The notes: generated from the letters alone by a model not told the origin. DNA of 64,000 bases from Sedimentisphaerales bacterium (GCA_050013675.1 JBEKEU010000006.1:84477-148476); one strand, 5' to 3'; shown: positions 1-64,000, counted from the stretch's first letter. Translations and numbers: made by a program.

Positions 1-1433
1 AGCGTATGCGATTCGGTTTGGGCCTCCACGCTCAAAGGCAAATGCACCGCCATCTGGTCACCGTCGAAGTCGGCGTTGAACCCCTTGCAAGCCAGCGGAT
101 GCAGCATTATCGCGTTGCCTTCCACCAGCACCGGCTCGAACGCCTGAACACCCATCCTGTGCAAAGTCGGCGCTCGGTTAAGCAGCACCGGGTGCTCGTG
201 AATCACCTCTTCCAGAATATCCCATATCTGCTCGCCTCGCCGCTCAATCATCTTCTTGGCGCTTTTGATGGTGTCGGCCAGCCCGCTTTGCTTGAGCCGG
301 CGGATAATGAACGGCTGATACAACTCCAGCGCAATCCGCTTCGGCAAACCGCACTGATGCAATCTCATCGTCGGCCCTACCACAATCACCGACCGAGCCG
401 AATAATCTACTCGCTTGCCAAGCAGGTTCTCTCTGAATCGACCCTGCTTGCCCTTTATCATATCGCTCAAGCTCTTCAGCGGCCTGTTATTACTTCCCAG
501 CACCGGCCTGCGGCATCTGCCGTTGTCCATCAGCGAATCCACCGCCTGCTGAAGCATTCTCTTCTCGTTGCGAATAATCACTTCCGGCGCATTCAGGTCC
601 ATCAGCTTTTTCAGCCGGTTGTTACGATTGATTATGCGCCTGTAAAGGTCGTTCAAATCACTGGTCGCAAAATTGCCGCTCTCCAAAAGCACCAAAGGAC
701 GCAAATCAGGCGGGATAACAGGAATCACCTCAAGCACCATCCATTCCGCCTTGTTGGAGCTATTCTTGATGGCATCCACCGTCTTGAGACGCTTGCTCAA
801 ATCCTTCATCCGCTGGACGCTGCTGGTCTTGCTTATCGCGGCCCGCAACTCCGTGCTGATGGCCTCCAAATCAAGCCGGGTCAGCAGGGTCTTTATCGCC
901 TCGCCACCCATCAACGCCTTGAAACTGTTGCCGTACTTGGCGGTCGCGTCGCGGTATTCATCCTCAGTAAACAACTGCCCAAGTTTGAGCGGGCTTTGCC
1001 CAGGGTCAGTAACTAAATAATCCTGATAATAGATTACCTTCTCAAGGTCCGACCCTTTCATTCCCAGAACTGTCCCTAACTGGTTCGGAACGGCCTTGAA
1101 AAACCATATATGAAGGCATGGAGCCGCAAGATTGATATGCCCCATCCTTTTACGGCGAACCCTGCTGTGCGTAACTTTCACGCCGCAGCGGTCGCAGATT
1201 ATTCCCTTATACTTCGTCCCCTTGTACTTGCCGCACGCGCATTCCCAGTCCCGCTCAGGCCCAAATATCCGTTCGCAGAAAAGCCCGTCCTTCTCCGGCC
1301 TGTAAGTCCGGTAGTTGATTGTCTCGGGCTTGCGAACCTCGCCGAATGACCAGCTGCGAATATCATTTGGACCGGCAAGCGAAATCTTGACCGAACCGTA
1401 ATCGTTTATCCGATCATAGATATTGCTTATCAT
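1..1433 (-). CDS. rpoC: DNA-directed RNA polymerase subunit beta' (N-terminal ~477 aa; continues past left edge)
   Basis: Not in ORF track because it has no stop in the window. Reverse-strand ATG at 1433 reads [33 protein letters not shown]. Zn-finger [14 protein letters not shown] and catalytic [16 protein letters not shown] were read by hand at 77-30. Lies directly downstream of rpoB. Confidence 0.95.
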
Positions 1434-1521
1434 TTATCTCTGGCTCCTTTTTATCCGCCCGTGGCGGAAACGACCCAATTACCCATATAACCAACAAGGG
1501 TTTCACGACCACCTGTCGAAT

Positions 1522-4500
1522 TTACAAAACAGTACTTCCCAGCCGCTTCTTCTCAAGCTGGATGTTCAAACCCAACCCTCTTATTTCATTGCACAGCACG
1601 TCAAACGAAAGCGGCGTCCCCGCCTCGAGGGTATTTCGTCCCTTAACCATCGACTCGTATATCTTGGTCCGGCCCTCAACATCGTCGCTCTTGACGGTCA
1701 ACATCTCCTGCAGCGTATAAGCCGCACCATAACCCTCCAGAGCCCATACTTCCATTTCGCCGAACCTCTGTCCGCCCGTCCGTGCCTTGCCGCCTAACGG
1801 CTGCTGAGTTATCAAACTGTATGGACCCGTCGAACGCGCGTGAATCTTGTCGTCCACCAGGTGATGCAGCTTCATTATATAAATGTATCCAATCGTCGCC
1901 TGCTGGTCGAACGGCTCGCCCGTCCGCCCGTCATACAACTGCGTCTTCAGCGACTTGGGAACCCGAACGAAAAGCTCCGCGTCAGAGGGCGCCTGATTCG
2001 CCTTCTCAAGCTCAATCTTTCGCCGACTCATTAATTCGTTGGCCTCTTCGGTCAGTTGCTCGATGTCCTGCTCCTTGGCGCCGTCGAAAACAGGCGTAAC
2101 CGCCGTAAATCCCAGCGCCTTCGCCACCCAGCCGAGGTGCGTCTCAAGAATCTGCCCTACGTTCATTCTACTCGGCACCCCCAGCGGGTTGAGCAGTATG
2201 TCAAGTGCCGTGCCATCCTCAAGGAACGGCATATCCTCTTCGGGCAGTATCTTCGCAATAACGCCCTTGTTGCCGTGGCGACCCGCAATCTTGTCTCCAA
2301 TCGACATAGTGCGCTTGGTCGCGACATATACTTTGACCATTTCTATCACGCCGCTGGGCAACTCGTCGCCGTGCTTCAGCCGTTCAACACGCTTTTTGCC
2401 TTCCTCCTCAAGGGCCTTGATTTTCTCAAGAAACTTGTCCGCAAGTTTTTCCACCTTCTCACGCATCGCGGCCGGCTTGACCCATTTGAGGTCCCAGTTT
2501 ACAACCTGTTCGTAAACGACCTCGTCATCCTCGCTGACACCGACTTTCTGTCTGCTGGACGGGTCAATAATATCGACCTCGAACTTCTCATGAATCGCGG
2601 CCACCATTTGCCTGAATATCGCGCACTGCTTCGTCCTTATATCCTTTTCGAACTCTCTTATCTGGGCATTCAGCGCCTTTTTGCCTTCCTCGCCGCCTGC
2701 TCCCCGCCGAACAAACCGTTCGGTCTTGATTACAAACCCTTCATAACCATTGGGCAGTTCAAGTGAATCGTTCTTCACATCTTCGCCTGCCCTGCCGAAT
2801 ATCGCGTGCAGCAGCTTTTCCTCCGGCGTAAGCTCGGTCTTGCCCTTCGGCACAACCTTACCCACCAGAATATCGCCCGGCTGTACCCTCGTGCCCTCGA
2901 ACACCACGCCATGCTCATCGAGATTACGCAACGCCTTTTCGCTGACATTTGGAATATCGCCGGTGAATTCTTCCTTGCCCAGCGGCGTTTCGCGTATCTC
3001 AGCGTCAAACTCATTGATATGAATGCTTGTGAAACTGTCGTTCTTGACTAACCGCTCACTGACAATTATCGCGTCCTCGAAGTTGAACCCCTCGTAAGAC
3101 ATAAAACCGACCAGCACGTTTCTGCCCAGAGCCAGCACGCCATCTACAGTCCCCCCGCCGTCGGCCAGCGTCTGGTCCTTCTCAACCCTCTGTCCCAGCT
3201 TTACAACCGGCTTTTGATTAAGACACGTCCGCTCGTTTAATCCGAAGTACTTCTCCAGTTTATATTCATCCGTATGATTGATGACGACCTTGGTGGCATC
3301 GACGGCGGTAACCGTTCCCGCTTTTTGCGCACGAACAGCCATACTCGAATACCGCCCCGCCATCTCCTCCATACCCGTCTGGACCAGAGGCGGCTCGCAC
3401 CTCAGCAAAGGCACCGCCTGCCGCTGCATATTCGAACCCATCAGCGCTCTGTTCGCGTCGTCGTGCTCGAGGAACGGTATCAGCGCAGCCGACAAACCCA
3501 CAATCTGCTTGGGCGAGACGTCAACGTAGTTGACCTCCTCGTGCGAGACCTGTGCAAGCTCCCCTCGCTGCCGTGCCAGCGCCATTCCCTCACGTATCTT
3601 GCCCGTCTCAGGTTCCACCGCGCTGGGCGGAGCGAATATCGCTTTCATTTCCTCATCTGCCCGCAGGAAGACGACATTATTGGTTACCTTGCCCTTTTCG
3701 ACCTTGTAATAAGGCGACAGCAGGAAACCGTATTCGTCAACCGTGGCGAATATCGCTAATGAACTGATAAGACCGATGTTTGTGCCTTCGGGCGTCTCGA
3801 CCGGGCATATCCTGCCGTAGTGGCTGATATGCACGTCGCGGACCTCGAAGCCCGCGCGCCTTCTGTTCAACCCGCCGGGTCCAAGCGCCGACAACCGTCT
3901 CTCGTGCGTCAACTGGCTTAGCGCATTGGTCTGGTCCACTATCTGGCTCAACTCTCCGCGCCCGAAGAAAAAGTTGATGCTGCTCGACACGCTCTTCGAG
4001 TTGACCAGGTCCGCTATCCGCAGGGGCTGCTCGCCTTCCTTCATCGTGCTCATTCGTTCCTGCACGGTCTTGCGAAGTTTCAAAAGCCCCTTGCGAATTT
4101 CGCCGCCGGCCAGTTCGTCAATAGTCCTAAGCCGGCGATTACCCAAATGGTCGATATCGTCAACCTCGCCCTTGTTATTCCGCAGCCCGATTATGTAGTT
4201 CACCGCATTGATGAAATCCTCGGCCCGCAGCGTCATCTCGGTAAGGCCGACGTTTTGCCCGAACTTGCGGTTCAGCCGGAACCTGCCAACCTTGCCCAGC
4301 CGGTACCGGTTTACGTCAAAAAACTTCTCGTTGAAGAACTGGTTGGCCTTTTCCTGGTTGGCCGGATTACCGGGCCGCAACCTGACGTAAAACTTCAACA
4401 ACGCCTGCTCGTGGCTCTTGCAGTCATCTTCCGCAAGCGTATTGAACACCAGCGCATCACACGTACCCTCGACAACCTCGATACGCTTTATTTCGCTTTG

Positions 4501-5280
4501 CTGAATAATCGAAACCTTGTCGCCTATCTGAGCGCCCGCCTTTACGATTATCTCGCCGCTTTCGGTATCGACGATGTCACGCACCACCCACATATCGGGT
4601 GTCAGCTTGTTCTTCTGGACCTCTTTGGTCTCGTAAAACCGCCTGATTATCTGTTCGGTCTCACTGAAATCAGCGCTTAACGCACGCAGGAAAATCGTCG
4701 CGGGAATCTTGCTCGACTGGTCGATTTTAACCACCAGCACGTCCTTGTGCGTAACGCTTATCTCTATCCAGCTTCCGCGTTCCGGGATAATTCTGCCGCC
4801 GTGCAATATGCGGTCGCCTTCCTTGCTCTCGACCAGAAAATCAACGCCGGGGCTTCTGTGCAGCTGGCTTACGATAACCCGCTCGGCGCCGTTGATGACA
4901 AACTCGCCGCCGCCGATCATCACAGGTATTTCGCCCAGATATATTGCCTGCTCAGCTATGTCCTGCCCGTCCTTGTTGCGAAGCCGGCATGTTATCTTCA
5001 GGGGATACCCGTATGTCAGACGCAACTGCCGGCATTCGTTTACGTTGTACCGGGGCTGCTCAAGCTCGTAAAAAAGATACTCCAGTATCATCCCTTTGTC
5101 ATAGCTTTCTACCGGAAAGGTTTCGCGAAACAACTCTTCCAGCCCCTTGCGCGCACGCTTCGTCGGGGCGACGTCCCTTTGCAAAAACTCGTCGTAGCCC
5201 TTCCTCTGTATGACCACAAGGTCAGGGATTGCAACCTTCTCGCGCATTTTGCCGAAATTACGAACTTTCAATTCAGCCAT
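1522..5280 (-). CDS. rpoB: DNA-directed RNA polymerase subunit beta
   Basis: 1252-aa ORF with hallmark motifs ([36 protein letters not shown]). Operon position between rplL and rpoC. Confidence 0.98.
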
Positions 5281-5360
5281 TTTTCAGTCCCGAATTAAAC
5301 GGCAACTTTTACACTGCCCGATTACTGTCTTTAGCCCCCTTCGGGGCACATTTACATCCG

Positions 5361-5771
5361 TTAGGCGATTTCTACCGTTGCTCCCGCGCTTTCGAGCTGC
5401 TTCTTGGCGGCCTCCGCCTCATCCTTGCTAATCCCGGTTTTGACCGGCTTGGGAGCACCATCAACCAGGTCTTTTGCTTCTTTGAGTCCCAGTGATGTCA
5501 ATGCTCTGACTTCCTTGATGACCTGAATCTTCTTGTCGCCGGCTGCCTTGAGGATAACGTCAAACATCGTCTTCTCAGGGGCCGCCTCAGCCGCTGCTGC
5601 CGCCGGGCCGGCCATCATTACCGCGCCGCCAGCCGCCGGCTCTATGCCGTACTCTTCCTTAAGATAATCGCCAAGCTCCTTGGCCTGCATCAGCGTCAGT
5701 TTGACTATCGCGTCGCCAAGTTTCTTTGTTTCGTCGCTCCAGCTTTTTGCCTGTTTTGTTTCTTCTGACAT
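5361..5771 (-). CDS. rplL: 50S ribosomal protein L7/L12
   Basis: 136 aa with Ala-rich hinge and C-terminal [29 protein letters not shown]. Confidence 0.95.
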
Positions 5772-5887
5772 GTTCGTTGAACTCCTATATCGAATTGCCC
5801 GATGGTAGCCGGGACTACGCCGTCCCGTTTAACTCCATGCTCGGAGGCAGCCACCTGAGCCGTTTGTATTCGTTTTTAAGATACCCC

Positions 5888-6430
5888 TTATGCGGCCTGT
5901 TTGTCCGCGCTTTCGCCTTTGTCCGTAATCGTCTTTATGCAGCCGGCTATTCTCCCGGCAGGTCCGCCAATCGCCCCGGCCAATCTCGCCGCCGGCGACT
6001 TGACCAACATAATAATCCTGCCCTGCAATTCCACCCGGCTCGGCATCTTCGAAAGCCCCGTGGCGCCCTTGCTGTCCAGTGCATCGCCTTCAAGATATGC
6101 GCCTTTTATATGAATCGCCGGCACCTTGCCAACCCAGTTGCTCAATTCCTTGGCCGTATCAACTATGCTGTCGCCGCCGTATGCGACCACGCAAGGCCCA
6201 ACGAAAAGCGACGCCGCTGATTCCATCTTCAGCTTCGTCAGTGTCCTTTTCATAAGGGCATTCTTAACGACCAATAGTTTAATGCCCTTGCTCTTGAGCG
6301 CCCCTCGCATCACGTTATTCTCAACGCCGTTTACATTCTGCGTGCTGATAACGATAAAATCGGTAACCTTTTCGCTAACGATTCTTTTTTCCAGCTCCGA
6401 ACACAGTAAATCTTTTACGAACTTGCTCAT
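5888..6430 (-). CDS. rplJ: 50S ribosomal protein L10
   Basis: 180 aa, located between rplA and rplL. L10-like sequence and conserved operon order. Confidence 0.92.
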
Positions 6431-6506
6431 ATTTTCACCTGCCTGATTTTTTCACAAACGCGTTACGTGCAGCTAATCTCTGCGCACAACAAAAGTCCAA
6501 ATCCGC

Positions 6507-7187
6507 CTATACGGCAATCAACACGCCCGGGCTCATCGCCGCGTGGATACTGATCTTCTTTATATAAGTTCCTTTTGAGCTAATCGGCTTAATCTTCTTG
6601 ATATGCGCTATAACCGCGTCGATGTTGTCTATCAGTTTCTGTGCGTCAAAACTCACCTTGCCGACCACAACGTGGACGTTTCCGCCCGTGTCGTTTTTGA
6701 ATTCGACCTTTCCCGCTGCGAACTCACGCACCGCGGTAGCGACGTCTGCCGTAACCGTGCCGTTTTTCGGCGAGGGCATCTTGCCCTGCGGACCAAGAAC
6801 TCGGCCCAGCTTGCCTACCTTGCCCATAACCTTCGTTGAGGCAATCGCCACGTCGAAATCCGACCAGCCCGCTGTTACCTTGGCAACCAGCTCGTCAACG
6901 CCTACCTCAATAGCGCCCGCCTGCTTTGCCGCTTCCGCATCAGCCCCCTCGCAGAATGCAATGACCTTCTTCTGCTGACCTATCCCGTGAGGCAGCGATA
7001 TCGCGCCGCGGATAATCTGGTCCGACTGCTTCGGGTCGATACCAAGCCAGAATATGCACTGAATCGTCTGGTCAAACTTCGTTGAGTTAAACGTCTTAAC
7101 CTTCGCCACCGCATCAGCCAAACTGACCGGCGTCTCGCTGACCTGCTCTGCCTCTTTGCGGTATCTTTTGCCTCTGCTGATTATCAT
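6507..7187 (-). CDS. rplA: 50S ribosomal protein L1
   Basis: 226 aa. LGPQGKMPSPKNGTVT and AGKVEFKNDTGGNVHVVVGKVSF are L1 signatures. Confidence 0.95.
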   Translation of the reverse strand: MIISRGKRYRKEAEQVSETPVSLADAVAKVKTFNSTKFDQTIQCIFWLGIDPKQSDQIIRGAISLPHGIGQQKKVIAFCEGADAEAAKQAGAIEVGVDELVAKVTAGWSDFDVAIASTKVMGKVGKLGRVLGPQGKMPSPKNGTVTADVATAVREFAAGKVEFKNDTGGNVHVVVGKVSFDAQKLIDNIDAVIAHIKKIKPISSKGTYIKKISIHAAMSPGVLIAV

Positions 7188-7226
7188 AATTTTTATGTCT
7201 CGAATCGCCTTTGGTTTACTTTTCTA

Positions 7227-7682
7227 TTAGTCCACAACCTCAACACCCATACTCCTCGCGGTGCCGCGGATAATTTTCTCCGCCTGCTCCAAACTGTACG
7301 CATTGAGGTCCTTGATTTTTGTCTGTGCAATCTGGCGCACCTGTTCAGCCGTAACCTTGCCCACTTTTTCCTTGTTCGGCACGCCGCTGCCCTTGGCCAC
7401 ACCCGCCGCCTGTTTCAACAACACGGCCGCCGGCGGACTTTTCACCTCAAAGGTAAATGTCTTGTCCGTATAAACCGTTATCACGACAGGCACCGTCGTC
7501 CCGTTAAGCTCTTTTGTCCGCTCATTGAACTGGGAGACAAACTGCCCGATATTGACGCCATGCTGGCCAAGCGCAGGGCCAATCGGAGGGGCCGGCGTCG
7601 CCTGCCCGCCGGGCGCCTGCAACTTTATCTTGACCATTACCTCTTTAACGCCGCCTTTTGCTGCTGGTTTTGCTTTTGCCAT
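7227..7682 (-). CDS. rplK: 50S ribosomal protein L11
   Basis: 151 aa. [16 protein letters not shown] motif. Confidence 0.95.
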
Positions 7683-7726
7683 TATTCAACCTCAAAACAG
7701 GCACTGCCATCGCCGCTGAACCGGCT

Positions 7727-8269
7727 TCACACCTTCTCAATCTGCCAATACTCTATATCCAGCGGCGTGCTTCGCCCGAATATCTCCACTATCACTTTTA
7801 CAATACCTCTGTCCTGGTCGATCGCCTCAACTATCCCCTCAAAACTCTCGAACGGCCCTTCACGAATCTTAATCTGGTCGCCCTTCTTGAAGTCCACCTT
7901 GATGCTCGGCGCTTCCTCCGGTTTTTCGACCTCCTGCATCATCTTCGAGACGTCGGTGTCCCGCATCGCCGTCGGAATACCCTCCGTGCCAACAAAATCG
8001 CCGACGCCGGGAATCTCTTTTATTACAAACCACGCCCTTTCAGGCACCTTACCGCCCTCGGCGGCCTCCATCTCCACAAAAACGTAGCCGGGGTACAACT
8101 TGCGCTTGTGCACGGTCTGCTTGTTGCCGCGAACTTTCTTGACTCTCTCGACGGGAACTTCTATCCTGCCGATAATGTCAGTCAGACCGGCCGCATTGAC
8201 CTTCTGCGAAAGCACCTCTTTTACGTGCATCTCCTTATTGGATGCAACTCTCAGCACGTACCATTTCAT
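7727..8269 (-). CDS. nusG: transcription termination/antitermination factor NusG
   Basis: Start trimmed to ATG at 8269 (MKWYVLRV..., the canonical NusG N-terminus). KOW-like C-terminus. Lies between secE and rplK. Confidence 0.92.
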   Translation of the reverse strand: MKWYVLRVASNKEMHVKEVLSQKVNAAGLTDIIGRIEVPVERVKKVRGNKQTVHKRKLYPGYVFVEMEAAEGGKVPERAWFVIKEIPGVGDFVGTEGIPTAMRDTDVSKMMQEVEKPEEAPSIKVDFKKGDQIKIREGPFESFEGIVEAIDQDRGIVKVIVEIFGRSTPLDIEYWQIEKV

Positions 8270-8326
8270 CAAAACGCCCCGACTCAATAACATAATATGC
8301 TCTGAAACCCGGCTTGCGTCCGCTTT

Positions 8327-8710
8327 TTACTGCACCAGCCATGTTACAGACAACTGAAGAACATAATCCGAGACACCAAGCAGCACCGCCAGGATAATCA
8401 CAACCGAAATCACAACAACCGTCGAAACCACCACTTCTTGTCTGGTGGACCAGTTGACTTTTTTCATCTCGCCTTCGGCGGAAATCATAAAGTCCGCGAT
8501 GTTGGGCTTGTTAACCATCCACATCATCAACACGGACAGGGCGATAAACAGCCCGACCGGCACCATTGTCTCAACCCACAAACCGATGTCCGCCGCATCA
8601 AGTGTTCGGTAAAGCTGTAAACACCCGATCGCCACTATCGCCGCGCCGCCTAATGCGCTAACCATCCGCGTATATCTGCCCTGGCCACGCTTATAAACAC
8701 TCAAACCCAT
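8327..8710 (-). CDS. secE: preprotein translocase subunit SecE (long, multi-TM form)
   Basis: 127 aa with three hydrophobic segments, in the conserved position between tRNA-Trp and nusG. Confidence 0.75.
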   Translation of the reverse strand: MGLSVYKRGQGRYTRMVSALGGAAIVAIGCLQLYRTLDAADIGLWVETMVPVGLFIALSVLMMWMVNKPNIADFMISAEGEMKKVNWSTRQEVVVSTVVVISVVIILAVLLGVSDYVLQLSVTWLVQ

Positions 8711-8830
8711 AATGCACCCGAATCCTTGCCTGACTGCTTAATCGCCATCCGTGTTTTGCCCGCCATAACTCCAATGTCTTTTATCGGGACAAAGGCGAAA
8801 GCTTCGGAGCGCCGGCGACTGGCCACACAC

Positions 8831-8903
8831 CAGGCCAGAAGGGAATCGAACCCCCAACCTTCGGTTTTGGAGACCGACGCTCTGCCAATTGAGCTACTGG
8901 CCT
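8831..8903 (-). tRNA. trnW: tRNA-Trp (anticodon CCA)
   Basis: Hand-folded. Reverse strand reads AGGCCAG TA GCTC AATTGGC AGAGC G TCGGT CTCCAAA ACCGA AGGTT GGGGG TTCGATT CCCTT CTGGCCT G. Acceptor stem pairs perfectly, T-loop is TTCGATT, anticodon loop is CT-CCA-AA. CCA end is not encoded. Confidence 0.9.
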
Positions 8904-8931
8904 ATCATTTGCTCTTTGCACCAAACCCGTT

Positions 8932-9099
8932 TTATTTCCGCTTCAGCTTGTGAATCGTATGCTTGCGTTCAAACTTACAGAACTTCTTCAACTCCAGTTT
9001 GGGGGAGCCGTCAGCCACACTGATGTTGGTTCGATAGTTGCGCTGCCCGCAGTCCTTGCACTCAAGCCAGACGTTTTCCCTTTTGCTTTTTTTAGCCAT
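8932..9099 (-). CDS. rpmG: 50S ribosomal protein L33
   Basis: 55-aa ORF below the track cutoff, read by hand: MAKKSKRENVWLECKDCGQRNYRTNISVADGSPKLELKKFCKFERKHTIHKLKRK. Canonical position between tuf and tRNA-Trp/secE. Confidence 0.9.
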   Translation of the reverse strand: MAKKSKRENVWLECKDCGQRNYRTNISVADGSPKLELKKFCKFERKHTIHKLKRK

Positions 9100-9131
9100 A
9101 CGACCCTGCTGTGCCGTCTTTTAATCGTTCA

Positions 9132-10358
9132 CTAAGCAATAACCTTGGTTACAACACCTGCTCCAACGGTCCTGCCGCCTTCTCGAATGGCAAATCGCAG
9201 GCCTTCTTCCATCGCTATGGGCGAAATAATCTCGACTTCCATCGCGATGTTATCGCCAGGCATACACATTTCCGCGGCTTTACCTTCTCTGCTCTGTATG
9301 AGCTTGACGCTGCCGGTCACGTCTGTCGTTCTGAAGTAGAACTGGGGCTTATATCCCGCGAAGAACGGCGAATGCCTTCCGCCTTCCTCTTTCGTCAGAA
9401 CGTAAACTTCCGACATGAAATGCGTGTGCGGCGTAATGCTTCCCGGCTTGGCAATGACCTGTCCGCGTTCGAGGTCTTTCTTTTCGACGCCTCTAAGCAA
9501 CAACCCGACGTTGTCGCCTGCCTGTCCTTCATTGAGCGTTTTGTTGAACATTTCCACGCCCGTAACCACGGTCTTACGAATATCCGGGGAAAGCCCGATG
9601 ATGGACACTTCTTCGCCGACCTTAACAACGCCTCTTTCAATCCTGCCCGTACCGACCGTTCCTCTGCCCTTAATGCTGAACACGTCTTCGACGGGCATAA
9701 GGAATGGCTTGTCAACTTGTCGCGGCGGAATTGGAATATACTCATCCATCGCCTTGAGCAGCTCAATTATCGGCGCGCAAGCGGGGTCATCTATCGACTT
9801 GGCGGCAAGCGCCGCAGTCGATGAACCGCGGATAATCGGGGTCGTATCACCCGGGAACTCATATTTATTCAGGAGGTCTCTTACTTCCATCTCAACCAGG
9901 TCAACAAGCTCCTTGTCATCGACCAGGTCAACCTTGTTCAGGAATACCACAATCTTCGGCACGTTTACCTGACGGGCAAGCAGTATGTGCTCGCGGGTCT
10001 GAGGCATCGGGCCGTCATAAGCGCTGACCACAAGAATTGCTCCGTCCATCTGGGCGGCGCCGGTAATCATATTCTTCACGTAATCGGCGTGGCCAGGACA
10101 GTCAACGTGGGCATAATGCCTGTTTGCTGTCATATACTCGACGTGCGCGGTCGCAATCGTCAAAATCTTTGTCGGGTCACGTCGGCCCTGCGACTCCGAG
10201 GCTTTGGCTATGTCATCATAGCTCTTAAACTTAGAAAATCCCTGCAGTTCCATTACCTTCGTCATCGCCGACGTCAGCGTCGTCTTGCCATGGTCGACGT
10301 GTCCAATCGTTCCGACGTTGACGTGGGGCTTCGTTCTCTCAAATACCGCCTTAGCCAT
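9132..10358 (-). CDS. tuf: translation elongation factor Tu
   Basis: Start trimmed to ATG at 10358 ([28 protein letters not shown]). GGAGG lies upstream. The track start at 10376 is a TTG. Confidence 0.98.
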
Positions 10359-10509
10359 GGTTATATGAACCTCCAATCAGCACTTTCATTTCCTTGTTCC
10401 TGTTTCCCGATGTAACATCGCTTTAAATTAAACTGACTCTTATAGAATCAACTTCCAGCCAAGCCCGGCCCTGTTCCTGCCGTTGCCTCGGCCCGAAATA
10501 TCTGCACTT

Positions 10510-10582
10510 AGCTGCTGATGGGAATTGAACCCATGACCTCGTCCTTACCAAGGACGCACTCTACCTACTGAGCTACAGCAGC
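10510..10582 (-). tRNA. trnT: tRNA-Thr (anticodon GGU)
   Basis: Hand-folded. Reverse strand reads GCTGCTG TA GCTC AGTAGGT AGAGT G CGTCC TTGGTAA GGACG AGGTC ATGGG TTCAATT CCCAT CAGCAGC T. Located upstream of tuf, as in many bacteria. Confidence 0.9.
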
Positions 10583-10877
10583 AATATCAAAACACACGCT
10601 CTGTGCTGCGCAAAAACACAGGCGGGAACTAAAAACAGTCCCCACGCTCAGCCGCAGGCCTCAAAACCACGCCGTCTTTGCACAACAAATCCTGCACTGA
10701 CAGCCAAACAAACGTCATTAATCTAATTGTGAGTAGGGTAGTTTACAAAAATCCGGGTCAACCTGCAAACATAAAAAAATAAAAAATGTAATTTTTTTTA
10801 CCCCCCTCATATAGGCCGTCTTTTTTAGAAGGCCGTTAACAGCCACCCCCGCAAAATCAACGCCTTTATCAGTATTG

Positions 10878-13160
10878 CTATCCGCCGCTATTTGGGTCTT
10901 CTGCCTCTTTAGCCGGACCAAACCGTTTGCCCCACCGGGCCAGGTGCTGATGCCACAAAGGCCGCTGGTCAGCCGACTTTATTCTCCGCAGTGATTTCAA
11001 CACCATATTGGGGTCTGACCCTTCCGACGGATTATCCAAAAACGCATCAATTGAACGAATAACCGCACTGTCGTTGCCCAAATCCTTTTCCAGCAAACAG
11101 TTACCAACAATCTGGGTCGCCGCCTCCACCTTTGGCCAGCGCAGATATACATCCACTAATTGCCCCAAAATCGCCTCTCTTTGCTCCGCGGTTTTGGCTG
11201 CCCCCCGCAACTTGCCCAAATACTCCGCCGCCTGCTCAAACTGCCCCGCCTTTGTGTAAAGCTGTGCCAGCTTTTCCCGGGTGGCCCTTACCATTTCCGC
11301 CTTGTTTTCCGCAACTGCTTTGCGTTCCGCCAGCTCAAAAAACGATACGCACTGTTCGTCGGACAGTTTCCCTTTGCCTGCCTGGGAATCAAATCTGCCA
11401 ATCCAGCTCTCAATAACATTGACGTCGCAGTTGTTAAATATCTTAAGCATCGCCTGCCACGCCGTCTTGCCTTCAGAATTAGCTCCCAGCTTGTCCCACA
11501 ACCACGACAGGTCGTCTTTGCCGCCCACTTCCCCCGCCAGTTCCATCACCCTGTCTCTGACAATCTGGCTGCGGTCACTGACAAAATCCTTCGCCAGCAA
11601 CTTGAGCGCCCTTGGCCTATCGACACAAATAAGGCCATCGACTGCCGCCTCCCTGACTAAGTCGCTTTCATCACTCAACGCCTGCTCGAAAAGCCCCGCG
11701 AATCGCTTGGCCGACTCCGGCTTGTAAACGTTCTGTCCGCACAATCGCGCCATTGTTCCCAGCAAATCACCCCGCAGCGCCCCATTGCCCTTGTCCCTGC
11801 CATATCTTTCGACAAGCATATCCATATATTTTACGACATCGTCAGCCGCAAGTCCGCCCGGCTCGAGCAGTTTTCTTATTACTTCGGCCCCCCTGTGCGC
11901 CTTTTTCGCATCCTCATCATTCAAGTACCCGGCAGCCCATTCCAGTGTCTGCCTGCGAAGCTCAGGCGAGAGCTGGCTGCCCGATGTCGGAACAAGCGCG
12001 TAATGGCACGCCGCGCCAAGGGCGACAAACAGCTCCGTCTTTACTTCTTCGTCCTGCTCAACCTTGAATTGCTCCGCCAGTCGCTCCGCCGAGCTTAATT
12101 CGCCCGTCAGCGAAAGCAGCTTCGCCGTCGCAAGACGCACGTCCCTGTTGTCGCTGGAAACCAGCTTTACCAAAACCGGGCCAAGCTCCGCGGGCAATTT
12201 CGATTGCGTCCCAATCCGCCACTGCGAAACCTTATCCAAAGCCCACAGCCGAATCATCGATTCGGAATTGTTCAATTGCTCTATCAGGAATTTACCTCGC
12301 TGCCCCTCCTCGCCAAGTCCCTCGTATATCCTGTCCAGCGAACCCAGATACAGTTTCCGCCACTGGTCACGTTCCTTCTCCAGGTCGTTTACCCGCGATT
12401 CCTGCCGAATAAGCCAGTCCCGCTGAAACCGTTCCATTCCGTTTGTTCGCAGGTCGCTCAAAATTTGTGCCCGTCTCCTCGCGTCCCTGCTGACGGGTAT
12501 GCCTAACGACCGAAGCGCATCACCTGCGGCGACTGAAACCTGCTTATCCTTGTCCTCTACAAGCTCAGCTATCCGCGTTATAGCTTTTATATCGAGCTGC
12601 ACCTTCATCGCGTATATCGCGTTTAATCGTGCCTTGACAGGCATCGATTCGTCCTTTGCCATTGGTTCCAGAATATTCGCTATCGTGTCATAATCGAAAA
12701 TCAGTAATGCCTCTGCTGCGAATTTGGCGGGATTTCCCTCTTCCGTTTTCAAAACATTCGCCAACGGCTCAATAAAATCATTCTTGTTCCTCACGGGCCG
12801 CCTGGTCTCCCTGCTTACTGTCAACGCCCTGCAAACCGCCATCCTCGCCTGCTTGTTTTCCGATTGTTTTAATGTATCTATCAGTATCTGCCTTGCGCGG
12901 GTGCTGTCACTGAAAAGCATCACCGTCGCAGCATCCAGACGCACATCTTCCGTGGCCCCTCGCAACAGCGACTCCTGGTTTACCTTCAGTTGCGTGTCCG
13001 TCTCACCTCTCGGCGTCGCCTCCGCCGTCGACACTATCGCGCTATCGACCCTGGTCGCCCCTTGCTGACATCCCGCCAAAACCAATAAAACCAACACCAG
13101 CAAATATGCTCGTTGTATCATTATTACCAACACTTTCTTGAAGTGGTTACTCATCGTCAC
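10878..13160 (-). CDS. HEAT/armadillo-repeat lipoprotein, function unknown
   Basis: 760 aa. N-terminal signal with lipobox LLVLAGC. Repeated HEAT-like units (e.g. DVRLATAKLLS, LVREAAVDGL, MPVKARLNAIYA). Confidence 0.6.
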   Translation of the reverse strand: MTMSNHFKKVLVIMIQRAYLLVLVLLVLAGCQQGATRVDSAIVSTAEATPRGETDTQLKVNQESLLRGATEDVRLDAATVMLFSDSTRARQILIDTLKQSENKQARMAVCRALTVSRETRRPVRNKNDFIEPLANVLKTEEGNPAKFAAEALLIFDYDTIANILEPMAKDESMPVKARLNAIYAMKVQLDIKAITRIAELVEDKDKQVSVAAGDALRSLGIPVSRDARRRAQILSDLRTNGMERFQRDWLIRQESRVNDLEKERDQWRKLYLGSLDRIYEGLGEEGQRGKFLIEQLNNSESMIRLWALDKVSQWRIGTQSKLPAELGPVLVKLVSSDNRDVRLATAKLLSLTGELSSAERLAEQFKVEQDEEVKTELFVALGAACHYALVPTSGSQLSPELRRQTLEWAAGYLNDEDAKKAHRGAEVIRKLLEPGGLAADDVVKYMDMLVERYGRDKGNGALRGDLLGTMARLCGQNVYKPESAKRFAGLFEQALSDESDLVREAAVDGLICVDRPRALKLLAKDFVSDRSQIVRDRVMELAGEVGGKDDLSWLWDKLGANSEGKTAWQAMLKIFNNCDVNVIESWIGRFDSQAGKGKLSDEQCVSFFELAERKAVAENKAEMVRATREKLAQLYTKAGQFEQAAEYLGKLRGAAKTAEQREAILGQLVDVYLRWPKVEAATQIVGNCLLEKDLGNDSAVIRSIDAFLDNPSEGSDPNMVLKSLRRIKSADQRPLWHQHLARWGKRFGPAKEAEDPNSGG

Positions 13161-13233
13161 GGCCTTTGATCACGATAATAAACCCGCATTACCACACACG
13201 TCAACTGCCGATTCCGAAATAGTCCTATAAAAT

Positions 13234-14172
13234 CTATGGCCGCGGGTGAAATTTTCTGTGAATCTCCCGTAACCTCTCCTGGTCAACGTGCGTGTAAATC
13301 TGCGTTGTCGATATATCCACGTGCCCAAGCATTTCCTGAACGCTCCTCAAGTCCGCCCCGCCTGCCAGTAGGTGCGTCGCGAAACAATGTCTCAGCGTAT
13401 GCACCGTCAAATTTTTCGGCATCCCGGCGCGGGCCGCGTATCTTTTGATAAGACGCCAGATTTCGATACGGCCCATAGGCCTGCCTGTTCGACTCAATAG
13501 TAAAAAATCTCCGCTAAACGACTTTGCCAACCTCGGCCTCATATCTTTTAGGTACTCCCGCGTCGCGGCAGCCGCCACCCTGCCAAGCGGAATTACCCGT
13601 TCCCTGCTGCCTTTGCCTATACATCGCAAATACCCCACGTCGAGATTCAAATCCGATATCTTCAAGCCCGCAACCTCGCTGGCCCGGACCCCGGTCGCGT
13701 AAAGCAATTCCAGAATCGCCTTATCGCGCAGGTAATACTTCTCTTTCGGCGACGGCGCCCCCAGCAAATCCACTACCTGTTTCTTGGAGCATATAATCGG
13801 CAGCCGTTGCCAGAGCTTGGGCCCTTCCAGAATCCCCGTAAAATCATCCTCAACCAGCCCGTTTAGCTTGCCAAACCGCAAAAACATCCGAATCGCTACC
13901 AGCGCCCTCTTGGCCGAGGCCTCCGCCCTGTCGCCCTTTGCCAGCGTTATCATATATTTCTGTATCAGAGCAGGCGTAATCTGTTTCGGTTCGCTAACCT
14001 TGCCGGATTTACAGAATTCCAGGAAATCCCTCAAATCCCGTCCATAACCCTGAATTGTGTTGTCAGACAACCCCCCCTCGACTGTCAGGTAACCCAAAAA
14101 GTCCCGAACCAGCCGACCCAATGGCAATTCGTCAAGTTTGTTCGCAATTGTCTGTGTCTGAACTGAAGGCAT
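13234..14172 (-). CDS. xerD: tyrosine site-specific recombinase, XerC/XerD family
   Basis: 312 aa. C-terminal HTLRHCFATHLLAGGADLRSVQEMLGHVDISTTQIYTHV contains the R..HxxR..Y catalytic set. XerC versus XerD cannot be separated by eye. Confidence 0.85.
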   Translation of the reverse strand: MPSVQTQTIANKLDELPLGRLVRDFLGYLTVEGGLSDNTIQGYGRDLRDFLEFCKSGKVSEPKQITPALIQKYMITLAKGDRAEASAKRALVAIRMFLRFGKLNGLVEDDFTGILEGPKLWQRLPIICSKKQVVDLLGAPSPKEKYYLRDKAILELLYATGVRASEVAGLKISDLNLDVGYLRCIGKGSRERVIPLGRVAAAATREYLKDMRPRLAKSFSGDFLLLSRTGRPMGRIEIWRLIKRYAARAGMPKNLTVHTLRHCFATHLLAGGADLRSVQEMLGHVDISTTQIYTHVDQERLREIHRKFHPRP

Positions 14173-14301
14173 AGAGATTCCACGTTAATACTATATATTA
14201 ACTTCATCGACCATTATTCAAAAAACCCTTTAACACCGCTTCACACTTACAATATAATCACCCGCAGATGCCGAATTGACGGAATGATTGAGGTATTAAG
14301 A

Positions 14302-14880
14302 ATGAATAAATCGATATTGAACAAATTGTTTGCCTGCTCGCTGCTCTTTTGGCTGGCTGGCTGTGCGGAAAACAAATACACAAAGACAATAGAACAACTC
14401 TGCCCGCCGGCTGCGACCAAAACAGGCGTGATGACAGCCGCAGAACAGGTGCTCGCCGGGATGCACTTTGGTATTGAAAAGTTCGATGTCGAGGCCGGCT
14501 ATATAAGAACCGCTCCGCTTTCAGGTGCACAGTCATTTGAATTATGGCGTTCAGACAGCGTCGGCTCATTCAACCAGACCGAAGCCGACCTGCACAGTAC
14601 CCGCAGGGCCGTCGAAATCAATATAAGCGAACAAACCGGACAACTCTGCATCAACTGCAGAGCAACTACTCAACGGCTGAGCTTGCCCCAAAGTACCGCC
14701 GGACAGAACCGTCCCGTAATGTCCCCGGACCAAAGGTCCGTCCAAAAGTTAAAACTCGGCCGCGAGCAGAAAGCAAACCTGACCTGGACAGACCTCGGCA
14801 GGGATAACCAACTCGAAACAGAGATTTTGAAACGCATCGAGAAACAACTCGCAGCGACTAAGAAGGAACAAAACAAATGA
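14302..14880 (+). CDS. hypothetical lipoprotein
   Basis: Start moved to ATG at 14302 (GAGG 8 nt upstream). MNKSILNKLFACSLLFWLAGC lipobox. No recognisable family. Confidence 0.55.
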   Translation: MNKSILNKLFACSLLFWLAGCAENKYTKTIEQLCPPAATKTGVMTAAEQVLAGMHFGIEKFDVEAGYIRTAPLSGAQSFELWRSDSVGSFNQTEADLHSTRRAVEINISEQTGQLCINCRATTQRLSLPQSTAGQNRPVMSPDQRSVQKLKLGREQKANLTWTDLGRDNQLETEILKRIEKQLAATKKEQNK

Positions 14881-15878
14881 GAATACTCGTCGCCGGCGGA
14901 GCCGGGTACATCGGAAGCAATATGGCGGCATGTCTGGCCGCCGAAGGCCATCAGCCAATCATCTACGACAATCTAAGCAAGGGACATACGGCCGCGATAA
15001 AAGGACGCAAGTTCGTAAAAGGTGATTTGGCGGATTTAAATCTGCTGACCGCGACCCTCAAAAAACACAAAATAGAAGCTGTGATGCACTTCGCCGCATT
15101 CATCGAAGCGGGTGAATCCGTAACCAATCCCCTCAAGTACTATCAAAACAATGTCTCCAATACACAGACGCTTCTCAGCGCAATGGAATCAGCGGGCGTA
15201 GGTAAATTCGTATTCAGCAGCACCGCCGCGGTTTATGGAATGCCCGACAAACAGCCAATCACCGAAGAAATGCCTAAAAATCCAATCAACCCATACGGCG
15301 AGACAAAATTGGCCGCCGAAAAAATGTGTCACCATCAGGCCGTCGCAGGCAAATTACATTTCGTCGCGCTTCGATATTTCAATGCCTGCGGCTCAGGCAA
15401 CAACTGCGCCCTCGGCGAAGACCATAAGCCAGAGTCGCACTTAATCCCGCTGACGATTTTCGCGGCTATGGGCAAAACGGACGCAATCAAAATCTTCGGC
15501 TCCGATTATCCAACCGACAACGGCACCTGCATCCGCGATTATATTCACGTCGAAGACCTCTGCCTGGCACATCTGCTCGCGTTGAAAAAACTCGATAAGC
15601 AGGCCGAATCGATTTACAACCTCGGCAACGGAAAGGGTTATTCTGTCCGACAGGTGATTGATACCGTAAAAAAGGTGTCGGGGAAAAGCTTCAAAGTTAT
15701 CGAATCGCCTCGCAGGTCGGGAGACCCGCCGGTGCTTGTCTGCGATTCCACAAAAGCCAGAACCGAACTCGGCTGGCAGCCCAAATGGACAAACCTCGAA
15801 AAAATCGTCGCCTCCGCCTGGAAGTGGCACAGCAAATATCCGAACGGATACGCTGAACAGAAAGACAAATGCGAATGA
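14877..15878 (+). CDS. galE: UDP-glucose 4-epimerase
   Basis: 333 aa. N-terminal GGAGYIGS Rossmann motif and a YGxxK-type active site (YGETKLAAEK). Overlaps the upstream stop by 4 nt. Confidence 0.9.
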   Translation: MRILVAGGAGYIGSNMAACLAAEGHQPIIYDNLSKGHTAAIKGRKFVKGDLADLNLLTATLKKHKIEAVMHFAAFIEAGESVTNPLKYYQNNVSNTQTLLSAMESAGVGKFVFSSTAAVYGMPDKQPITEEMPKNPINPYGETKLAAEKMCHHQAVAGKLHFVALRYFNACGSGNNCALGEDHKPESHLIPLTIFAAMGKTDAIKIFGSDYPTDNGTCIRDYIHVEDLCLAHLLALKKLDKQAESIYNLGNGKGYSVRQVIDTVKKVSGKSFKVIESPRRSGDPPVLVCDSTKARTELGWQPKWTNLEKIVASAWKWHSKYPNGYAEQKDKCE

Positions 15879-17212
15879 AAAAAATAAAGCAAAATGTCAC
15901 CCGCTTCCTTAGAAAACACCAGATGGATTATCTCGATGTCGATATCGACCTGGTGATTGACTCGTTTCTGTCCGAAATGCAGCGAGGATTAGCCGGCAAA
16001 AAAAGCACCCTCGATATGATTCCCACCTATATCGAAGTCGGGGCGGATGTCCCCACGAACAAACGCGTAATCGTCGTTGACGCGGGCGGCACAAACTTCC
16101 GGGTCGCAACCGTTTATTTCGACGACCAGAAAATAGCGGCAATCGAAAACCTGCGCCTGTATAAAATGCCAGGCGTCCAGCACGAAATCGGCAAAGACGA
16201 ATTCTTCAAAATTATGGCCGGCTATCTGAAAGACGTAGTAGCCGCTTCACAGAATATCGGCTTCTGTTTTTCATACGCCGTCGAAATGTTCCCCAACAAA
16301 GACGGCCGGCTGATACGATTCTCAAAAGAAATAAAAGCCAAAGACGTCGTCGGTCAATTCATCGGCGAAAACCTCAACCGCGCGCTTGCCTCTATGGGCC
16401 TCGGAGGCAATAAAAAAATCATCCTCCTCAACGACACCGTCGTTACCCTTCTCGCGGGCGTCGGCTATCAGAACCGTTCCTTCGGCTCATACATCGGCTT
16501 CATCTTAGGCACCGGCACCAATACCTGCTACGTCGAAAAAAACAGCAACATCAAAAAAACGCTCGTCCGCCGTAGCGTAAGCGAAGGCGGAAAGAATCTC
16601 GACCTTTTGAAAAGTCAGATTATCAACACCGAATCCGGCAACTTCGGCAGAATCAAACAGGGTAAAATCGACGCCGCCTTCGATAAATCCACCGTCAACC
16701 CCGCCGTCCATAAATTCGAGAAGATGATTTCCGGCGCATACCTCGGCCCCCTGTGTCTGGCCACAATTCACAAGGCCTGCGATGACGGCCTGTTCTCGAC
16801 CGCCGTCGCAAACGCACTTTGGCAGATACCTGAACTCGACACAAAAGATATGAACGCCTTTCTGCTCTATCCCTATGGCAACAACCCCCTCGCCGACGCA
16901 GCCAAACAGGGCAATGCCGACGACTCCCTTACCTTATATTATATAGCTGACCGCCTAACCGAACGCGCCGCCAAACTAACCGCGATTAACCTCTCCGCTA
17001 TGGCAATCAAATCCGGCTCCGGCACCGACCCCTCGCGCCCAATCTGCATCGTCGCCGAAGGCACAACCTTTTACCAGATGAAGGGCTTAAAGAATCGTGT
17101 CGAGTTCTACCTCAAACAATACCTCGAAAACAAGTTCGGTATTCATTACGAGATTATCAGCGTCGATAATGCCACCCTCATCGGCTCCGCAATCGCGGGT
17201 TTAACAAATTGA
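15869..17212 (+). CDS. hexokinase-family sugar kinase
   Basis: 447 aa. Hexokinase motifs VVDAGGTNFRVA, LLNDTVVTLLAG, GFILGTGTN. Start could instead be ATG at 15875 (ATGA overlap with the galE stop). Confidence 0.75.
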   Translation: MRMKKIKQNVTRFLRKHQMDYLDVDIDLVIDSFLSEMQRGLAGKKSTLDMIPTYIEVGADVPTNKRVIVVDAGGTNFRVATVYFDDQKIAAIENLRLYKMPGVQHEIGKDEFFKIMAGYLKDVVAASQNIGFCFSYAVEMFPNKDGRLIRFSKEIKAKDVVGQFIGENLNRALASMGLGGNKKIILLNDTVVTLLAGVGYQNRSFGSYIGFILGTGTNTCYVEKNSNIKKTLVRRSVSEGGKNLDLLKSQIINTESGNFGRIKQGKIDAAFDKSTVNPAVHKFEKMISGAYLGPLCLATIHKACDDGLFSTAVANALWQIPELDTKDMNAFLLYPYGNNPLADAAKQGNADDSLTLYYIADRLTERAAKLTAINLSAMAIKSGSGTDPSRPICIVAEGTTFYQMKGLKNRVEFYLKQYLENKFGIHYEIISVDNATLIGSAIAGLTN

Positions 17213-17318
17213 CGTAAAATATGTCACGCTGAAAAAGCGAGAGTTGCGGATATGTGGAACCCAGCTTAACCACTAAAATCGTATTCATTGTGCCCCTTTG
17301 CGTTATCAAAAAGAGCTT

Positions 17319-18560
17319 TTATAAATCGTTGTCCAAGATGTGGCCGAAGCGATATTTCTTGGTGCGCAGATAGTCGATATTGTGGGGCGTTGGGGCCGCC
17401 TGAAGAGGAATCTGCTCGACAATTTTTATGCCGTAAACTTCGAGCCGATTGATTTTCTTCGGGTTATTGGTAAGGATTTTAATCTGCTTAAGGCCCAGGT
17501 CGCGGAGAATCTGTGCGCCTATGCCGTAGTCGCGTTTGTCGGGCGAAAAGCCCAGCTCGATATTCGCATCAACGGTATCAAAGCCCTGCTCCTGGAGCTT
17601 ATACGCGTGCAGTTTATTTGTCAGGCCAATTCCCCTGCCTTCCTGCCGGAGGTAAACAAGTGCGCCTTTACCAGCTTTTTCAATCATCTGTAACGCGGCT
17701 TCCAACTGCCTGCCGCATTCGCATCGCTGCGAGCGGAACAAGTCCCCCGTCATACATTCCGAGTGCACCCGGACAAGAACCGGCTCATCGTACTGAACCG
17801 GCTTACCCGACTCATCCAAGTCGCCTACACCGCCTTTGCAAATCGCAAGATGCGGCTCAGGCGAGGAAAGCGATTCGTAAGCGATGAGTTTGAAATCCCC
17901 AAAATCGGTCGGCAAATGCACCGCCTCGACCCGCTTGACCTGCGTCTCCCGTTGCAGCCGGTATTCAATCAGCTTGGCGATTGAGGTAATTCTCAGGTTA
18001 TGCTTTTTGCAAAATTCAAGCAGTTGCGGCACACGGGCCATCGACCCGTCGTCGTTCATAATCTCGCAAATCACCGCCGCGGGCTTCATCCCAGCTAATC
18101 GCATCAGGTCAATCGCACCTTCGGTCTGTCCCGCGCGAACAAGAACCCCGCCCTCACGAGCGCGAAGCGGAAATATATGCCCCGGACGAGCAAAATCAGC
18201 GGGCCTCGTTTTATTGGCAATCGCCGTCTGTATTGTGTGCGCCCTGTCTGCCGCACTGATACCCGTGGTAATACCTTCAGCCGCGTCGATACTGACCGTG
18301 AAGGCGGTATGCATTCGTGCGGTGTTGTCCTGAACCTGCGGATGAAGCGCGAGGGCGTCGCATTTCTCGCCCGTTAAAGGCAGACAGATTAACCCCCGCC
18401 CGAATTTCGCCATAAAATTAATAATCTGCGGCGTAACCTTCTCCGCGGCGCAGACAAGGTCGCCCTCGTTCTCGCGGTCCTCATCATCCACAAGGATAAT
18501 CATTTTGCCCGCGCGAAGCTCGTCAAGCACTTCCGGTATCTGGCTAAAATTCACTGACAT
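17319..18560 (-). CDS. ribBA: bifunctional 3,4-dihydroxy-2-butanone-4-phosphate synthase / GTP cyclohydrolase II
   Basis: [11 protein letters not shown] (RibB) and [24 protein letters not shown] (RibA) motifs. Start set to ATG at 18560; the track start at 18596 is TTG. Start is uncertain. Confidence 0.92.
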
Positions 18561-18618
18561 ATAATAAGGATTAGCAGGAATAAGGCGTTTGGTCAAGGGT
18601 TTGGCTGCCCTTCGCCGA

Positions 18619-20037
18619 TTAGCGGGACAGGTATTTGTGAATATTCTGGGCGGCCTTTTTGCCGTCGCCCATCGCCAATATGACCGTCGCCGCGCCGCGG
18701 ACGATGTCTCCGCCCGCGAATACCCCGGGGATACTGGTCATAAGATTCTCGTCGGTCTCAATATAGCCCCACTTGTTGAGTTTCAGGCCCGGAGTGGTCT
18801 TGGTCAGCAGCGGATTTGCGCCGATACCTATCGCTACAATAACGAGGTCGCAGTCGATTACGAATTCCGAGCCGGGGATTGGAACGGGCCGCCGTCTGCC
18901 CGAAGCATCCGGCTCGCCCAACTGCATCCTGATACACTTTAGCCCCCGCACCCAGCCGTCTTTGTCGCCGAGAACTTCCAGCGGCGCGGTGAGCATCTCG
19001 AACCTGATTGTTTCCTCTTCCGCGTGATGAACTTCCTCGACCCGCGCGGGCATTTCTTTTCTGCTGCGACGATAAACAATTATGCTCTCGTCCGCGCCCA
19101 ATCGTTTGCTCGTTCGCACCGCGTCCATAGCGGTATTGCCGCCGCCGATAACGCAAACGCGTTTACCCCGTATAATCGGCGTATCGGATTCAGGATTGTA
19201 TGCCTCCATAAGATTGGCTCGCGTGAGATATTCATTGGCGGAATATACGCCCTTGAAGTTCTCGCCGGGGACATTCATAAACTCAGGCAGCCCCGCGCCG
19301 ACTGCCACAAAAACCGCGTCGAATTTCTCATCATTTATAAGCTGCGGGATTGTTACCGTCCTGCCCACGATAACGTTGGTCTCGATATTGACGCCGAGGG
19401 CCTTGAGATTTCGGATTTCGGCATCGACGATTTTCTTGGGCATACGAAATTCCGGTATGCCATAAACAAGCACGCCGCCCGCCTTGTGAAACGCCTCAAA
19501 GACAGTTACATCGTAACCAAGTTTGGCCAGCTGACCCGCACAGGTAATACCTGCCGGGCCGGAACCGATACACGCTACTTTTTTGCCTGTCTTCTTTATA
19601 GCAGCCACCTTGTTTTTCGACGAGTGCTGCATCTGATAATCAGCTACGAACCGTTCAAGCCAGCCGATGGCGACGGGTGCATCACTTTTACACCGTACGC
19701 AGCACGCCTCGCACTGAATTTCCTGCGGGCAAACCCGACCCGTCACCGCGGGCAGGTCGTTATCTTTGCGAACCAGCTCCGCCGCGGCGAGAAAATCACC
19801 TTCCGCGACGAGCTTTGCAAAACCAGGTATATCGATACCGACGGGACAGCCGGAGATACATTTGGTATTTTTGCACTGAAGGCATCGCTGCGCCTCGCGG
19901 ATTGCGACCTGCTCAGCCAGCCCCAGGTTGACTTCTTTAAAGTCCCTGCTGCGTTCGATGCCGTCACGCTGCGGCATCTGCTGTCGCGGTATCGCCATCC
20001 GTTCTTTCGCGGTCAATTTGTTCGGTTCACTGCTCAC
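18619..20037 (-). CDS. GltD-like NADPH-dependent oxidoreductase, beta subunit (NfnB/SudA-type)
   Basis: 472 aa. N-terminal 2x[4Fe-4S]-type Cys cluster (CLQCKNTKCISGCP), two dinucleotide folds (CIGSGPAGITCA, VIGGGNTAMD). Paired with a PyrK-like subunit. Confidence 0.85.
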   Translation of the reverse strand: MSSEPNKLTAKERMAIPRQQMPQRDGIERSRDFKEVNLGLAEQVAIREAQRCLQCKNTKCISGCPVGIDIPGFAKLVAEGDFLAAAELVRKDNDLPAVTGRVCPQEIQCEACCVRCKSDAPVAIGWLERFVADYQMQHSSKNKVAAIKKTGKKVACIGSGPAGITCAGQLAKLGYDVTVFEAFHKAGGVLVYGIPEFRMPKKIVDAEIRNLKALGVNIETNVIVGRTVTIPQLINDEKFDAVFVAVGAGLPEFMNVPGENFKGVYSANEYLTRANLMEAYNPESDTPIIRGKRVCVIGGGNTAMDAVRTSKRLGADESIIVYRRSRKEMPARVEEVHHAEEETIRFEMLTAPLEVLGDKDGWVRGLKCIRMQLGEPDASGRRRPVPIPGSEFVIDCDLVIVAIGIGANPLLTKTTPGLKLNKWGYIETDENLMTSIPGVFAGGDIVRGAATVILAMGDGKKAAQNIHKYLSR

Positions 20038-20879
20038 TTGTTACCTTGCAAAAGTTTACATTTATGCTCTTCGTATTTTTTGTTTTCGTGTCCCTTATAG
20101 GTCTTCAGTCGGTCCATCAACTCATTGAAATCAACCTTGTGGCCGTCGAATTCGGGGCCATCGACACAGGCAAATTTGCGTTTGCCGTCAATTGTTACCC
20201 GGCAGCCGCCGCACATCCCCGTCCCGTCAACCATCACAGGATTCAAACTTACGATAGTTGGGATATTCAAAGGCCGCGTCAACTCCGCTACCGCCTTCAT
20301 CATTATTACAGGTCCCGCGCAGTAAACAGCATCGACTTTCCCATTGGGAGTTTCGATTAGTTCCCGCAGCGCATCAGTTACGAGTCCTTTTTTGCCCGAT
20401 GAGCCATCGTCGGTTATGACAATCAACTGGTCGCTTGTCGAACCAAGTAATTGTTCGAGAATGACTAATTCTTTGGTGCGTGCGCCGATTATGCTGACTA
20501 TTCTGTTCCCCGCCTGCCGCAGAGCAACCGCCTGCGGATACACGACCGCAGTTCCCAGCCCGCCTCCGATTACCGCCACTGTTCCATACTTGGCGATATG
20601 ACTTGGCTGGCCCAACGGCCCCGCCACGTCGCAAAATGAATCGCCCTTTTTCAATTTTGACATCTCTAAAGTGCTTTTGCCGACCGTCTGCACAATCAGC
20701 GTGATAGTGCCTGTCCTGGTATTAACGTCTGCTATCGTCAGCGGTATGCGTTCGGAATGTTCCAGGCCCCGGACGATTACAAACTGCCCGCACAGCCGGG
20801 ATTTGGCGACTCGCGGTGCTTTTATCTCATACCGGGTTACGTTTGGCCCGAGCGTCTGTTTTTCCACAATTTCAAACAT
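20034..20879 (-). CDS. PyrK-like FAD/[2Fe-2S] electron-transfer subunit (NfnA/SudB-type)
   Basis: 281 aa. Ferredoxin-reductase-like fold with C-terminal CGGCRV...C cluster. Overlaps the partner gene by 4 nt. Confidence 0.8.
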   Translation of the reverse strand: MFEIVEKQTLGPNVTRYEIKAPRVAKSRLCGQFVIVRGLEHSERIPLTIADVNTRTGTITLIVQTVGKSTLEMSKLKKGDSFCDVAGPLGQPSHIAKYGTVAVIGGGLGTAVVYPQAVALRQAGNRIVSIIGARTKELVILEQLLGSTSDQLIVITDDGSSGKKGLVTDALRELIETPNGKVDAVYCAGPVIMMKAVAELTRPLNIPTIVSLNPVMVDGTGMCGGCRVTIDGKRKFACVDGPEFDGHKVDFNELMDRLKTYKGHENKKYEEHKCKLLQGNK

Positions 20880-21038
20880 CTATTTGGCAACTCCTGCCAT
20901 AATAACGAATAAAAACCCACAGAGAACAAAGGATTATACCCTTATTGCCTCCTCAACAAAAATTAAAAATGCAGGTCAAACCCATTAGAGGTTCTTATAT
21001 TGATACGTTTGGGAAATAAAGGTGGATACCTGTGATTC

Positions 21039-22199
21039 CTATTTCTTTCTTCGCAGCAATGCCGCACCTATGGCTAACAATAGCGCAGAAGCAGGTTCAG
21101 GCGTAAGCAGAAAAGCATGATAATCACCATTCTGATTCAGCATAGTGCCGACAATCCAGCCGTTGTTATTTATGCAATTAGCATAACTTAGTTCCCAGCC
21201 GTATGGAGCTTTAACGAGGGTATTGAGGTCTATATTGCCGCCCTGTCCTGTCGGGTCAAAAATACAGGCATGAGGATATATCTGACCAGGAACTTCAGCC
21301 CAGCCCACAATCTGGCCGAGCTCGTTAATGGCATCTGCACCGCTGTTATCGCCCCCGAGCGTTCCAAGGTCTATATTAGCTCCGAAGCCTGAAGAATCAA
21401 AAAGGCAGGCATGCTTATTTCCTAAACCACGAGGACCGGGGGGGGAAATATAAGAATAACCAACAATCTGGTCGTTATTGTTAATGCAATAAGCCCAACT
21501 CTCCTTGCCGCCAAGTGTTCCAAGGTCAATATTTGCCCCTCCGCCCGTTTCATCGAAAAGACAAGCGTGCTGAGAATAAGCAGGACCAGAATACACTACG
21601 GCACTACCGACTATCTTGCCGGCATCATTAATGGAATATGCATAACTCGTATAATATTGATAAGGTATGTGGTGATTTGCCAAATCTTTATTAGCTCCTC
21701 CGCCTGTATTGTCGAAAATAACGGCACAAGTACCGTTATTTCTATCAAGAGTGGCACCGACAATTATACCGCTGTTGTTTATGGAAGAAGCGCCGCCCCA
21801 ATAACGTTGGGAGTTTAAGGATTTGAGGTCAATATTGGCTCCTCCGCCTGTCGGGTCAAAGAGACACGCAAGAGAAGACACACCATAAGAATCTCCTGCT
21901 GAACCTACAATCTGACCGCTGTTGTTGATAGAAGCAGCAACGCTGTTCGGAAGCCCGCTGATGGTTCCGAGATATATGTTGTTGCCGTTTCCCGTTGAGT
22001 CAAAAAGGCAGGCGTGCTGGTTGCCGGAAAGATTGTAAGCACAGCCAACAATCTGACCGTTGTCATTGATGGAAACTGCCTTACTATCAGTGCCGCCGAG
22101 GGTGCCGAGGTCGATAACCTGGCGATATGCAAAAACGGGGCTGCCCAGAACCAATAGAATTACCGCTGCTGAAAAAAGTGTGTTTTTTCCTCTCATCAC
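21039..22199 (-). CDS. HAF-family extracellular repeat protein with PEP-CTERM anchor
   Basis: 386 aa. Signal peptide, about 7 repeats of the pattern ACLFDxTGGGANIDLGTLGG...INxxGQIVG, and terminal YHAFLLTPEPASALLLAIGAALLRRKK (PEP motif + TM + basic tail). Confidence 0.75.
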   Translation of the reverse strand: MMRGKNTLFSAAVILLVLGSPVFAYRQVIDLGTLGGTDSKAVSINDNGQIVGCAYNLSGNQHACLFDSTGNGNNIYLGTISGLPNSVAASINNSGQIVGSAGDSYGVSSLACLFDPTGGGANIDLKSLNSQRYWGGASSINNSGIIVGATLDRNNGTCAVIFDNTGGGANKDLANHHIPYQYYTSYAYSINDAGKIVGSAVVYSGPAYSQHACLFDETGGGANIDLGTLGGKESWAYCINNNDQIVGYSYISPPGPRGLGNKHACLFDSSGFGANIDLGTLGGDNSGADAINELGQIVGWAEVPGQIYPHACIFDPTGQGGNIDLNTLVKAPYGWELSYANCINNNGWIVGTMLNQNGDYHAFLLTPEPASALLLAIGAALLRRKK

Positions 22200-22455
22200 T
22201 GTCTCTCCTGCTCCCTATATTGTCAGAAAAACAATCTATTGAGCTACAGTTTGCCCCTTCTTCACAGGGTGATTACAGGGTACCCGGTCTTAGGGAAAAT
22301 GTCAAGGAAATTCCGGTAAAAAGCCGGGCATTCAAGGCAAAAGCGATTTTTTGGTGCGATTCGGGCAGGCAAGCCGACAAATAAATAGCGTATAGCGGGT
22401 AGCGAATAGAAATCCTAAACGCCATACGCTATACGCTAAACGCTGGAAAGAAGTT

Positions 22456-23640
22456 ATGGCTGAAGTGGCAACAACATTAGTTGAACTGGATTATAAAGAG
22501 AACCTGGGCTGGCGTATCGGCGCGGTCGTCATTACCCTTATGGCAATCGGCACAGTATTTGTCTTTTCGGCGGGGGTTGAGGTTGCCAAAGGCGTCAATC
22601 TATCGCAGTTTTACGAGTCGGCCAACCTGCGAAAGGCCCTGTTTTTCCCTTTAGCCGTCGCGGTTATGCTGGTGGTATCCCGAATCGATTATCGTCGGCT
22701 CGGTTTTGACAATGGACTATGGCGTTCGCCGATGACCTACTTATTCGGTATCAGCGTGATTTTGCTGGTGCTGGTGCTCATACCCCATATCGGCTCGCAA
22801 ATCAACCAGGCCAGACGCTGGCTCCGGATTCCGCTGGGCTTTGCCACAATCAGCTTCCAGCCATCGGAACTGGCCAAATGGACTGTGGTCTTTTCGCTCT
22901 CGGCCTTCTGCGTGAAATACGGCGACCGGCTCAAATCCTTCAAACAGGGATTTCTGCCGGTTTGTATCGTCCTCGGACTGGTGGTGGGACTCATCATCAT
23001 CGAGGACTTCGGCTCAGCGGCCCTGATTGCAATGCTCGCCTTTTTCATATTGCTCATAGGCGGGGCCAACTGGCGATACCTCGTTGCCCCCCTGCCTGTC
23101 GCTGCGATTGGTTTTGCCGCCGCGATACTCGCCTCGCCAACCAGAAGGATGCGGATACTGGCTTTCCTGCACCCCGACCAGTGGACCGGCTCATCAAACT
23201 ATCAGGCCAGTCAGTCGCTCATCGCAATTGGCTCCGGAGGATTTTTCGGCAAAGGGCTTGGTATGGGCGTCTGCAAATATGGCCATCTTCCTGAAGACAC
23301 AACCGATTTTATCTTCTCGATTATCGGCGAAGAAATGGGCCTGGTCGGAACATTAACGGTTATTGCGCTATTCATCCTGTTTATAGCGCTTGGTGTTATG
23401 GTAATAAATCGCTGCAAAGAACCGTTTGGCAAGCTGCTCGCAACAAGCATCGTCCTCGCTATCGGCTTTCAGGCCGCACTTAATATCGGCGTGGTAACAG
23501 TGGTCCTGCCGACAAAGGGCCTGCCCCTGCCTTTCGTGAGCGCAGGCGGAACAAGCATGCTTTTATCCGCCGCGGCCGTAGGCGTGCTGTTGAATATCGC
23601 ATCGCAGTGCGAAAAAACGCAGCTCAGGGAGGATGCGTAA
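22456..23640 (+). CDS. ftsW: SEDS-family peptidoglycan glycosyltransferase (FtsW/RodA)
   Basis: 394 aa polytopic membrane protein. SQSLIAIGSGGFFGKGLG and LPTKGLPLPFVSAGGTS motifs. Immediately upstream of murG. Confidence 0.85.
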   Translation: MAEVATTLVELDYKENLGWRIGAVVITLMAIGTVFVFSAGVEVAKGVNLSQFYESANLRKALFFPLAVAVMLVVSRIDYRRLGFDNGLWRSPMTYLFGISVILLVLVLIPHIGSQINQARRWLRIPLGFATISFQPSELAKWTVVFSLSAFCVKYGDRLKSFKQGFLPVCIVLGLVVGLIIIEDFGSAALIAMLAFFILLIGGANWRYLVAPLPVAAIGFAAAILASPTRRMRILAFLHPDQWTGSSNYQASQSLIAIGSGGFFGKGLGMGVCKYGHLPEDTTDFIFSIIGEEMGLVGTLTVIALFILFIALGVMVINRCKEPFGKLLATSIVLAIGFQAALNIGVVTVVLPTKGLPLPFVSAGGTSMLLSAAAVGVLLNIASQCEKTQLREDA

Positions 23641-24758
23641 TGGCTGGCAAAAGTATCTTCTTCGCCGGCGGAGGAACGGGCGGGCATATTTACCCCGCAT
23701 TGGCGGTAGCGGAGAAGATTGCCGAACTTGACCCAACTGCAAAAATTCATTTCTTTATCAGCACCCGCGACATCGACAAGCACGTCCTGTCTAAAACCAG
23801 TTTCGAATACACAACCCTGCCCGCGGTCGGGCTTTCAATAAGACCAGACAGATTTTTCAATTTCTGCAAAATGTTCCTGTCGAGTTATAAAATCGCAGCC
23901 GACGCCTTGACCAAATACAATAATCCAATTGTCGTCGGCGTCGGCGGATTCGTCGCCGCGCCCGTTTGTCGGGCGGCCTACAAATCAAAAATACCCCTCT
24001 TCCTGCTCAACGTGGATATCATTCCCGGCAAGGCCAATAAACTCATCGGGCGATGGGCACAACGAATCTTTGTGCAGTTCGAGGAAACCACTGAATACTT
24101 CGGCAGGCAAAAAACAAAAGTAACCGTCGCCGGCTGTCCCCTGCGAAACAGTTTTGAAAAACCGAATCCGCAAAGGGCAAAAGAAACGCTCGGCCTCGAC
24201 GGCAAAAAGAAAATCCTGCTCATAACAGGCGCGTCAACCGGCTCGCAAAACATAAACAGAACCGTATGCTCGCTGCTCGACAAATTAGCGGATTACGCAG
24301 ATTCCTGGCAGATAGTTCATTTAGCAGGCAGGGCAAACTTCGACCAGGTCGAGGCCGGCTACGCCAACGCCCCTGTAAGGAACAAAGTCGTCGATTACTA
24401 TGACGATATGGCGGACCTGCTCGCCGCAGCAGACATCGTCATCGGCAGAAGCGGCGCCGTCAGTGTCGCCGAATATGCCGCTGCGGGTGTGCCCAGCATC
24501 TGTATGCCCTACCCGTATCATAAGGATATGCACCAGTACCTCAACGCCGGCAAACTCGTCGATGCGGGCGCGGCGGTTATCGTGGATGACATCGGCGATG
24601 AAAAAGACCGGCGAGAGTGGCTCTGGGAGGAGCTTGAGCCGTTGCTGAAAGACGAAAAAAAACGCCTGCAAATGAAAAACGCCTGCAAAACAATAACTCG
24701 AAAAAACGCCGCTAAAATGATTGCCGAGGCGGTGCTCGACGGGCGAAATTCTATTTGA
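23640..24758 (+). CDS. murG: UDP-N-acetylglucosamine--lipid I transferase
   Basis: Start trimmed to ATG at 23640 (TAATG overlap with the ftsW stop). FFAGGGTGGHIYPALAVA and GRSGAVSVAEYAAAGVPSI motifs. Confidence 0.92.
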   Translation: MAGKSIFFAGGGTGGHIYPALAVAEKIAELDPTAKIHFFISTRDIDKHVLSKTSFEYTTLPAVGLSIRPDRFFNFCKMFLSSYKIAADALTKYNNPIVVGVGGFVAAPVCRAAYKSKIPLFLLNVDIIPGKANKLIGRWAQRIFVQFEETTEYFGRQKTKVTVAGCPLRNSFEKPNPQRAKETLGLDGKKKILLITGASTGSQNINRTVCSLLDKLADYADSWQIVHLAGRANFDQVEAGYANAPVRNKVVDYYDDMADLLAAADIVIGRSGAVSVAEYAAAGVPSICMPYPYHKDMHQYLNAGKLVDAGAAVIVDDIGDEKDRREWLWEELEPLLKDEKKRLQMKNACKTITRKNAAKMIAEAVLDGRNSI

Positions 24759-24781
24759 AAAGAAAAACAGCAGGATAAAAA

Positions 24782-25279
24782 ATGAAATTGGGAAAAATAG
24801 TCATCCTGGTCGCGGCGTTTATACTCTCGTTTTTGGTGTCCTGGCTCTTCCTGTATATGTGGGGGCATAACCCCATTATCGTCACTTTATCGCCCTACGA
24901 CGTTAATGTCCCAGGCAAACCGCTGATTTCAGCCAAGGTGTACTCACTCAAACCGGGAGATTATTTGCTTGTCCTTACAGATGTTGAATCCGGCCGGCGG
25001 GAAGGATACTGGTTCAATCCCCGCGATGGACGCATAGGCGTCCCCGCCTTCCCAACTTATCTGCCGCTGGGCAACCACGCGGTCATAAGCAAAACGACCC
25101 TCGACGGCTTTACTTACCTGGGCGAATACGTCGCTGACTGGGAAACAAAGAAAAACAACATAGCATTCACCATCAAAGGGCCTTCAGAGGCCGTTCGAGC
25201 AGCAAGAGACCTCTCGCCTGAAAACCTCAAGAGTGAGCTTTCGTTCGGCACGAAGGTTGTTATGAAAACCAGGGAGTAA
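24782..25279 (+). CDS. hypothetical membrane-anchored protein
   Basis: 165 aa with one N-terminal TM helix. No recognisable motif. Confidence 0.5.
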   Translation: MKLGKIVILVAAFILSFLVSWLFLYMWGHNPIIVTLSPYDVNVPGKPLISAKVYSLKPGDYLLVLTDVESGRREGYWFNPRDGRIGVPAFPTYLPLGNHAVISKTTLDGFTYLGEYVADWETKKNNIAFTIKGPSEAVRAARDLSPENLKSELSFGTKVVMKTRE

Positions 25280-25419
25280 ATTGGATAATTCCGGATGATA
25301 TGGATGCAATGTGGTTAAGGTTCAGCGGCAGGTAAAAGTTTTTGATGTTGACAATGCAGAGACGATGATTAGGATGATGCCGTCTAGGCGAAACAATTTC
25401 GGAATGAAAGGGTACGGAA

Positions 25420-25821
25420 ATGAGCGTTAAGCGAATCGCCGTCCACTGCGTTGATATCGAAGACAAACCCGGCAGTTTACAGAAATTTCTGACGCAAAGC
25501 AGTTTGTCAGGCGTGGATTACCTGTGCTTATCGGCGTTTTCGTGCAGCGATAATCGCAGCCGTGTCTATGTAAGCGCAAAGGACCCGAAAAGTTTTGAGG
25601 ATTTTGCCTGTGAAGCCGGGATAAAAACAACTGAGGCAGCAGGGTTTATTGTCAGCGGCGAAGACCGCGTCGGTGCGGCGGCGAATATGTTAAAAGGTCT
25701 TGCCGAAAAAGACATTCGCGGAATTGCCGGCACCGCGATGGTCTGCGACAATCGGTACCACTTGTTTGTCGTGGTCAACGCCAAAGACGCAGACCGGGCA
25801 CAAAAGGCGCTGGGCGATTAG
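25420..25821 (+). CDS. hypothetical protein, possibly a tandem ACT-like domain protein
   Basis: 133 aa. Two halves each show an ACT-like pattern (VxxxDKPGSL / SGEDRVGAAANML). Weak by-eye call. Confidence 0.4.
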   Translation: MSVKRIAVHCVDIEDKPGSLQKFLTQSSLSGVDYLCLSAFSCSDNRSRVYVSAKDPKSFEDFACEAGIKTTEAAGFIVSGEDRVGAAANMLKGLAEKDIRGIAGTAMVCDNRYHLFVVVNAKDADRAQKALGD

Positions 25822-25925
25822 CGGATGCGAGGCAAACAGCAAAATTGAAAAGCAAAGGGCAGACATAATTGTTAACAGGCAAATTCTAATATAAAAATAC
25901 ATTATAAAATTTGGAGGTCGCAGGT

Positions 25926-26969
25926 ATGTTGCTATGGACTATGAGAGCGCTTTTTGTCGTCATAATTGTTGCTGTTCTTCTTGTAAATCTGACGGTGCCG
26001 GAGATTTCTATCGAGCAGGGCCGGGCCAATTTCTACGCCATACTCTGGAGCGGCCTGGTACTGGTGGCAGCGGCATTTTTCGTGGATATCATAACACCCA
26101 AGAAATCTCTGGCGGCCCTGGCGGGCATCTTCTTCGGGCTGCTCGTCGGGATAGTGGTCAGTTGGGCGATGACCCAGGTGTTCGATATGCTTATCGATAT
26201 CTATCGGATATCGCTTAGCCCGACGGCAACCACGGCTATAAAATGGATGCTCGGAATATGTATATGCTTTATCATTATCACTATTGTCATACGCACAAAG
26301 GACGACGTGCGCTTCGTGATTCCATACGTCGAGTTTACAAAGCAGACCAAAGGAGCAAGGCCTTTCGTGCTGGATACGTCGGCTATTATCGACGGCCGAA
26401 TCGCCGACCTGTATAAAAGCAAATTGTTCGACTCGCCTCTCATTGTCCCGCGATTCGTTTTGAACGAGATACAGTTAATTTCCGATTCGGCGGACAAACT
26501 GAAACGTAACCGCGGCAGACGAGGTCTGGATATACTCAAGGAGATGCAGACGAATCCCACGATTGATATAACCATCGACGACACCGTTGTGCCGGACATC
26601 GAAGGCGTAAAGGGTGTTGACCAGAAGCTGATTCCATTCACCAAGAACTGCGGCGGACGACTCGTAACAACGGATTATAACCTCAGCAAGGTTGCGGCCG
26701 TGCGAGAGGTGGACGTCCTGAATATAAACGACCTGGCCAACTCGCTCAAGACCATTGCCCTGCCCGGAGAAAACATGAAGGTTCGCATCATAAAGCCGGG
26801 CGAAGAACCTCAGCAGGGTATCGGATACCTCGACGACGGCACGATGGTGGTTGTCGAGGAGGCCCGCGGCAAAATCGGCAAAGATATTATCATTGCGGTA
26901 ACAAGTTCGCTTCAAACGTCTGCCGGAAAAATGATCTTCGGCAAATTCGAAGGATATACCGGACAATAG
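25926..26969 (+). CDS. PIN/TRAM domain membrane protein (YacL-like)
   Basis: Start moved to ATG at 25926 (GGAGG 8 nt upstream). 3-4 N-terminal TM helices, PIN core (FVLDTSAIIDGRI, LVTTDYNL), C-terminal TRAM-like segment. Confidence 0.8.
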   Translation: MLLWTMRALFVVIIVAVLLVNLTVPEISIEQGRANFYAILWSGLVLVAAAFFVDIITPKKSLAALAGIFFGLLVGIVVSWAMTQVFDMLIDIYRISLSPTATTAIKWMLGICICFIIITIVIRTKDDVRFVIPYVEFTKQTKGARPFVLDTSAIIDGRIADLYKSKLFDSPLIVPRFVLNEIQLISDSADKLKRNRGRRGLDILKEMQTNPTIDITIDDTVVPDIEGVKGVDQKLIPFTKNCGGRLVTTDYNLSKVAAVREVDVLNINDLANSLKTIALPGENMKVRIIKPGEEPQQGIGYLDDGTMVVVEEARGKIGKDIIIAVTSSLQTSAGKMIFGKFEGYTGQ

Positions 26970-27072
26970 CCGCCGGAAGAATACAATTAGCATTTGGCCC
27001 CGCCATTCTTGCCTAAGTATTAACGAAGGCGGACCTGTCCTCCGTAGCTCCTAGCGAAGGAGGATGGTGGGG

Positions 27073-27747
27073 TTATTGCCTTCTTAAAAGACATTTTACC
27101 GACAGCATAATCACACCCAACAGACCGATGGTGAAAAGCGGCCACGAGAAGTGCCCGGCGTAGTCAGACAATTGCATATATTGCCCGGCGATGCAAAATG
27201 ATACGACTATAATAAAGCTGGAGAGCAAAAAGCCGAGCCAGACCCAACGTGATACCTTGATTGGTTTGCCAACGCAATCGCGGTAAAAAATCAGCGTCGC
27301 AAAAACAAGCATTGTCAGCGACACAAGCACAGGCGCCAGGACTGGGCCTGCCCAGGGGCAGGGTATCAGGAAAAAGACGTCCCAATCCATAATTGAAGCC
27401 GGCCAATCCAATATGACCTTTAGCCAGACGTAATAGAATATATCCCAAACGGCAAAGATTATCATAAAGCACGCAAGCCGCTGCCGGCGATTTTGCCCGG
27501 CGAGAAAACATGCGGCAAATATCAGGACAATTGTCGCGGCCTCTCTGGCAACCTCAACCGGTAGAATACGATTGGACTCGGCGGTAAGAGGAAATGACGT
27601 GAGGGGAAAGACAAAGCCGGAGGGATGAAAAATTTGCCGAAGATAAACGACCACCGCCGCCTCGATATAGCCAAAAGCGATTGCCAGTATCACGACGAGC
27701 CAGAAACGGCTTATCGCTGTTTTTGGGAGTGTTGGTGAAATGGTCAT
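27073..27747 (-). CDS. hypothetical polytopic membrane protein
   Basis: Start trimmed to ATG at 27747, forming an ATGA overlap with the ispG stop. Roughly six hydrophobic helices. Confidence 0.55.
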   Translation of the reverse strand: MTISPTLPKTAISRFWLVVILAIAFGYIEAAVVVYLRQIFHPSGFVFPLTSFPLTAESNRILPVEVAREAATIVLIFAACFLAGQNRRQRLACFMIIFAVWDIFYYVWLKVILDWPASIMDWDVFFLIPCPWAGPVLAPVLVSLTMLVFATLIFYRDCVGKPIKVSRWVWLGFLLSSFIIVVSFCIAGQYMQLSDYAGHFSWPLFTIGLLGVIMLSVKCLLRRQ

Positions 27748-28826
27748 AGGTTGTTCAGGAGTCGCAGGAGCATCGGTATAATCCGGTTTTCTGCGACGGT
27801 TGCGATTTTCTTCCCTTTGCGATAAATGAACACCTTGTTTTTTGCGGCACATACGGCCAAGTCCGCGTCTGCCGCCTCCCCCGGCCCGTTGACAATGCAT
27901 CCCATAACGGCGATTCGCACCGGCCTGCCCTGAGCTTTGTCGAAGGGTTTATCGATACCACTCACCGCTTTTTTCACCTTGCGAGCAAGCTCTGCTATAT
28001 CAATCTCAGTCCGGGCGCAGGTCGGACAAACTATCAGTTGCAATTTGGGCGCAGGGTAGAGCCCCAGCGAAATGAGAATCTGTTTGGCGATTCCGGTTTC
28101 GATGACTGGGTCGCCTGCCGCGCTAACGCGTATAGTATCGCCGATGCCTTCCGCCAGAAGCGTCCCCAGAGTAACAGCCGAGGGGACACAGGCGTCTTCA
28201 GGCAGCCCCGCATGCGTCAGGCCCAGGTGAATTGGGTAATCGAATGTCTCCGCGATGCGCCTGTTGATTTCGATTGTGCGAATCGTGTCGCTGCTTTTTG
28301 CGCTAAGGACGATTTGCGAAAAACCCCGCCCTTCAAAAAGCCGGACGTATCCTTTCAACTCCTTCAGCATCAGCGCGACCCGTCTGCCGGAAACGACATC
28401 CGGTTTTCCCAGGTCTCTTATGCTCGCTTCGTTGACGCCGATGCGGATTGCGACCTTGTGCATTTTAGCGGCGTCTATGATTCGCAGGATGTCGTCGCGA
28501 TTTTTTATATTGCCGGGATTGAGCCGGATTTTCGCCGCGCCCGCCTCGATGGCCTCGACGGCCCGCTGTGGGCTGAAGTGAATGTCGGCAATCAGGGGGA
28601 TATTTACCTTTTGGACGATTTGGGCAAAAGCAGTGGTATCGGCACGGGTCGGCACGGCCACACGAACTAATCGGCAGCCGGCTTCCGCAAGTTGATTTAT
28701 CTGCCGGACGCACCGGCCCACGTCGGTGGTCGGCACCTTGGTCATCGATTGGATAACAACCGCCGACGATGACCCGATTTTCACGCTGCCTGCGTCAATC
28801 GTTCTGGTTTTCTTTCGCTTAAACAT
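27744..28826 (-). CDS. ispG: 4-hydroxy-3-methylbut-2-en-1-yl diphosphate synthase
   Basis: 360 aa. VIQSMTK, RVAVP, IPLIADIHF, CPTCART and GCIVNGPGE motifs. Confidence 0.93.
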   Translation of the reverse strand: MFKRKKTRTIDAGSVKIGSSSAVVIQSMTKVPTTDVGRCVRQINQLAEAGCRLVRVAVPTRADTTAFAQIVQKVNIPLIADIHFSPQRAVEAIEAGAAKIRLNPGNIKNRDDILRIIDAAKMHKVAIRIGVNEASIRDLGKPDVVSGRRVALMLKELKGYVRLFEGRGFSQIVLSAKSSDTIRTIEINRRIAETFDYPIHLGLTHAGLPEDACVPSAVTLGTLLAEGIGDTIRVSAAGDPVIETGIAKQILISLGLYPAPKLQLIVCPTCARTEIDIAELARKVKKAVSGIDKPFDKAQGRPVRIAVMGCIVNGPGEAADADLAVCAAKNKVFIYRKGKKIATVAENRIIPMLLRLLNNL

Positions 28827-28922
28827 AAACTAATTGTAGCTTGTCGTAATCGGCCAATCAAATTAAAATGCCTATATTGGAACGACGGCTTTGTTGAGTT
28901 TTTAGTTTAGAAAGAGGCGATT

Positions 28923-29132
28923 ATGAAAAAAAACACGTTGCATAAGATTTTGAACCCCATTTTGCTGGTGCTTTTTATCAACCAGGCGGTAACTGTACTG
29001 CTTCTCGACGAGTTACCACCCTGGGCATTCCAGATTTTTCATAAAGCCGGCGGCGGCACCCTGCTCGCCCTTATCGCCGTCCATTTCATCCTGAACTTCA
29101 ACTGGGTCAAGGCAAATTACTTCTCGAAATAA
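28923..29132 (+). CDS. small hypothetical membrane protein
   Basis: 69 aa with two hydrophobic helices. AAAGAGG RBS upstream. Confidence 0.4.
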   Translation: MKKNTLHKILNPILLVLFINQAVTVLLLDELPPWAFQIFHKAGGGTLLALIAVHFILNFNWVKANYFSK

Positions 29133-29219
29133 AAAGTTATTTGAAACAATATATTCCACTGATTTTTATTTTCTATGCCCTCTGTGGAATCTGTGGTTAG
29201 AAATGAATCGAGGTTAAAT

Positions 29220-29411
29220 ATGGGACTACTTTGGGAAATTGTGCAGACGGGCCTGATGTACGGGCAGAAACGAAAAGCCGACACAATTGACGACAGGGTC
29301 CAGATTCTCGAAGACCGGCTTACAGCAACGCAAAACACACTGCGAAAGCTTGTGAAAAAACTCGAAGAAATGCAGGGAACCGATATCGACGGCGACGGCA
29401 AAGTAGGATAA
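29220..29411 (+). CDS. small hypothetical coiled-coil protein
   Basis: Start moved to ATG at 29220 (GAGG 6 nt upstream). The longer track ORF would begin inside a CTCTGTGG repeat element. Confidence 0.35.
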   Translation: MGLLWEIVQTGLMYGQKRKADTIDDRVQILEDRLTATQNTLRKLVKKLEEMQGTDIDGDGKVG

Positions 29412-29524
29412 AGACAGTTTTAAGTTCCCGGTGTTGAGTTTTGAGTCGAATTACAGGGCAATATAAGACCAGATTCGAGGTTATGGGCGATGTTATTGGA
29501 ATTTTGAATAATTTTTTATTATTT

Positions 29525-29555
29525 TTGTTGTGGCCGGAGAAATTTGTGGTATAAT
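29525..29555 (+). promoter_or_regulatory. candidate sigma70-type promoter with extended -10 for csp
   Basis: Perfect TATAAT at 29550-29555 preceded by TGG (extended -10) and a weak TTGTTG/TTGTGG -35. Would give a ~100-nt leader before the GTG at 29661. Confidence 0.45.
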
Positions 29556-29660
29556 GGATTTCTTGTAGGGCATATCTTTTCACCTTTCAAGGATATCCTC
29601 CCAAAAAATTGTGAAAGGCAAGTAGCTTTATGGCCAGGTAACAGGCCAAGGAGAATTGTT

Positions 29661-29864
29661 GTGAGTACAGGTACAGTAAAATGGTTTAATGATCAAAAGG
29701 GGTTTGGGTTTATCGTAGCCGACGACGGCGGCCCGGACCTGTTCGTTCACCACTCGGAAATCAAGTCATCCGGGTACTCGAGTTTGAGCGAAGGGCAGAA
29801 GGTTGAGTACGAAGTTGGCCAGGGCAAAAAAGGCCCCTGCGCGACAAACGTAGTTCCAAAATAA
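29661..29864 (+). CDS. cspA: cold-shock protein (CspA family)
   Basis: GTG start at 29661, 8 nt after [24 protein letters not shown] (RNP-1) and DLFVHHS (RNP-2). The longer track ORF from 29544 is an alternative-start artefact. Confidence 0.9.
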
Positions 29865-29892
29865 GCACCAATACTACTTGACGCCAAAGAAA

Positions 29893-29918
29893 GGCCTCGC
29901 ATCGCGGGGCCTTTTTTA
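29893..29918 (+). terminator. rho-independent terminator after csp
   Basis: GGCCTCGC / GCGGGGCC hairpin (one G-U pair) followed by TTTTTT. Confidence 0.6.
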
Positions 29919-30007
29919 TTTGCTGACATTCAACATCGCTTCGAATTTCCCTTGATTTCGGGCCGCACAAGGCATAAATAGTTAGGGTCTTGGGAAATGA
30001 TAAAAAT

Positions 30008-31276
30008 ATGACAAAGGTGATGGTAAACGCGATAGTGGCACAGTCAGGCGGGCCAACGTCTGTAATCAATTCGAGCGTGTGCGGGGTAATTCAGGAAGCG
30101 GCGAAAACCAAAAAAATAGGCAGGGTATTAGCGGCACACGATGGCATATTAGGCGTTTTGAAGGAAGAACTGTTTGACGCATCGGCGGAGAAAGCATCGG
30201 TAATCGAGGCATTAAAGCGGACGCCTGCGGCGGCGATGGGCTCCTGTAGGTATAAGCTCAAATCTATCGACCAGGCACAATCGGATTTCGACAGGGTTCT
30301 GAATGTCTTTAAGGCGCACGATATACACTACTTTTTCTACGCGGGCGGCAACGACTCAATGGATACCGCGGACAAGATAAACAAGCTTGCGGCACAACGC
30401 GGCTATGAGCTTGTATGCATCGGCATACCGAAGACCATCGATAACGACCTTGCGTTCACGGACCACTGTCCGGGTTTCGGAAGCGTAGCGAAATACGTGG
30501 CGACCTGCGCAATGGAGGCGGGACGAGATAACGAGGCGTTATCGACATTCAACGCGTGCACCATCATTGAGGTAATGGGCAGAAACGCGGGTTGGATTGC
30601 AGCGGCATCAGGATTGGCAACAAGAGAGCCGAAGGACGCCCCCCATCTTATTTATATGCCTGAGTCAGCGTTTACATTCGAGAAGTTACTCAGGGACGTT
30701 AAAGAGATTTACAGGGAATTCCGCAGGGTGTTTATCATCGTCGGCGAAGGGCTCAAAGACGAGAAAGGCAATCACATTGCCGCGGAAACCGCCGGCTTCG
30801 GCAAGGATGCCTTCGGGCATGCCACGCTTGGTGGCGTGGCGGAGGTGCTCAAAAACGTCATCGAAAAAGAAGCGGGAATAAAGGCATACTGGAACAAACT
30901 CGGGTCACAGCAAAGATGTTCAATGCACTTCGCGTCACTGACGGACGTCAACGAGGCGTATATGTGCGGCAAGACGGCGGTCAAGGCGGCGATGAGCGGA
31001 GTCAACGGGAAAATGATAACGCTGGTTCGGGCGAAAGGCGCGAAATATAAATGCACAATCGGGTTCGCGGAACTGAAAGACGTTGCAAACGGGGAAAAAA
31101 AGGTGCCCAAGGAATTCATAAACGAAAAGGGCAATCATATCACCGAGGCGTGTCGTAGATATATCGGGCCATTGATTAAAGGCGAGGCGCCGATAACGGT
31201 CGGCAAGGACGGGCTGCCCGTGTATGTTCGGCTGGCCAAAAAGTGGGTTGAGAAAAAGTTGCCGAGTTACTTATGA
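30008..31276 (+). CDS. pfp: phosphofructokinase, likely pyrophosphate-dependent
   Basis: GGPTSVIN, GGNDS, PKTIDND, MGRNAGW motifs. Size and N-terminus match the short PPi-PFK group. Start set at ATG 30008; the track start is TTG. Confidence 0.85.
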   Translation: MTKVMVNAIVAQSGGPTSVINSSVCGVIQEAAKTKKIGRVLAAHDGILGVLKEELFDASAEKASVIEALKRTPAAAMGSCRYKLKSIDQAQSDFDRVLNVFKAHDIHYFFYAGGNDSMDTADKINKLAAQRGYELVCIGIPKTIDNDLAFTDHCPGFGSVAKYVATCAMEAGRDNEALSTFNACTIIEVMGRNAGWIAAASGLATREPKDAPHLIYMPESAFTFEKLLRDVKEIYREFRRVFIIVGEGLKDEKGNHIAAETAGFGKDAFGHATLGGVAEVLKNVIEKEAGIKAYWNKLGSQQRCSMHFASLTDVNEAYMCGKTAVKAAMSGVNGKMITLVRAKGAKYKCTIGFAELKDVANGEKKVPKEFINEKGNHITEACRRYIGPLIKGEAPITVGKDGLPVYVRLAKKWVEKKLPSYL

Positions 31277-32520
31277 ATCTGAGCAAGTATTCATTCGGGA
31301 TTGGGGACAGGTTTGGGCTCGAGGGAGATGCCCTGCTTTCAGCGGTAATGCAGGCAGACAAGGCGGGGGTCGAGGTAACGCCCGTCTGGAATAAGTCGCA
31401 TCGGGAGCACACTATAATCGGGACGACGCCTGAGGATGTCCGCAAGGAGGCGGATGAGGCAGTTAGGGGGATGGGGTGGGTCGGCAATTACTACGTCGAT
31501 GCGGACCATATAAATTCCGGCAACGTTGACGAGTTTATTAAATGGAGCGATTTCTTCACGCTTGATGTTGCGGATTACATAGGCCAGCCGGCACAGAAGA
31601 ACGAGGTTGACCGATTTATCGACAGTTGCGTGAAATATATCGACGGATTGTCTGTCCCCGGAATCAGGGAGAGTTTGGCTGTCGGCGAAAGTTCGGTACG
31701 GGTGATAGCGGGCAAGTACCTGACGGCGGTCAAACAGGCGGGAAAATTATACAGGCATATAGCATCTAAAAAGGGTGTGGGGAATTTTGTTGTCGAGATG
31801 TCGATGGATGAGACGCAAACGCCTCAGACGCCGGTAGAATTGTTCTTTATTTTGGCGGCAGCGGCGCAGGAAGAAATACCTGTCCAGACGATTGCACCGA
31901 AGTTTTCAGGCAGGTTCAATAAGGGCGTCGATTACGTCGGCGACGCCGAGCGATTCGCGGCGGAGTTCGAACGCGATGTCGCGATAGTAGCGTACGCGGT
32001 TGAGGAATTCGGACTGCCAAAAAATTTGAAGCTGAGCGTTCATTCAGGCAGCGACAAGTTTTCGATTTATGGGGCGATTAACAAGACGCTGAGGAAATTT
32101 GACGCGGGGCTGCACGTCAAGACGGCGGGGACAACGTGGCTTGAGGAGTTGGCAGGTTTGGCGTTGGCGGGTGGGGCGTATCTGGCAATTGCGAAACGAA
32201 TATACGCAGAAGCGCTTGAGAGGATGGATGAGCTGACGAAGCCATACGCGACGGTGATTGATATCAATAAGGGCAGGTTGCCGAATCCTGAGGTTGTCGC
32301 GGAGTGGAACGGCAAAAGATTCGCGGAGGCACTTCGGCACGACCAATCCTGCGGGCGATATAATCCGGATTTGCGGCAGTTATTGCACGTCGGTTACAAG
32401 GTCGCCGCCCAGATGAAATCAGATTTTACGCGTGCGGTGTCGGAATGCGAGGGGATAATCAGGCCGATGGTGATGGAAAATATTTATCAACGACACATTA
32501 AGCCGATTTTTATCGACTAA
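31273..32520 (+). CDS. possible tagaturonate/fructuronate epimerase (UxaE-like)
   Basis: 415 aa. N-terminal SFGIGDRFGL and DADH motifs recalled from the UxaE family. Context includes uxaC and an SDR. Assignment from memory only. Confidence 0.45.
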   Translation: MNLSKYSFGIGDRFGLEGDALLSAVMQADKAGVEVTPVWNKSHREHTIIGTTPEDVRKEADEAVRGMGWVGNYYVDADHINSGNVDEFIKWSDFFTLDVADYIGQPAQKNEVDRFIDSCVKYIDGLSVPGIRESLAVGESSVRVIAGKYLTAVKQAGKLYRHIASKKGVGNFVVEMSMDETQTPQTPVELFFILAAAAQEEIPVQTIAPKFSGRFNKGVDYVGDAERFAAEFERDVAIVAYAVEEFGLPKNLKLSVHSGSDKFSIYGAINKTLRKFDAGLHVKTAGTTWLEELAGLALAGGAYLAIAKRIYAEALERMDELTKPYATVIDINKGRLPNPEVVAEWNGKRFAEALRHDQSCGRYNPDLRQLLHVGYKVAAQMKSDFTRAVSECEGIIRPMVMENIYQRHIKPIFID

Positions 32521-32535
32521 ATTCGGGAATATATT

Positions 32536-33354
32536 ATGAAGACATTATTTGATTTGACGGGTAAGGTGGCGGCGGTAACGGGCGCGGGTGGGGTGCTTTG
32601 CGGCCAAATGGCAAAGGCATTGGCCTGCGCAGGGGCAAAAGTCGCGGTGATTGATTTGTCGCCGGAAGCGGCCAAGAAAGTTGCCGACGAAATTAAATCA
32701 CAGGGCGGCACTGCGTTAGCCGTCAAATGCAATGTACTGGATAAAAAGCAGATTGAAGATGCCGCTAAGGAAATTACCGCGAAGTTCGGCAAAGTCGATA
32801 TCCTGATTAACGGCGCGGGAGGCAACAAAAAAGACGCGACAACATCGGATAGTATGCCGTTTTTCGATTTGCCAGCCGAGGCGATTCGCGGGGTATTCGA
32901 TTTGAATTTCCTGGGGACACTTTTGCCCTGCCAGGTATTCGGCAAAGAGATGGCAAAAAATGGAAGCGGAGTAATATTGAACATATCGAGTATGAACGCG
33001 ATGAGACCATTGACAAAGATTTGCGGATATTCGGCAGCGAAAGCAGCCGTGAGCAACTTTACCCAGTGGTTAGCGGTGCATATCAATCAGAATTACTCGA
33101 AGGATATCCGTGTCAACGCGATTGCCCCGGGATTTTTCCTGACCGAACAGAACAGGTTCTTATTGACTGATGAAAAAACAGGGCAATTGACCCCTCGCGG
33201 CAAAACAATTATCGAGCATACCCCGATGGCCCGGTTCGGCAATCCCGATGACTTGACTGGCACAATGCTTTGGCTCGTCAGCGACGCCGCCAAATTTGTA
33301 ACCGGCGTTGTCGTGCCGGTAGATGGCGGATTTTCGGCGTTCAGCGGGGTTTAG
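32536..33354 (+). CDS. short-chain dehydrogenase/reductase (mannonate/fructuronate-reductase-like)
   Basis: 272 aa. TGAGGVLC cofactor motif, NGAG, YSAAK catalytic motif. Confidence 0.85.
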   Translation: MKTLFDLTGKVAAVTGAGGVLCGQMAKALACAGAKVAVIDLSPEAAKKVADEIKSQGGTALAVKCNVLDKKQIEDAAKEITAKFGKVDILINGAGGNKKDATTSDSMPFFDLPAEAIRGVFDLNFLGTLLPCQVFGKEMAKNGSGVILNISSMNAMRPLTKICGYSAAKAAVSNFTQWLAVHINQNYSKDIRVNAIAPGFFLTEQNRFLLTDEKTGQLTPRGKTIIEHTPMARFGNPDDLTGTMLWLVSDAAKFVTGVVVPVDGGFSAFSGV

Positions 33355-33687
33355 GGATTTGCGATTTTCGATTGTCGATTGTCGATTTGGGGATGAGGAT
33401 GCTGCCGGAGGCGGGAAAAAGACCGAATTTAGAATTTAGAGGTAAGAAGTTAGAAGACGGAAAGCTCGGCTTCGTTGAAAAACTACGCCGAGGTCTTCGC
33501 TTCCGTCTTCGTCCCTACCCGTAAGGGATGCCAAATGGCAAAGGGACTACGCCGAGACGGGGCGCTACGAAAAAATGGCTGTGCCCATTTACTTACAAGA
33601 TTTTACATGATAAAAGAGAAGAGTCTCGAATAATCGCCACGAAAGGAGTCTAAAATCGCTGAAGAACAATGTAAATATAAAGTCGGG

Positions 33688-34566
33688 ATGATTTTGAAAC
33701 ATCCCTATAAACCGGAATGGGGCCCTGGTGAAGTAGAAAATATTACCGATACTACTGTACATATTTTCTTTCGAAACGATCCTGAGAAGAAGACAAGAAT
33801 GTTCAGCCGCATTTCCCAAAACGGTCCAATAGAATGGGAAAGTTACAAAGAAGATATTCCTAAAAAACGTGATGATTTAAATAACATTCATGAAAAACCA
33901 GAATCAGAAATTCATGTTGAGGTAACAGAAAATTGCCTTAATTACTTGACCCATTTAGAAAATATTTATCCTGTGAAGACTATGGAGGAATCTTCGCCAC
34001 CATCTTCACCTGGTATTTATGCGTGGTACTTCGATGAGCCACCCCCTTACGTTCCAACAAGTGGTTGTACATTTGTCAAAGCCGGAGGGTGGCTATTTAA
34101 AACAAAGTGGTGGTTATTATATATTGGCCGTGCCGAGGATTTAAATGATCGTAACGTAAATTATCATATAAAAGGCGAACATTATGCTGAAGGGACCATA
34201 TCCTCATTGAGGTTGTCGCTTGGATGTCTACTATCAAAGAAATTGGATCTAATTCTGTACTACCCTCCAGAATCATTCGGTGCTTATGGAGACAGTAAAC
34301 TTAATGAATGGCTTAAAGAACACGTAAGAATTAGTTGGATTGAAGTAAAGAACATATATGTTATAGAGCCAGAGATAATACGAAACTGCACATTACCATT
34401 AAACTACAAAGATAATGACCATCCTTTAAAGAAACCGCTTTCAAACCTGAGAACAGCATTCAGAAATATTTCCAAGAATTTGGGACAAAAATCCAATAAA
34501 AAAGAATTTAGAAGAGCATATGAAAATTTTGCTAGAGAATGTAAGTCGTTAGGAATTAACAGGTGA
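33688..34566 (+). CDS. orphan hypothetical protein with GIY-YIG-like motifs
   Basis: 292 aa, visibly AT-rich. PGIYAWYF ... LLYIGRAEDLNDR resembles GIY/YIG+R but with unusually long spacing. N-terminal ~40 aa resembles a small beta-barrel domain. Confidence 0.5.
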   Translation: MILKHPYKPEWGPGEVENITDTTVHIFFRNDPEKKTRMFSRISQNGPIEWESYKEDIPKKRDDLNNIHEKPESEIHVEVTENCLNYLTHLENIYPVKTMEESSPPSSPGIYAWYFDEPPPYVPTSGCTFVKAGGWLFKTKWWLLYIGRAEDLNDRNVNYHIKGEHYAEGTISSLRLSLGCLLSKKLDLILYYPPESFGAYGDSKLNEWLKEHVRISWIEVKNIYVIEPEIIRNCTLPLNYKDNDHPLKKPLSNLRTAFRNISKNLGQKSNKKEFRRAYENFARECKSLGINR

Positions 34567-34843
34567 GCGATTATACCGAAAACGCCTTAATTGAATAGCC
34601 CGCAATCCTAAAAAACCGCAAATCAGTAAATCCGTATAATCTGTGGCCAGTTAAAAACAGCGCAACCAGCGTCTAAAAAACAATGACACCGAGCAAAGCG
34701 AGGATCCCGCTTCCCTATGCGGATTCTTAAATCTGTGGAAATCTGCGTCATCCGCGATTAAAATGAGTTGTTTTACAACCCGCCGTGAAACGGCGGGCTA
34801 AATATCAGTGAACTCTGTGTAATCTGTGGCTTAGGAGAATTAA

Positions 34844-35749
34844 ATGACTGATGCGGCGGCACCGTTGAAGGAGTTTAAGGTAACGAAGGAGTTTTTCGTC
34901 GGGATTGATTCGGACGGGTGCGTGTTCGATACGATGGGGATAAAGCAGCGGGAGTGTTTCTGCCCGTGGACGGTGGCGTGTTACAATTTGCAGCCGGTGG
35001 CTGAGGCGGCCAGAGAATGCAGGGTCTTTGCGGATTTATTCAGCAAGACGCGCGGGGCGAATAGGCACAAAACACTCAAGCGGATTTTGTCGGAACTGCT
35101 GCCGAATCATCCACAGGTAAAGCAGAGGGGATTTGAGGTTCCGCAGCCGAAGCATTATTTCGCGTGGGTAGATAACCCCAAGAGCATTCTAAGCAATGAC
35201 GGATTAAAAAAAGCGGCTGAGGCGGCGAAGGACCCGATGGTGAAGAAAGAATTAGAGCAGGCGCTTGACTGGAGCATAAAAGTAAACAAGGCCATAACGG
35301 ACATCGTAAAAGGAATACCGCCCTTCCCGTTTGTGCGGGAGAGTTTGGAAAAAATCGGGCCAAAAGCGGATGTTATAGTGGTATCCGCGACGCCCGGCGA
35401 GGCATTAGTGCGGGAATGGCAGGAGCATGATATCGCCAAATACGTAGCAATAATAGCGGGCCAGGAAATGGGAACAAAGGCCCAGCATCTTGAATACGCG
35501 ACGAAAGGTCGATACGATAAGGACCATGTCTTGATGGTAGGCGATGCTCCGGGCGACCTTAAGGCGGCAAAAACGAACGATGCGTTGTTTTACCCGATAG
35601 TGCCGGGCAAAGAAACAGAGTCGTGGAAGCGATTTTATGATGAGGCGTTCGACAGGTTTCTCAAGGGGCTATTCGCGGGCGGATACGAGCAGAAGCTGAT
35701 TACGGAATTCGAGAATTCCCTGCCGGGCAAACCGCCGTGGGAAAAATGA
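34844..35749 (+). CDS. HAD-superfamily hydrolase
   Basis: 301 aa. Motif I GIDSDGCVFDT, motif III/IV region VGDAPGD. Confidence 0.75.
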   Translation: MTDAAAPLKEFKVTKEFFVGIDSDGCVFDTMGIKQRECFCPWTVACYNLQPVAEAARECRVFADLFSKTRGANRHKTLKRILSELLPNHPQVKQRGFEVPQPKHYFAWVDNPKSILSNDGLKKAAEAAKDPMVKKELEQALDWSIKVNKAITDIVKGIPPFPFVRESLEKIGPKADVIVVSATPGEALVREWQEHDIAKYVAIIAGQEMGTKAQHLEYATKGRYDKDHVLMVGDAPGDLKAAKTNDALFYPIVPGKETESWKRFYDEAFDRFLKGLFAGGYEQKLITEFENSLPGKPPWEK

Positions 35750-35837
35750 TTCACCGCCGAGCACGCGGAGACCGCAGAGAAAAAACGTAAATTAATCTCT
35801 GCGTGCTTTGCGGCCTCTGTGGTAAAAAAGGTGAGAT

Positions 35838-37112
35838 ATGGTAATTGAACGACAATATGCGGATGGGGTCATCAGCAAAGAGCAAATGCGGGAGGCGGTG
35901 GCGGACTATTTCGGCAAGAGAAATTACTCCGGCAAAAGCATTCTTGTTATTGTCCCGGATAATACACGTTCCGGCCCGGTGGGCGGGGTATTCAAGGCCA
36001 TCTACGACTGCATCGGCAATGAAGTCAGCCGGCTGGATGTGCTGGTAGCGCTGGGGACTCATCAGCCAATAAGCGAAGAGCAGATTTGTACCCGGCTGAC
36101 GATAACGCAGGAGGAACGAAACGGCAAATACAAAGCGGTGAAATTTTTTAATCACCAGTGGGATAACCCCGAGATGTTCAAGTTCGCAGGCCAGATTCAC
36201 GCCGACAAAATTGAACGGCTGACCAAGGGACTTTTCAGCGAAGAGGTTGAGGTCATGGTTAATAAACTGGTTTTCGATTACGATGAGTTCTTTATCATCG
36301 GGCCGGTATTTCCGCACGAGGTAGTGGGGTTTTCGGGCGGGCACAAATATATCTTCCCGGGCGTTGCAGGGCCTCAAATCATAAACTTTTTCCACTGGCT
36401 TGGCGCGGTGATAACCAACCCCGCGATAAATGGCAACAAGTGGACGGCGACTCGTGAGGTCGTCGAGAACGCGGCATCATACATAAAAACGCCGCACACG
36501 CTGTTTGCGATTGTGTCGAATAAAGAAGAGTTCAAAGGCATATTCATCGGCGACTGCGTTGAAGCGTGGGAAAGAGCGGCGGATTTGTCGGCGAAGGTTC
36601 ATATCGTTTATAAGGACAAGCCCTACAAAACGGTGCTGGGAATAGCGCCGAATATGTATGACGAGATGTGGACGGCGGGCAAGGTGATGTATAAGCTGGA
36701 GCCGGTAATTGCGGACGGCGGGATGCTGATTATTTATGCGCCGCATATCAAAGAGGTTTCGGTAACGCACGGCAAAACAATCGAGCAGGTCGGCTATCAT
36801 ACGCGGGATTATTTCCTCAAACAGTGGGACAAGTTCAAGGATTACCCACTGGGAGCGATAGCTCACTGCACGCACGTCAAGGGAATCGGCACATATAACA
36901 ACGGCGTGGAAAAGCCGAGAATCAACGTCGTGCTGGCGACGGGCATAAGCAGGGAGCGATGTAAGAAAATAAACCTCGGTTATATGGACCCGGAACAAAT
37001 TGACATCGCTAATTACGAGGGCAAGGAAGACAAAGGGATTTTGGTTGTTCACGACGCGGGCGAAACGTTGTATAGATTGGCGGACGGTTCTATACCAAGA
37101 ATAAGAGAATAA
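35838..37112 (+). CDS. LarA-like (lactate racemase family / DUF2088) protein
   Basis: 424 aa. ALGTHQP and GFSGGHKYIFPG motifs are typical of nickel-pincer-dependent racemase/epimerase homologues. Confidence 0.65.
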   Translation: MVIERQYADGVISKEQMREAVADYFGKRNYSGKSILVIVPDNTRSGPVGGVFKAIYDCIGNEVSRLDVLVALGTHQPISEEQICTRLTITQEERNGKYKAVKFFNHQWDNPEMFKFAGQIHADKIERLTKGLFSEEVEVMVNKLVFDYDEFFIIGPVFPHEVVGFSGGHKYIFPGVAGPQIINFFHWLGAVITNPAINGNKWTATREVVENAASYIKTPHTLFAIVSNKEEFKGIFIGDCVEAWERAADLSAKVHIVYKDKPYKTVLGIAPNMYDEMWTAGKVMYKLEPVIADGGMLIIYAPHIKEVSVTHGKTIEQVGYHTRDYFLKQWDKFKDYPLGAIAHCTHVKGIGTYNNGVEKPRINVVLATGISRERCKKINLGYMDPEQIDIANYEGKEDKGILVVHDAGETLYRLADGSIPRIRE

Positions 37113-37119
37113 TAATCCC

Positions 37120-37142
37120 TCAATAAATTGGGGGGCTAAATT
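37120..37142 (+). promoter_or_regulatory. conserved upstream motif CAATAAATTG-GGGGCTAAATT (copy A)
   Basis: Nearly identical 22-23 nt string recurs at 63039-63061. Both copies lie ~25 nt upstream of a start codon. A partial copy (CGGCGGGCTAAAT) lies near 34790. Confidence 0.35.
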
Positions 37143-37165
37143 TTAATTGGGAAGGAAATCATAAA

Positions 37166-38617
37166 ATGACACAGGCGGATATCGGATTAGTCGGGCTTGC
37201 GGTGATGGGCGAAAACCTGATTTTGAATATGGAAAGCAAGGGGTTCACCGTCGCGTGTTTCAACAGGACGGTTTCGAAGGTCGATGATTTTGTAAACGGG
37301 CGGGCAAAAGGCAAGAAGATAATCGGCTGTCGCTCAATCGGGGAGCTGACTGCGAATCTGAAAAAGCCAAGGAAGGTAATGCTGATGGTAAAGGCGGGAC
37401 AGGCAGTAGATGATTTCATCGAGCAGTTACTGCCTCATCTTGAGAACGGGGACATAATTATCGACGGCGGCAATTCGCATTTCCCGGATACGATTCGCAG
37501 GACCAAATACGTGGAGAGCAAAGGTAAGCTGTATATCGGCACGGGCGTTTCCGGCGGCGAGGAGGGCGCGTTGCGCGGGCCGTCGATTATGCCGGGCGGG
37601 TCGCCGGCGGCCTGGCCGAACGTCAAACCGATATTCCAGGCGATTTGCGCCAAAACGGACAAGGGGGAACCCTGCTGCGAATGGGTCGGCGAAAACGGCG
37701 CGGGGCATTTTGTCAAAATGGTGCATAACGGGATTGAGTACGGCGATATGCAGTTGATATGCGAGACGTATCATTTGATGCGGGAAGGGCTGGGGTTGAG
37801 TAACGCCGAGATGCATAAGGTCCTCGCGGAGTGGAACCAGAGCGAGCTGAACTCATACCTGATTGAGATTACGCGGGATATCCTCGCTTATAAGGACGAG
37901 CAGGGAAACGAGGTAATCGATTTGATTTTGGACACAGCGGGGCAAAAAGGCACGGGCAAATGGACAGTTGTAGCCGCGCTGGATTCGGGTCAGCCCTTGA
38001 CGCTGATAGGCGAGGCGGTATTCGGGCGATGTTTGTCGGCTTTGAAGTACGAACGAGTAAAGGCATCGCAAGTTTTGAAAGGCCCCAAGGCGCAGTTCAA
38101 GGGTGACAAAGCAAGATTCATCGACGATTTGCGAAAGGCGCTATACGCGTCGAAGATTATAAGCTACGCGCAGGGTTATCAGCTTATGCGTGCAGCAGCG
38201 AAGGAATACGGCTGGAACCTAAACTACGGTGGAGTCGCCCTGATGTGGCGTGGCGGGTGCATTATCCGTTCGGTATTTTTGGGCGAGATTAAAAAGGCAT
38301 TCGACAAAAACCCTAACCTCGAAAACCTTTTACTCGACCCGTTCTTCAAACGGGCGATGGCAAAGGCACAGACATCCTGGCGGCGGGTAGTAACAACAGC
38401 GGTCAAACTGGGTATCCCAATTCCGGCAATCAGCGCGGCGATGGCGTTTTACGACGGCTATCGTCACGAGCGGCTGCCAGCGAACCTGCTGCAGGCACAG
38501 CGGGATTATTTTGGCGCGCATACTTACGAGCGGGTTGATAAGCCAAGGGGCGAGTTTTTCCATACCAACTGGACCGGCCGGGGCGGCGATACAAGCTCAT
38601 CCGCATATACTGTGTGA
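37166..38617 (+). CDS. gnd: 6-phosphogluconate dehydrogenase (decarboxylating)
   Basis: 483 aa. GLAVMGENL, GTGVSGGEEGA, HFVKMVHNGIEYGDMQLI, RDYFGAHTYER. Confidence 0.95.
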   Translation: MTQADIGLVGLAVMGENLILNMESKGFTVACFNRTVSKVDDFVNGRAKGKKIIGCRSIGELTANLKKPRKVMLMVKAGQAVDDFIEQLLPHLENGDIIIDGGNSHFPDTIRRTKYVESKGKLYIGTGVSGGEEGALRGPSIMPGGSPAAWPNVKPIFQAICAKTDKGEPCCEWVGENGAGHFVKMVHNGIEYGDMQLICETYHLMREGLGLSNAEMHKVLAEWNQSELNSYLIEITRDILAYKDEQGNEVIDLILDTAGQKGTGKWTVVAALDSGQPLTLIGEAVFGRCLSALKYERVKASQVLKGPKAQFKGDKARFIDDLRKALYASKIISYAQGYQLMRAAAKEYGWNLNYGGVALMWRGGCIIRSVFLGEIKKAFDKNPNLENLLLDPFFKRAMAKAQTSWRRVVTTAVKLGIPIPAISAAMAFYDGYRHERLPANLLQAQRDYFGAHTYERVDKPRGEFFHTNWTGRGGDTSSSAYTV

Positions 38618-38835
38618 CGCCGAATACGACAGTAAATGTTAATCTTTTGGTTTCCGGCAGATATCGATAATTTCATCTTCCTCGTCAAAAGTAGGACCAT
38701 CCGTCGTCATATAATCGCCGCCGTCCCCGCCGTGAGATAGTAAATCAGCCGGCAAGTTGACTTAAATAGAATTGTCGTGTATATTCCGGCAAGTGAAAAA
38801 ACCAGGTTTTTGACGATATTTTCACAGGAACTCTT

Positions 38836-39081
38836 ATGGATTTGTTCTGGAAGATAATCATAGTGGGCGCAGCGCTTGTCGCTATCGGCTGGATTGCGTA
38901 TGGGATATGGGAGTGGCGTGAACGCAAGCTCGAAAAGGAAAGGCCGAAGGTGCGGTCCGAGCGATACCAGCAGGCGTCAAGTTCAGTCGCGGATTACGCG
39001 AAGAAACTGGCCGAATTCAAAAAGCCGACATATAAACGTGAGGATGCCCCGCCGACAGATACAAAACCGCCTCAGGAGTAA
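38836..39081 (+). CDS. small hypothetical membrane protein
   Basis: 81 aa with one N-terminal TM helix and a charged tail. Confidence 0.4.
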   Translation: MDLFWKIIIVGAALVAIGWIAYGIWEWRERKLEKERPKVRSERYQQASSSVADYAKKLAEFKKPTYKREDAPPTDTKPPQE

Positions 39082-39087
39082 ACGCCA

Positions 39088-40500
39088 ATGGCAACAACAT
39101 TTTTAACCGAAGATTTTCTGCTGCAGGGCAAAATCGCTCGCCGGCTTTATCACGAATACGCCGAGCAAATGCCCATTTATGATTACCACTGTCATTTGCC
39201 CGCGGGACTGATTGCCGAAAACCACCTGTTCGAAAACATTACCAGGGTGTGGCTGGCAGGCGACCATTACAAGTGGCGGGCGATGAGAGCCAACGGCGTT
39301 GACGAACGATACATCACCGGCAACGCGGGCGATTACGAGAAATTTGAAAAATGGGCACAGACGGTTCCCTGCACCCTGCGAAACCCGCTTTATCACTGGA
39401 CCCATCTGGAGCTGAAACGATATTTCGGCATAAATGAACTGCTCAACGGAAACAACGCGAAAGACATTTACGACGCGTGCAGTGAAATGCTGGGGTCAGC
39501 GGATTTCAGTGTCCTCAAACTGCTCGGCAAAATGAACGTCGAGCTGGTATGCACAACCGAGGGGCCGCTGGATACCCTTGTGCATCACAGGAAAATCCGC
39601 GAAAATTCGCCCGTGTTAAAAGTTTACGCGGCTTTTAGGCCCGACAAAGCCCTGGCAACCGAGGATTTGCCGGCCCTGAATGTATTTATAGATAAACTCG
39701 GCCAACTGTGCGGCGGCGAGATACGCACTTTCGATTCATACATCGAAGCGATACGCCTCAGGCACAAGTATTTTCACGATGAGGGTTGTCGGCTGTCGGA
39801 TTACGGGCTTGAGACGGCATACGCGGAGCGGTACGGCGCCGATGAGATTGCGAAAATCTTTGAGAAAATCAGGACAAACAGGCCGCTTGAGGCCGGCGAA
39901 TCGCTGAAGTTCAAATCGGCAATGATGTTTGAGCTGGCGAGTATGGACGCCGAGGCCGACTGGGTCATGCAATTGCACCTTGGGGCATTGAGAAACAACA
40001 ACAGCGGGATGCTGAATATGCTCGGGCCCGACACCGGCTACGATTCAATCGGGGATTTTGATATAGCCCGGCCTTTGGCGATGTTTCTCGACAGATTGAA
40101 CACTGCGGACAAGCTGCCGAAAACGATTTTGTATAACCTCAACCCCAAAGACAACGCGGTTATGGCGACTATGGCCGGCAACTTTCAGGACGGCTCCTGC
40201 CCAGGCAAAATACAATACGGCTCGGCGTGGTGGTTCTTAGACCAGAAGACCGGCATCGAAGAGCAACTCGGAATGCTTTCGAATATGGGGCTTTTGAGCC
40301 GGTTCGTCGGTATGACAACTGATTCGCGGAGTTTCCTGTCGTTTCCGCGCCACGAGTATTTCCGCAGAATACTTTGCAACATCATCGGCGGCGACGTGGA
40401 GCAGGGGTTATTGCCCAACGATATGCAATTGCTGGGCAAAATGGTCGAGGACATCTGCTTCAACAACGCAGAAAGATACTTTGCGATGCCGGTCGATTAA
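39088..40500 (+). CDS. uxaC: glucuronate isomerase
   Basis: 470 aa. DYHCHL, DHYKWRAMR, NPLYHWTHLELKR motifs. Confidence 0.93.
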   Translation: MATTFLTEDFLLQGKIARRLYHEYAEQMPIYDYHCHLPAGLIAENHLFENITRVWLAGDHYKWRAMRANGVDERYITGNAGDYEKFEKWAQTVPCTLRNPLYHWTHLELKRYFGINELLNGNNAKDIYDACSEMLGSADFSVLKLLGKMNVELVCTTEGPLDTLVHHRKIRENSPVLKVYAAFRPDKALATEDLPALNVFIDKLGQLCGGEIRTFDSYIEAIRLRHKYFHDEGCRLSDYGLETAYAERYGADEIAKIFEKIRTNRPLEAGESLKFKSAMMFELASMDAEADWVMQLHLGALRNNNSGMLNMLGPDTGYDSIGDFDIARPLAMFLDRLNTADKLPKTILYNLNPKDNAVMATMAGNFQDGSCPGKIQYGSAWWFLDQKTGIEEQLGMLSNMGLLSRFVGMTTDSRSFLSFPRHEYFRRILCNIIGGDVEQGLLPNDMQLLGKMVEDICFNNAERYFAMPVD

Positions 40501-41027
40501 TCCTTGGCAGCTTTAGTGCGGTGTATAGTCGAGACGGGCTTGAGATATTCAAACAGCTCGAATGACTCGCCGGATGGACCTCTAAAAAACGCTATCCTTA
40601 CGCCCCCCATCAGATTCGGGTCATCTATAATCGGAGTGAAGAAGCTGACCCCCTTGGCCTTTAGTTTCGCGAAAACGGTATTGATATCTTTGACCTCAAG
40701 GGCAATATGGTCAATAACTCCGCCTGTTCTTGGTTTGGCCTTGTTGACATCTTCCGGCTCAAGCAGCTCAATTATGCACGAACCTCGACGAACCATCGCA
40801 AAGCTATATCCGGAATCCAGATGCGCCCTGTGAACCACATCAAAACCGAGTGTATCAGTATAGAAAACGAGGGATTTGGACATATCTCTCGTATAGACGC
40901 AAATATGCGCAAGGCCGTTGATGTCTGGGGTATTGGCGTCCGCGAATGATGATTGATTAGCAATAGCCATAGTTATAACCACCATAAAAATAACAATAAA
41001 ATCGTTCACGTTTCGTCTTGTGCGCAT
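40497..41027 (-). CDS. secreted VOC/glyoxalase-family protein
   Basis: Start trimmed to ATG at 41027 (MRTRRNVNDFIVIFMVVITMAIA signal). VOC-like HICVYTRD / IDHIALEV motifs. Shares a TTAA stop overlap with uxaC. Confidence 0.7.
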   Translation of the reverse strand: MRTRRNVNDFIVIFMVVITMAIANQSSFADANTPDINGLAHICVYTRDMSKSLVFYTDTLGFDVVHRAHLDSGYSFAMVRRGSCIIELLEPEDVNKAKPRTGGVIDHIALEVKDINTVFAKLKAKGVSFFTPIIDDPNLMGGVRIAFFRGPSGESFELFEYLKPVSTIHRTKAAKD

Positions 41028-41114
41028 CCGGGCAAACCCTTTCAAAAAAATATGCGGCTCAATGACTCGAAAACATAACTTATGCAATTAAACCATAACT
41101 TATGATTTTCTGCG

Positions 41115-41146
41115 TATAAAAAAGGTCCCGCTTTTTGGGCGGGACC
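41115..41146 (-). terminator. rho-independent terminator after csp (minus strand)
   Basis: GGTCCCGC / GCGGGACC 8-bp hairpin followed on the minus strand by TTTTTT. Confidence 0.65.
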
Positions 41147-41172
41147 ACAGGTTTTTCGCACGGCAAACCGTT

Positions 41173-41376
41173 TTAGGAAGGTTTGACGTCTGTCGCTTCC
41201 GGGCCTTTCTTGCCCTGAGCGAGAGTATATTCCACCGCCTGACCTTCTTTTAGCGTCCTGAAACCCTCGGCAGCAATCTTGGAGTGATGAACAAACACAT
41301 CCTCGCTGCCGTCATCGGGAACGATAAAACCAAAACCTTTTTTCTCATTGAACCATTTTACTTTACCTGTAGCCAC
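41173..41376 (-). CDS. cspA: cold-shock protein (CspA family)
   Basis: 67 aa. GTG start 6 nt after [18 protein letters not shown] / DVFVHHS. Confidence 0.9.
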
Positions 41377-41685
41377 GTTTTTCTCCTTTTAACCCACACT
41401 ACCGATTCCTCGCTGTTTACCGAAAGCGCTCTTTCGAGGATAGTTAAAAAAGCGCCCTTTACACGGTGACAAAATATCTCAAGACGTCTTGCGATTCAAC
41501 AACTTTTTAAGGATTTTTTTGGCCTTCCAGACGGCGAACAAGGGCCATTTTATCCCCGATTCACAGGCCAAATAGCCGCTGACAACTATTGTTTTCATAT
41601 CATTTTTGGCCGGCAAAACGAGGTTTTTGCTTTACTTGAACGCAGCCGGCAGGTATATACAGTATCTCTAATGTGGTAAAAGGGC

Positions 41686-41714
41686 TTGACATAGCAATAA
41701 GTTTAAACTAAATT
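41686..41714 (+). promoter_or_regulatory. candidate promoter for rpsB-tsf
   Basis: TTGACA (41686-41691), 17-nt spacer, TAAATT (41709-41714), about 65 nt upstream of rpsB. Confidence 0.3.
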
Positions 41715-41780
41715 TTCGTGTTTGGTCTTGAGTTTTGGTACCAATATATGGTTGTTTAATTAAGGTTTTTGGAGGTTTTT

Positions 41781-42608
41781 GTGGCTAAAGAGTTGGCAAA
41801 AGAGTTAATTAGCGCAGGCGTCCATTTCGGACACAGCGCAAACCGATGGAACCCCAAAATGGGGCCTTTTATTTTTGGCAAACGCGGGCAGATACACATT
41901 ATCGACGTGCGCAAAACACTTGCGGGCCTGGTAATTGCGAAGAAACTGCTTATCGACGTAGTGGCGTCAGGCAAGGACGTCGTCTTCGTAGGAACCAAGC
42001 GGCAGGCACAAAAGGCGGTTGAGGCATCGGCGGCAAAATGCGGAATGCACTGCGTCTCGGACCGATGGCTTGGCGGGACTCTCACGAATTTCAGGACGAT
42101 ACGGTCGCGTGTTCAGCGGCTGGAAGAACTGGAAGGGATGCAGGAAGCGGGAACGCTCGAGTCACAGAGCAAAAAGCAGGCGTCTCGGCTGAAACGCGAA
42201 CTGCGGAAAATAAAAGGCAATATGGAGGGGATACGCAAAATGAGCCGGCTGCCCGGCGTCGTTATCGTAGTCGATGGCAAAAAAGAATATCTCGCCCTGC
42301 GGGAAGCCAGGAAACTCGGCATAACAACGGTGGGGATAATCGATACCGATTGCGACCCCGACACCGTGGACGTGGTGATTCCAGCCAATGATGATTCGAT
42401 AAGAGCGATAAGCTTGTTACTGGACGAGCTTGCCGACGCGGTAGCCCAAGGCAAAACAATGGATACGATTCGCAAGGACGTCGCGTCCAAACCCAAGCAC
42501 GTCAGGTCAAAAAGAACGGTAATGGCGCGTGCGGATAAGACGGAAGTCGAGCCGGCATCTGAGGAAACGAGCGAAACACCCCCAACAAACGGCGGACAGG
42601 CACAGTAA
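41781..42608 (+). CDS. rpsB: 30S ribosomal protein S2
   Basis: Start set at GTG 41781, 5 nt after GGAGG (the track TTG start overlaps the RBS). LISAGVHFGH motif. Confidence 0.95.
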   Translation: MAKELAKELISAGVHFGHSANRWNPKMGPFIFGKRGQIHIIDVRKTLAGLVIAKKLLIDVVASGKDVVFVGTKRQAQKAVEASAAKCGMHCVSDRWLGGTLTNFRTIRSRVQRLEELEGMQEAGTLESQSKKQASRLKRELRKIKGNMEGIRKMSRLPGVVIVVDGKKEYLALREARKLGITTVGIIDTDCDPDTVDVVIPANDDSIRAISLLLDELADAVAQGKTMDTIRKDVASKPKHVRSKRTVMARADKTEVEPASEETSETPPTNGGQAQ

Positions 42609-42655
42609 CCAAAAAACAATAATACCGAAAAGGTTTTTTAGCAGGAGCTTTTGAA

Positions 42656-43522
42656 ATGGCGGAGATTCCGGCAGCACTGGTAGTTAAACTTCGCAAGATG
42701 AGCAGCCAGGGTATGATGGACTGCAAAAAGGCGCTCGAAGAGGCCAACGGCGACATTGACGCGGCAATGGCAATACTGCGGAAAAAAGGCCTTGCGACAT
42801 TAGCCAAACGTGCGGAGCGAGAAACTACTCAGGGACTGGTGGTCAGTAAAGCAAGCCCGGACGGCAGGACTGCGGTTCTGGCGTCGCTGTGCTGCGAGAC
42901 GGATTTTGTCTCCAACAGCGATGATTTCAAGGCCGTGGCAGATAAACTGGCCGAATACGGAATGGCTTGCGCCAAAAATGACGGAATCGAGAACGTTCTG
43001 GAGACAGCCGTCGGCGGCAAAAAGTTCCGCGACGTTATCACAGAGCTGGTAAGCAAAACCGGCGAGAAAACGGAAATCGGCGACTACGCTAAATTCCGGC
43101 TCGATGGCGACGGACTTATATGTGTTTACGTGCACTTCAACAAGAAAGTCGGAACGATGCTGGAAATAGCCGCAAGCGACCCGAAGGTGGCCTCCTCGGA
43201 AGAGTTAAAGCGTTCCGGCGCCGATATTGCGATGCACATTACCGCCACAAAACCGCTTGCACTGGACAAATCAGGCATTGACCCCAAGGTGATTGAGCAG
43301 GAAAAGAGCATTTACGCCGACCAGATGAAAAATAAGCCGGCCAACATTGTAGATAAAATCGTCGAAGGCAAAATGAAGAAATTTTTCGAGGACAATTGCC
43401 TGCTCGACCAGAAATTTGTAAAGGATGACACTAAAACAGTGGCGCAGGTATTGGATGACGCGGCCAGGTCGGCAGGCGGCAAGGCGACACTAAAGAAATT
43501 CGTTAGATTCGACGTCGGATAA
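42656..43522 (+). CDS. tsf: translation elongation factor Ts
   Basis: 288 aa. LRKMSSQGMMDCKKALEEANGDIDAA (UBA-like N-terminus). Confidence 0.95.
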   Translation: MAEIPAALVVKLRKMSSQGMMDCKKALEEANGDIDAAMAILRKKGLATLAKRAERETTQGLVVSKASPDGRTAVLASLCCETDFVSNSDDFKAVADKLAEYGMACAKNDGIENVLETAVGGKKFRDVITELVSKTGEKTEIGDYAKFRLDGDGLICVYVHFNKKVGTMLEIAASDPKVASSEELKRSGADIAMHITATKPLALDKSGIDPKVIEQEKSIYADQMKNKPANIVDKIVEGKMKKFFEDNCLLDQKFVKDDTKTVAQVLDDAARSAGGKATLKKFVRFDVG

Positions 43523-43575
43523 GCGGTTTGTCGGATATATCTTCGCCGACCCAAAGGATATGGGAAACAAAATAA

Positions 43576-44292
43576 ATGCCAGCGAGCAAATACAAGCGGG
43601 TGCTGCTTAAGTTATCGGGGGAGAGTTTTTGCGAGCAAGGCGGTTTCGGGATTGACGGCGAGCATCTCGAGTCGATAGCGGCCAGAATTGCCGAGATTAA
43701 CACCCTCGGTCCTCAGGTGGCCGTCGTAGTGGGAGGGGGGAACTTCATCAGGGGGGAAAAATTTTCACAAAAAACAATGATACCGCGAAATACCACGGAT
43801 TACATGGGGATGCTCACGACCATTATCAACGCCTGCGCCCTGCAGGAAACGCTCGAAAAACTTGGCACAACGACGCGCGTGATGAGCGCGATAGAAGTTG
43901 AGGCGATGTGCGAGCGGTTTATTCGCCGAAGAGCAATGAGACACTTTGAGCAGGGCAGAATCGTAATATTAGCCGGCGGGACAGGCAACCCGTTTTTCAC
44001 CACCGATACCTGCGCGGCACTGCGGGCGGCGGAGCTTGACGCCGACGTACTGATAAAGGCGACGAAGGTTGACGGCGTTTACAGCGACGACCCCCAAAAA
44101 AATCCCAATGCAAAACTTTTTGACAAACTGTCATATCAGGATGTTCTCGAAAAGAATCTTCGCGTAATGGACCATTCGGCCATCAGCTTGTGCAGGGACA
44201 ACAAAATCCCGGTAATCGTGCTGAACATCTTCAAGAAAGGCAATTTAACCAAAGCGATTCGCGGCGAATCGGTAGGGACCGTGATTTGTTAG
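43576..44292 (+). CDS. pyrH: UMP kinase
   Basis: 238 aa. YKRVLLKLSGE, VVVGGGN, AGGTGNPFFTTD. Confidence 0.95.
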   Translation: MPASKYKRVLLKLSGESFCEQGGFGIDGEHLESIAARIAEINTLGPQVAVVVGGGNFIRGEKFSQKTMIPRNTTDYMGMLTTIINACALQETLEKLGTTTRVMSAIEVEAMCERFIRRRAMRHFEQGRIVILAGGTGNPFFTTDTCAALRAAELDADVLIKATKVDGVYSDDPQKNPNAKLFDKLSYQDVLEKNLRVMDHSAISLCRDNKIPVIVLNIFKKGNLTKAIRGESVGTVIC

Positions 44293-44308
44293 AGGCAGGA
44301 GGCGAGCT

Positions 44309-44869
44309 ATGCCCGTTAAGCAGATAATAACAGACAGCGAAGCCAAGATGAAAAAGGCGACAGATGTCCTGCAGGACGAGCTTAAAGGTGTTCGCACAGG
44401 CAGGGCATCGACGGGGCTGGTTGAAAATCTGAGGGTTGAGTACTATGGCAACCCCACGCCTTTGAAAGCGCTGGCGGCTCTGTCAACACCCCAGCCGGAT
44501 ATGATTTTGGTCAAGCCCTTCGACCCGGGGTCAATCAAGGATATAGACAAGGCGATATTGGCCAGCGACCTGGGTTTGACACCGATGACGGACGGCAAGA
44601 CGATACGGCTGAGCGTTCCGCCTTTGAGCGAGGAACGGCGGATGCAGTTGACGCATCAGATAAAAGGAATGGGCGAACAGGCAAAGGTAAGCGTTCGCAA
44701 CGTCAGAAGAGACGAAATAAAGTCGCTTGAGAAAGCAGAAAAGGACAAGCTCATAACCAAAGACGACTTTGAGAAGGGCAAAAAACAGCTCGACGATTTG
44801 ACCAAGCAGCACACCGACAAACTTGACCACGTGGTCAAACACAAGTCGGACGAAATAATGCAAAGTTAG
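44309..44869 (+). CDS. frr: ribosome recycling factor
   Basis: 186 aa. LKGVRTGRAS, IRLSVPPLSEERR. Confidence 0.95.
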   Translation: MPVKQIITDSEAKMKKATDVLQDELKGVRTGRASTGLVENLRVEYYGNPTPLKALAALSTPQPDMILVKPFDPGSIKDIDKAILASDLGLTPMTDGKTIRLSVPPLSEERRMQLTHQIKGMGEQAKVSVRNVRRDEIKSLEKAEKDKLITKDDFEKGKKQLDDLTKQHTDKLDHVVKHKSDEIMQS

Positions 44870-45043
44870 CCCTAGTCCGGACGGCAAATTAAGGATGATA
44901 CCTGCCGTCCCTGTATTTCTGATAGTGAGGCCGATGGACAATGGATAGAGTCGATTGGGCCTGTTATCCTTCCCTTACATTGCACTGATTCTCTCTGAAT
45001 GATATGGATTTGATGGATTTGAAACATTTTTGGGGATTGCCTT

Positions 45044-48000
45044 ATGGAACCTTCGGAAAACAACAAAACTGTAACTGGTAAAAAAACCGGCAAAAAGATA
45101 CTGAAAATAGTGGCCGGCACAGTGCTGATTTTACTTCTGCTTTTGATTGTGCTGGTGGCGTTCGTCGTGCCGGCGTATGTCTCCAGTGAAAGCGCACGCA
45201 AGCTGATACTGTCGAAGGCCAACGCCTCCGGCGCAGGAGCCATCGATTTCGCTAAGCTGTCGATGAGCTGGTTTAAGGGTATCAGCGTCAGCAATATCAG
45301 CTTCAAAAACGCCGACCAGGGCGTTTCCGTAGCCGTAAAAGGCGTCTCGACCATGCCCGATTACGGCGCGATGCTGACGGGCAACCTGTCTTTCGGCGAA
45401 ACGGTTATCGATGGGCCGAAAGTGGAAATAGACGTCGATAAAATGAAGCAAAGCGCCTCTGCTACCGCCGCTAAACCGGCAGCCAAAGGCAATGCGAAAT
45501 CCTCAGCCGGCGTGCCAATCAAAAAAATAGACCTTGTCATCAGGGATGGGGACATAAAAATAAAAGACAGCCGCGGTTCCGTTGAGATTTCAAAGATAAA
45601 CAGCGCAGTGAATTTACGGCCGCCGGGCGAGAAGACAACGCTGGAGATGGGCGCCAGCATCGCCGGGCAGGGCACGACTTCGACGGTAAACGCAAAAGGC
45701 GATGTGAACCCGGGCAGTAACTGGGACTTCAAAAAGACAAGCGGAAATATGACAGTCGAAGTCAACAACCTGAATCTGAGCCAGTTGGAATCGATATTGG
45801 CGATTGCGGGCATCGATATGGGTGCCAAGGGGATAGTTTCGGCGCATTTGAAGGGCGAGCTGAAACAGGGAGTGATAGAAAGCGTCGGCATTGACGTAAC
45901 AGGCAGCGGACTTGAGATAACGGTCCCACAGTTGAAAGGGGATAAAATAAAAACCGGCATGCTGAACGTCGCGGTGAAAATGAGCCAGCAGGGAAATCTT
46001 GTCAACGTCGAAAAAATGAGCGTTGCTACCGACTGGCTCAAGGCCGAGGCCAACGGCACGGCACCGATGAATATGGCGTCTGTTTCGGAATTTATGAAGC
46101 CCGACTCGAAGTATGAATTAAAGGCAAATCTCGAATGCGACCTGCCCGCGGTAGCGGCAATGCTGCCCAAAACGCTCGGCCTCAAAGAACAAACTAAACT
46201 GACGGGCGGCAAACTCCTCGGCAGCGTGCAAACCCTCACTGAGGCAGGCGCAAAAAAACTCGCCGGACAGGTGAGTATCGAGGGTCTCGCGGGAATGGTC
46301 GAAGGCAAACCGATATCGCTTTCCGAGCCGATTCAGGCGCAGGCAAAAATAACAGCCGAGGGCGACCAGATAAAATTCGAGAAAGTGGGCGTGTCGTCCG
46401 CGTTCGCAACGGTCAATTGCACGGGCACTATGGAGACGTTTAATTACGATGCGCAGATAGACCTCGCCAAACTCGCCGACGAGCTGGGCCAGTTCGCCGA
46501 CCTCGGCAAATACAAACTTGCCGGGCAGGTCGCAAGCAAAGGACAGATAACCAACAACAGCAAAACAACAATGGTCACCAGTTCGTCGAATATATCGAAT
46601 CTGCGGGTAAGTCCCTCGACTGATATAACTATTAATGAGCCGAATGCCTCGCTCGATGTTATTGCCTCGCTTGACAAACAAACCAACGTTCTTCTGGTGA
46701 AACAATTGAAGACAGACACCAGTTTGGGACAGTTCAGCGTCAAAGACGGACGCCTCCCGATAGGTAATAACGTCAAAGAACCGATTTCGCTTACCGCCTC
46801 CGTAAAAGGTTTGGACCTCGCCAAAGTCCAACCATACCTTGTAATGACAAAGGCCATTTCAAAGGACGTGGTGCTCGGCGGCGTGGTCGAGTCGGATATA
46901 ACCGTCAATTTCAAGGATGGCGGCTACAGAATAACTACCGACACAACAAAAATCGCCAACCTCTTGGTAAAGTCCCCCGGCAAAGAGGCCTTTATCCAGA
47001 ATCCCGTCGCCATCGTCCTTGACGCGGAAGTGAACCCGACAACAAAAACAATGGCCGTCAACAACGCCGAGATTACAAGCCCCGACATAAAAATAAAAGC
47101 CAGCGTCCAGCAGAAAATCGAGGGGCAAAATAGCTCCATACAGGGAACCGCAAAGCTCGATTACGACTGGAAGACGATTACGGCGATGCTCTCGCCTTTT
47201 ATGCCCGCGGGACTGACTATCGAAGGCAAACGACAGGATTCGATTAGTTTTGCAAGCAAATATCCCACGAAAGACGCCAACCAGATGCTCGCCAACCTCA
47301 ATGCCCAGGCCAAAGTCGGTTTCGACAAGGTTGGTTATATGGGGCTCAGCGTCGGCACCACCAACGTGGATATAAAAGTAGATAAGGGTTTTTTAACCAT
47401 CGCGCCGTTCACCTCCGTCGTCAACAACGGCCAGTTTAATTTCGGCGGCTCCGCCGACTTCAAACAAAAACCCGCCATATTCAGAACGCCCGGCCCGATG
47501 AGCATAATCAAGGACGTGCAGATAAACAAGGAAATGGCCAACAAACTCCTCGCCAAAGTTAACCCCGTCTTCTTCGGCGTATCAAGTATCACCGGCGCCG
47601 CCAATTTCCAGTGCGACCAGTTGGCTGTGCCGATAAACGGCGGCAAACCGGAAGACGCCAATATCGCGGGCACAATCTCGCTTACACAGGTCAAAATGCA
47701 GTCAACGGGATTGATGGGCGCGATATTGACCGCCACCGGCACATCGGATGGACAATTGATTACGATTCACCCGACGCCTTTCACCGTCAGAAACGGCTTC
47801 GTTAAATATCCTGATATGCAGATGGATATCGGCACTATGCCAATTAACTTCAGCGGCAGTGTACCCATTGACCCCAACAGAAAAATTGAAAGTTTCAGCG
47901 TTACTTTGCCGGTCAGCGCAACCGGCAAGCTGGTTAAGGGCGGCTCGCAGAGAATAACCGCCTATGTCAAGGGAACGCCCAATAATCCCAAGCTCGACCT

Positions 48001-48073
48001 GGGAAAGATGATTCAGGAGCAGGCGGTCCAGACGGGCCTGGAGCTTTTGATGCAAGGTGCCCGCAAAAAGTAA
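45044..48073 (+). CDS. large AsmA/TamB-like membrane-anchored protein
   Basis: 1009 aa. Single N-terminal TM, then long beta-rich, Gly/Lys/Thr-rich sequence without Cys. AsmA-like N-terminus by eye only. Confidence 0.45.
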   Translation: MEPSENNKTVTGKKTGKKILKIVAGTVLILLLLLIVLVAFVVPAYVSSESARKLILSKANASGAGAIDFAKLSMSWFKGISVSNISFKNADQGVSVAVKGVSTMPDYGAMLTGNLSFGETVIDGPKVEIDVDKMKQSASATAAKPAAKGNAKSSAGVPIKKIDLVIRDGDIKIKDSRGSVEISKINSAVNLRPPGEKTTLEMGASIAGQGTTSTVNAKGDVNPGSNWDFKKTSGNMTVEVNNLNLSQLESILAIAGIDMGAKGIVSAHLKGELKQGVIESVGIDVTGSGLEITVPQLKGDKIKTGMLNVAVKMSQQGNLVNVEKMSVATDWLKAEANGTAPMNMASVSEFMKPDSKYELKANLECDLPAVAAMLPKTLGLKEQTKLTGGKLLGSVQTLTEAGAKKLAGQVSIEGLAGMVEGKPISLSEPIQAQAKITAEGDQIKFEKVGVSSAFATVNCTGTMETFNYDAQIDLAKLADELGQFADLGKYKLAGQVASKGQITNNSKTTMVTSSSNISNLRVSPSTDITINEPNASLDVIASLDKQTNVLLVKQLKTDTSLGQFSVKDGRLPIGNNVKEPISLTASVKGLDLAKVQPYLVMTKAISKDVVLGGVVESDITVNFKDGGYRITTDTTKIANLLVKSPGKEAFIQNPVAIVLDAEVNPTTKTMAVNNAEITSPDIKIKASVQQKIEGQNSSIQGTAKLDYDWKTITAMLSPFMPAGLTIEGKRQDSISFASKYPTKDANQMLANLNAQAKVGFDKVGYMGLSVGTTNVDIKVDKGFLTIAPFTSVVNNGQFNFGGSADFKQKPAIFRTPGPMSIIKDVQINKEMANKLLAKVNPVFFGVSSITGAANFQCDQLAVPINGGKPEDANIAGTISLTQVKMQSTGLMGAILTATGTSDGQLITIHPTPFTVRNGFVKYPDMQMDIGTMPINFSGSVPIDPNRKIESFSVTLPVSATGKLVKGGSQRITAYVKGTPNNPKLDLGKMIQEQAVQTGLELLMQGARKK

Positions 48074-48107
48074 ACGAATAGTAACTCGGGCCGGGAGGTA
48101 CTAAAAT

Positions 48108-49433
48108 ATGTTTGATAAGGTATTGTCAACCCCGACAGCCCATGTCGGCAGAATCGGCCGATTCGCCATTTTTCAAATCAAACTTTGGATTCACTGCTTT
48201 CGATTGCTCAAAAAAAATCGTTCAGGCCAGCAGGCCGCGGCAATGTCGTATTACACAATGTTCGGCCTTGTCCCGCTGGCGGTGGTGATGCTGATGGTCT
48301 TCCAGTTCCTCCCCGCTTATAAAGACGCCGGCCAGAAAATCAAGGACGCCGTTTATTCGCAACTGCACCTTTCCACAATCGAATACCCCGACCCCGCAAA
48401 CCCCAATTCCAACATAAAACTAACCGACAATCTCGACGCCATCGTCGCCAAGGTATTCGCCGGGTTCAATCAGGGAACAATCGCTATTTTGGGCGCGGTG
48501 CTGATTATATTTGCGGCTTTGATGATGCTGCTGACTATCGAGGGAGCGTTTGACCAAATCTGGGGCGTGGGCAGAGGCAGAAGCATCGTCCACAGAATAG
48601 TCAATTACTGGGCGCTGTTAACTCTTGGCCCCCTGCTCCTTGCTACCGCCATATACGTCGCCACCAAATACGCCGCTATCAACCAGCTCCAAAAAACTGT
48701 CCTCTCGCACACGGCCCCCGTCGTGGTCTCATACCTCGCATCGGTCGCCGGGTTTTTCCTGCTCTATCTTCTTTTGCCGAATACAAAGGTGAAATTTCGG
48801 GCGGCGATATGGGGAGCGGTTATCGCTGCCCTTGTCTGGATGTTGGCCAAATGGGGCTTCAAACTCTACGTCGTAAAATTCATCCCCTATAACGAGGTTT
48901 ACGGCGTCCTCGGCCTCATACCCCTCGGCGTGTTCTGGATTTATCTTAGCTGGTTCATTGTCCTTTTCGGCCTTCAGCTCACATATACCACTCAGCACCT
49001 CAACACCCTCGACGCCGCAGAAATCGCCGCCGCCCAAAAGCAGGAAGAATATTTCATCGCTAACGACCTGACCATAATGAATATGGTAGGCGAAATCGCC
49101 TCCGCCTTTAAGGCAGGCAACGGCGCAGTGGAAGCCGAAACGATTTCAAGCAAACTCAATATGCCGCCCGAATTCGCGGAAAAGGTCCTCTCGCACCTGG
49201 TGGCAAGGGGCATTTTAGCACGGGTATCCGAACCAAAGGATGGCTTCCTGCTTGCCAAATCCCCTGACGATATGAAACTCTCTGAAATCGCCGCCGCCAT
49301 CTCGCTGGCTGGTTTTGGCCAGTCGGCGGATGTGTCCGCGGGCCTGCAAAAGGTCGCCCGGTCACAGCAGGAAATGTTCTCGCAGTTCAACGTCACGCAG
49401 CTTATTAGCGACAAAAACAACCAGACCAGCTAA
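48108..49433 (+). CDS. YihY/BrkB-family membrane protein with C-terminal cytoplasmic extension
   Basis: 441 aa. AAAMSYYTMFGLVPL start of the family core, six TM helices, ~130-aa soluble tail. Confidence 0.75.
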   Translation: MFDKVLSTPTAHVGRIGRFAIFQIKLWIHCFRLLKKNRSGQQAAAMSYYTMFGLVPLAVVMLMVFQFLPAYKDAGQKIKDAVYSQLHLSTIEYPDPANPNSNIKLTDNLDAIVAKVFAGFNQGTIAILGAVLIIFAALMMLLTIEGAFDQIWGVGRGRSIVHRIVNYWALLTLGPLLLATAIYVATKYAAINQLQKTVLSHTAPVVVSYLASVAGFFLLYLLLPNTKVKFRAAIWGAVIAALVWMLAKWGFKLYVVKFIPYNEVYGVLGLIPLGVFWIYLSWFIVLFGLQLTYTTQHLNTLDAAEIAAAQKQEEYFIANDLTIMNMVGEIASAFKAGNGAVEAETISSKLNMPPEFAEKVLSHLVARGILARVSEPKDGFLLAKSPDDMKLSEIAAAISLAGFGQSADVSAGLQKVARSQQEMFSQFNVTQLISDKNNQTS

Positions 49434-50053
49434 GCAATCAGCATCACACCGGCTTTATAGAGAAAAAATAAACCGAAGAACAGCATCGCGCCGGCACATA
49501 CCTGCATAACTCGCCGCTGGACTTTCGGCCCAAACAGCGTTGTGCCGTGAAAACTCGCGAATGACAACGCCGTAACCCAGAGCAAATCGACTAACCAGTG
49601 AACAATCGCGAACAACGCGAAAGCATACAGGCCGAACTTCGTCGCAGTTATTGCCAGTCCCAGCCCTACAGTCGCCCACCATATCAGAAAATATGGATTA
49701 GAGACCGTTAAAACTATCCCCGCCAGAATCGGCTTGTCCTTTTTTGCTCCGGCCTGAATATCCGCAGGACGCGAAACCGTTTTGAACATTCCGTATGCCA
49801 TATAAAGCAAAGCGAGACCTCCCGCGATACCAATGGTAATCTGTGCCGAGGTCTTCTGAAAAATAGCGCCCAAACCGAAGATAATCAAAACCATCAGGGG
49901 GAACTCAACGATGCCGTGCCCTACTGCCAGCAATGACCCGGCCCATCGGCTGCGCGTCCCCATCGTAATCGCCGTCGCCGTAACAGGCCCCGGCTGCATC
50001 GCACCCGATATCGAAATGATGAATACCTGAATTAAAAACAGCACCAACGTCAT
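49430..50053 (-). CDS. LysE/RhtB-family amino-acid exporter
   Basis: 207 aa, six TM helices. PGP motif near the N-terminus (MQPGPVT). Confidence 0.8.
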   Translation of the reverse strand: MTLVLFLIQVFIISISGAMQPGPVTATAITMGTRSRWAGSLLAVGHGIVEFPLMVLIIFGLGAIFQKTSAQITIGIAGGLALLYMAYGMFKTVSRPADIQAGAKKDKPILAGIVLTVSNPYFLIWWATVGLGLAITATKFGLYAFALFAIVHWLVDLLWVTALSFASFHGTTLFGPKVQRRVMQVCAGAMLFFGLFFLYKAGVMLIA

Positions 50054-50205
50054 CTGTTATTCTGTTCTTGTTTTTTGGGAGTGTGCTTTGCACACCATTT
50101 TATAGGATTTCTTGTTTTGAATTTGCTTTTTTGGGTCATTTGAATTTGTTTCGTATTTAGAGTTTAGGATTTCGAATTTCGGTTGCGGCCAAAGGCCGCC
50201 AACCG

Positions 50206-50622
50206 TTACTCCCCGATAATTTTAACCAGCACTCGTTTTTTTCGTTTGCCGTCGAACTCACCGTAGAAAATCTGCTCCCAGGGACCAAAATCGAGTTTAC
50301 CGTTGGTAACCGCAACGACAACCTCCCGGCCCATAATAGTCCGCTTCAAATGCGCGTCGGCGTTGTCTTCGTAGCCGTTATGGTGATACTGCGAATACGG
50401 CTTTTCAGGCGCAAGCTTCTCAAGCCACGTCTCAAAATCCTGGTGCAGTCCCGGCTCATCGTCGTTTATAAAAACCGAAGCGGTAATGTGCATCGCGTTG
50501 ACAAGACAAAGGCCCTCTTTGACGCCCGATTCAGCAAGACATTGCTCGACCTGCGAAGTAATGTTAATCAACTCTCGCCTGGTCGCGGTATTGAACCAAA
50601 GCTCTTTCCTGTAACTTTTCAT
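50206..50622 (-). CDS. yjbQ: YjbQ/UPF0047 family protein
   Basis: 138 aa. [42 protein letters not shown]. Confidence 0.85.
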
Positions 50623-50809
50623 AAGTCCGTAACTCCTTATAACAATTGACGCTGGGAATATCTTAACAAGTTTTATCTTATGGGGAAATTAAAAGATAAG
50701 GGCGTTAAGATTATCTCTCTTGCCGATTTGGATAAAAAATTCTAACCACGCGGATTACCCCGCCAATTCTATCTTGCAAATATCTCCACATTGCTTACAC
50801 TAATTACCT

Positions 50810-52321
50810 ATGGCTAAGAAACCCGCATCCAATTCAAAGAAACCCCAAACGGCTGCCAAACCCTCCTCGCTCGTCGATACTCGCGTCATTTATTGCGGCG
50901 ATAATCTCGAACAATTGAAAAAACTCCCCGATGAATGTGTTGACCTGATTTATATCGACCCGCCCTTTAACTCAAACCGCAATTATGAGGTCTTCTGGGG
51001 CGAGACAAAGGAAAAACGCGCCTTTGAAGACCGCCACGCCTCAACGCAGGCCTATATCGACTTTATGCGGCCCCGCTGCGTCGAATTGCACCGCGTCCTC
51101 AAGAAAACCGGCTCATTCTACTACCACTGCGACTGGCACGCCTCACACTACGTCAAAATTATGCTCGACCAGATTTTCAGCGAAAACCAGTTCGTTAATG
51201 AAATTGTATGGAAGAGAAGCTCAAATCGCTCTTCAATGAGCAAGATTTTTCGTCGTGCTCACGACAGTATCTTCTTTTATACAAAAAATAGTGATTACCT
51301 TTTCAATATGCAATACAAAGAACTTTCCGAAGGTTCGCTTGAAAACTACAAGCACGAAGATGAAAAAGGAAGATATAGATACGTTCCATTGTTAGTCAGC
51401 GGAAAAAGAAATGGTGAAACAGGAAAGCTGTGGAAAGGTATAGACCCAAATCATTACGGTAAAGCTGGAATGCATTGGGTAACAATTCCTGATAAGCTTG
51501 ATGAATATGATTCAAAAGGTTTAATTTATTGGCCTGAAAAAGGAGGACTCCCAACATTAAAGTATTATTTGGAAGATAATAAAGGCGTTCCGCTATCTGA
51601 TGTTTGGGACGATATAGACCTAATCAGTTCATCTTCTCGTGAATCTTTAGGCTATCCCACACAAAAACCCTTAGCACTTCTTGATAGAATAATTGAGGCT
51701 TCAAGCAATCCAAACGATATTGTCCTCGATGCCTTTTGTGGTTGTGGGACGGCTTTAGTTGCCGCTGAAAATCTCGGCAGGCAGTGGATTGGCATTGATG
51801 TTTCGCCGACTGCCTGCCGTGTTATGGCAAAGCGTCTGCGCGATGTCTGCAAAATGAAAGAGGATGAAACGCTCTGGCGGAATGGTCGGGGCTTCGTTGT
51901 TCGAGACCTGCCCTGGACAATCGAGAAGTTGCGAGAAATCCCGCCGTTTGAGTTTGAGAACTGGGCCGTTATCGCACTGGGTGGCATTCCAAACGTTGCC
52001 AAGGTTGGCGATATGGGTATCGACGGGCGTATCTATCCGGTGTCGGCCACACCGAAAAAAGACAAAGGAGAGCTTGGCTTTATGGATGTTTGGTATCCCA
52101 TTCAGGTCAAGCAGAAAGATAAAGTCGGCAGACCCGATATCGATTCCTTCGAGGCAGTTATGACGCGTGAAGACAGAACAAAGGGGTTCTTTGTTGCCTT
52201 CGACTACTCATCCGATGCTATGAGTGAGATACAGGCGTTCTTCAAAAAGTCCGGCAAAAGCATAATCGCACTTACCGTCAAAGACATCCTCGACGAGCAA
52301 ATCGCCTATAAATTAGCATAA
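50810..52321 (+). CDS. beta-class N6-adenine/N4-cytosine DNA methyltransferase fused to a C-terminal Mrr-like (PD-(D/E)xK) nuclease domain
   Basis: 503 aa. Motif IV IYIDPPFNS lies before motif I DAFCGCGTALVAA (beta order), with YPTQKP. The last ~130 aa carry GDMGIDG ... IQVKQK ... FFVAFDYS, resembling the Mrr_cat core. Confidence 0.85.
   Translation: MAKKPASNSKKPQTAAKPSSLVDTRVIYCGDNLEQLKKLPDECVDLIYIDPPFNSNRNYEVFWGETKEKRAFEDRHASTQAYIDFMRPRCVELHRVLKKTGSFYYHCDWHASHYVKIMLDQIFSENQFVNEIVWKRSSNRSSMSKIFRRAHDSIFFYTKNSDYLFNMQYKELSEGSLENYKHEDEKGRYRYVPLLVSGKRNGETGKLWKGIDPNHYGKAGMHWVTIPDKLDEYDSKGLIYWPEKGGLPTLKYYLEDNKGVPLSDVWDDIDLISSSSRESLGYPTQKPLALLDRIIEASSNPNDIVLDAFCGCGTALVAAENLGRQWIGIDVSPTACRVMAKRLRDVCKMKEDETLWRNGRGFVVRDLPWTIEKLREIPPFEFENWAVIALGGIPNVAKVGDMGIDGRIYPVSATPKKDKGELGFMDVWYPIQVKQKDKVGRPDIDSFEAVMTREDRTKGFFVAFDYSSDAMSEIQAFFKKSGKSIIALTVKDILDEQIAYKLA
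52281..52318 (+). repeat. copy 1 of the 'methyltransferase 3'-end' repeat (functional gene end, ...KDILDEQIAYKLA*)
   Basis: AAGACATCCTCGACGAGCAAATCGCCTATAAATTAGCA. Counted by hand: 31/38 identical to copy 2 and 29/33 identical to copy 3. Confidence 0.9.
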
Positions 52322-52349
52322 GAGCATAAATCTTTAAGGAGAAAGATAT

Positions 52350-52634
52350 ATGACAAGCTCAAAAAAACTTAAAGAAATATTATCTGAGATTGAACAAGCG
52401 CCAATTTCCGCTGGATGTGGTGAGCTTAGTGAAATAATGAAAAAAGCAGGAATACTTACACCTACTGCAGGGATGGATAGCCTAAAAGACAAATGTATCA
52501 GTAGCCTGCATACTGCCATACAAACCGAAAAGATGTTCGAATCGTGTGTTTATGCAAAATGGTCTTGTTTTTGTGCGGCTGTAGCTGCAATTGCATCCTG
52601 CATCAGCGTTCTTTTGTGTTTGTTTCGAGGATAA
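52350..52634 (+). CDS. orphan small tail-anchored Cys-rich protein
   Basis: 94 aa, AT-rich. AAGGAGA RBS 8 nt upstream. C-terminal hydrophobic helix CFCAAVAAIASCISVLLCLF. No known family. Confidence 0.45.
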   Translation: MTSSKKLKEILSEIEQAPISAGCGELSEIMKKAGILTPTAGMDSLKDKCISSLHTAIQTEKMFESCVYAKWSCFCAAVAAIASCISVLLCLFRG

Positions 52635-52667
52635 TAAAATTGAAAAACTTTTATCTCTATAACCACA

Positions 52668-52705
52668 AAGACATCCTCGAATCGCAAATCGCCTACAAAG
52701 TGGCG
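52668..52705 (+). repeat. copy 2 of the 'methyltransferase 3'-end' repeat (relic, still reads ...KDILESQIAYKVA*)
   Basis: AAGACATCCTCGAATCGCAAATCGCCTACAAAGTGGCG followed by TAA. Only ~23 codons are open upstream, so it is a gene-end relic. Confidence 0.85.
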
Positions 52706-52710
52706 TAAAT

Positions 52711-53898
52711 ATGCATGAACTTCCAATCGACAAGAATAAAATAGCAACGCTCTCAAAGAAAGCTAAGCATTACAATATCTTTCCTATTTTCATGCCACGC
52801 TATCTTCCTGATATGAGTCAACCTGAAACGAGTCAACATCCCGTTTCGCAATTATTAGGCGAATTAGTAAAAGATGCTCTTGAGTTTCTTTTAATAGCTA
52901 CAGACAAAGAAGTTGAAGCTTTGCTCGACAGTTTTCCTTCCGGGATAAAAATGCTAGTTGAACATACAAGCGGTCCAAAAGAAGACCGACTAAGAAGAAT
53001 CGCTCTTTATTATATTATCGTAATGGTCGAACGTATTTATTTCTCATTCAAAGACGTAATAAATGAAGATACTAAATCAAGTGTGGTTTTAGAAATATAT
53101 CCTGAACTCAAGAACTCCTTTGATAAAGATGGTTTACTGAGTATCAATGATGATTTTATTTTACATGATGGAGGCATAGAATATAAAAAGCATATGCTCC
53201 ATTATCACCAGTTGCTTCGCAGAGGATTTACCTCGAATCCAAATTTCGATTTTACTGCTCTGTTCCTGCAATATTACCAAAAAACAAAACCAAACAATAG
53301 TTTTAGGGTTGCAATAGACCACCGCCGAATAATGACAAAGGAGTTTTATTCCCAAATTATGGAACTTGATACTTGGTTTGGCCCGGCATTCAATAAGTCC
53401 AAGATAGACGACCCAAACGAAATAGGTCTAACGGTAGTGAAAAGAAACAAGAACTCGTTATTCGAATTGACAAATAGGCTTGATCGCACAGAGTTTTTCT
53501 GGTTTTACCGCGATGGAATAAAAACCTTTGAGGTAGAGGAAATATCAGATCAAGATTACTGTTTCGATAATTACAACTTTAACAGGTATATACATAGTGA
53601 GCGCGATATTGGGAACAAAATCACTCGACACTTAGATGGTGCAGTTAAAGTTTATTTGAAGGATACATACGCTGACAGGAAAAATTCGAATATTCCTAAA
53701 GAAATGAAATGCTATAAAAAAATAAAATTGTGGCGTATAGATGGAGATATCGACCTCGATTCATGGAAAGATCTGATTTCGTTTTTCTACAAGGGCAATG
53801 AAATGATAATTGAATACTTTAATCCAGAAGAATTTAAGCAAATGTTCGAACTTCGAGTCCGTGATTTTGAAGCATGGAAACGTCAGCAAAGAGAGTAA
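52711..53898 (+). CDS. orphan 395-aa protein of unknown function (candidate defence gene)
   Basis: Long uninterrupted ORF in a strongly AT-rich stretch. Starts 2 nt after the relic stop. No motif recognisable by eye. Confidence 0.6.
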   Translation: MHELPIDKNKIATLSKKAKHYNIFPIFMPRYLPDMSQPETSQHPVSQLLGELVKDALEFLLIATDKEVEALLDSFPSGIKMLVEHTSGPKEDRLRRIALYYIIVMVERIYFSFKDVINEDTKSSVVLEIYPELKNSFDKDGLLSINDDFILHDGGIEYKKHMLHYHQLLRRGFTSNPNFDFTALFLQYYQKTKPNNSFRVAIDHRRIMTKEFYSQIMELDTWFGPAFNKSKIDDPNEIGLTVVKRNKNSLFELTNRLDRTEFFWFYRDGIKTFEVEEISDQDYCFDNYNFNRYIHSERDIGNKITRHLDGAVKVYLKDTYADRKNSNIPKEMKCYKKIKLWRIDGDIDLDSWKDLISFFYKGNEMIIEYFNPEEFKQMFELRVRDFEAWKRQQRE

Positions 53899-53955
53899 AT
53901 TTAATTAGGAAATGTAGGATTATTGGAATGCAAAAGGGGGACATTCTGTTTTTTG

Positions 53956-54016
53956 GCGATTCAAAGATAAAACCGGCAGGATAAAAAAGCTTATCGCCAT
54001 AAGGCGATAACGGCAA
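53956..54016 (+). repeat. 61-nt inverted repeat, left copy (contains 8-bp hairpin TTATCGCC-ATAA-GGCGATAA)
   Basis: Reverse complement of 60352-60412 matches at 59/61 positions (hand alignment). Confidence 0.92.
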
Positions 54017-54046
54017 TTCTCTGCGGTAAAAAAGCAGCGTGATTTT

Positions 54047-54092
54047 GCGTTACCTGTCCTGAGCAGTAGTCGAAGGAATCAGCGTCTAAAAA
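54047..54092 (-). repeat. dispersed intergenic element (inverted copy of 57898-57942)
   Basis: GCGTTACCTGTCCTGAGC..TCGAAGGAATC.GCGTC.AAAAA versus the reverse complement of 57898-57942. The 18-nt and 11-nt blocks are identical. Confidence 0.75.
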
Positions 54093-54126
54093 TATCTCTG
54101 CGTTCTCTGCGTCCTCTGCGGTGAAA

Positions 54127-54290
54127 AATCTGCCTGCCCTGCGTAGCCGCTTCGGCGAAGTAGGGTGGTTGTAAATTAGATTGACCAAAGCCGCCTAATC
54201 TGCCTGCCCTGCGACTCGTCCGGCGTAGCGCAAGCGAAGTCGGAAGCCGCTTCGGCGAAGTAGGGTGATTGTAAATTAGATTGACCAAAG
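54127..54290 (+). repeat. tandem direct repeat upstream of the ECF sigma gene
   Basis: The unit AATCTGCCTGCCCTGCG..AGCCGCTTCGGCGAAGTAGGGTG(G/A)TTGTAAATTAGATTGACCAAAG occurs at 54127-54190 and 54197-54290. The second copy carries a 31-nt insertion. Confidence 0.85.
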
Positions 54291-54371
54291 GCATAAAATA
54301 GGTGATTATATAGTGGGCTTTGTTGCGGAGGGGGTCTTGGGGTTGAAGTTTATCTGATAAGGGCCAAACGA

Positions 54372-54971
54372 GTGGCACACAGTCAGCATATAAACGTCGA
54401 AGATACGGTTTTGGTGCAGAAATGGCGTAAGGGCGACCCCAGCGCCATTGAAAAACTCGTCTGCAAATACCAGGGCCGAATCTACAACCTCATATTGAAA
54501 ATCTGCTCAAATCCCAGCGACGCCGCGGAACTAACCCAGGATACGTTTGTCAAAGTAATAGAGAACATTGGTAAGTTCGAGAGCCGCAGCGGCTTTTACA
54601 CCTGGGCGTTCAGAATCGCGGTCAACCTGACGCTGAATTACCGCAAAAGAAAGGCAACGGTCGGGTTTACCTCGCTTGACGCCGAACTGGCTGCGGGCGA
54701 CGAACAGACCAGGCAGGGTCTGGCAGCGATATTATCAGACGATAAGGCCCCTGACCCGGCCCAAATCGCCGAAAACAGGGAACTTTGCGAACTGATACAA
54801 AAAGGAATTCGCAAACTCGATGACGAACACAGAGCAATCATTGTGCTTAGGGATATCGAAGGAATGGATTACGCGCAAATCGCGGAAGTGCTGGGCACAG
54901 AATTGGGCACGGTCAAAAGCCGGCTCAGCAGGGCCCGCGCTGCGTTGAGGCAGATTCTGGAGGCCTTATGA
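54372..54971 (+). CDS. ECF (group IV) RNA polymerase sigma factor
   Basis: 199 aa, GTG start. Region 2 (DAAELTQDTFVKV, FYTWAFRIAVN) and region 4 (DYAQIAEVLGTELGTVKSRLSRAR). Confidence 0.9.
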   Translation: MAHSQHINVEDTVLVQKWRKGDPSAIEKLVCKYQGRIYNLILKICSNPSDAAELTQDTFVKVIENIGKFESRSGFYTWAFRIAVNLTLNYRKRKATVGFTSLDAELAAGDEQTRQGLAAILSDDKAPDPAQIAENRELCELIQKGIRKLDDEHRAIIVLRDIEGMDYAQIAEVLGTELGTVKSRLSRARAALRQILEAL

Positions 54972-55999
54972 ATTTTGAACAAAACCCAAAAATTGAGGAA
55001 TTGCTGAATAGTTACATCGACGACGAGTTGTCGGCTGATGAACGCTCAGAGGTGCAGCGCCTTGTCCGCGAAAACCACACTATCGCACAACGCTTACGCC
55101 AACTCGAAAGATGCAAGGCGATGGTAAGCTCTTTACCCCCCGCCGAACCGCCCGCCCAGGTAGTCGCCGGAATTAAACAACTGCTGCGAAACCATTCGGC
55201 CGGCAAAAGCGAATCTACGCATATCGAAAGCAGGCGAGGAGCAAGGCACCTGTTCGTTCGCCAGGTCATGGCGGCATCAATAATAATTGGGCTTGTGGGC
55301 ATTATGGGCGCAGTAGTGTATAGGATTGTCGGACCAGAGGAAACCGCCATGCCAATCGTCGCGGTGCAGCCGGCACCGACCGTTAAGCCAACTGCGTCGC
55401 CTGTAGCAACGAAACCGGAAGAGACAAAAAAGACGGTTGCCGTCGCCGCTGTTGAGGACGCGACAAGCATAGGCCTGTACTCGCTCCAGTTGCAGACCGC
55501 CGACTTTACCGCGGTTGACGCCTATATAAATAAGCTCCTCGAAGAAAGCCCCTGGCTGCGATACGAAGCGATAAAAGACCAGCCGGGCAAAAGCGCATAC
55601 AGAATTCTTTGCAGCAGAGGCGGCCTTGAGGCAATGATGAGCGATTTGGCGACGGTGTGGCCAAAATTCGATTCGACAACACTGATTGTGCGCACCGATA
55701 ACGTCGGCCAGGATGTCACCGTCGCGTCCGTAAAGCCGGAGCAGGTTGCCGATATTGCCAGACAGGACACAATTGCTAATCGTGTAAAACTTGCGAAGGA
55801 TTTCGCGATGCTAAACAGTGTCGAGCAGATTATGCCCGACGAAAAAATGCTCGCCGCGACGGAGCGGTCGATGCCTGAACTGACAACCATCCCCAAGCCG
55901 GTCCTGACCTCGGGCGATAAAAACGTCGTAACCGCCCCCAAAGGCGCATGGGATCAGGTTCAGGTGGATTTGAATGTCGTCGTCACTGGCCACAAATAG
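54968..55999 (+). CDS. putative anti-sigma factor (single-pass membrane protein)
   Basis: 343 aa. 4-nt overlap with the sigma gene. N-terminal LLNSYIDDELSADERSEV anti-sigma-like helix, and a TM at about residues 95-117. Confidence 0.6.
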   Translation: MNFEQNPKIEELLNSYIDDELSADERSEVQRLVRENHTIAQRLRQLERCKAMVSSLPPAEPPAQVVAGIKQLLRNHSAGKSESTHIESRRGARHLFVRQVMAASIIIGLVGIMGAVVYRIVGPEETAMPIVAVQPAPTVKPTASPVATKPEETKKTVAVAAVEDATSIGLYSLQLQTADFTAVDAYINKLLEESPWLRYEAIKDQPGKSAYRILCSRGGLEAMMSDLATVWPKFDSTTLIVRTDNVGQDVTVASVKPEQVADIARQDTIANRVKLAKDFAMLNSVEQIMPDEKMLAATERSMPELTTIPKPVLTSGDKNVVTAPKGAWDQVQVDLNVVVTGHK

Positions 56000-56206
56000 T
56001 TTAGCCCCCAATCCTGCTTGTCCTCTCGTAGCGAAGCGAAGATCCCCGCATGTCTTTGGCGGGGAGCCAGACCCCTTGGTTTCTTTGTCGGGGGTCATTC
56101 CCGCGACACAAAGCGAAGCGGAGAGCACGGAACGGAAAGCTGGAATCCACAAATAAAAAACCCCCGGATAGCCGGGGGTTCAAACTGCCGTGGGATGTGC
56201 AGTCCG

Positions 56207-57343
56207 TTATTCGAGATTCATTGCCTCAGCGAAGGTAGCCATGTTGTTGGCCCATTTCTGGGCTTCGTTTATGTCGATTTTGTCATCTTTGACTAATCGG
56301 GCAAGGTGTCTTTCCATCGTAATCATCTTCTCATCGTACCTATTCGTGGTCTTGGTCTGGAGTTGCGAATATATCTGCTCGACCTTGCCTGTTCTTATGA
56401 GATTGGCGGTGGCGTAGTTATTGTTAAGAATTTCCATCGCGGCGATTCGACCTTTGCCGTCCTTTCGCGGAATCAGTTTCTGGCTGATGATGTACGCCAG
56501 CCCCAGCGACAGCTGGTTTCGCACCTCGTTTTGCCTGCCGGACGGGAAGTAATCCAGAATGCGCATAATTGTCCCCGCGGTGTCCCTTGTGTGCAGCGTC
56601 GAGAAAACCAAATGCCCCGTCTCAGCCGCCATAAGCGTCATCGCGATTGTCTCCGCGTCGCGCATTTCGCCGACGAGGATTATGTTGGGGTCTTCGCGGA
56701 GCATCGAGCGCAGGCCGTCGATAAACGAATGTACGTCCCTGCCGATTTCTCGCTGCGAGACCAGCGAATGATTCTGCTCAAAAATATATTCAATCGGGTC
56801 TTCGATGGTGATTATCCGGCAGGCGCGTTCTTCGGTTATGCGGTTAATCAGCGATGCGATTGTCGTCGATTTGCCGGCGCCCGTCACACCTGTAACCAGG
56901 ACCAGGCCGTGTTTGCGATTTATAATGTCCTTCCAGATATCATTGGGAAATCCGACCCTCTCCACCGACGGTATATCGGTTGACAGCGCACGAATGGCCG
57001 CGCAGATGCCGTCATTTTCTTTGAAGACGTTGATTCTAAAGTGCGTTGCGGCCAGCCGATATGAGCAATCAACAGTGTGCAGCTCGCGTAATTTGTCTAT
57101 GCTTGCATCCGACAAGAGCGGCAATATTAACTGTTCGGCCATTTCCTGCGTCAACACCGGGCCTTTGAGCTTTTCGATGTCGCCATCGACGCGATAGGCG
57201 GGCGCAGCGCCAACCTTGAGGTGCAGGTCCGAAACCCGCATCGTACCCACCTGCTCAAAATAGTTGAGCATATCCTGGATACTCAACTGCCCCCTATTCT
57301 CGGTGGGATATACGCTTTTTGTGATTTCGCGAACGACCGCCAT
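56207..57343 (-). CDS. pilT: PilT-family type IV pilus retraction ATPase
   Basis: Start trimmed to MAVVREI (57343). Walker A GVTGAGKST, Asp box, Walker B, and GHLVFSTLHT His box. Confidence 0.9.
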   Translation of the reverse strand: MAVVREITKSVYPTENRGQLSIQDMLNYFEQVGTMRVSDLHLKVGAAPAYRVDGDIEKLKGPVLTQEMAEQLILPLLSDASIDKLRELHTVDCSYRLAATHFRINVFKENDGICAAIRALSTDIPSVERVGFPNDIWKDIINRKHGLVLVTGVTGAGKSTTIASLINRITEERACRIITIEDPIEYIFEQNHSLVSQREIGRDVHSFIDGLRSMLREDPNIILVGEMRDAETIAMTLMAAETGHLVFSTLHTRDTAGTIMRILDYFPSGRQNEVRNQLSLGLAYIISQKLIPRKDGKGRIAAMEILNNNYATANLIRTGKVEQIYSQLQTKTTNRYDEKMITMERHLARLVKDDKIDINEAQKWANNMATFAEAMNLE

Positions 57344-57497
57344 TTCCCGCTCCTTGTCAAAAACCATACAAATTATAAGTTCTAAAATCAGGGTTTCAAA
57401 AAGCCATGCACGCACTAATATAGGCAAGGGATGTATCGGCAAAAAATGGGGGTCGGAAAAGCTGAATTTGGCGGTTAGGCGTTGTTTTTTGGGACTG

Positions 57498-57791
57498 TTA
57501 TTTGGCTTTTGCCCCTCGACTCTGCTCGGGACGGGCGAGCCATTCGTTGAGGTTTTTGGCTAAGATTTTGACGTCCTTTTTGGTCATTATGTGGTCGATG
57601 ATTGCGGGCGGTATTTTGAGGTTGACCATCGCTTTTTGCGCACGCTCCCACAGCCGGTCTCGTCTTGCGTCGGTGTCGGCTAAGAACAACTCGCTGACTA
57701 ATTCGCTTAACTTGCCCAGGGCAATGTCGTTGCGGTTGTTGTAGTAGTTCGTTATTATGCTTTTTTGATACGCTGAGTATTCCTGTTTAGC
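57498..57791 (-). CDS. hypothetical protein
   Basis: Start trimmed to MAKQEYSAYQK (57791). 97 aa, helical, no known motif. Confidence 0.45.
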   Translation of the reverse strand, partial: AKQEYSAYQKSIITNYYNNRNDIALGKLSELVSELFLADTDARRDRLWERAQKAMVNLKIPPAIIDHIMTKKDVKILAKNLNEWLARPEQSRGAKAK

Positions 57792-57887
57792 CATATTTGA
57801 GTCCTGCGTTCTGCGTACTTTGCAACTAACTACGAACACTGAACAATGAACTAATTCTGCCTCAAACCGGCGGGAAAATCAAGCCCC

Positions 57888-57942
57888 GGCCAGACGGTTT
57901 TTTTGACGCAGATTCCTTCGACAAGCTCAGGACAGGTAACGC
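57888..57942 (+). repeat. dispersed intergenic element flanking the BrnTA module (downstream side)
   Basis: GGCCAGACGG-T7-GACGCAGATT is repeated directly at 58531-58562. The distal half is an inverted copy of 54047-54092. Confidence 0.8.
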
Positions 57943-57972
57943 GGATTTACGCTGTTTCTTTAAAAGTTTAGA

Positions 57973-58182
57973 TTATGCGACGGTCAGCTTTTTGTGTGAA
58001 TGAGCACACTGACGCAGGTAAAGATTGACTAAGTTTTGATAGGGGATACCGGTCTCTTGTGCCATTTGCTTGAAATACTCAATCACATCGACCCCAAGAC
58101 GCAGCGTAACCTGCTTTTTTAAGGTATTCGCGTAAGGATTTCGCCGGCCTTTAAGTTTTGAAAAATCGTATTCTTTTCTCAT
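57973..58182 (-). CDS. brnA: BrnA-family antitoxin
   Basis: 69 aa. RHH-like VTLRLGVDVIEYFK. 4-nt overlap downstream of brnT. Confidence 0.8.
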   Translation of the reverse strand: MRKEYDFSKLKGRRNPYANTLKKQVTLRLGVDVIEYFKQMAQETGIPYQNLVNLYLRQCAHSHKKLTVA

Positions 58183-58472
58183 AGTTCACCTCTGGCAAAT
58201 TCGCCTTTTTCCTTCGTTGTCGCCTTCCTTGCTGAAATAATCCTGATTTGCCTTCCCTGGCTGTCAAAACAATATGAAACAACCAGCAATCGCAGTCGGC
58301 AGTCAAACCCCAGCATCAGGAACCTGTCTTCATCAGCCGAATGGTCCGGGTCAAAGAACTCTTTGGCATTCTCATCAAAGAATACCGTTGAGGCGTCTTT
58401 GAAGGAAACCCCGTGTTTTTTGAGGTTCTGCGCCGCCTTTCGGTCGTCCCAGGAAAATGTTATCTTTCCCAT
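58179..58472 (-). CDS. brnT: BrnT-family ribonuclease toxin
   Basis: 97 aa. FSWDDRKAAQNLKKHGVSFKDASTVF and IRIISARKATTKE are BrnT (DUF497) signatures. Confidence 0.85.
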   Translation of the reverse strand: MGKITFSWDDRKAAQNLKKHGVSFKDASTVFFDENAKEFFDPDHSADEDRFLMLGFDCRLRLLVVSYCFDSQGRQIRIISARKATTKEKGEFARGEL

Positions 58473-58530
58473 AATTATATTATATTGCTTTCGGCATTAC
58501 GGTTCAAGGAAATTAAAAAAAATCGTCGAT

Positions 58531-58562
58531 GGCCAGACGGTTTTTTGACGCAGATTGCCTCC
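58531..58562 (+). repeat. dispersed intergenic element flanking the BrnTA module (upstream side)
   Basis: GGCCAGACGG-T6-GACGCAGATT, a direct repeat of 57888-57917. Confidence 0.8.
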
Positions 58563-58695
58563 AAACCCTTGCTAATTGCAGGGATTTCGCAATAATTCGA
58601 ATGCAAATGCAATATTATCAGGTTCCCAAGCGTCAGTAGCTGTATTGAAGAAATAAACGGCTTATCATTTTTGGAAATCGCTGATTGCGGAAAGG

Positions 58696-59388
58696 ATGGA
58701 CAATATGAAAATCGATTGCATAAAAAAGACGATGGTAATTTTGGCCGCACTGACTTTTGGTTGTGCCGTAGCTTTTACAGGGTCTGCCCCGGATCCCAAT
58801 TCGCCCGCGCACAGGAATAAAGGTCCGGCTGCACAAAGGCCCGCTCGCGAGTTTTTGCAGGAGCTTAGCGAGAAACTGAATCTCACGGACGCACAGAAGG
58901 CCGCCATCAAACCGATTCTGGCGACCGAGGCCAACGAAATAAAGGCCGTTCACCAGGATAGTTCGCTTTCAACTGAGCAAAAACAAGCGAAAATCAAAGA
59001 AATTCGGGACAGCAGCAGGGAAAAGATAAACGCGCTGCTGACACCCGAGCAGCAGAAAACATTTGCCGAAATGAAGGGTGAAGCGGGCGGCAGAATGCGT
59101 GAAGCATTCCATAACCGGCTGGCTATGATAGCTGAAAAACTGAACCTCACGGACGAACAGAAGACCGCCATCAAACCGATTCTGGCGACCGAGGTCAATG
59201 ATATGACAGCTGTCATGCAGGACAATTCTCTCTCTAAGGAACAAAAGCAAACTAAAATCGCTGGCATTCGGGAGGCCTCAGACACAAAGATAAACGCGCT
59301 GCTGACCCCCGAACAGCAGGCCAAATGGGCCAAACTAAAAGAAAACGCAAAACAGGAGCGTAATAAAAAGGATGCACCGGGCAAATAA
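58696..59388 (+). CDS. periplasmic Spy/CpxP-like (LTxxQ) repeat protein
   Basis: 230 aa. Signal peptide plus two copies of LNLTD.QK.AIKPILATE...QK..KI..IR......KINALLTPEQQ. Start may be ATG at 58705. Confidence 0.6.
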   Translation: MDNMKIDCIKKTMVILAALTFGCAVAFTGSAPDPNSPAHRNKGPAAQRPAREFLQELSEKLNLTDAQKAAIKPILATEANEIKAVHQDSSLSTEQKQAKIKEIRDSSREKINALLTPEQQKTFAEMKGEAGGRMREAFHNRLAMIAEKLNLTDEQKTAIKPILATEVNDMTAVMQDNSLSKEQKQTKIAGIREASDTKINALLTPEQQAKWAKLKENAKQERNKKDAPGK

Positions 59389-59455
59389 GCCCAGTGGCCG
59401 GCAAAAACCTGCTGACAGTTATTACCATACTGTCTGCTGAATACGACATAAAAAA

Positions 59456-59486
59456 GACAGGAGTTGAAAAGCTCCTGTCTTTTTAT
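59456..59486. terminator. bidirectional rho-independent terminator
   Basis: GACAGGAG / CTCCTGTC hairpin flanked by AAAAA and TTTTT, between convergent genes. Confidence 0.65.
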
Positions 59487-59644
59487 TTGTGCGACAAGTG
59501 GCCATGGGGGCAGGATAGCATATAAGTATATGCGTATATACTTATGGAGTGCTCCAACAGTCGAGGTTTTTGAGACACGGATTACCTATTGCGGTAAACA
59601 CTCTTTAGTTTCGCTTACATTACGTCTTCATTGCGGCAGCAGGC

Positions 59645-60040
59645 CTATGCCCACAGGTCTTGTATATCCTCATCGGACTGGAGCCAGTTTGTCGCCTTTT
59701 CAAAATCGGTGAACGCCATAACGGTAAATCTGTCGATATTCGCGCACATCTCCAAAAAAACAGCTTTGTTGAATTGTTCATCATCTCTTGCAATGACGGC
59801 GATCTTACTTCGGAATGCCTCCTTGTGTCGCCCAAGTTCAAGAATCAGCTCATGCAAGTCGGCATGATCCATGTTGCTGTGGACTTCCCGCAAGTCTAAC
59901 AGCAGCTCATGGTCTCCGATTAGATGCTCCATCTTCGCGATTTGACCGAGCACTTTTTTGCTCTCATCAAGGTCTATCTCGCCGGTGGGCTTGGCCTTTA
60001 TGAAATCCTTGGCTTGAATTATCTTATAGTTTACCCGCAT
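59645..60040 (-). CDS. hypothetical protein (possibly STAS-like)
   Basis: Start trimmed to MRVNYKIIQ (60040). The longer track ORF runs through a CACAGAG repeat element. The fold guess is weak. Confidence 0.4.
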   Translation of the reverse strand: MRVNYKIIQAKDFIKAKPTGEIDLDESKKVLGQIAKMEHLIGDHELLLDLREVHSNMDHADLHELILELGRHKEAFRSKIAVIARDDEQFNKAVFLEMCANIDRFTVMAFTDFEKATNWLQSDEDIQDLWA

Positions 60041-60351
60041 TTTCCCGCATCCTGAATAATCCTGCTTTTGTTCCACATATACTCTACTTATGGCACAGGT
60101 TTCCGACGATTTTATCCTGCCATTAAGATAATAGCAATAAGGTGGATTTTTTCGCCACAGAGAACACAGAGAGCACAGGGAATTCATTTTTTTTTAGACG
60201 CCGATTGCGCAGATTCCGCAGAGAATATGTTTAGCCCGGCAACTTTATTGCCGGGTCCCGCCTCCATAACTCAAAACTAAACACTCAACACTCAAAACTA
60301 ACATTTGACACCTCGTTTGTGAAAATCTATAGTGGGTTTGTCAGGAGGATT

Positions 60352-60412
60352 TTGCCGTTATCGCCTTATGGCGATAAGCTTTTTTGACCTGCCGGTTTTA
60401 TCTTTGAATCGC
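60352..60412 (-). repeat. 61-nt inverted repeat, right copy
   Basis: Reverse complement GCGATTCAAAGATAAAACCGGCAGGTCAAAAAAGCTTATCGCCATAAGGCGATAACGGCAA versus 53956-54016: 59/61 identical. Confidence 0.92.
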
Positions 60413-60421
60413 TCCTATGCT

Positions 60422-60910
60422 CTATTTTTGTTTCTGTTTATTGTAATATTTACACACTAAACGATCATAACGATGTATGTAGTCCCTGATATTGTGATAT
60501 TTATTTACAATGACAGCTTTAGCTTCCAGCCGTAACGTCTCATCGTCCGGAACCTGATTGATTTGTTCCAAATTTGCCGCATCTATCCTCCCTCTGAGAA
60601 AGATATTGGCTTTTTGATGCGCTTTAATTTCTACGCCAAATAAATCTATTGCCTTCATAGAAGCACTATGGATATAACCAGTCGCTTCTACTCTATCGAC
60701 CTCGATTGGAAAAGGGTTATTATTTCTAACATCAAGTATAATATTAAACTGCGACTGATACTTATCGCACCAAACTTCCACCGTGCCCTCTTGAGCGGAC
60801 ACAAAAACCTCAATGTTCTTTTTTGTTCTTCCGGGAGAATACAACCAAAAACTAATTATTTTCGGCAAATGAGAGATTAATTTTAATAAGATGTCTATGA
60901 CCCATTCCAT
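60422..60910 (-). CDS. orphan 162-aa protein (N-terminal hydrophobic helix + beta-rich domain)
   Basis: AT-rich ORF immediately downstream of the R-M pair and of repeat copy 3. NNNPFPIEVDRVEATGY loosely resembles LEA_2/WHy-type domains. No firm family. Confidence 0.5.
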   Translation of the reverse strand: MEWVIDILLKLISHLPKIISFWLYSPGRTKKNIEVFVSAQEGTVEVWCDKYQSQFNIILDVRNNNPFPIEVDRVEATGYIHSASMKAIDLFGVEIKAHQKANIFLRGRIDAANLEQINQVPDDETLRLEAKAVIVNKYHNIRDYIHRYDRLVCKYYNKQKQK

Positions 60911-60944
60911 AATTTACTTGCCACAAATAAAATACTAAATTTTG

Positions 60945-60977
60945 TGCCAGTTTGTAGGCAATTTGCTCGTCGAGGAT
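60945..60977 (-). repeat. copy 3 of the 'methyltransferase 3'-end' repeat (relic, inverted orientation)
   Basis: The minus strand reads ATCCTCGACGAGCAAATTGCCTACAAACTGGCA (ILDEQIAYKLA), 29/33 identical to 52286-52318. It overlaps the stop of the endonuclease gene. Confidence 0.85.
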
Positions 60978-61546
60978 TACGAATCGACACCGATAATGAG
61001 AACGGGGATGTCGATGTTTGAAACGCCGCGATGTTCCAAATCCCAAACGAATTGCTCAAAGTATGAAACACCGGTTGACATCTGATCCGCAAACCGCTTC
61101 ACGGGAACTATTTCCACTCCGGCGTCAATGAATCCAAGGTTTTTGAAGATTGTCATCTTGGCACAGACGTTATAGACCATGAAGGCATATTTTCCGAACT
61201 GCACTTCCACACCAAGATTTTCTTTCAAAAAATCCATTTCCCGGAATGCGCCTTTATTGAGCGTTTCCGGCTTATAGCCGGGCCGGTAATACTGTGTGGG
61301 ATACTGGCACGGAACTTTTTGACAGCTCCAGCCCGATGCAAAAAACTTCTCTTTGAATTTTTTATTGAGAGCAACAGGACTAAAAAGACGCCGACCTCGC
61401 ATCGTCTTTTCCTTACTGATTTTCTTCATACAAGCGGAACTGTCAACCTGCCGGATTACTTCATAAACCTCTTTGACTAATTTTGAGTGGTGTTTAGCGA
61501 GATACGCGTTACCCTTATTGAATGAATATTCTCCGGCAATAATCAC
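60977..61546 (-). CDS. putative type II restriction endonuclease, BglII/BstYI-like
   Basis: 189 aa. 4-nt overlap with the upstream methyltransferase. MDFLKENLGVEVQFGK gives D-X8-E-X-Q, the spacing of the BglII catalytic residues (D84, E93, Q95). Confidence 0.6.
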   Translation of the reverse strand: MIIAGEYSFNKGNAYLAKHHSKLVKEVYEVIRQVDSSACMKKISKEKTMRGRRLFSPVALNKKFKEKFFASGWSCQKVPCQYPTQYYRPGYKPETLNKGAFREMDFLKENLGVEVQFGKYAFMVYNVCAKMTIFKNLGFIDAGVEIVPVKRFADQMSTGVSYFEQFVWDLEHRGVSNIDIPVLIIGVDS

Positions 61547-62529
61547 AGAAGGGTTTCCTCCTTATCCCAAATTGCAGGACGCCGGCTTACCTTTTCTCGC
61601 CCTGTTGGCGTAAAAACCGGCTTGCCCAAGGGACGTGTCTTTAACGTTCCTTCAGCCAGCATCTGGAGACGTTTTCGGCATATATCCAGATATTTTTCTT
61701 CGCGGTCGCACCCGACAGCACGCCGATTATGTTTCGCCGCCGCGATGAGGGTTGATCCGACGCCGGCATACGGGTCGTAAATCCAGTCGTCCTCTTTGGT
61801 CAAAGCCAGAACACAACGCTCAACCAATTCCACGGGAAACTGGCAGGGATGGATAGTTTTTTCCGGATGATTCGCTTTGACGTTCGGGATGTCCCATATC
61901 AGACGCTCCCAGTCTTCAGCAACAATCTTCCAAACATCGGAAGGATTCTTGCCTAAAGGATTACCCGAAGGAAATCCTTTTTTGTCACCCTTGAAATGAC
62001 ATTTCCCAGGATACTTGGCGGGCACCCTTACCGGATCTAAGTTAAAAATATAATTATCCGACTTGGTAAACCAAAGGATAGTTTCATACCGACCGGAAAA
62101 ACGCAAACTGCAATGTAATCCATGCTCGAAATGCCAGATAATTCGATTGCGAAGTTGCAATCCCTTCGACTTGAACAAATCATAGAAATAAATATCAAGC
62201 GGAAATACTTCGCCGTTTTCAACGTAGTTGCCCACCTGCCAGCAAATGCTCCCGTCATGCTTTAGGCAACGCGCAAGTTCGCCTATTAATGGTTCCTGTT
62301 GAGCGAGGTATTCCTTCAGCGACGATTTGTGCTCATATTCCTTCCCGATGTTATAGGGAGGCGAGGTAATGATTAGCGAAAAGAAATCTTTTGGAAGAGA
62401 ACTCGCAAAAGCCAAAGCATCATCACAGGCCATCACGAGATTTGCCTCAGGCGTGAATTTATCAGATATTTCAAAGCTGCCGCCAAATAGCGACCTCATC
62501 CGTGAACTGGTTCTATATTCCCTTATCAT
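61543..62529 (-). CDS. beta-class DNA methyltransferase (N4-cytosine/N6-adenine, SPPY type)
   Basis: 328 aa. IITSPPYNIG (motif IV) precedes DPYAGVGSTLIAA (motif I). Confidence 0.88.
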   Translation of the reverse strand: MIREYRTSSRMRSLFGGSFEISDKFTPEANLVMACDDALAFASSLPKDFFSLIITSPPYNIGKEYEHKSSLKEYLAQQEPLIGELARCLKHDGSICWQVGNYVENGEVFPLDIYFYDLFKSKGLQLRNRIIWHFEHGLHCSLRFSGRYETILWFTKSDNYIFNLDPVRVPAKYPGKCHFKGDKKGFPSGNPLGKNPSDVWKIVAEDWERLIWDIPNVKANHPEKTIHPCQFPVELVERCVLALTKEDDWIYDPYAGVGSTLIAAAKHNRRAVGCDREEKYLDICRKRLQMLAEGTLKTRPLGKPVFTPTGREKVSRRPAIWDKEETLL

Positions 62530-63038
62530 AACTGTTAGTTTAAATCATGCTCGATAATTTGCAAGAGAACATTCGTAACTGCAAATCATAGGAAAAGCTT
62601 TTCTAACGAGGCCTGTCCCAGTTTTTAATGTAAAAACAAGGATTATTGCGTTTTTGAGGCCATTTTGGGCCTATTTTTTGCATGTTTTTCAGGCCGACCT
62701 TTCGCTGTAACCTTTTGCGGAATAAGGACATAAAACAGGACTAAAAAAGTCGTATAAAACAACTGTATCAAACATTTGTATGATACATTTGTTCACCAAA
62801 AGCGCGCAAGTGTTTTTTGGCAAATCCGGGAAATTCTGAAAATTTTTTTACTCCTTATACCATAACAAGTTAAGTGCATTTCGAGGCATCCCCAAAATCG
62901 GATTTTTCGTCAAAAGCGCGCAAGTTCGCGCCAATTATAGAGGGACGCGCGAAGCGGGTCGCTTCGCGAGAAAGTAGAAAGTTGAGCAGGAGAACAGGAG
63001 AAAGGGAATTTAAGATTTGAGATTTGAAAGTAACCCAC

Positions 63039-63061
63039 GCAATAAATTGCGGGGCTAAATT
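63039..63061 (+). promoter_or_regulatory. conserved upstream motif CAATAAATTG-GGGGCTAAATT (copy B)
   Basis: GCAATAAATTGCGGGGCTAAATT, 25 nt upstream of the HNH-AP2 start. Matches 37120-37142. Confidence 0.35.
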
Positions 63062-63085
63062 GCAAAGATACGAAGGGAGGATATT

Positions 63086-63661
63086 ATGTCAAGTATCACA
63101 ATCAAAGTTCCAAACTGGTTAGACCGTATTTGCGCGTGGCCGGTGGTGGCTTATCGGCAATTGAAGTTCGGCTACCCATTTCGCAAAATTCCTCTCGGCG
63201 AAGGCAGATTCACCCTTGTTGACCCCGCGCTCTTTTATCGGCTCAATATCTTCCAGTGGTACGCAGATGGAAAGAGCGAGAAAATCTATGCCGTCAGGAA
63301 TATAATATCGGCTAATGAAAATTCAAGAACTATGCGATTACACAGGGAAATTATGAATGTTCCACCAGGCATTTTGGTGGACCATAGAAACGGCGACACA
63401 TTAGACAATAGAAGAACCAATCTGCGTTTGGCAACTTGTTCACAGAATTCCTGTAACAGACAAAAGACAAAATCAAAAACCTCTTCTCGATTTATCGGCG
63501 TTTCTTTTGACAAACACAAGGTCGTGTGGACTGCCTATATCAGTTTTCACAGGAAAAGAATATGGTTAGGGTGTTTCAAAACCGAAATCGCAGCCGCGAA
63601 GGCGCATGATGAGGCGGCGAAAAAGTATCACGATGAGTTCGCCCGGCTCAACTTTGTTTAG
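63086..63661 (+). CDS. HNH endonuclease with AP2/ERF-type DNA-binding domain (homing-endonuclease-like)
   Basis: 191 aa. VDHRNGDTLDNRRTNLRLATCSQNSCN (HNH) followed by SRFIGVSFDKHKVVWTAYISFHRKRIWLGCFKTEIAAAKAHDEAAKKYHDEFARLNF (AP2). GGGAGG RBS. Confidence 0.85.
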   Translation: MSSITIKVPNWLDRICAWPVVAYRQLKFGYPFRKIPLGEGRFTLVDPALFYRLNIFQWYADGKSEKIYAVRNIISANENSRTMRLHREIMNVPPGILVDHRNGDTLDNRRTNLRLATCSQNSCNRQKTKSKTSSRFIGVSFDKHKVVWTAYISFHRKRIWLGCFKTEIAAAKAHDEAAKKYHDEFARLNFV

Positions 63662-63840
63662 CGTGCAGCGGGCAGCGTTCAGGCAAGAAACCACGAAATA
63701 CTAAATACGAAAGACGAACGACGTTCCACCGATTTCCACTGGCATTAGGGTTGCGGTTGAGTATAATCTGACGAAAGCGCCGGCCCGGCCTGTCTCGAGC
63801 GAAGTCGAGGGGATGGCCGTAGTGAATAATCATTGAGGAT

Positions 63841-64000
63841 ATGAGCGCAAAGACGGCAAAATTGATTTTGATTGCGATTGCACTGTATATGCCGGTCAAT
63901 TCGGCTGGTGCGATTGACAACACACAGGCGAAAGCGTTCGCGGGCCGGGACGTTCAAATCAACGCGGACAAATTAACTAATTATCACGACGCCAACGGCA
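63841..64000 (+). CDS. 5' end of a secreted hypothetical protein (runs off right edge)
   Basis: ATG at 63841 reads MSAKTAKLILIAIALYMPVNSAGA|IDN..., a signal-peptide-like sequence. No stop before the window end. The RBS spacing is short, so the start is uncertain. Confidence 0.35.
   Translation, partial: MSAKTAKLILIAIALYMPVNSAGAIDNTQAKAFAGRDVQINADKLTNYHDANG

Follow-up and report, generated by a model that had tools for sequence, protein, structure and literature searches.

The DNA analysed here (the window, 64,000 nt) contains two nearly identical 61-nt sequences that face each other across 6.3 kb, and the question raised by this locus is why they do so. A sequence-only reading had proposed that they could be a 3' boundary shared by two gene cassettes, substrates for inversion of the DNA between them, or a MITE-like element. 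From an analysis based throughout on metagenome assemblies and MAGs, we consider it probable that the arms are the tails of two separately acquired, portable defence modules, whose cargo could be swapped through homology in the tail on one side and in a methyltransferase (MTase) gene or its 3' end on the other.

The inverted repeat and the element that contains it

The inverted repeat is real, with positions 53956–54016 matching the reverse complement of 60352–60412 at 59 of 61 nt (97% complementary according to a repeat finder, which places the arms 6335 nt apart). A pattern search of the 64-kb window allowing up to 3 mismatches returned the two arm sites only (0 and 2 mismatches), while the chance expectation, from 100 dinucleotide-preserving shuffles of the window, is 0. 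Both arms contain the 8-bp hairpin TTATCGCC-ATAA-GGCGATAA, and each lies beside an open reading frame at the distance first noted, the left arm beginning 57 nt past the stop of a 395-aa frame (end 53898) and the right arm 9 nt away from the end (60422) of a 162-aa frame. These frames had been described as orphans, which does not hold, since the former has more than 235 homologues and the latter 16. The length of 61 nt was also an underestimate, as homology among copies reaches about 53931–54016 on the left and 60344–60414 on the right.

We refer to this longer sequence as E. By sequence comparison, a family of modular loci in uncultured peat and fen Phycisphaerae (Planctomycetota) has E as its conserved non-coding 3' end. 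The left copy (53931–54016, + strand) closes the left defence module on its 3' side and is made up of a weak A/T-flanked segment (53931–53955), the conserved core GCGATTCAAAGATAAAACCGGCAGG, an A6 run and the hairpin (53991–54010), and the A-run is invariant in 10 copies. The right copy (60344–60414, − strand), which forms the 3' end of the right defence module, has its hairpin at 60358–60377 and a tail, AAATCCTCC, that is common to other E copies. An Rfam search gave no match.

A third copy lies about 3.1 kb past the right end of the window (L011:3784–3875) and carries a 23-nt insertion in the hairpin loop, which makes 3 copies in the ~71 kb of this genome that were covered. An exact 21-mer of E gave 5 matches in 185,579 GTDB species genomes, including one in a complete 2.6-Mb chromosome. 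A 1.31-Mb sample of related DNA, chosen independently of E, holds two occurrences, both downstream of the border sequences P and J described below. Of the 15 distinct copies for which enough upstream sequence exists, 13 are on the same strand as J and 0.5–2.2 kb downstream of it; the other two, in L018 and at L011:3784, have neither P nor J upstream. E is not obligatory, being missing from L059 and also from L033 (over 6.6 kb), and five loci retain just its 5' half.

These figures bear on the idea that E is an ordinary dispersed intergenic repeat (REP, BIME or MITE-like) whose adjacency to the cassettes is coincidental. The intergenic DNA of these genomes is crowded with short repeated modules and E does contain a palindrome, and the lack of P and J at two copies, like the loop insertion in the third, could be read in the same sense. 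However, E is low-copy, its ends (GCGATTCAAAG... and ...GGCAAAATCC) are not inverted copies of one another, so that terminal inverted repeats were not found, and no target duplication is common to the flanks of 10 copies. Together with the same-strand position downstream of J in 13 of 15 copies, and with the existence of empty sites that lack E (see below), this makes a coincidental adjacency very unlikely, and the suggestion of a MITE-like element is not sustained.

A role in inverting the 6.3-kb segment, whether by a programmed switch or through recurrent homologous events, is most improbable for the repeats. An inverted identity of 59/61 would be enough in principle for RecA-mediated inversion, and three contigs break within the repeat, but such breaks at a three-copy repeat are predicted by assembly alone. 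The only orientation in the 18 assembled contigs spanning a copy, which come from at least nine samples, is that of the window, as scored on consensus assemblies, which are insensitive to rare RecA-dependent inversion and to minor subpopulations. Relative to UPF0047 and x1036, the core block keeps this orientation in more than 10 related species, and a Pfam search of all ORFs in 45044–63661 and in the extension L011 identified no invertase or recombinase gene. In addition, the putative module promoters are outside the segment, so that flipping it would alter no obvious expression. A composite transposon was rejected separately, as no transposase domain was found with Pfam in or beside the arms.

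Architecture of the modules

The proposal of a shared 3' boundary, by which two cassettes have identical borders and different cargo, was borne out and can be generalised to about 14 further loci, in other genomes and with unrelated cargo. The modular locus is known from ~17 distinct places in about a dozen uncultured Phycisphaerae, and its order is P, then usually an MTase-Mrr gene but elsewhere another restriction-modification pair or nothing, then J, a variable cargo of 1–3 genes, and E. Wherever P, J and E occur they keep this order on a single strand, with unrelated cargo between J and E. Thirteen distinct loci with J and E are on record, and P is also present in 9 of these.

The 5' border P (50765–50844, + strand), delimited with nhmmer and an alignment across 9 loci, comprises TTGCAA and TACACT separated by 16 nt, followed by 8 nt and by the beginning of the MTase-Mrr gene (ATG and 12 codons). 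The insertion edge relative to the empty site of L068 is at position 50765, that is, at P. P is a putative promoter by its pattern, but it agrees with the sigma-70 consensus at only 8 of 12 positions and was not flagged in the scan that flagged the E hairpin as terminator-like. The right-arm variant, P' (62534–62568, − strand), retains only the -35 and -10 part, and its closest counterparts are the P variants of L035 and L025 rather than the left-arm P.

The lead gene of the left module (50810–52321, + strand) encodes a 503-aa protein in which an N6_N4_Mtase domain is fused to an Mrr-like nuclease domain (Pfam, PADLOC). A conservation profile of 7 such genes revealed that their mid-part, presumably the target-recognition domain, is swapped between loci. 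In the right arm this gene is replaced by a type II restriction-modification pair (60977–62529, − strand; Pfam), consisting of a 328-aa N6_N4 MTase (61543–62529) and a 189-aa BglII-like endonuclease (60977–61546).

J corresponds to the last 40–70 nt of the MTase gene up to the stop codon, directly before the cargo. The methyltransferase-end repeat that had been noted earlier exists in three copies (52279–52321, 52666–52708 and the reverse complement of 60942–60977), which belong to three occurrences of J. J1 (52251–52321, + strand) covers the last 24 codons and stop of the MTase-Mrr gene and is the conserved 5' border of the cargo; J2 (52642–52708, + strand) is non-coding and ends 2 nt ahead of the next cargo start codon; and the right arm has a remnant (60943–60980, − strand), truncated at ATCCTC, exactly at the stop of the BglII-like gene. 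Conservation of J does not exceed that of the remaining non-recognition part of the MTase gene, which means that J may have persisted passively.

The first cargo gene of the left module, c94 (52350–52634, + strand), encodes a small protein with a C-terminal hydrophobic segment. J1 and J2 are direct repeats around c94, and loci without this gene have one J. The same cassette, 95–97% identical, occurs in L025 and L034, and c94 with J2 is found behind different neighbours in the window and in these two loci. The second gene, c395 (52711–53898, + strand), belongs to a widespread uncharacterised protein family; its structure model is confident and has no match to a known fold, and a homologue follows J in L059. 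In the right module, c162 (60422–60910, − strand) encodes a small protein with an N-terminal hydrophobic segment, which accompanies a BglII-type restriction-modification pair in another organism and has homologues that follow J in L150 and L147. Across loci, cargo matches include AbiJ/Abi_C-HEPN, AbiU2, AbiTii, GIY-YIG+RAMA (PDC-S14), PDC-S13 and a BglII-type restriction-modification system, an enrichment in known defence genes as in defence islands; about half of the cargo genes have no match at all, and one is a sugar hydrolase.

In both E copies the hairpin with T6 was flagged as terminator-like on the strand that reads into the module, antisense to the cassette genes (54010→53991, − strand, and 60358→60377, + strand); its stem has 8 bp, 4 of them GC pairs, and its tail is GC+T6. 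Only on this antisense strand is a G+C-containing hairpin directly followed by a U-run, as in intrinsic terminators, and E may be an outward-facing terminator or insulator. It resembles intrinsic terminators and REP-type 3' hairpins in its 8-bp stem, its 4-nt loop, its T6 on one strand and its position at the end of a gene block. It differs from them in that the T-run is opposite to the cassette-gene strand and the hairpin forms part of a longer conserved element, with a 26-nt core that has no terminator role. A further difference is the lack of covariation: 91% of cells are paired among 10 copies, with no compensatory changes, and 5 of the 10 have an uncompensated mismatch at pair 4. The upstream A/T-flanked segment folds no better than shuffled sequences.

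Genomic slots and acquisition

The two modules of the window are convergent and occupy neighbouring variable slots, UPF0047|ECF (slot 1) and h113|x1036 (slot 2). The segment between the arms had been called host-like, which is correct for the ECF sigma factor, anti-sigma factor, PilT-like ATPase and h113 (54372–57839), core genes that are syntenic in more than 10 related genomes. It is not correct for the BrnT/BrnA toxin-antitoxin, the LTXXQ protein and the 180-aa STAS-like gene (57973–60187), which are contents of the variable slot 2 and are missing where this slot is empty. An HNH-AP2 endonuclease gene (63086–63661, + strand), divergent from the right module and just upstream of the core gene x1036, also varies in presence among relatives.

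Slot 1 is empty (195–365 nt) in L068, L072, L074 and L075, and slot 2 in L074–L076. E was not found in any of these empty sites, which indicates that it comes in with the insert. Across 15 relatives the slots are empty, filled with a P-J-E module or otherwise filled, so that a conserved frame with empty sites is present, as in defence hotspots. The GC content of the module is 0.40–0.43, as compared with 0.51–0.55 for the core. In the nearest relative with a slot 1 module, SPRUCE 119, the flanks are ~96% identical, and the module has the same P, J and E but another MTase recognition domain and another cargo. The left arm of the window has P variant 1 and the right arm variant 2, which is shared with L035 and L025, and the right E is identical to that of L025 at 63 of 63 positions. 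The differing P variants and this identity point to separate acquisitions, and not to an internal duplication.

On this reading, both modules are horizontally acquired phage-defence gene units, pointing at one another and separated by a few core genes. We propose that two modules from different sub-lineages would have entered two adjacent variable intergenic slots independently, and because they converge, their identical tails form an inverted repeat around the core genes. The antisense hairpin and T6 of E could then act as an insulator, blocking transcription that enters the module from the neighbouring host DNA.

Possible cargo exchange and comparison with known systems

Short conserved homology would bracket the cargo, supplied by E at one end and by J or the MTase gene at the other, and the cargo could be exchanged between modules and genomes by homologous or homology-facilitated recombination, with no need for a dedicated recombinase. 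Judging from the sequences, homologous exchange through anchors of 40–75 nt is plausible.

Two other origins of the borders were considered. J and E could be the recognition sites of a site-specific system, an integron-like platform that captures and excises defence cassettes at both. A promoter, cassettes each after a 40–70-nt repeat, and an end element do resemble an array; the hexamer ATCCTC is both the left edge of the truncated right-arm J and the right edge of E, and GGCGAT[TA] is present in E and, inverted, in J. In L147 an E-like 5' half is joined to a full J between two cargo genes, but at a 6-nt microhomology (CCGGCA), consistent with an ordinary deletion. We regard this platform as unlikely, since neither the ~5 kb around each arm nor the other examined loci contain an integrase, resolvase or transposase, and J is simply the 3' coding end of the lead gene, without single-strand structure on either strand relative to shuffles (z −0.07 to −1.5). 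Moreover, the right half of J never follows E, and the left edges of J remnants vary by locus (profile positions 4, 28 and 33). By inspection, E has one simple hairpin, and the RYYYAAC/GTTRRRY boxes of attC sites were not found.

Alternatively, E could be a decayed duplicate of the MTase-Mrr 3' end, produced when cargo was inserted with long target duplication, so that J and E would be old direct repeats. J1 and J2 around c94 are exactly such a duplication, E is colinear with the last 90 nt of MTase genes (TTCAAA, CCGGC, AAAGC.TA.TCGC, CAAA, ATCCTC) in pairwise alignments that outscore most shuffles (9–55 of 1000 reach the score of the best pairs), and E-like and J sequences are joined in register in L147. 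Nevertheless, even when permissive settings are used, the E profile matches none of the 3' ends of 9 real MTase genes, and the pairwise scores are of marginal significance and uncorrected for multiple comparisons. This origin for E is unlikely.

The separately acquired modules can be compared with three known kinds of system. Chromosomal integrons store defence cassettes (bioRxiv 10.1101/2024.07.02.601686), and like their arrays the P-J-E loci have one promoter-like sequence followed by short cassettes, each bounded by a repeated element, with a cargo enriched in compact defence genes and unknowns. By contrast, no IntI lies near the loci for which genes were called, imperfect palindromes of the attC type are lacking, J being unstructured coding sequence, and an array holds only 1–3 cassettes.

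Restriction-modification genes are known to insert with long target duplication, leaving direct repeats of tens to hundreds of bp (Furuta et al. 2010). As in these mobile units, restriction-modification genes are here associated with direct and inverted repeats, c94 lies between J1 and J2 as a 43–67-nt target duplication, the MTase and BglII-like pair substitutes for the MTase-Mrr gene, and recognition domains differ in genes that are otherwise 85–97% identical. In contrast, the inverted repeats are the tails of two facing units and not transposon-like flanks, and what varies is for the most part non-restriction defence cargo located after the lead gene.

Defence hotspots whose flanks are conserved and whose cargo varies have been described in P2/P4 (Rousset et al. 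2022, PMC9122126) and as core defence hotspots of Pseudomonas aeruginosa (Johnson et al. 2023, PMC10250203). The P-J-E modules share with them a fixed place in a conserved frame, defence genes that differ between genomes, low GC and empty sites in some relatives. They differ in having no phage, satellite or integrase context, and in that the frame is not made of flanking genes but is a small portable unit of short non-coding and 3'-coding pieces (P, J and E), which occupies several different slots of the chromosome and is present in two copies in one genome. The P-J-E module can be placed with defence hotspots and mobile restriction-modification units, as a variant of these known kinds.

The inverted repeat and its copies

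The two arms of the repeat lie at 53956-54016 (plus strand) and 60352-60412 (minus strand), are 61 nt long and 97% complementary, and stand 6335 nt apart, in agreement with the sequence-only reading. Both arms carry the hairpin that had been described, TTATCGCC-ATAA-GGCGATAA, and they lie 57 nt and 9 nt past the stop codons of the 395-aa and 162-aa ORFs, respectively. The repeat reported for the methyltransferase end was likewise recovered, in three copies (52279-52321, 52666-52708 and the reverse complement of 60942-60977). In a pattern search allowing 3 mismatches, the 61-nt element, here called E, occurs at only two sites in the 64-kb window and at none in 100 shuffles. A third copy is present just outside the window, in the extension past its right end (L011:3784-3875), in the orientation of the right copy and with a 23-nt insertion in the hairpin loop; it forms the 3' end of a further AT-rich block (GC 0.39) containing a 188-aa ORF, an 83-aa ORF, an SDH/ClpP-like protease and a 73-aa ORF. 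Another inverted repeat of the window, I1 (29661-29755 and 41282-41376; 95 nt, 80%), is the conserved start of two cold-shock (CspA-like) paralogues.

The 5' half of E, TTCAAAGATAAAACCGGCAGG, is found once in each of five GTDB species genomes and on 10 JGI contigs, and is more widespread than the hairpin half, for which an exact 25-mer gave no match in the GTDB genomes. Scans of a viral collection with E and with the methyltransferase-end repeat, J, returned no matches for either, and there is thus no phage link. Exact proteins of the window were found on metagenome contigs from peat and fen samples, one of them an ENA contig of 163.8 kb, and the DNA-word scans matched only MAGs labelled Phycisphaerales or Sedimentisphaerales, together with a few Pirellulales. 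The host is an uncultured planctomycete of the class Phycisphaerae.

Homologous inversion of the segment between the arms had been put forward as one explanation of the repeat, and found no support, as the 18 contigs crossing a copy, which come from at least 9 samples, all show the arrangement of the window (8 contigs cross the left copy, 6 the right copy, and the rest come from exact-protein look-ups). The look-ups, made with the exact methyltransferase (MTase), ECF sigma and 131-aa proteins, gave no other arrangement, and three short contigs end inside the repeat, as expected for a three-copy repeat. The orientation of the core block relative to the UPF0047 gene and a 1036-aa gene is identical in all syntenic relatives, and no recombinase was found near the repeat arms. 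A MITE-like or REP-like element is not supported either: E is low-copy, has neither terminal inverted repeats nor target duplications, and keeps a fixed orientation relative to its upstream genes. Two convergent insertions have produced the inverted repeat as a side effect; on the modular reading, this removes the suggestion of a DNA switch from the original question.

Modular layout and cargo

Comparison of the E-bearing loci with the window, using BLAST and nhmmer profiles, gave a layout of five parts. The 5' border, P (window 50765-50844), consists of TTGCAA, a 16-nt spacer, TACACT, 8 nt and an ATG with the first 12 codons, and is followed by a lead gene, usually an MTase-Mrr fusion. J comprises the last 40-70 nt of the lead gene, including the stop codon, and 1-3 unrelated cargo genes stand between J and E, which often has about 25 nt of extra sequence upstream and the tail CAAAATCC downstream. 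The left arm, on the plus strand, encodes a 503-aa fusion of an N6_N4 DNA methyltransferase and an Mrr-like nuclease, followed by ORFs of 94 aa (c94) and 395 aa (c395) and by E. The right arm, on the minus strand, has the same layout, with a complete type II restriction-modification pair (a 328-aa methyltransferase and a 189-aa BglII-like endonuclease) in the MTase-Mrr position; a J remnant begins exactly at the endonuclease stop codon and is followed by the 162-aa ORF (c162) and E. Its P variant is reduced to the -35 and -10 part and is closest to those of two other loci, L035 and L025. Both arms are AT-rich, with a GC content of 0.40-0.43 versus 0.51-0.55 in the surrounding genes, and between them lie genes for an ECF sigma factor, an anti-sigma factor, a PilT-like ATPase, a 113-aa protein (h113), BrnT/BrnA, an LTXXQ protein and a 180-aa STAS-like protein.

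The same layout recurs at other loci with unrelated cargo, and the interpretation of the repeat as a shared 3' border is therefore right. MTase and J are followed by a 231-aa gene and E in L019, by an AbiJ-like gene, a 179-aa gene and E in L023, and by a GIY-YIG-RAMA gene and E in the genome SPRUCE 119 (L067), while L025 has MTase, J, a c94 gene 97% identical to that of the window, a further J, genes of 200 aa and 229 aa, and E. In four loci (L020, L021, L037 and L024) the MTase body is gone: P runs almost directly into J, ahead of cargo and E. A scan with J alone identified 11 loci in about 8 genomes (1-3 per genome); in most of those for which downstream DNA was available, E or its 5' half follows at a distance of 0.8-2.2 kb. 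Wherever P, J and E are present, they share one strand and are collinear.

Annotation of the cargo of the compared loci with Pfam and PADLOC revealed AbiJ/Abi_C-HEPN (L023), HEPN_AbiU2 (L021), AbiTii (L024 and L040), GIY-YIG+RAMA, which corresponds to PDC-S14 (L024, L033 and L067), and PDC-S13 (L024, E 9e-121). Another cargo gene encodes a 3-keto-disaccharide hydrolase; for about half of the cargo genes, neither resource gave a match. The cargo ORFs of the window had been called orphans, a label that does not hold: c395 (52711-53898) has more than 235 homologues and c162 has 16. The c395 homologues, all unnamed, share 50-90% identity and come from cyanobacteria, acidobacteria, Poribacteria and others; in other phyla their neighbour genes are unrelated. 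The AlphaFold model of c395 is confident (pLDDT 84, pTM 0.77), Foldseek found nothing significant for it in PDB or BFVD, and the protein has no match in Pfam, PADLOC or NCBIfam. Its predicted structure may represent a new fold, and the context makes it a candidate stand-alone defence gene. One homologue of c162 follows the same MTase-BglII pair, beside an HNH-AP2 gene, in another organism. Some cassettes recur behind different neighbours, which fits an exchange of cargo: c94 recurs together with J2, the second J of the left arm, and both c395 and c162 recur after J, c395 with the same type of junction, TAA-AT-ATG.

Chromosomal slots and empty sites

Relatives of the ECF sigma gene, fetched with 10-kb flanks, define a backbone shared by more than 10 genomes, with the order AsmA, BrkB, LysE, UPF0047, slot 1, ECF, anti-sigma, PilT, h113, slot 2 and the 1036-aa gene, the two slots being variable intergenic sites. 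Three relatives, L072, L074 and L075, have a slot 1 of 195 nt; in L068, with an ECF protein of 96% identity, its length is 365 nt. A P-J-E module occupies this slot in the window and in SPRUCE 119, and other genes occupy it elsewhere. Slot 2 is 140-310 nt long in L074-L076, and in the window it contains BrnTA, the LTXXQ gene, the 180-aa gene, the right-hand module and an HNH-AP2 gene. The genes between the repeat copies had been described as host-like, which is correct for the core from ECF to h113; everything else between the copies is variable. No E was found in the empty slots of the relatives, indicating that E comes in with the inserted DNA. In comparison with L068, the insertion and the P homology start at the same position on the left, 50765; on the right, the limit of the insertion is obscured by other short repeats, among them a duplication of 100 nt that involves the -35 part of the ECF promoter. 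The flanks of SPRUCE 119 and the window are about 96% identical; between them P, both ends of the MTase gene and E align, whereas the middle of the MTase gene and all of the cargo differ.

Several further features were noted in and around these slots. A 46-nt direct repeat (54145-54190 and 54245-54290, 98% identical; three copies in SPRUCE 119) duplicates the -35 part of the ECF sigma promoter (TTGACC-17-GATTAT, 54281-54309) and surrounds a REP-like palindrome. Short recurring modules such as CAGCGTCTAAAAA, CTCTGCGGTGAAAAA and GCTGTTTTCTGTCATCGGTCATCCGTC are numerous in the intergenic DNA of these Phycisphaerae, and were seen at 54017-54140 and 60140-60215 of the window and in intergenic regions of L018, L020, L038 and L059. 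The BrnT/BrnA pair (57973-58472) is an insertion relative to SPRUCE 119, the closest syntenic relative, in which h113 is directly followed by LTXXQ, and the LTXXQ gene (58870-59339) has an internal tandem duplication with a 264-nt period (D2 and D4, 78-80% identical). The HNH-AP2 endonuclease gene (63086-63661) behaves like a homing-endonuclease insertion: some relatives (compared in L068, L070, L072, L073 and L077) have it directly upstream of the core 1036-aa gene, L074-L076 lack it, and in several genomes it is back to back with a methyltransferase. The 1036-aa protein (L011:3960-7070) is a core gene of the lineage, with 74-91% identity in syntenic relatives and no match in Pfam, NCBIfam or PADLOC. 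The third and right copies of E were also considered as attL and attR of a 6.6-kb island, which was rejected because this core gene lies between them and is syntenic in relatives lacking E.

Border elements, proposed cargo exchange and known systems

Read antisense to the cassette genes, the hairpin of E leads into GC and T6, and both copies were flagged as terminator-like. The matching A-run does not vary among 10 copies; in the stem, no compensatory changes were seen and half of the copies have a mismatch. The best-conserved part of E is a 26-nt core, GCGATTCAAAGATAAAACCGGCAGG. A forward terminator upstream of E was discarded: the A/T-flanked segment there folds no better than shuffles and was not flagged in L011. 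In Rfam, neither the window and L011 at the gathering threshold nor three sub-regions at E<=10 gave anything beyond two tRNAs and chance-level matches, and no family fits E. Judged from its sequence, E could be an end or insulator piece that blocks antisense transcription from the host side into the cargo. Near the right copy, a near-consensus promoter-like site (60305-60333, plus strand; TTGACA-17-TATAGT, 11/12) is aimed into the terminator-like hairpin; the predicted RNA, of about 45 nt, would be antisense to the module tail, and the site is absent at the left copy.

The MTase-Mrr gene (window 50810-52321) was compared with its homologues in L019, L025, L034-L036 and L041. At the nucleotide level the seven full genes are 87-97% identical over codons 1-120, except for codons 13-24 (69%), and 68-96% identical over codons 300-516, but only about 50% identical over codons 133-300, which looks like swapping of target-recognition domains between otherwise near-identical genes. 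The entire non-recognition part of the gene is 85-97% identical between loci, so that J is not exceptionally conserved and a hyper-conserved island was dismissed; J is the end of a conserved gene, which persists before the cargo as a remnant after deletion or replacement of the gene. We propose that E, together with J and the MTase gene, would supply the flanking homology that allows cargo to be replaced.

The modules might instead form a site-specific, integron-like system, a possible reading against which stands that neither a recombinase nor a structured site was found; an attC-like folded J is ruled out by the lack of any single-strand structure in it. One locus (L147:5860-5970, ENA ERZ27248148 k141_6204665) bears on this point, as the sole case of an E-like sequence upstream of J. 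There, the 5' half of an E-like sequence runs in register into a full J, the two being joined at a shared CCGGCA, with a 322-aa cargo gene on one side and a c162 homologue on the other. The junction may be an inter-cassette site; a microhomology deletion is the simpler reading. A minor rival on the origin of E, that it is a decayed duplicate or relic of the MTase 3' end, draws on a marginal pairwise similarity, but the profile search was negative. Internal duplication of the arms was also considered. The P variants of the two arms differ and the right E matches the E of L025 without a difference, so that by sequence neither arm is a recent copy of the other.

If the modular reading is true, uncultured peat planctomycetes carry a compact portable defence slot, with borders of tens of nucleotides rather than whole flanking genes, and offer a natural case for studying how defence cargo might be exchanged without integrases. 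P, J and E would then be a handle to harvest candidate defence genes from metagenomes, including the c395 family, c162, c94, c229 and others. In its strongest form, this reading takes P, J and E as a previously undescribed integrase-less cassette platform, a portable expression slot that captures and shuffles defence genes and moves as a unit, which we regard as rather unlikely. Such a slot would start with a promoter and a lead restriction-modification gene, followed by a coupling sequence and an end element; defence genes would be captured and shuffled via the short conserved borders, and the whole unit would move between chromosomal slots. Either the HNH-AP2 endonuclease encoded nearby or the nuclease activity of the lead gene itself might aid this movement.

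Defence hotspots with conserved flanks (PMC9122126, PMC10250203) and integron arrays that store defence cassettes (10.1101/2024.07.02.601686) have been described, and the P/J/E modules share features with each. In contrast to both, the P/J/E frame is a small portable unit with short non-coding borders, it occurs in several slots, and no recombinase gene was found in or beside any of the loci examined. Set against these systems, the module family is a modestly novel variant of known defence-island biology.
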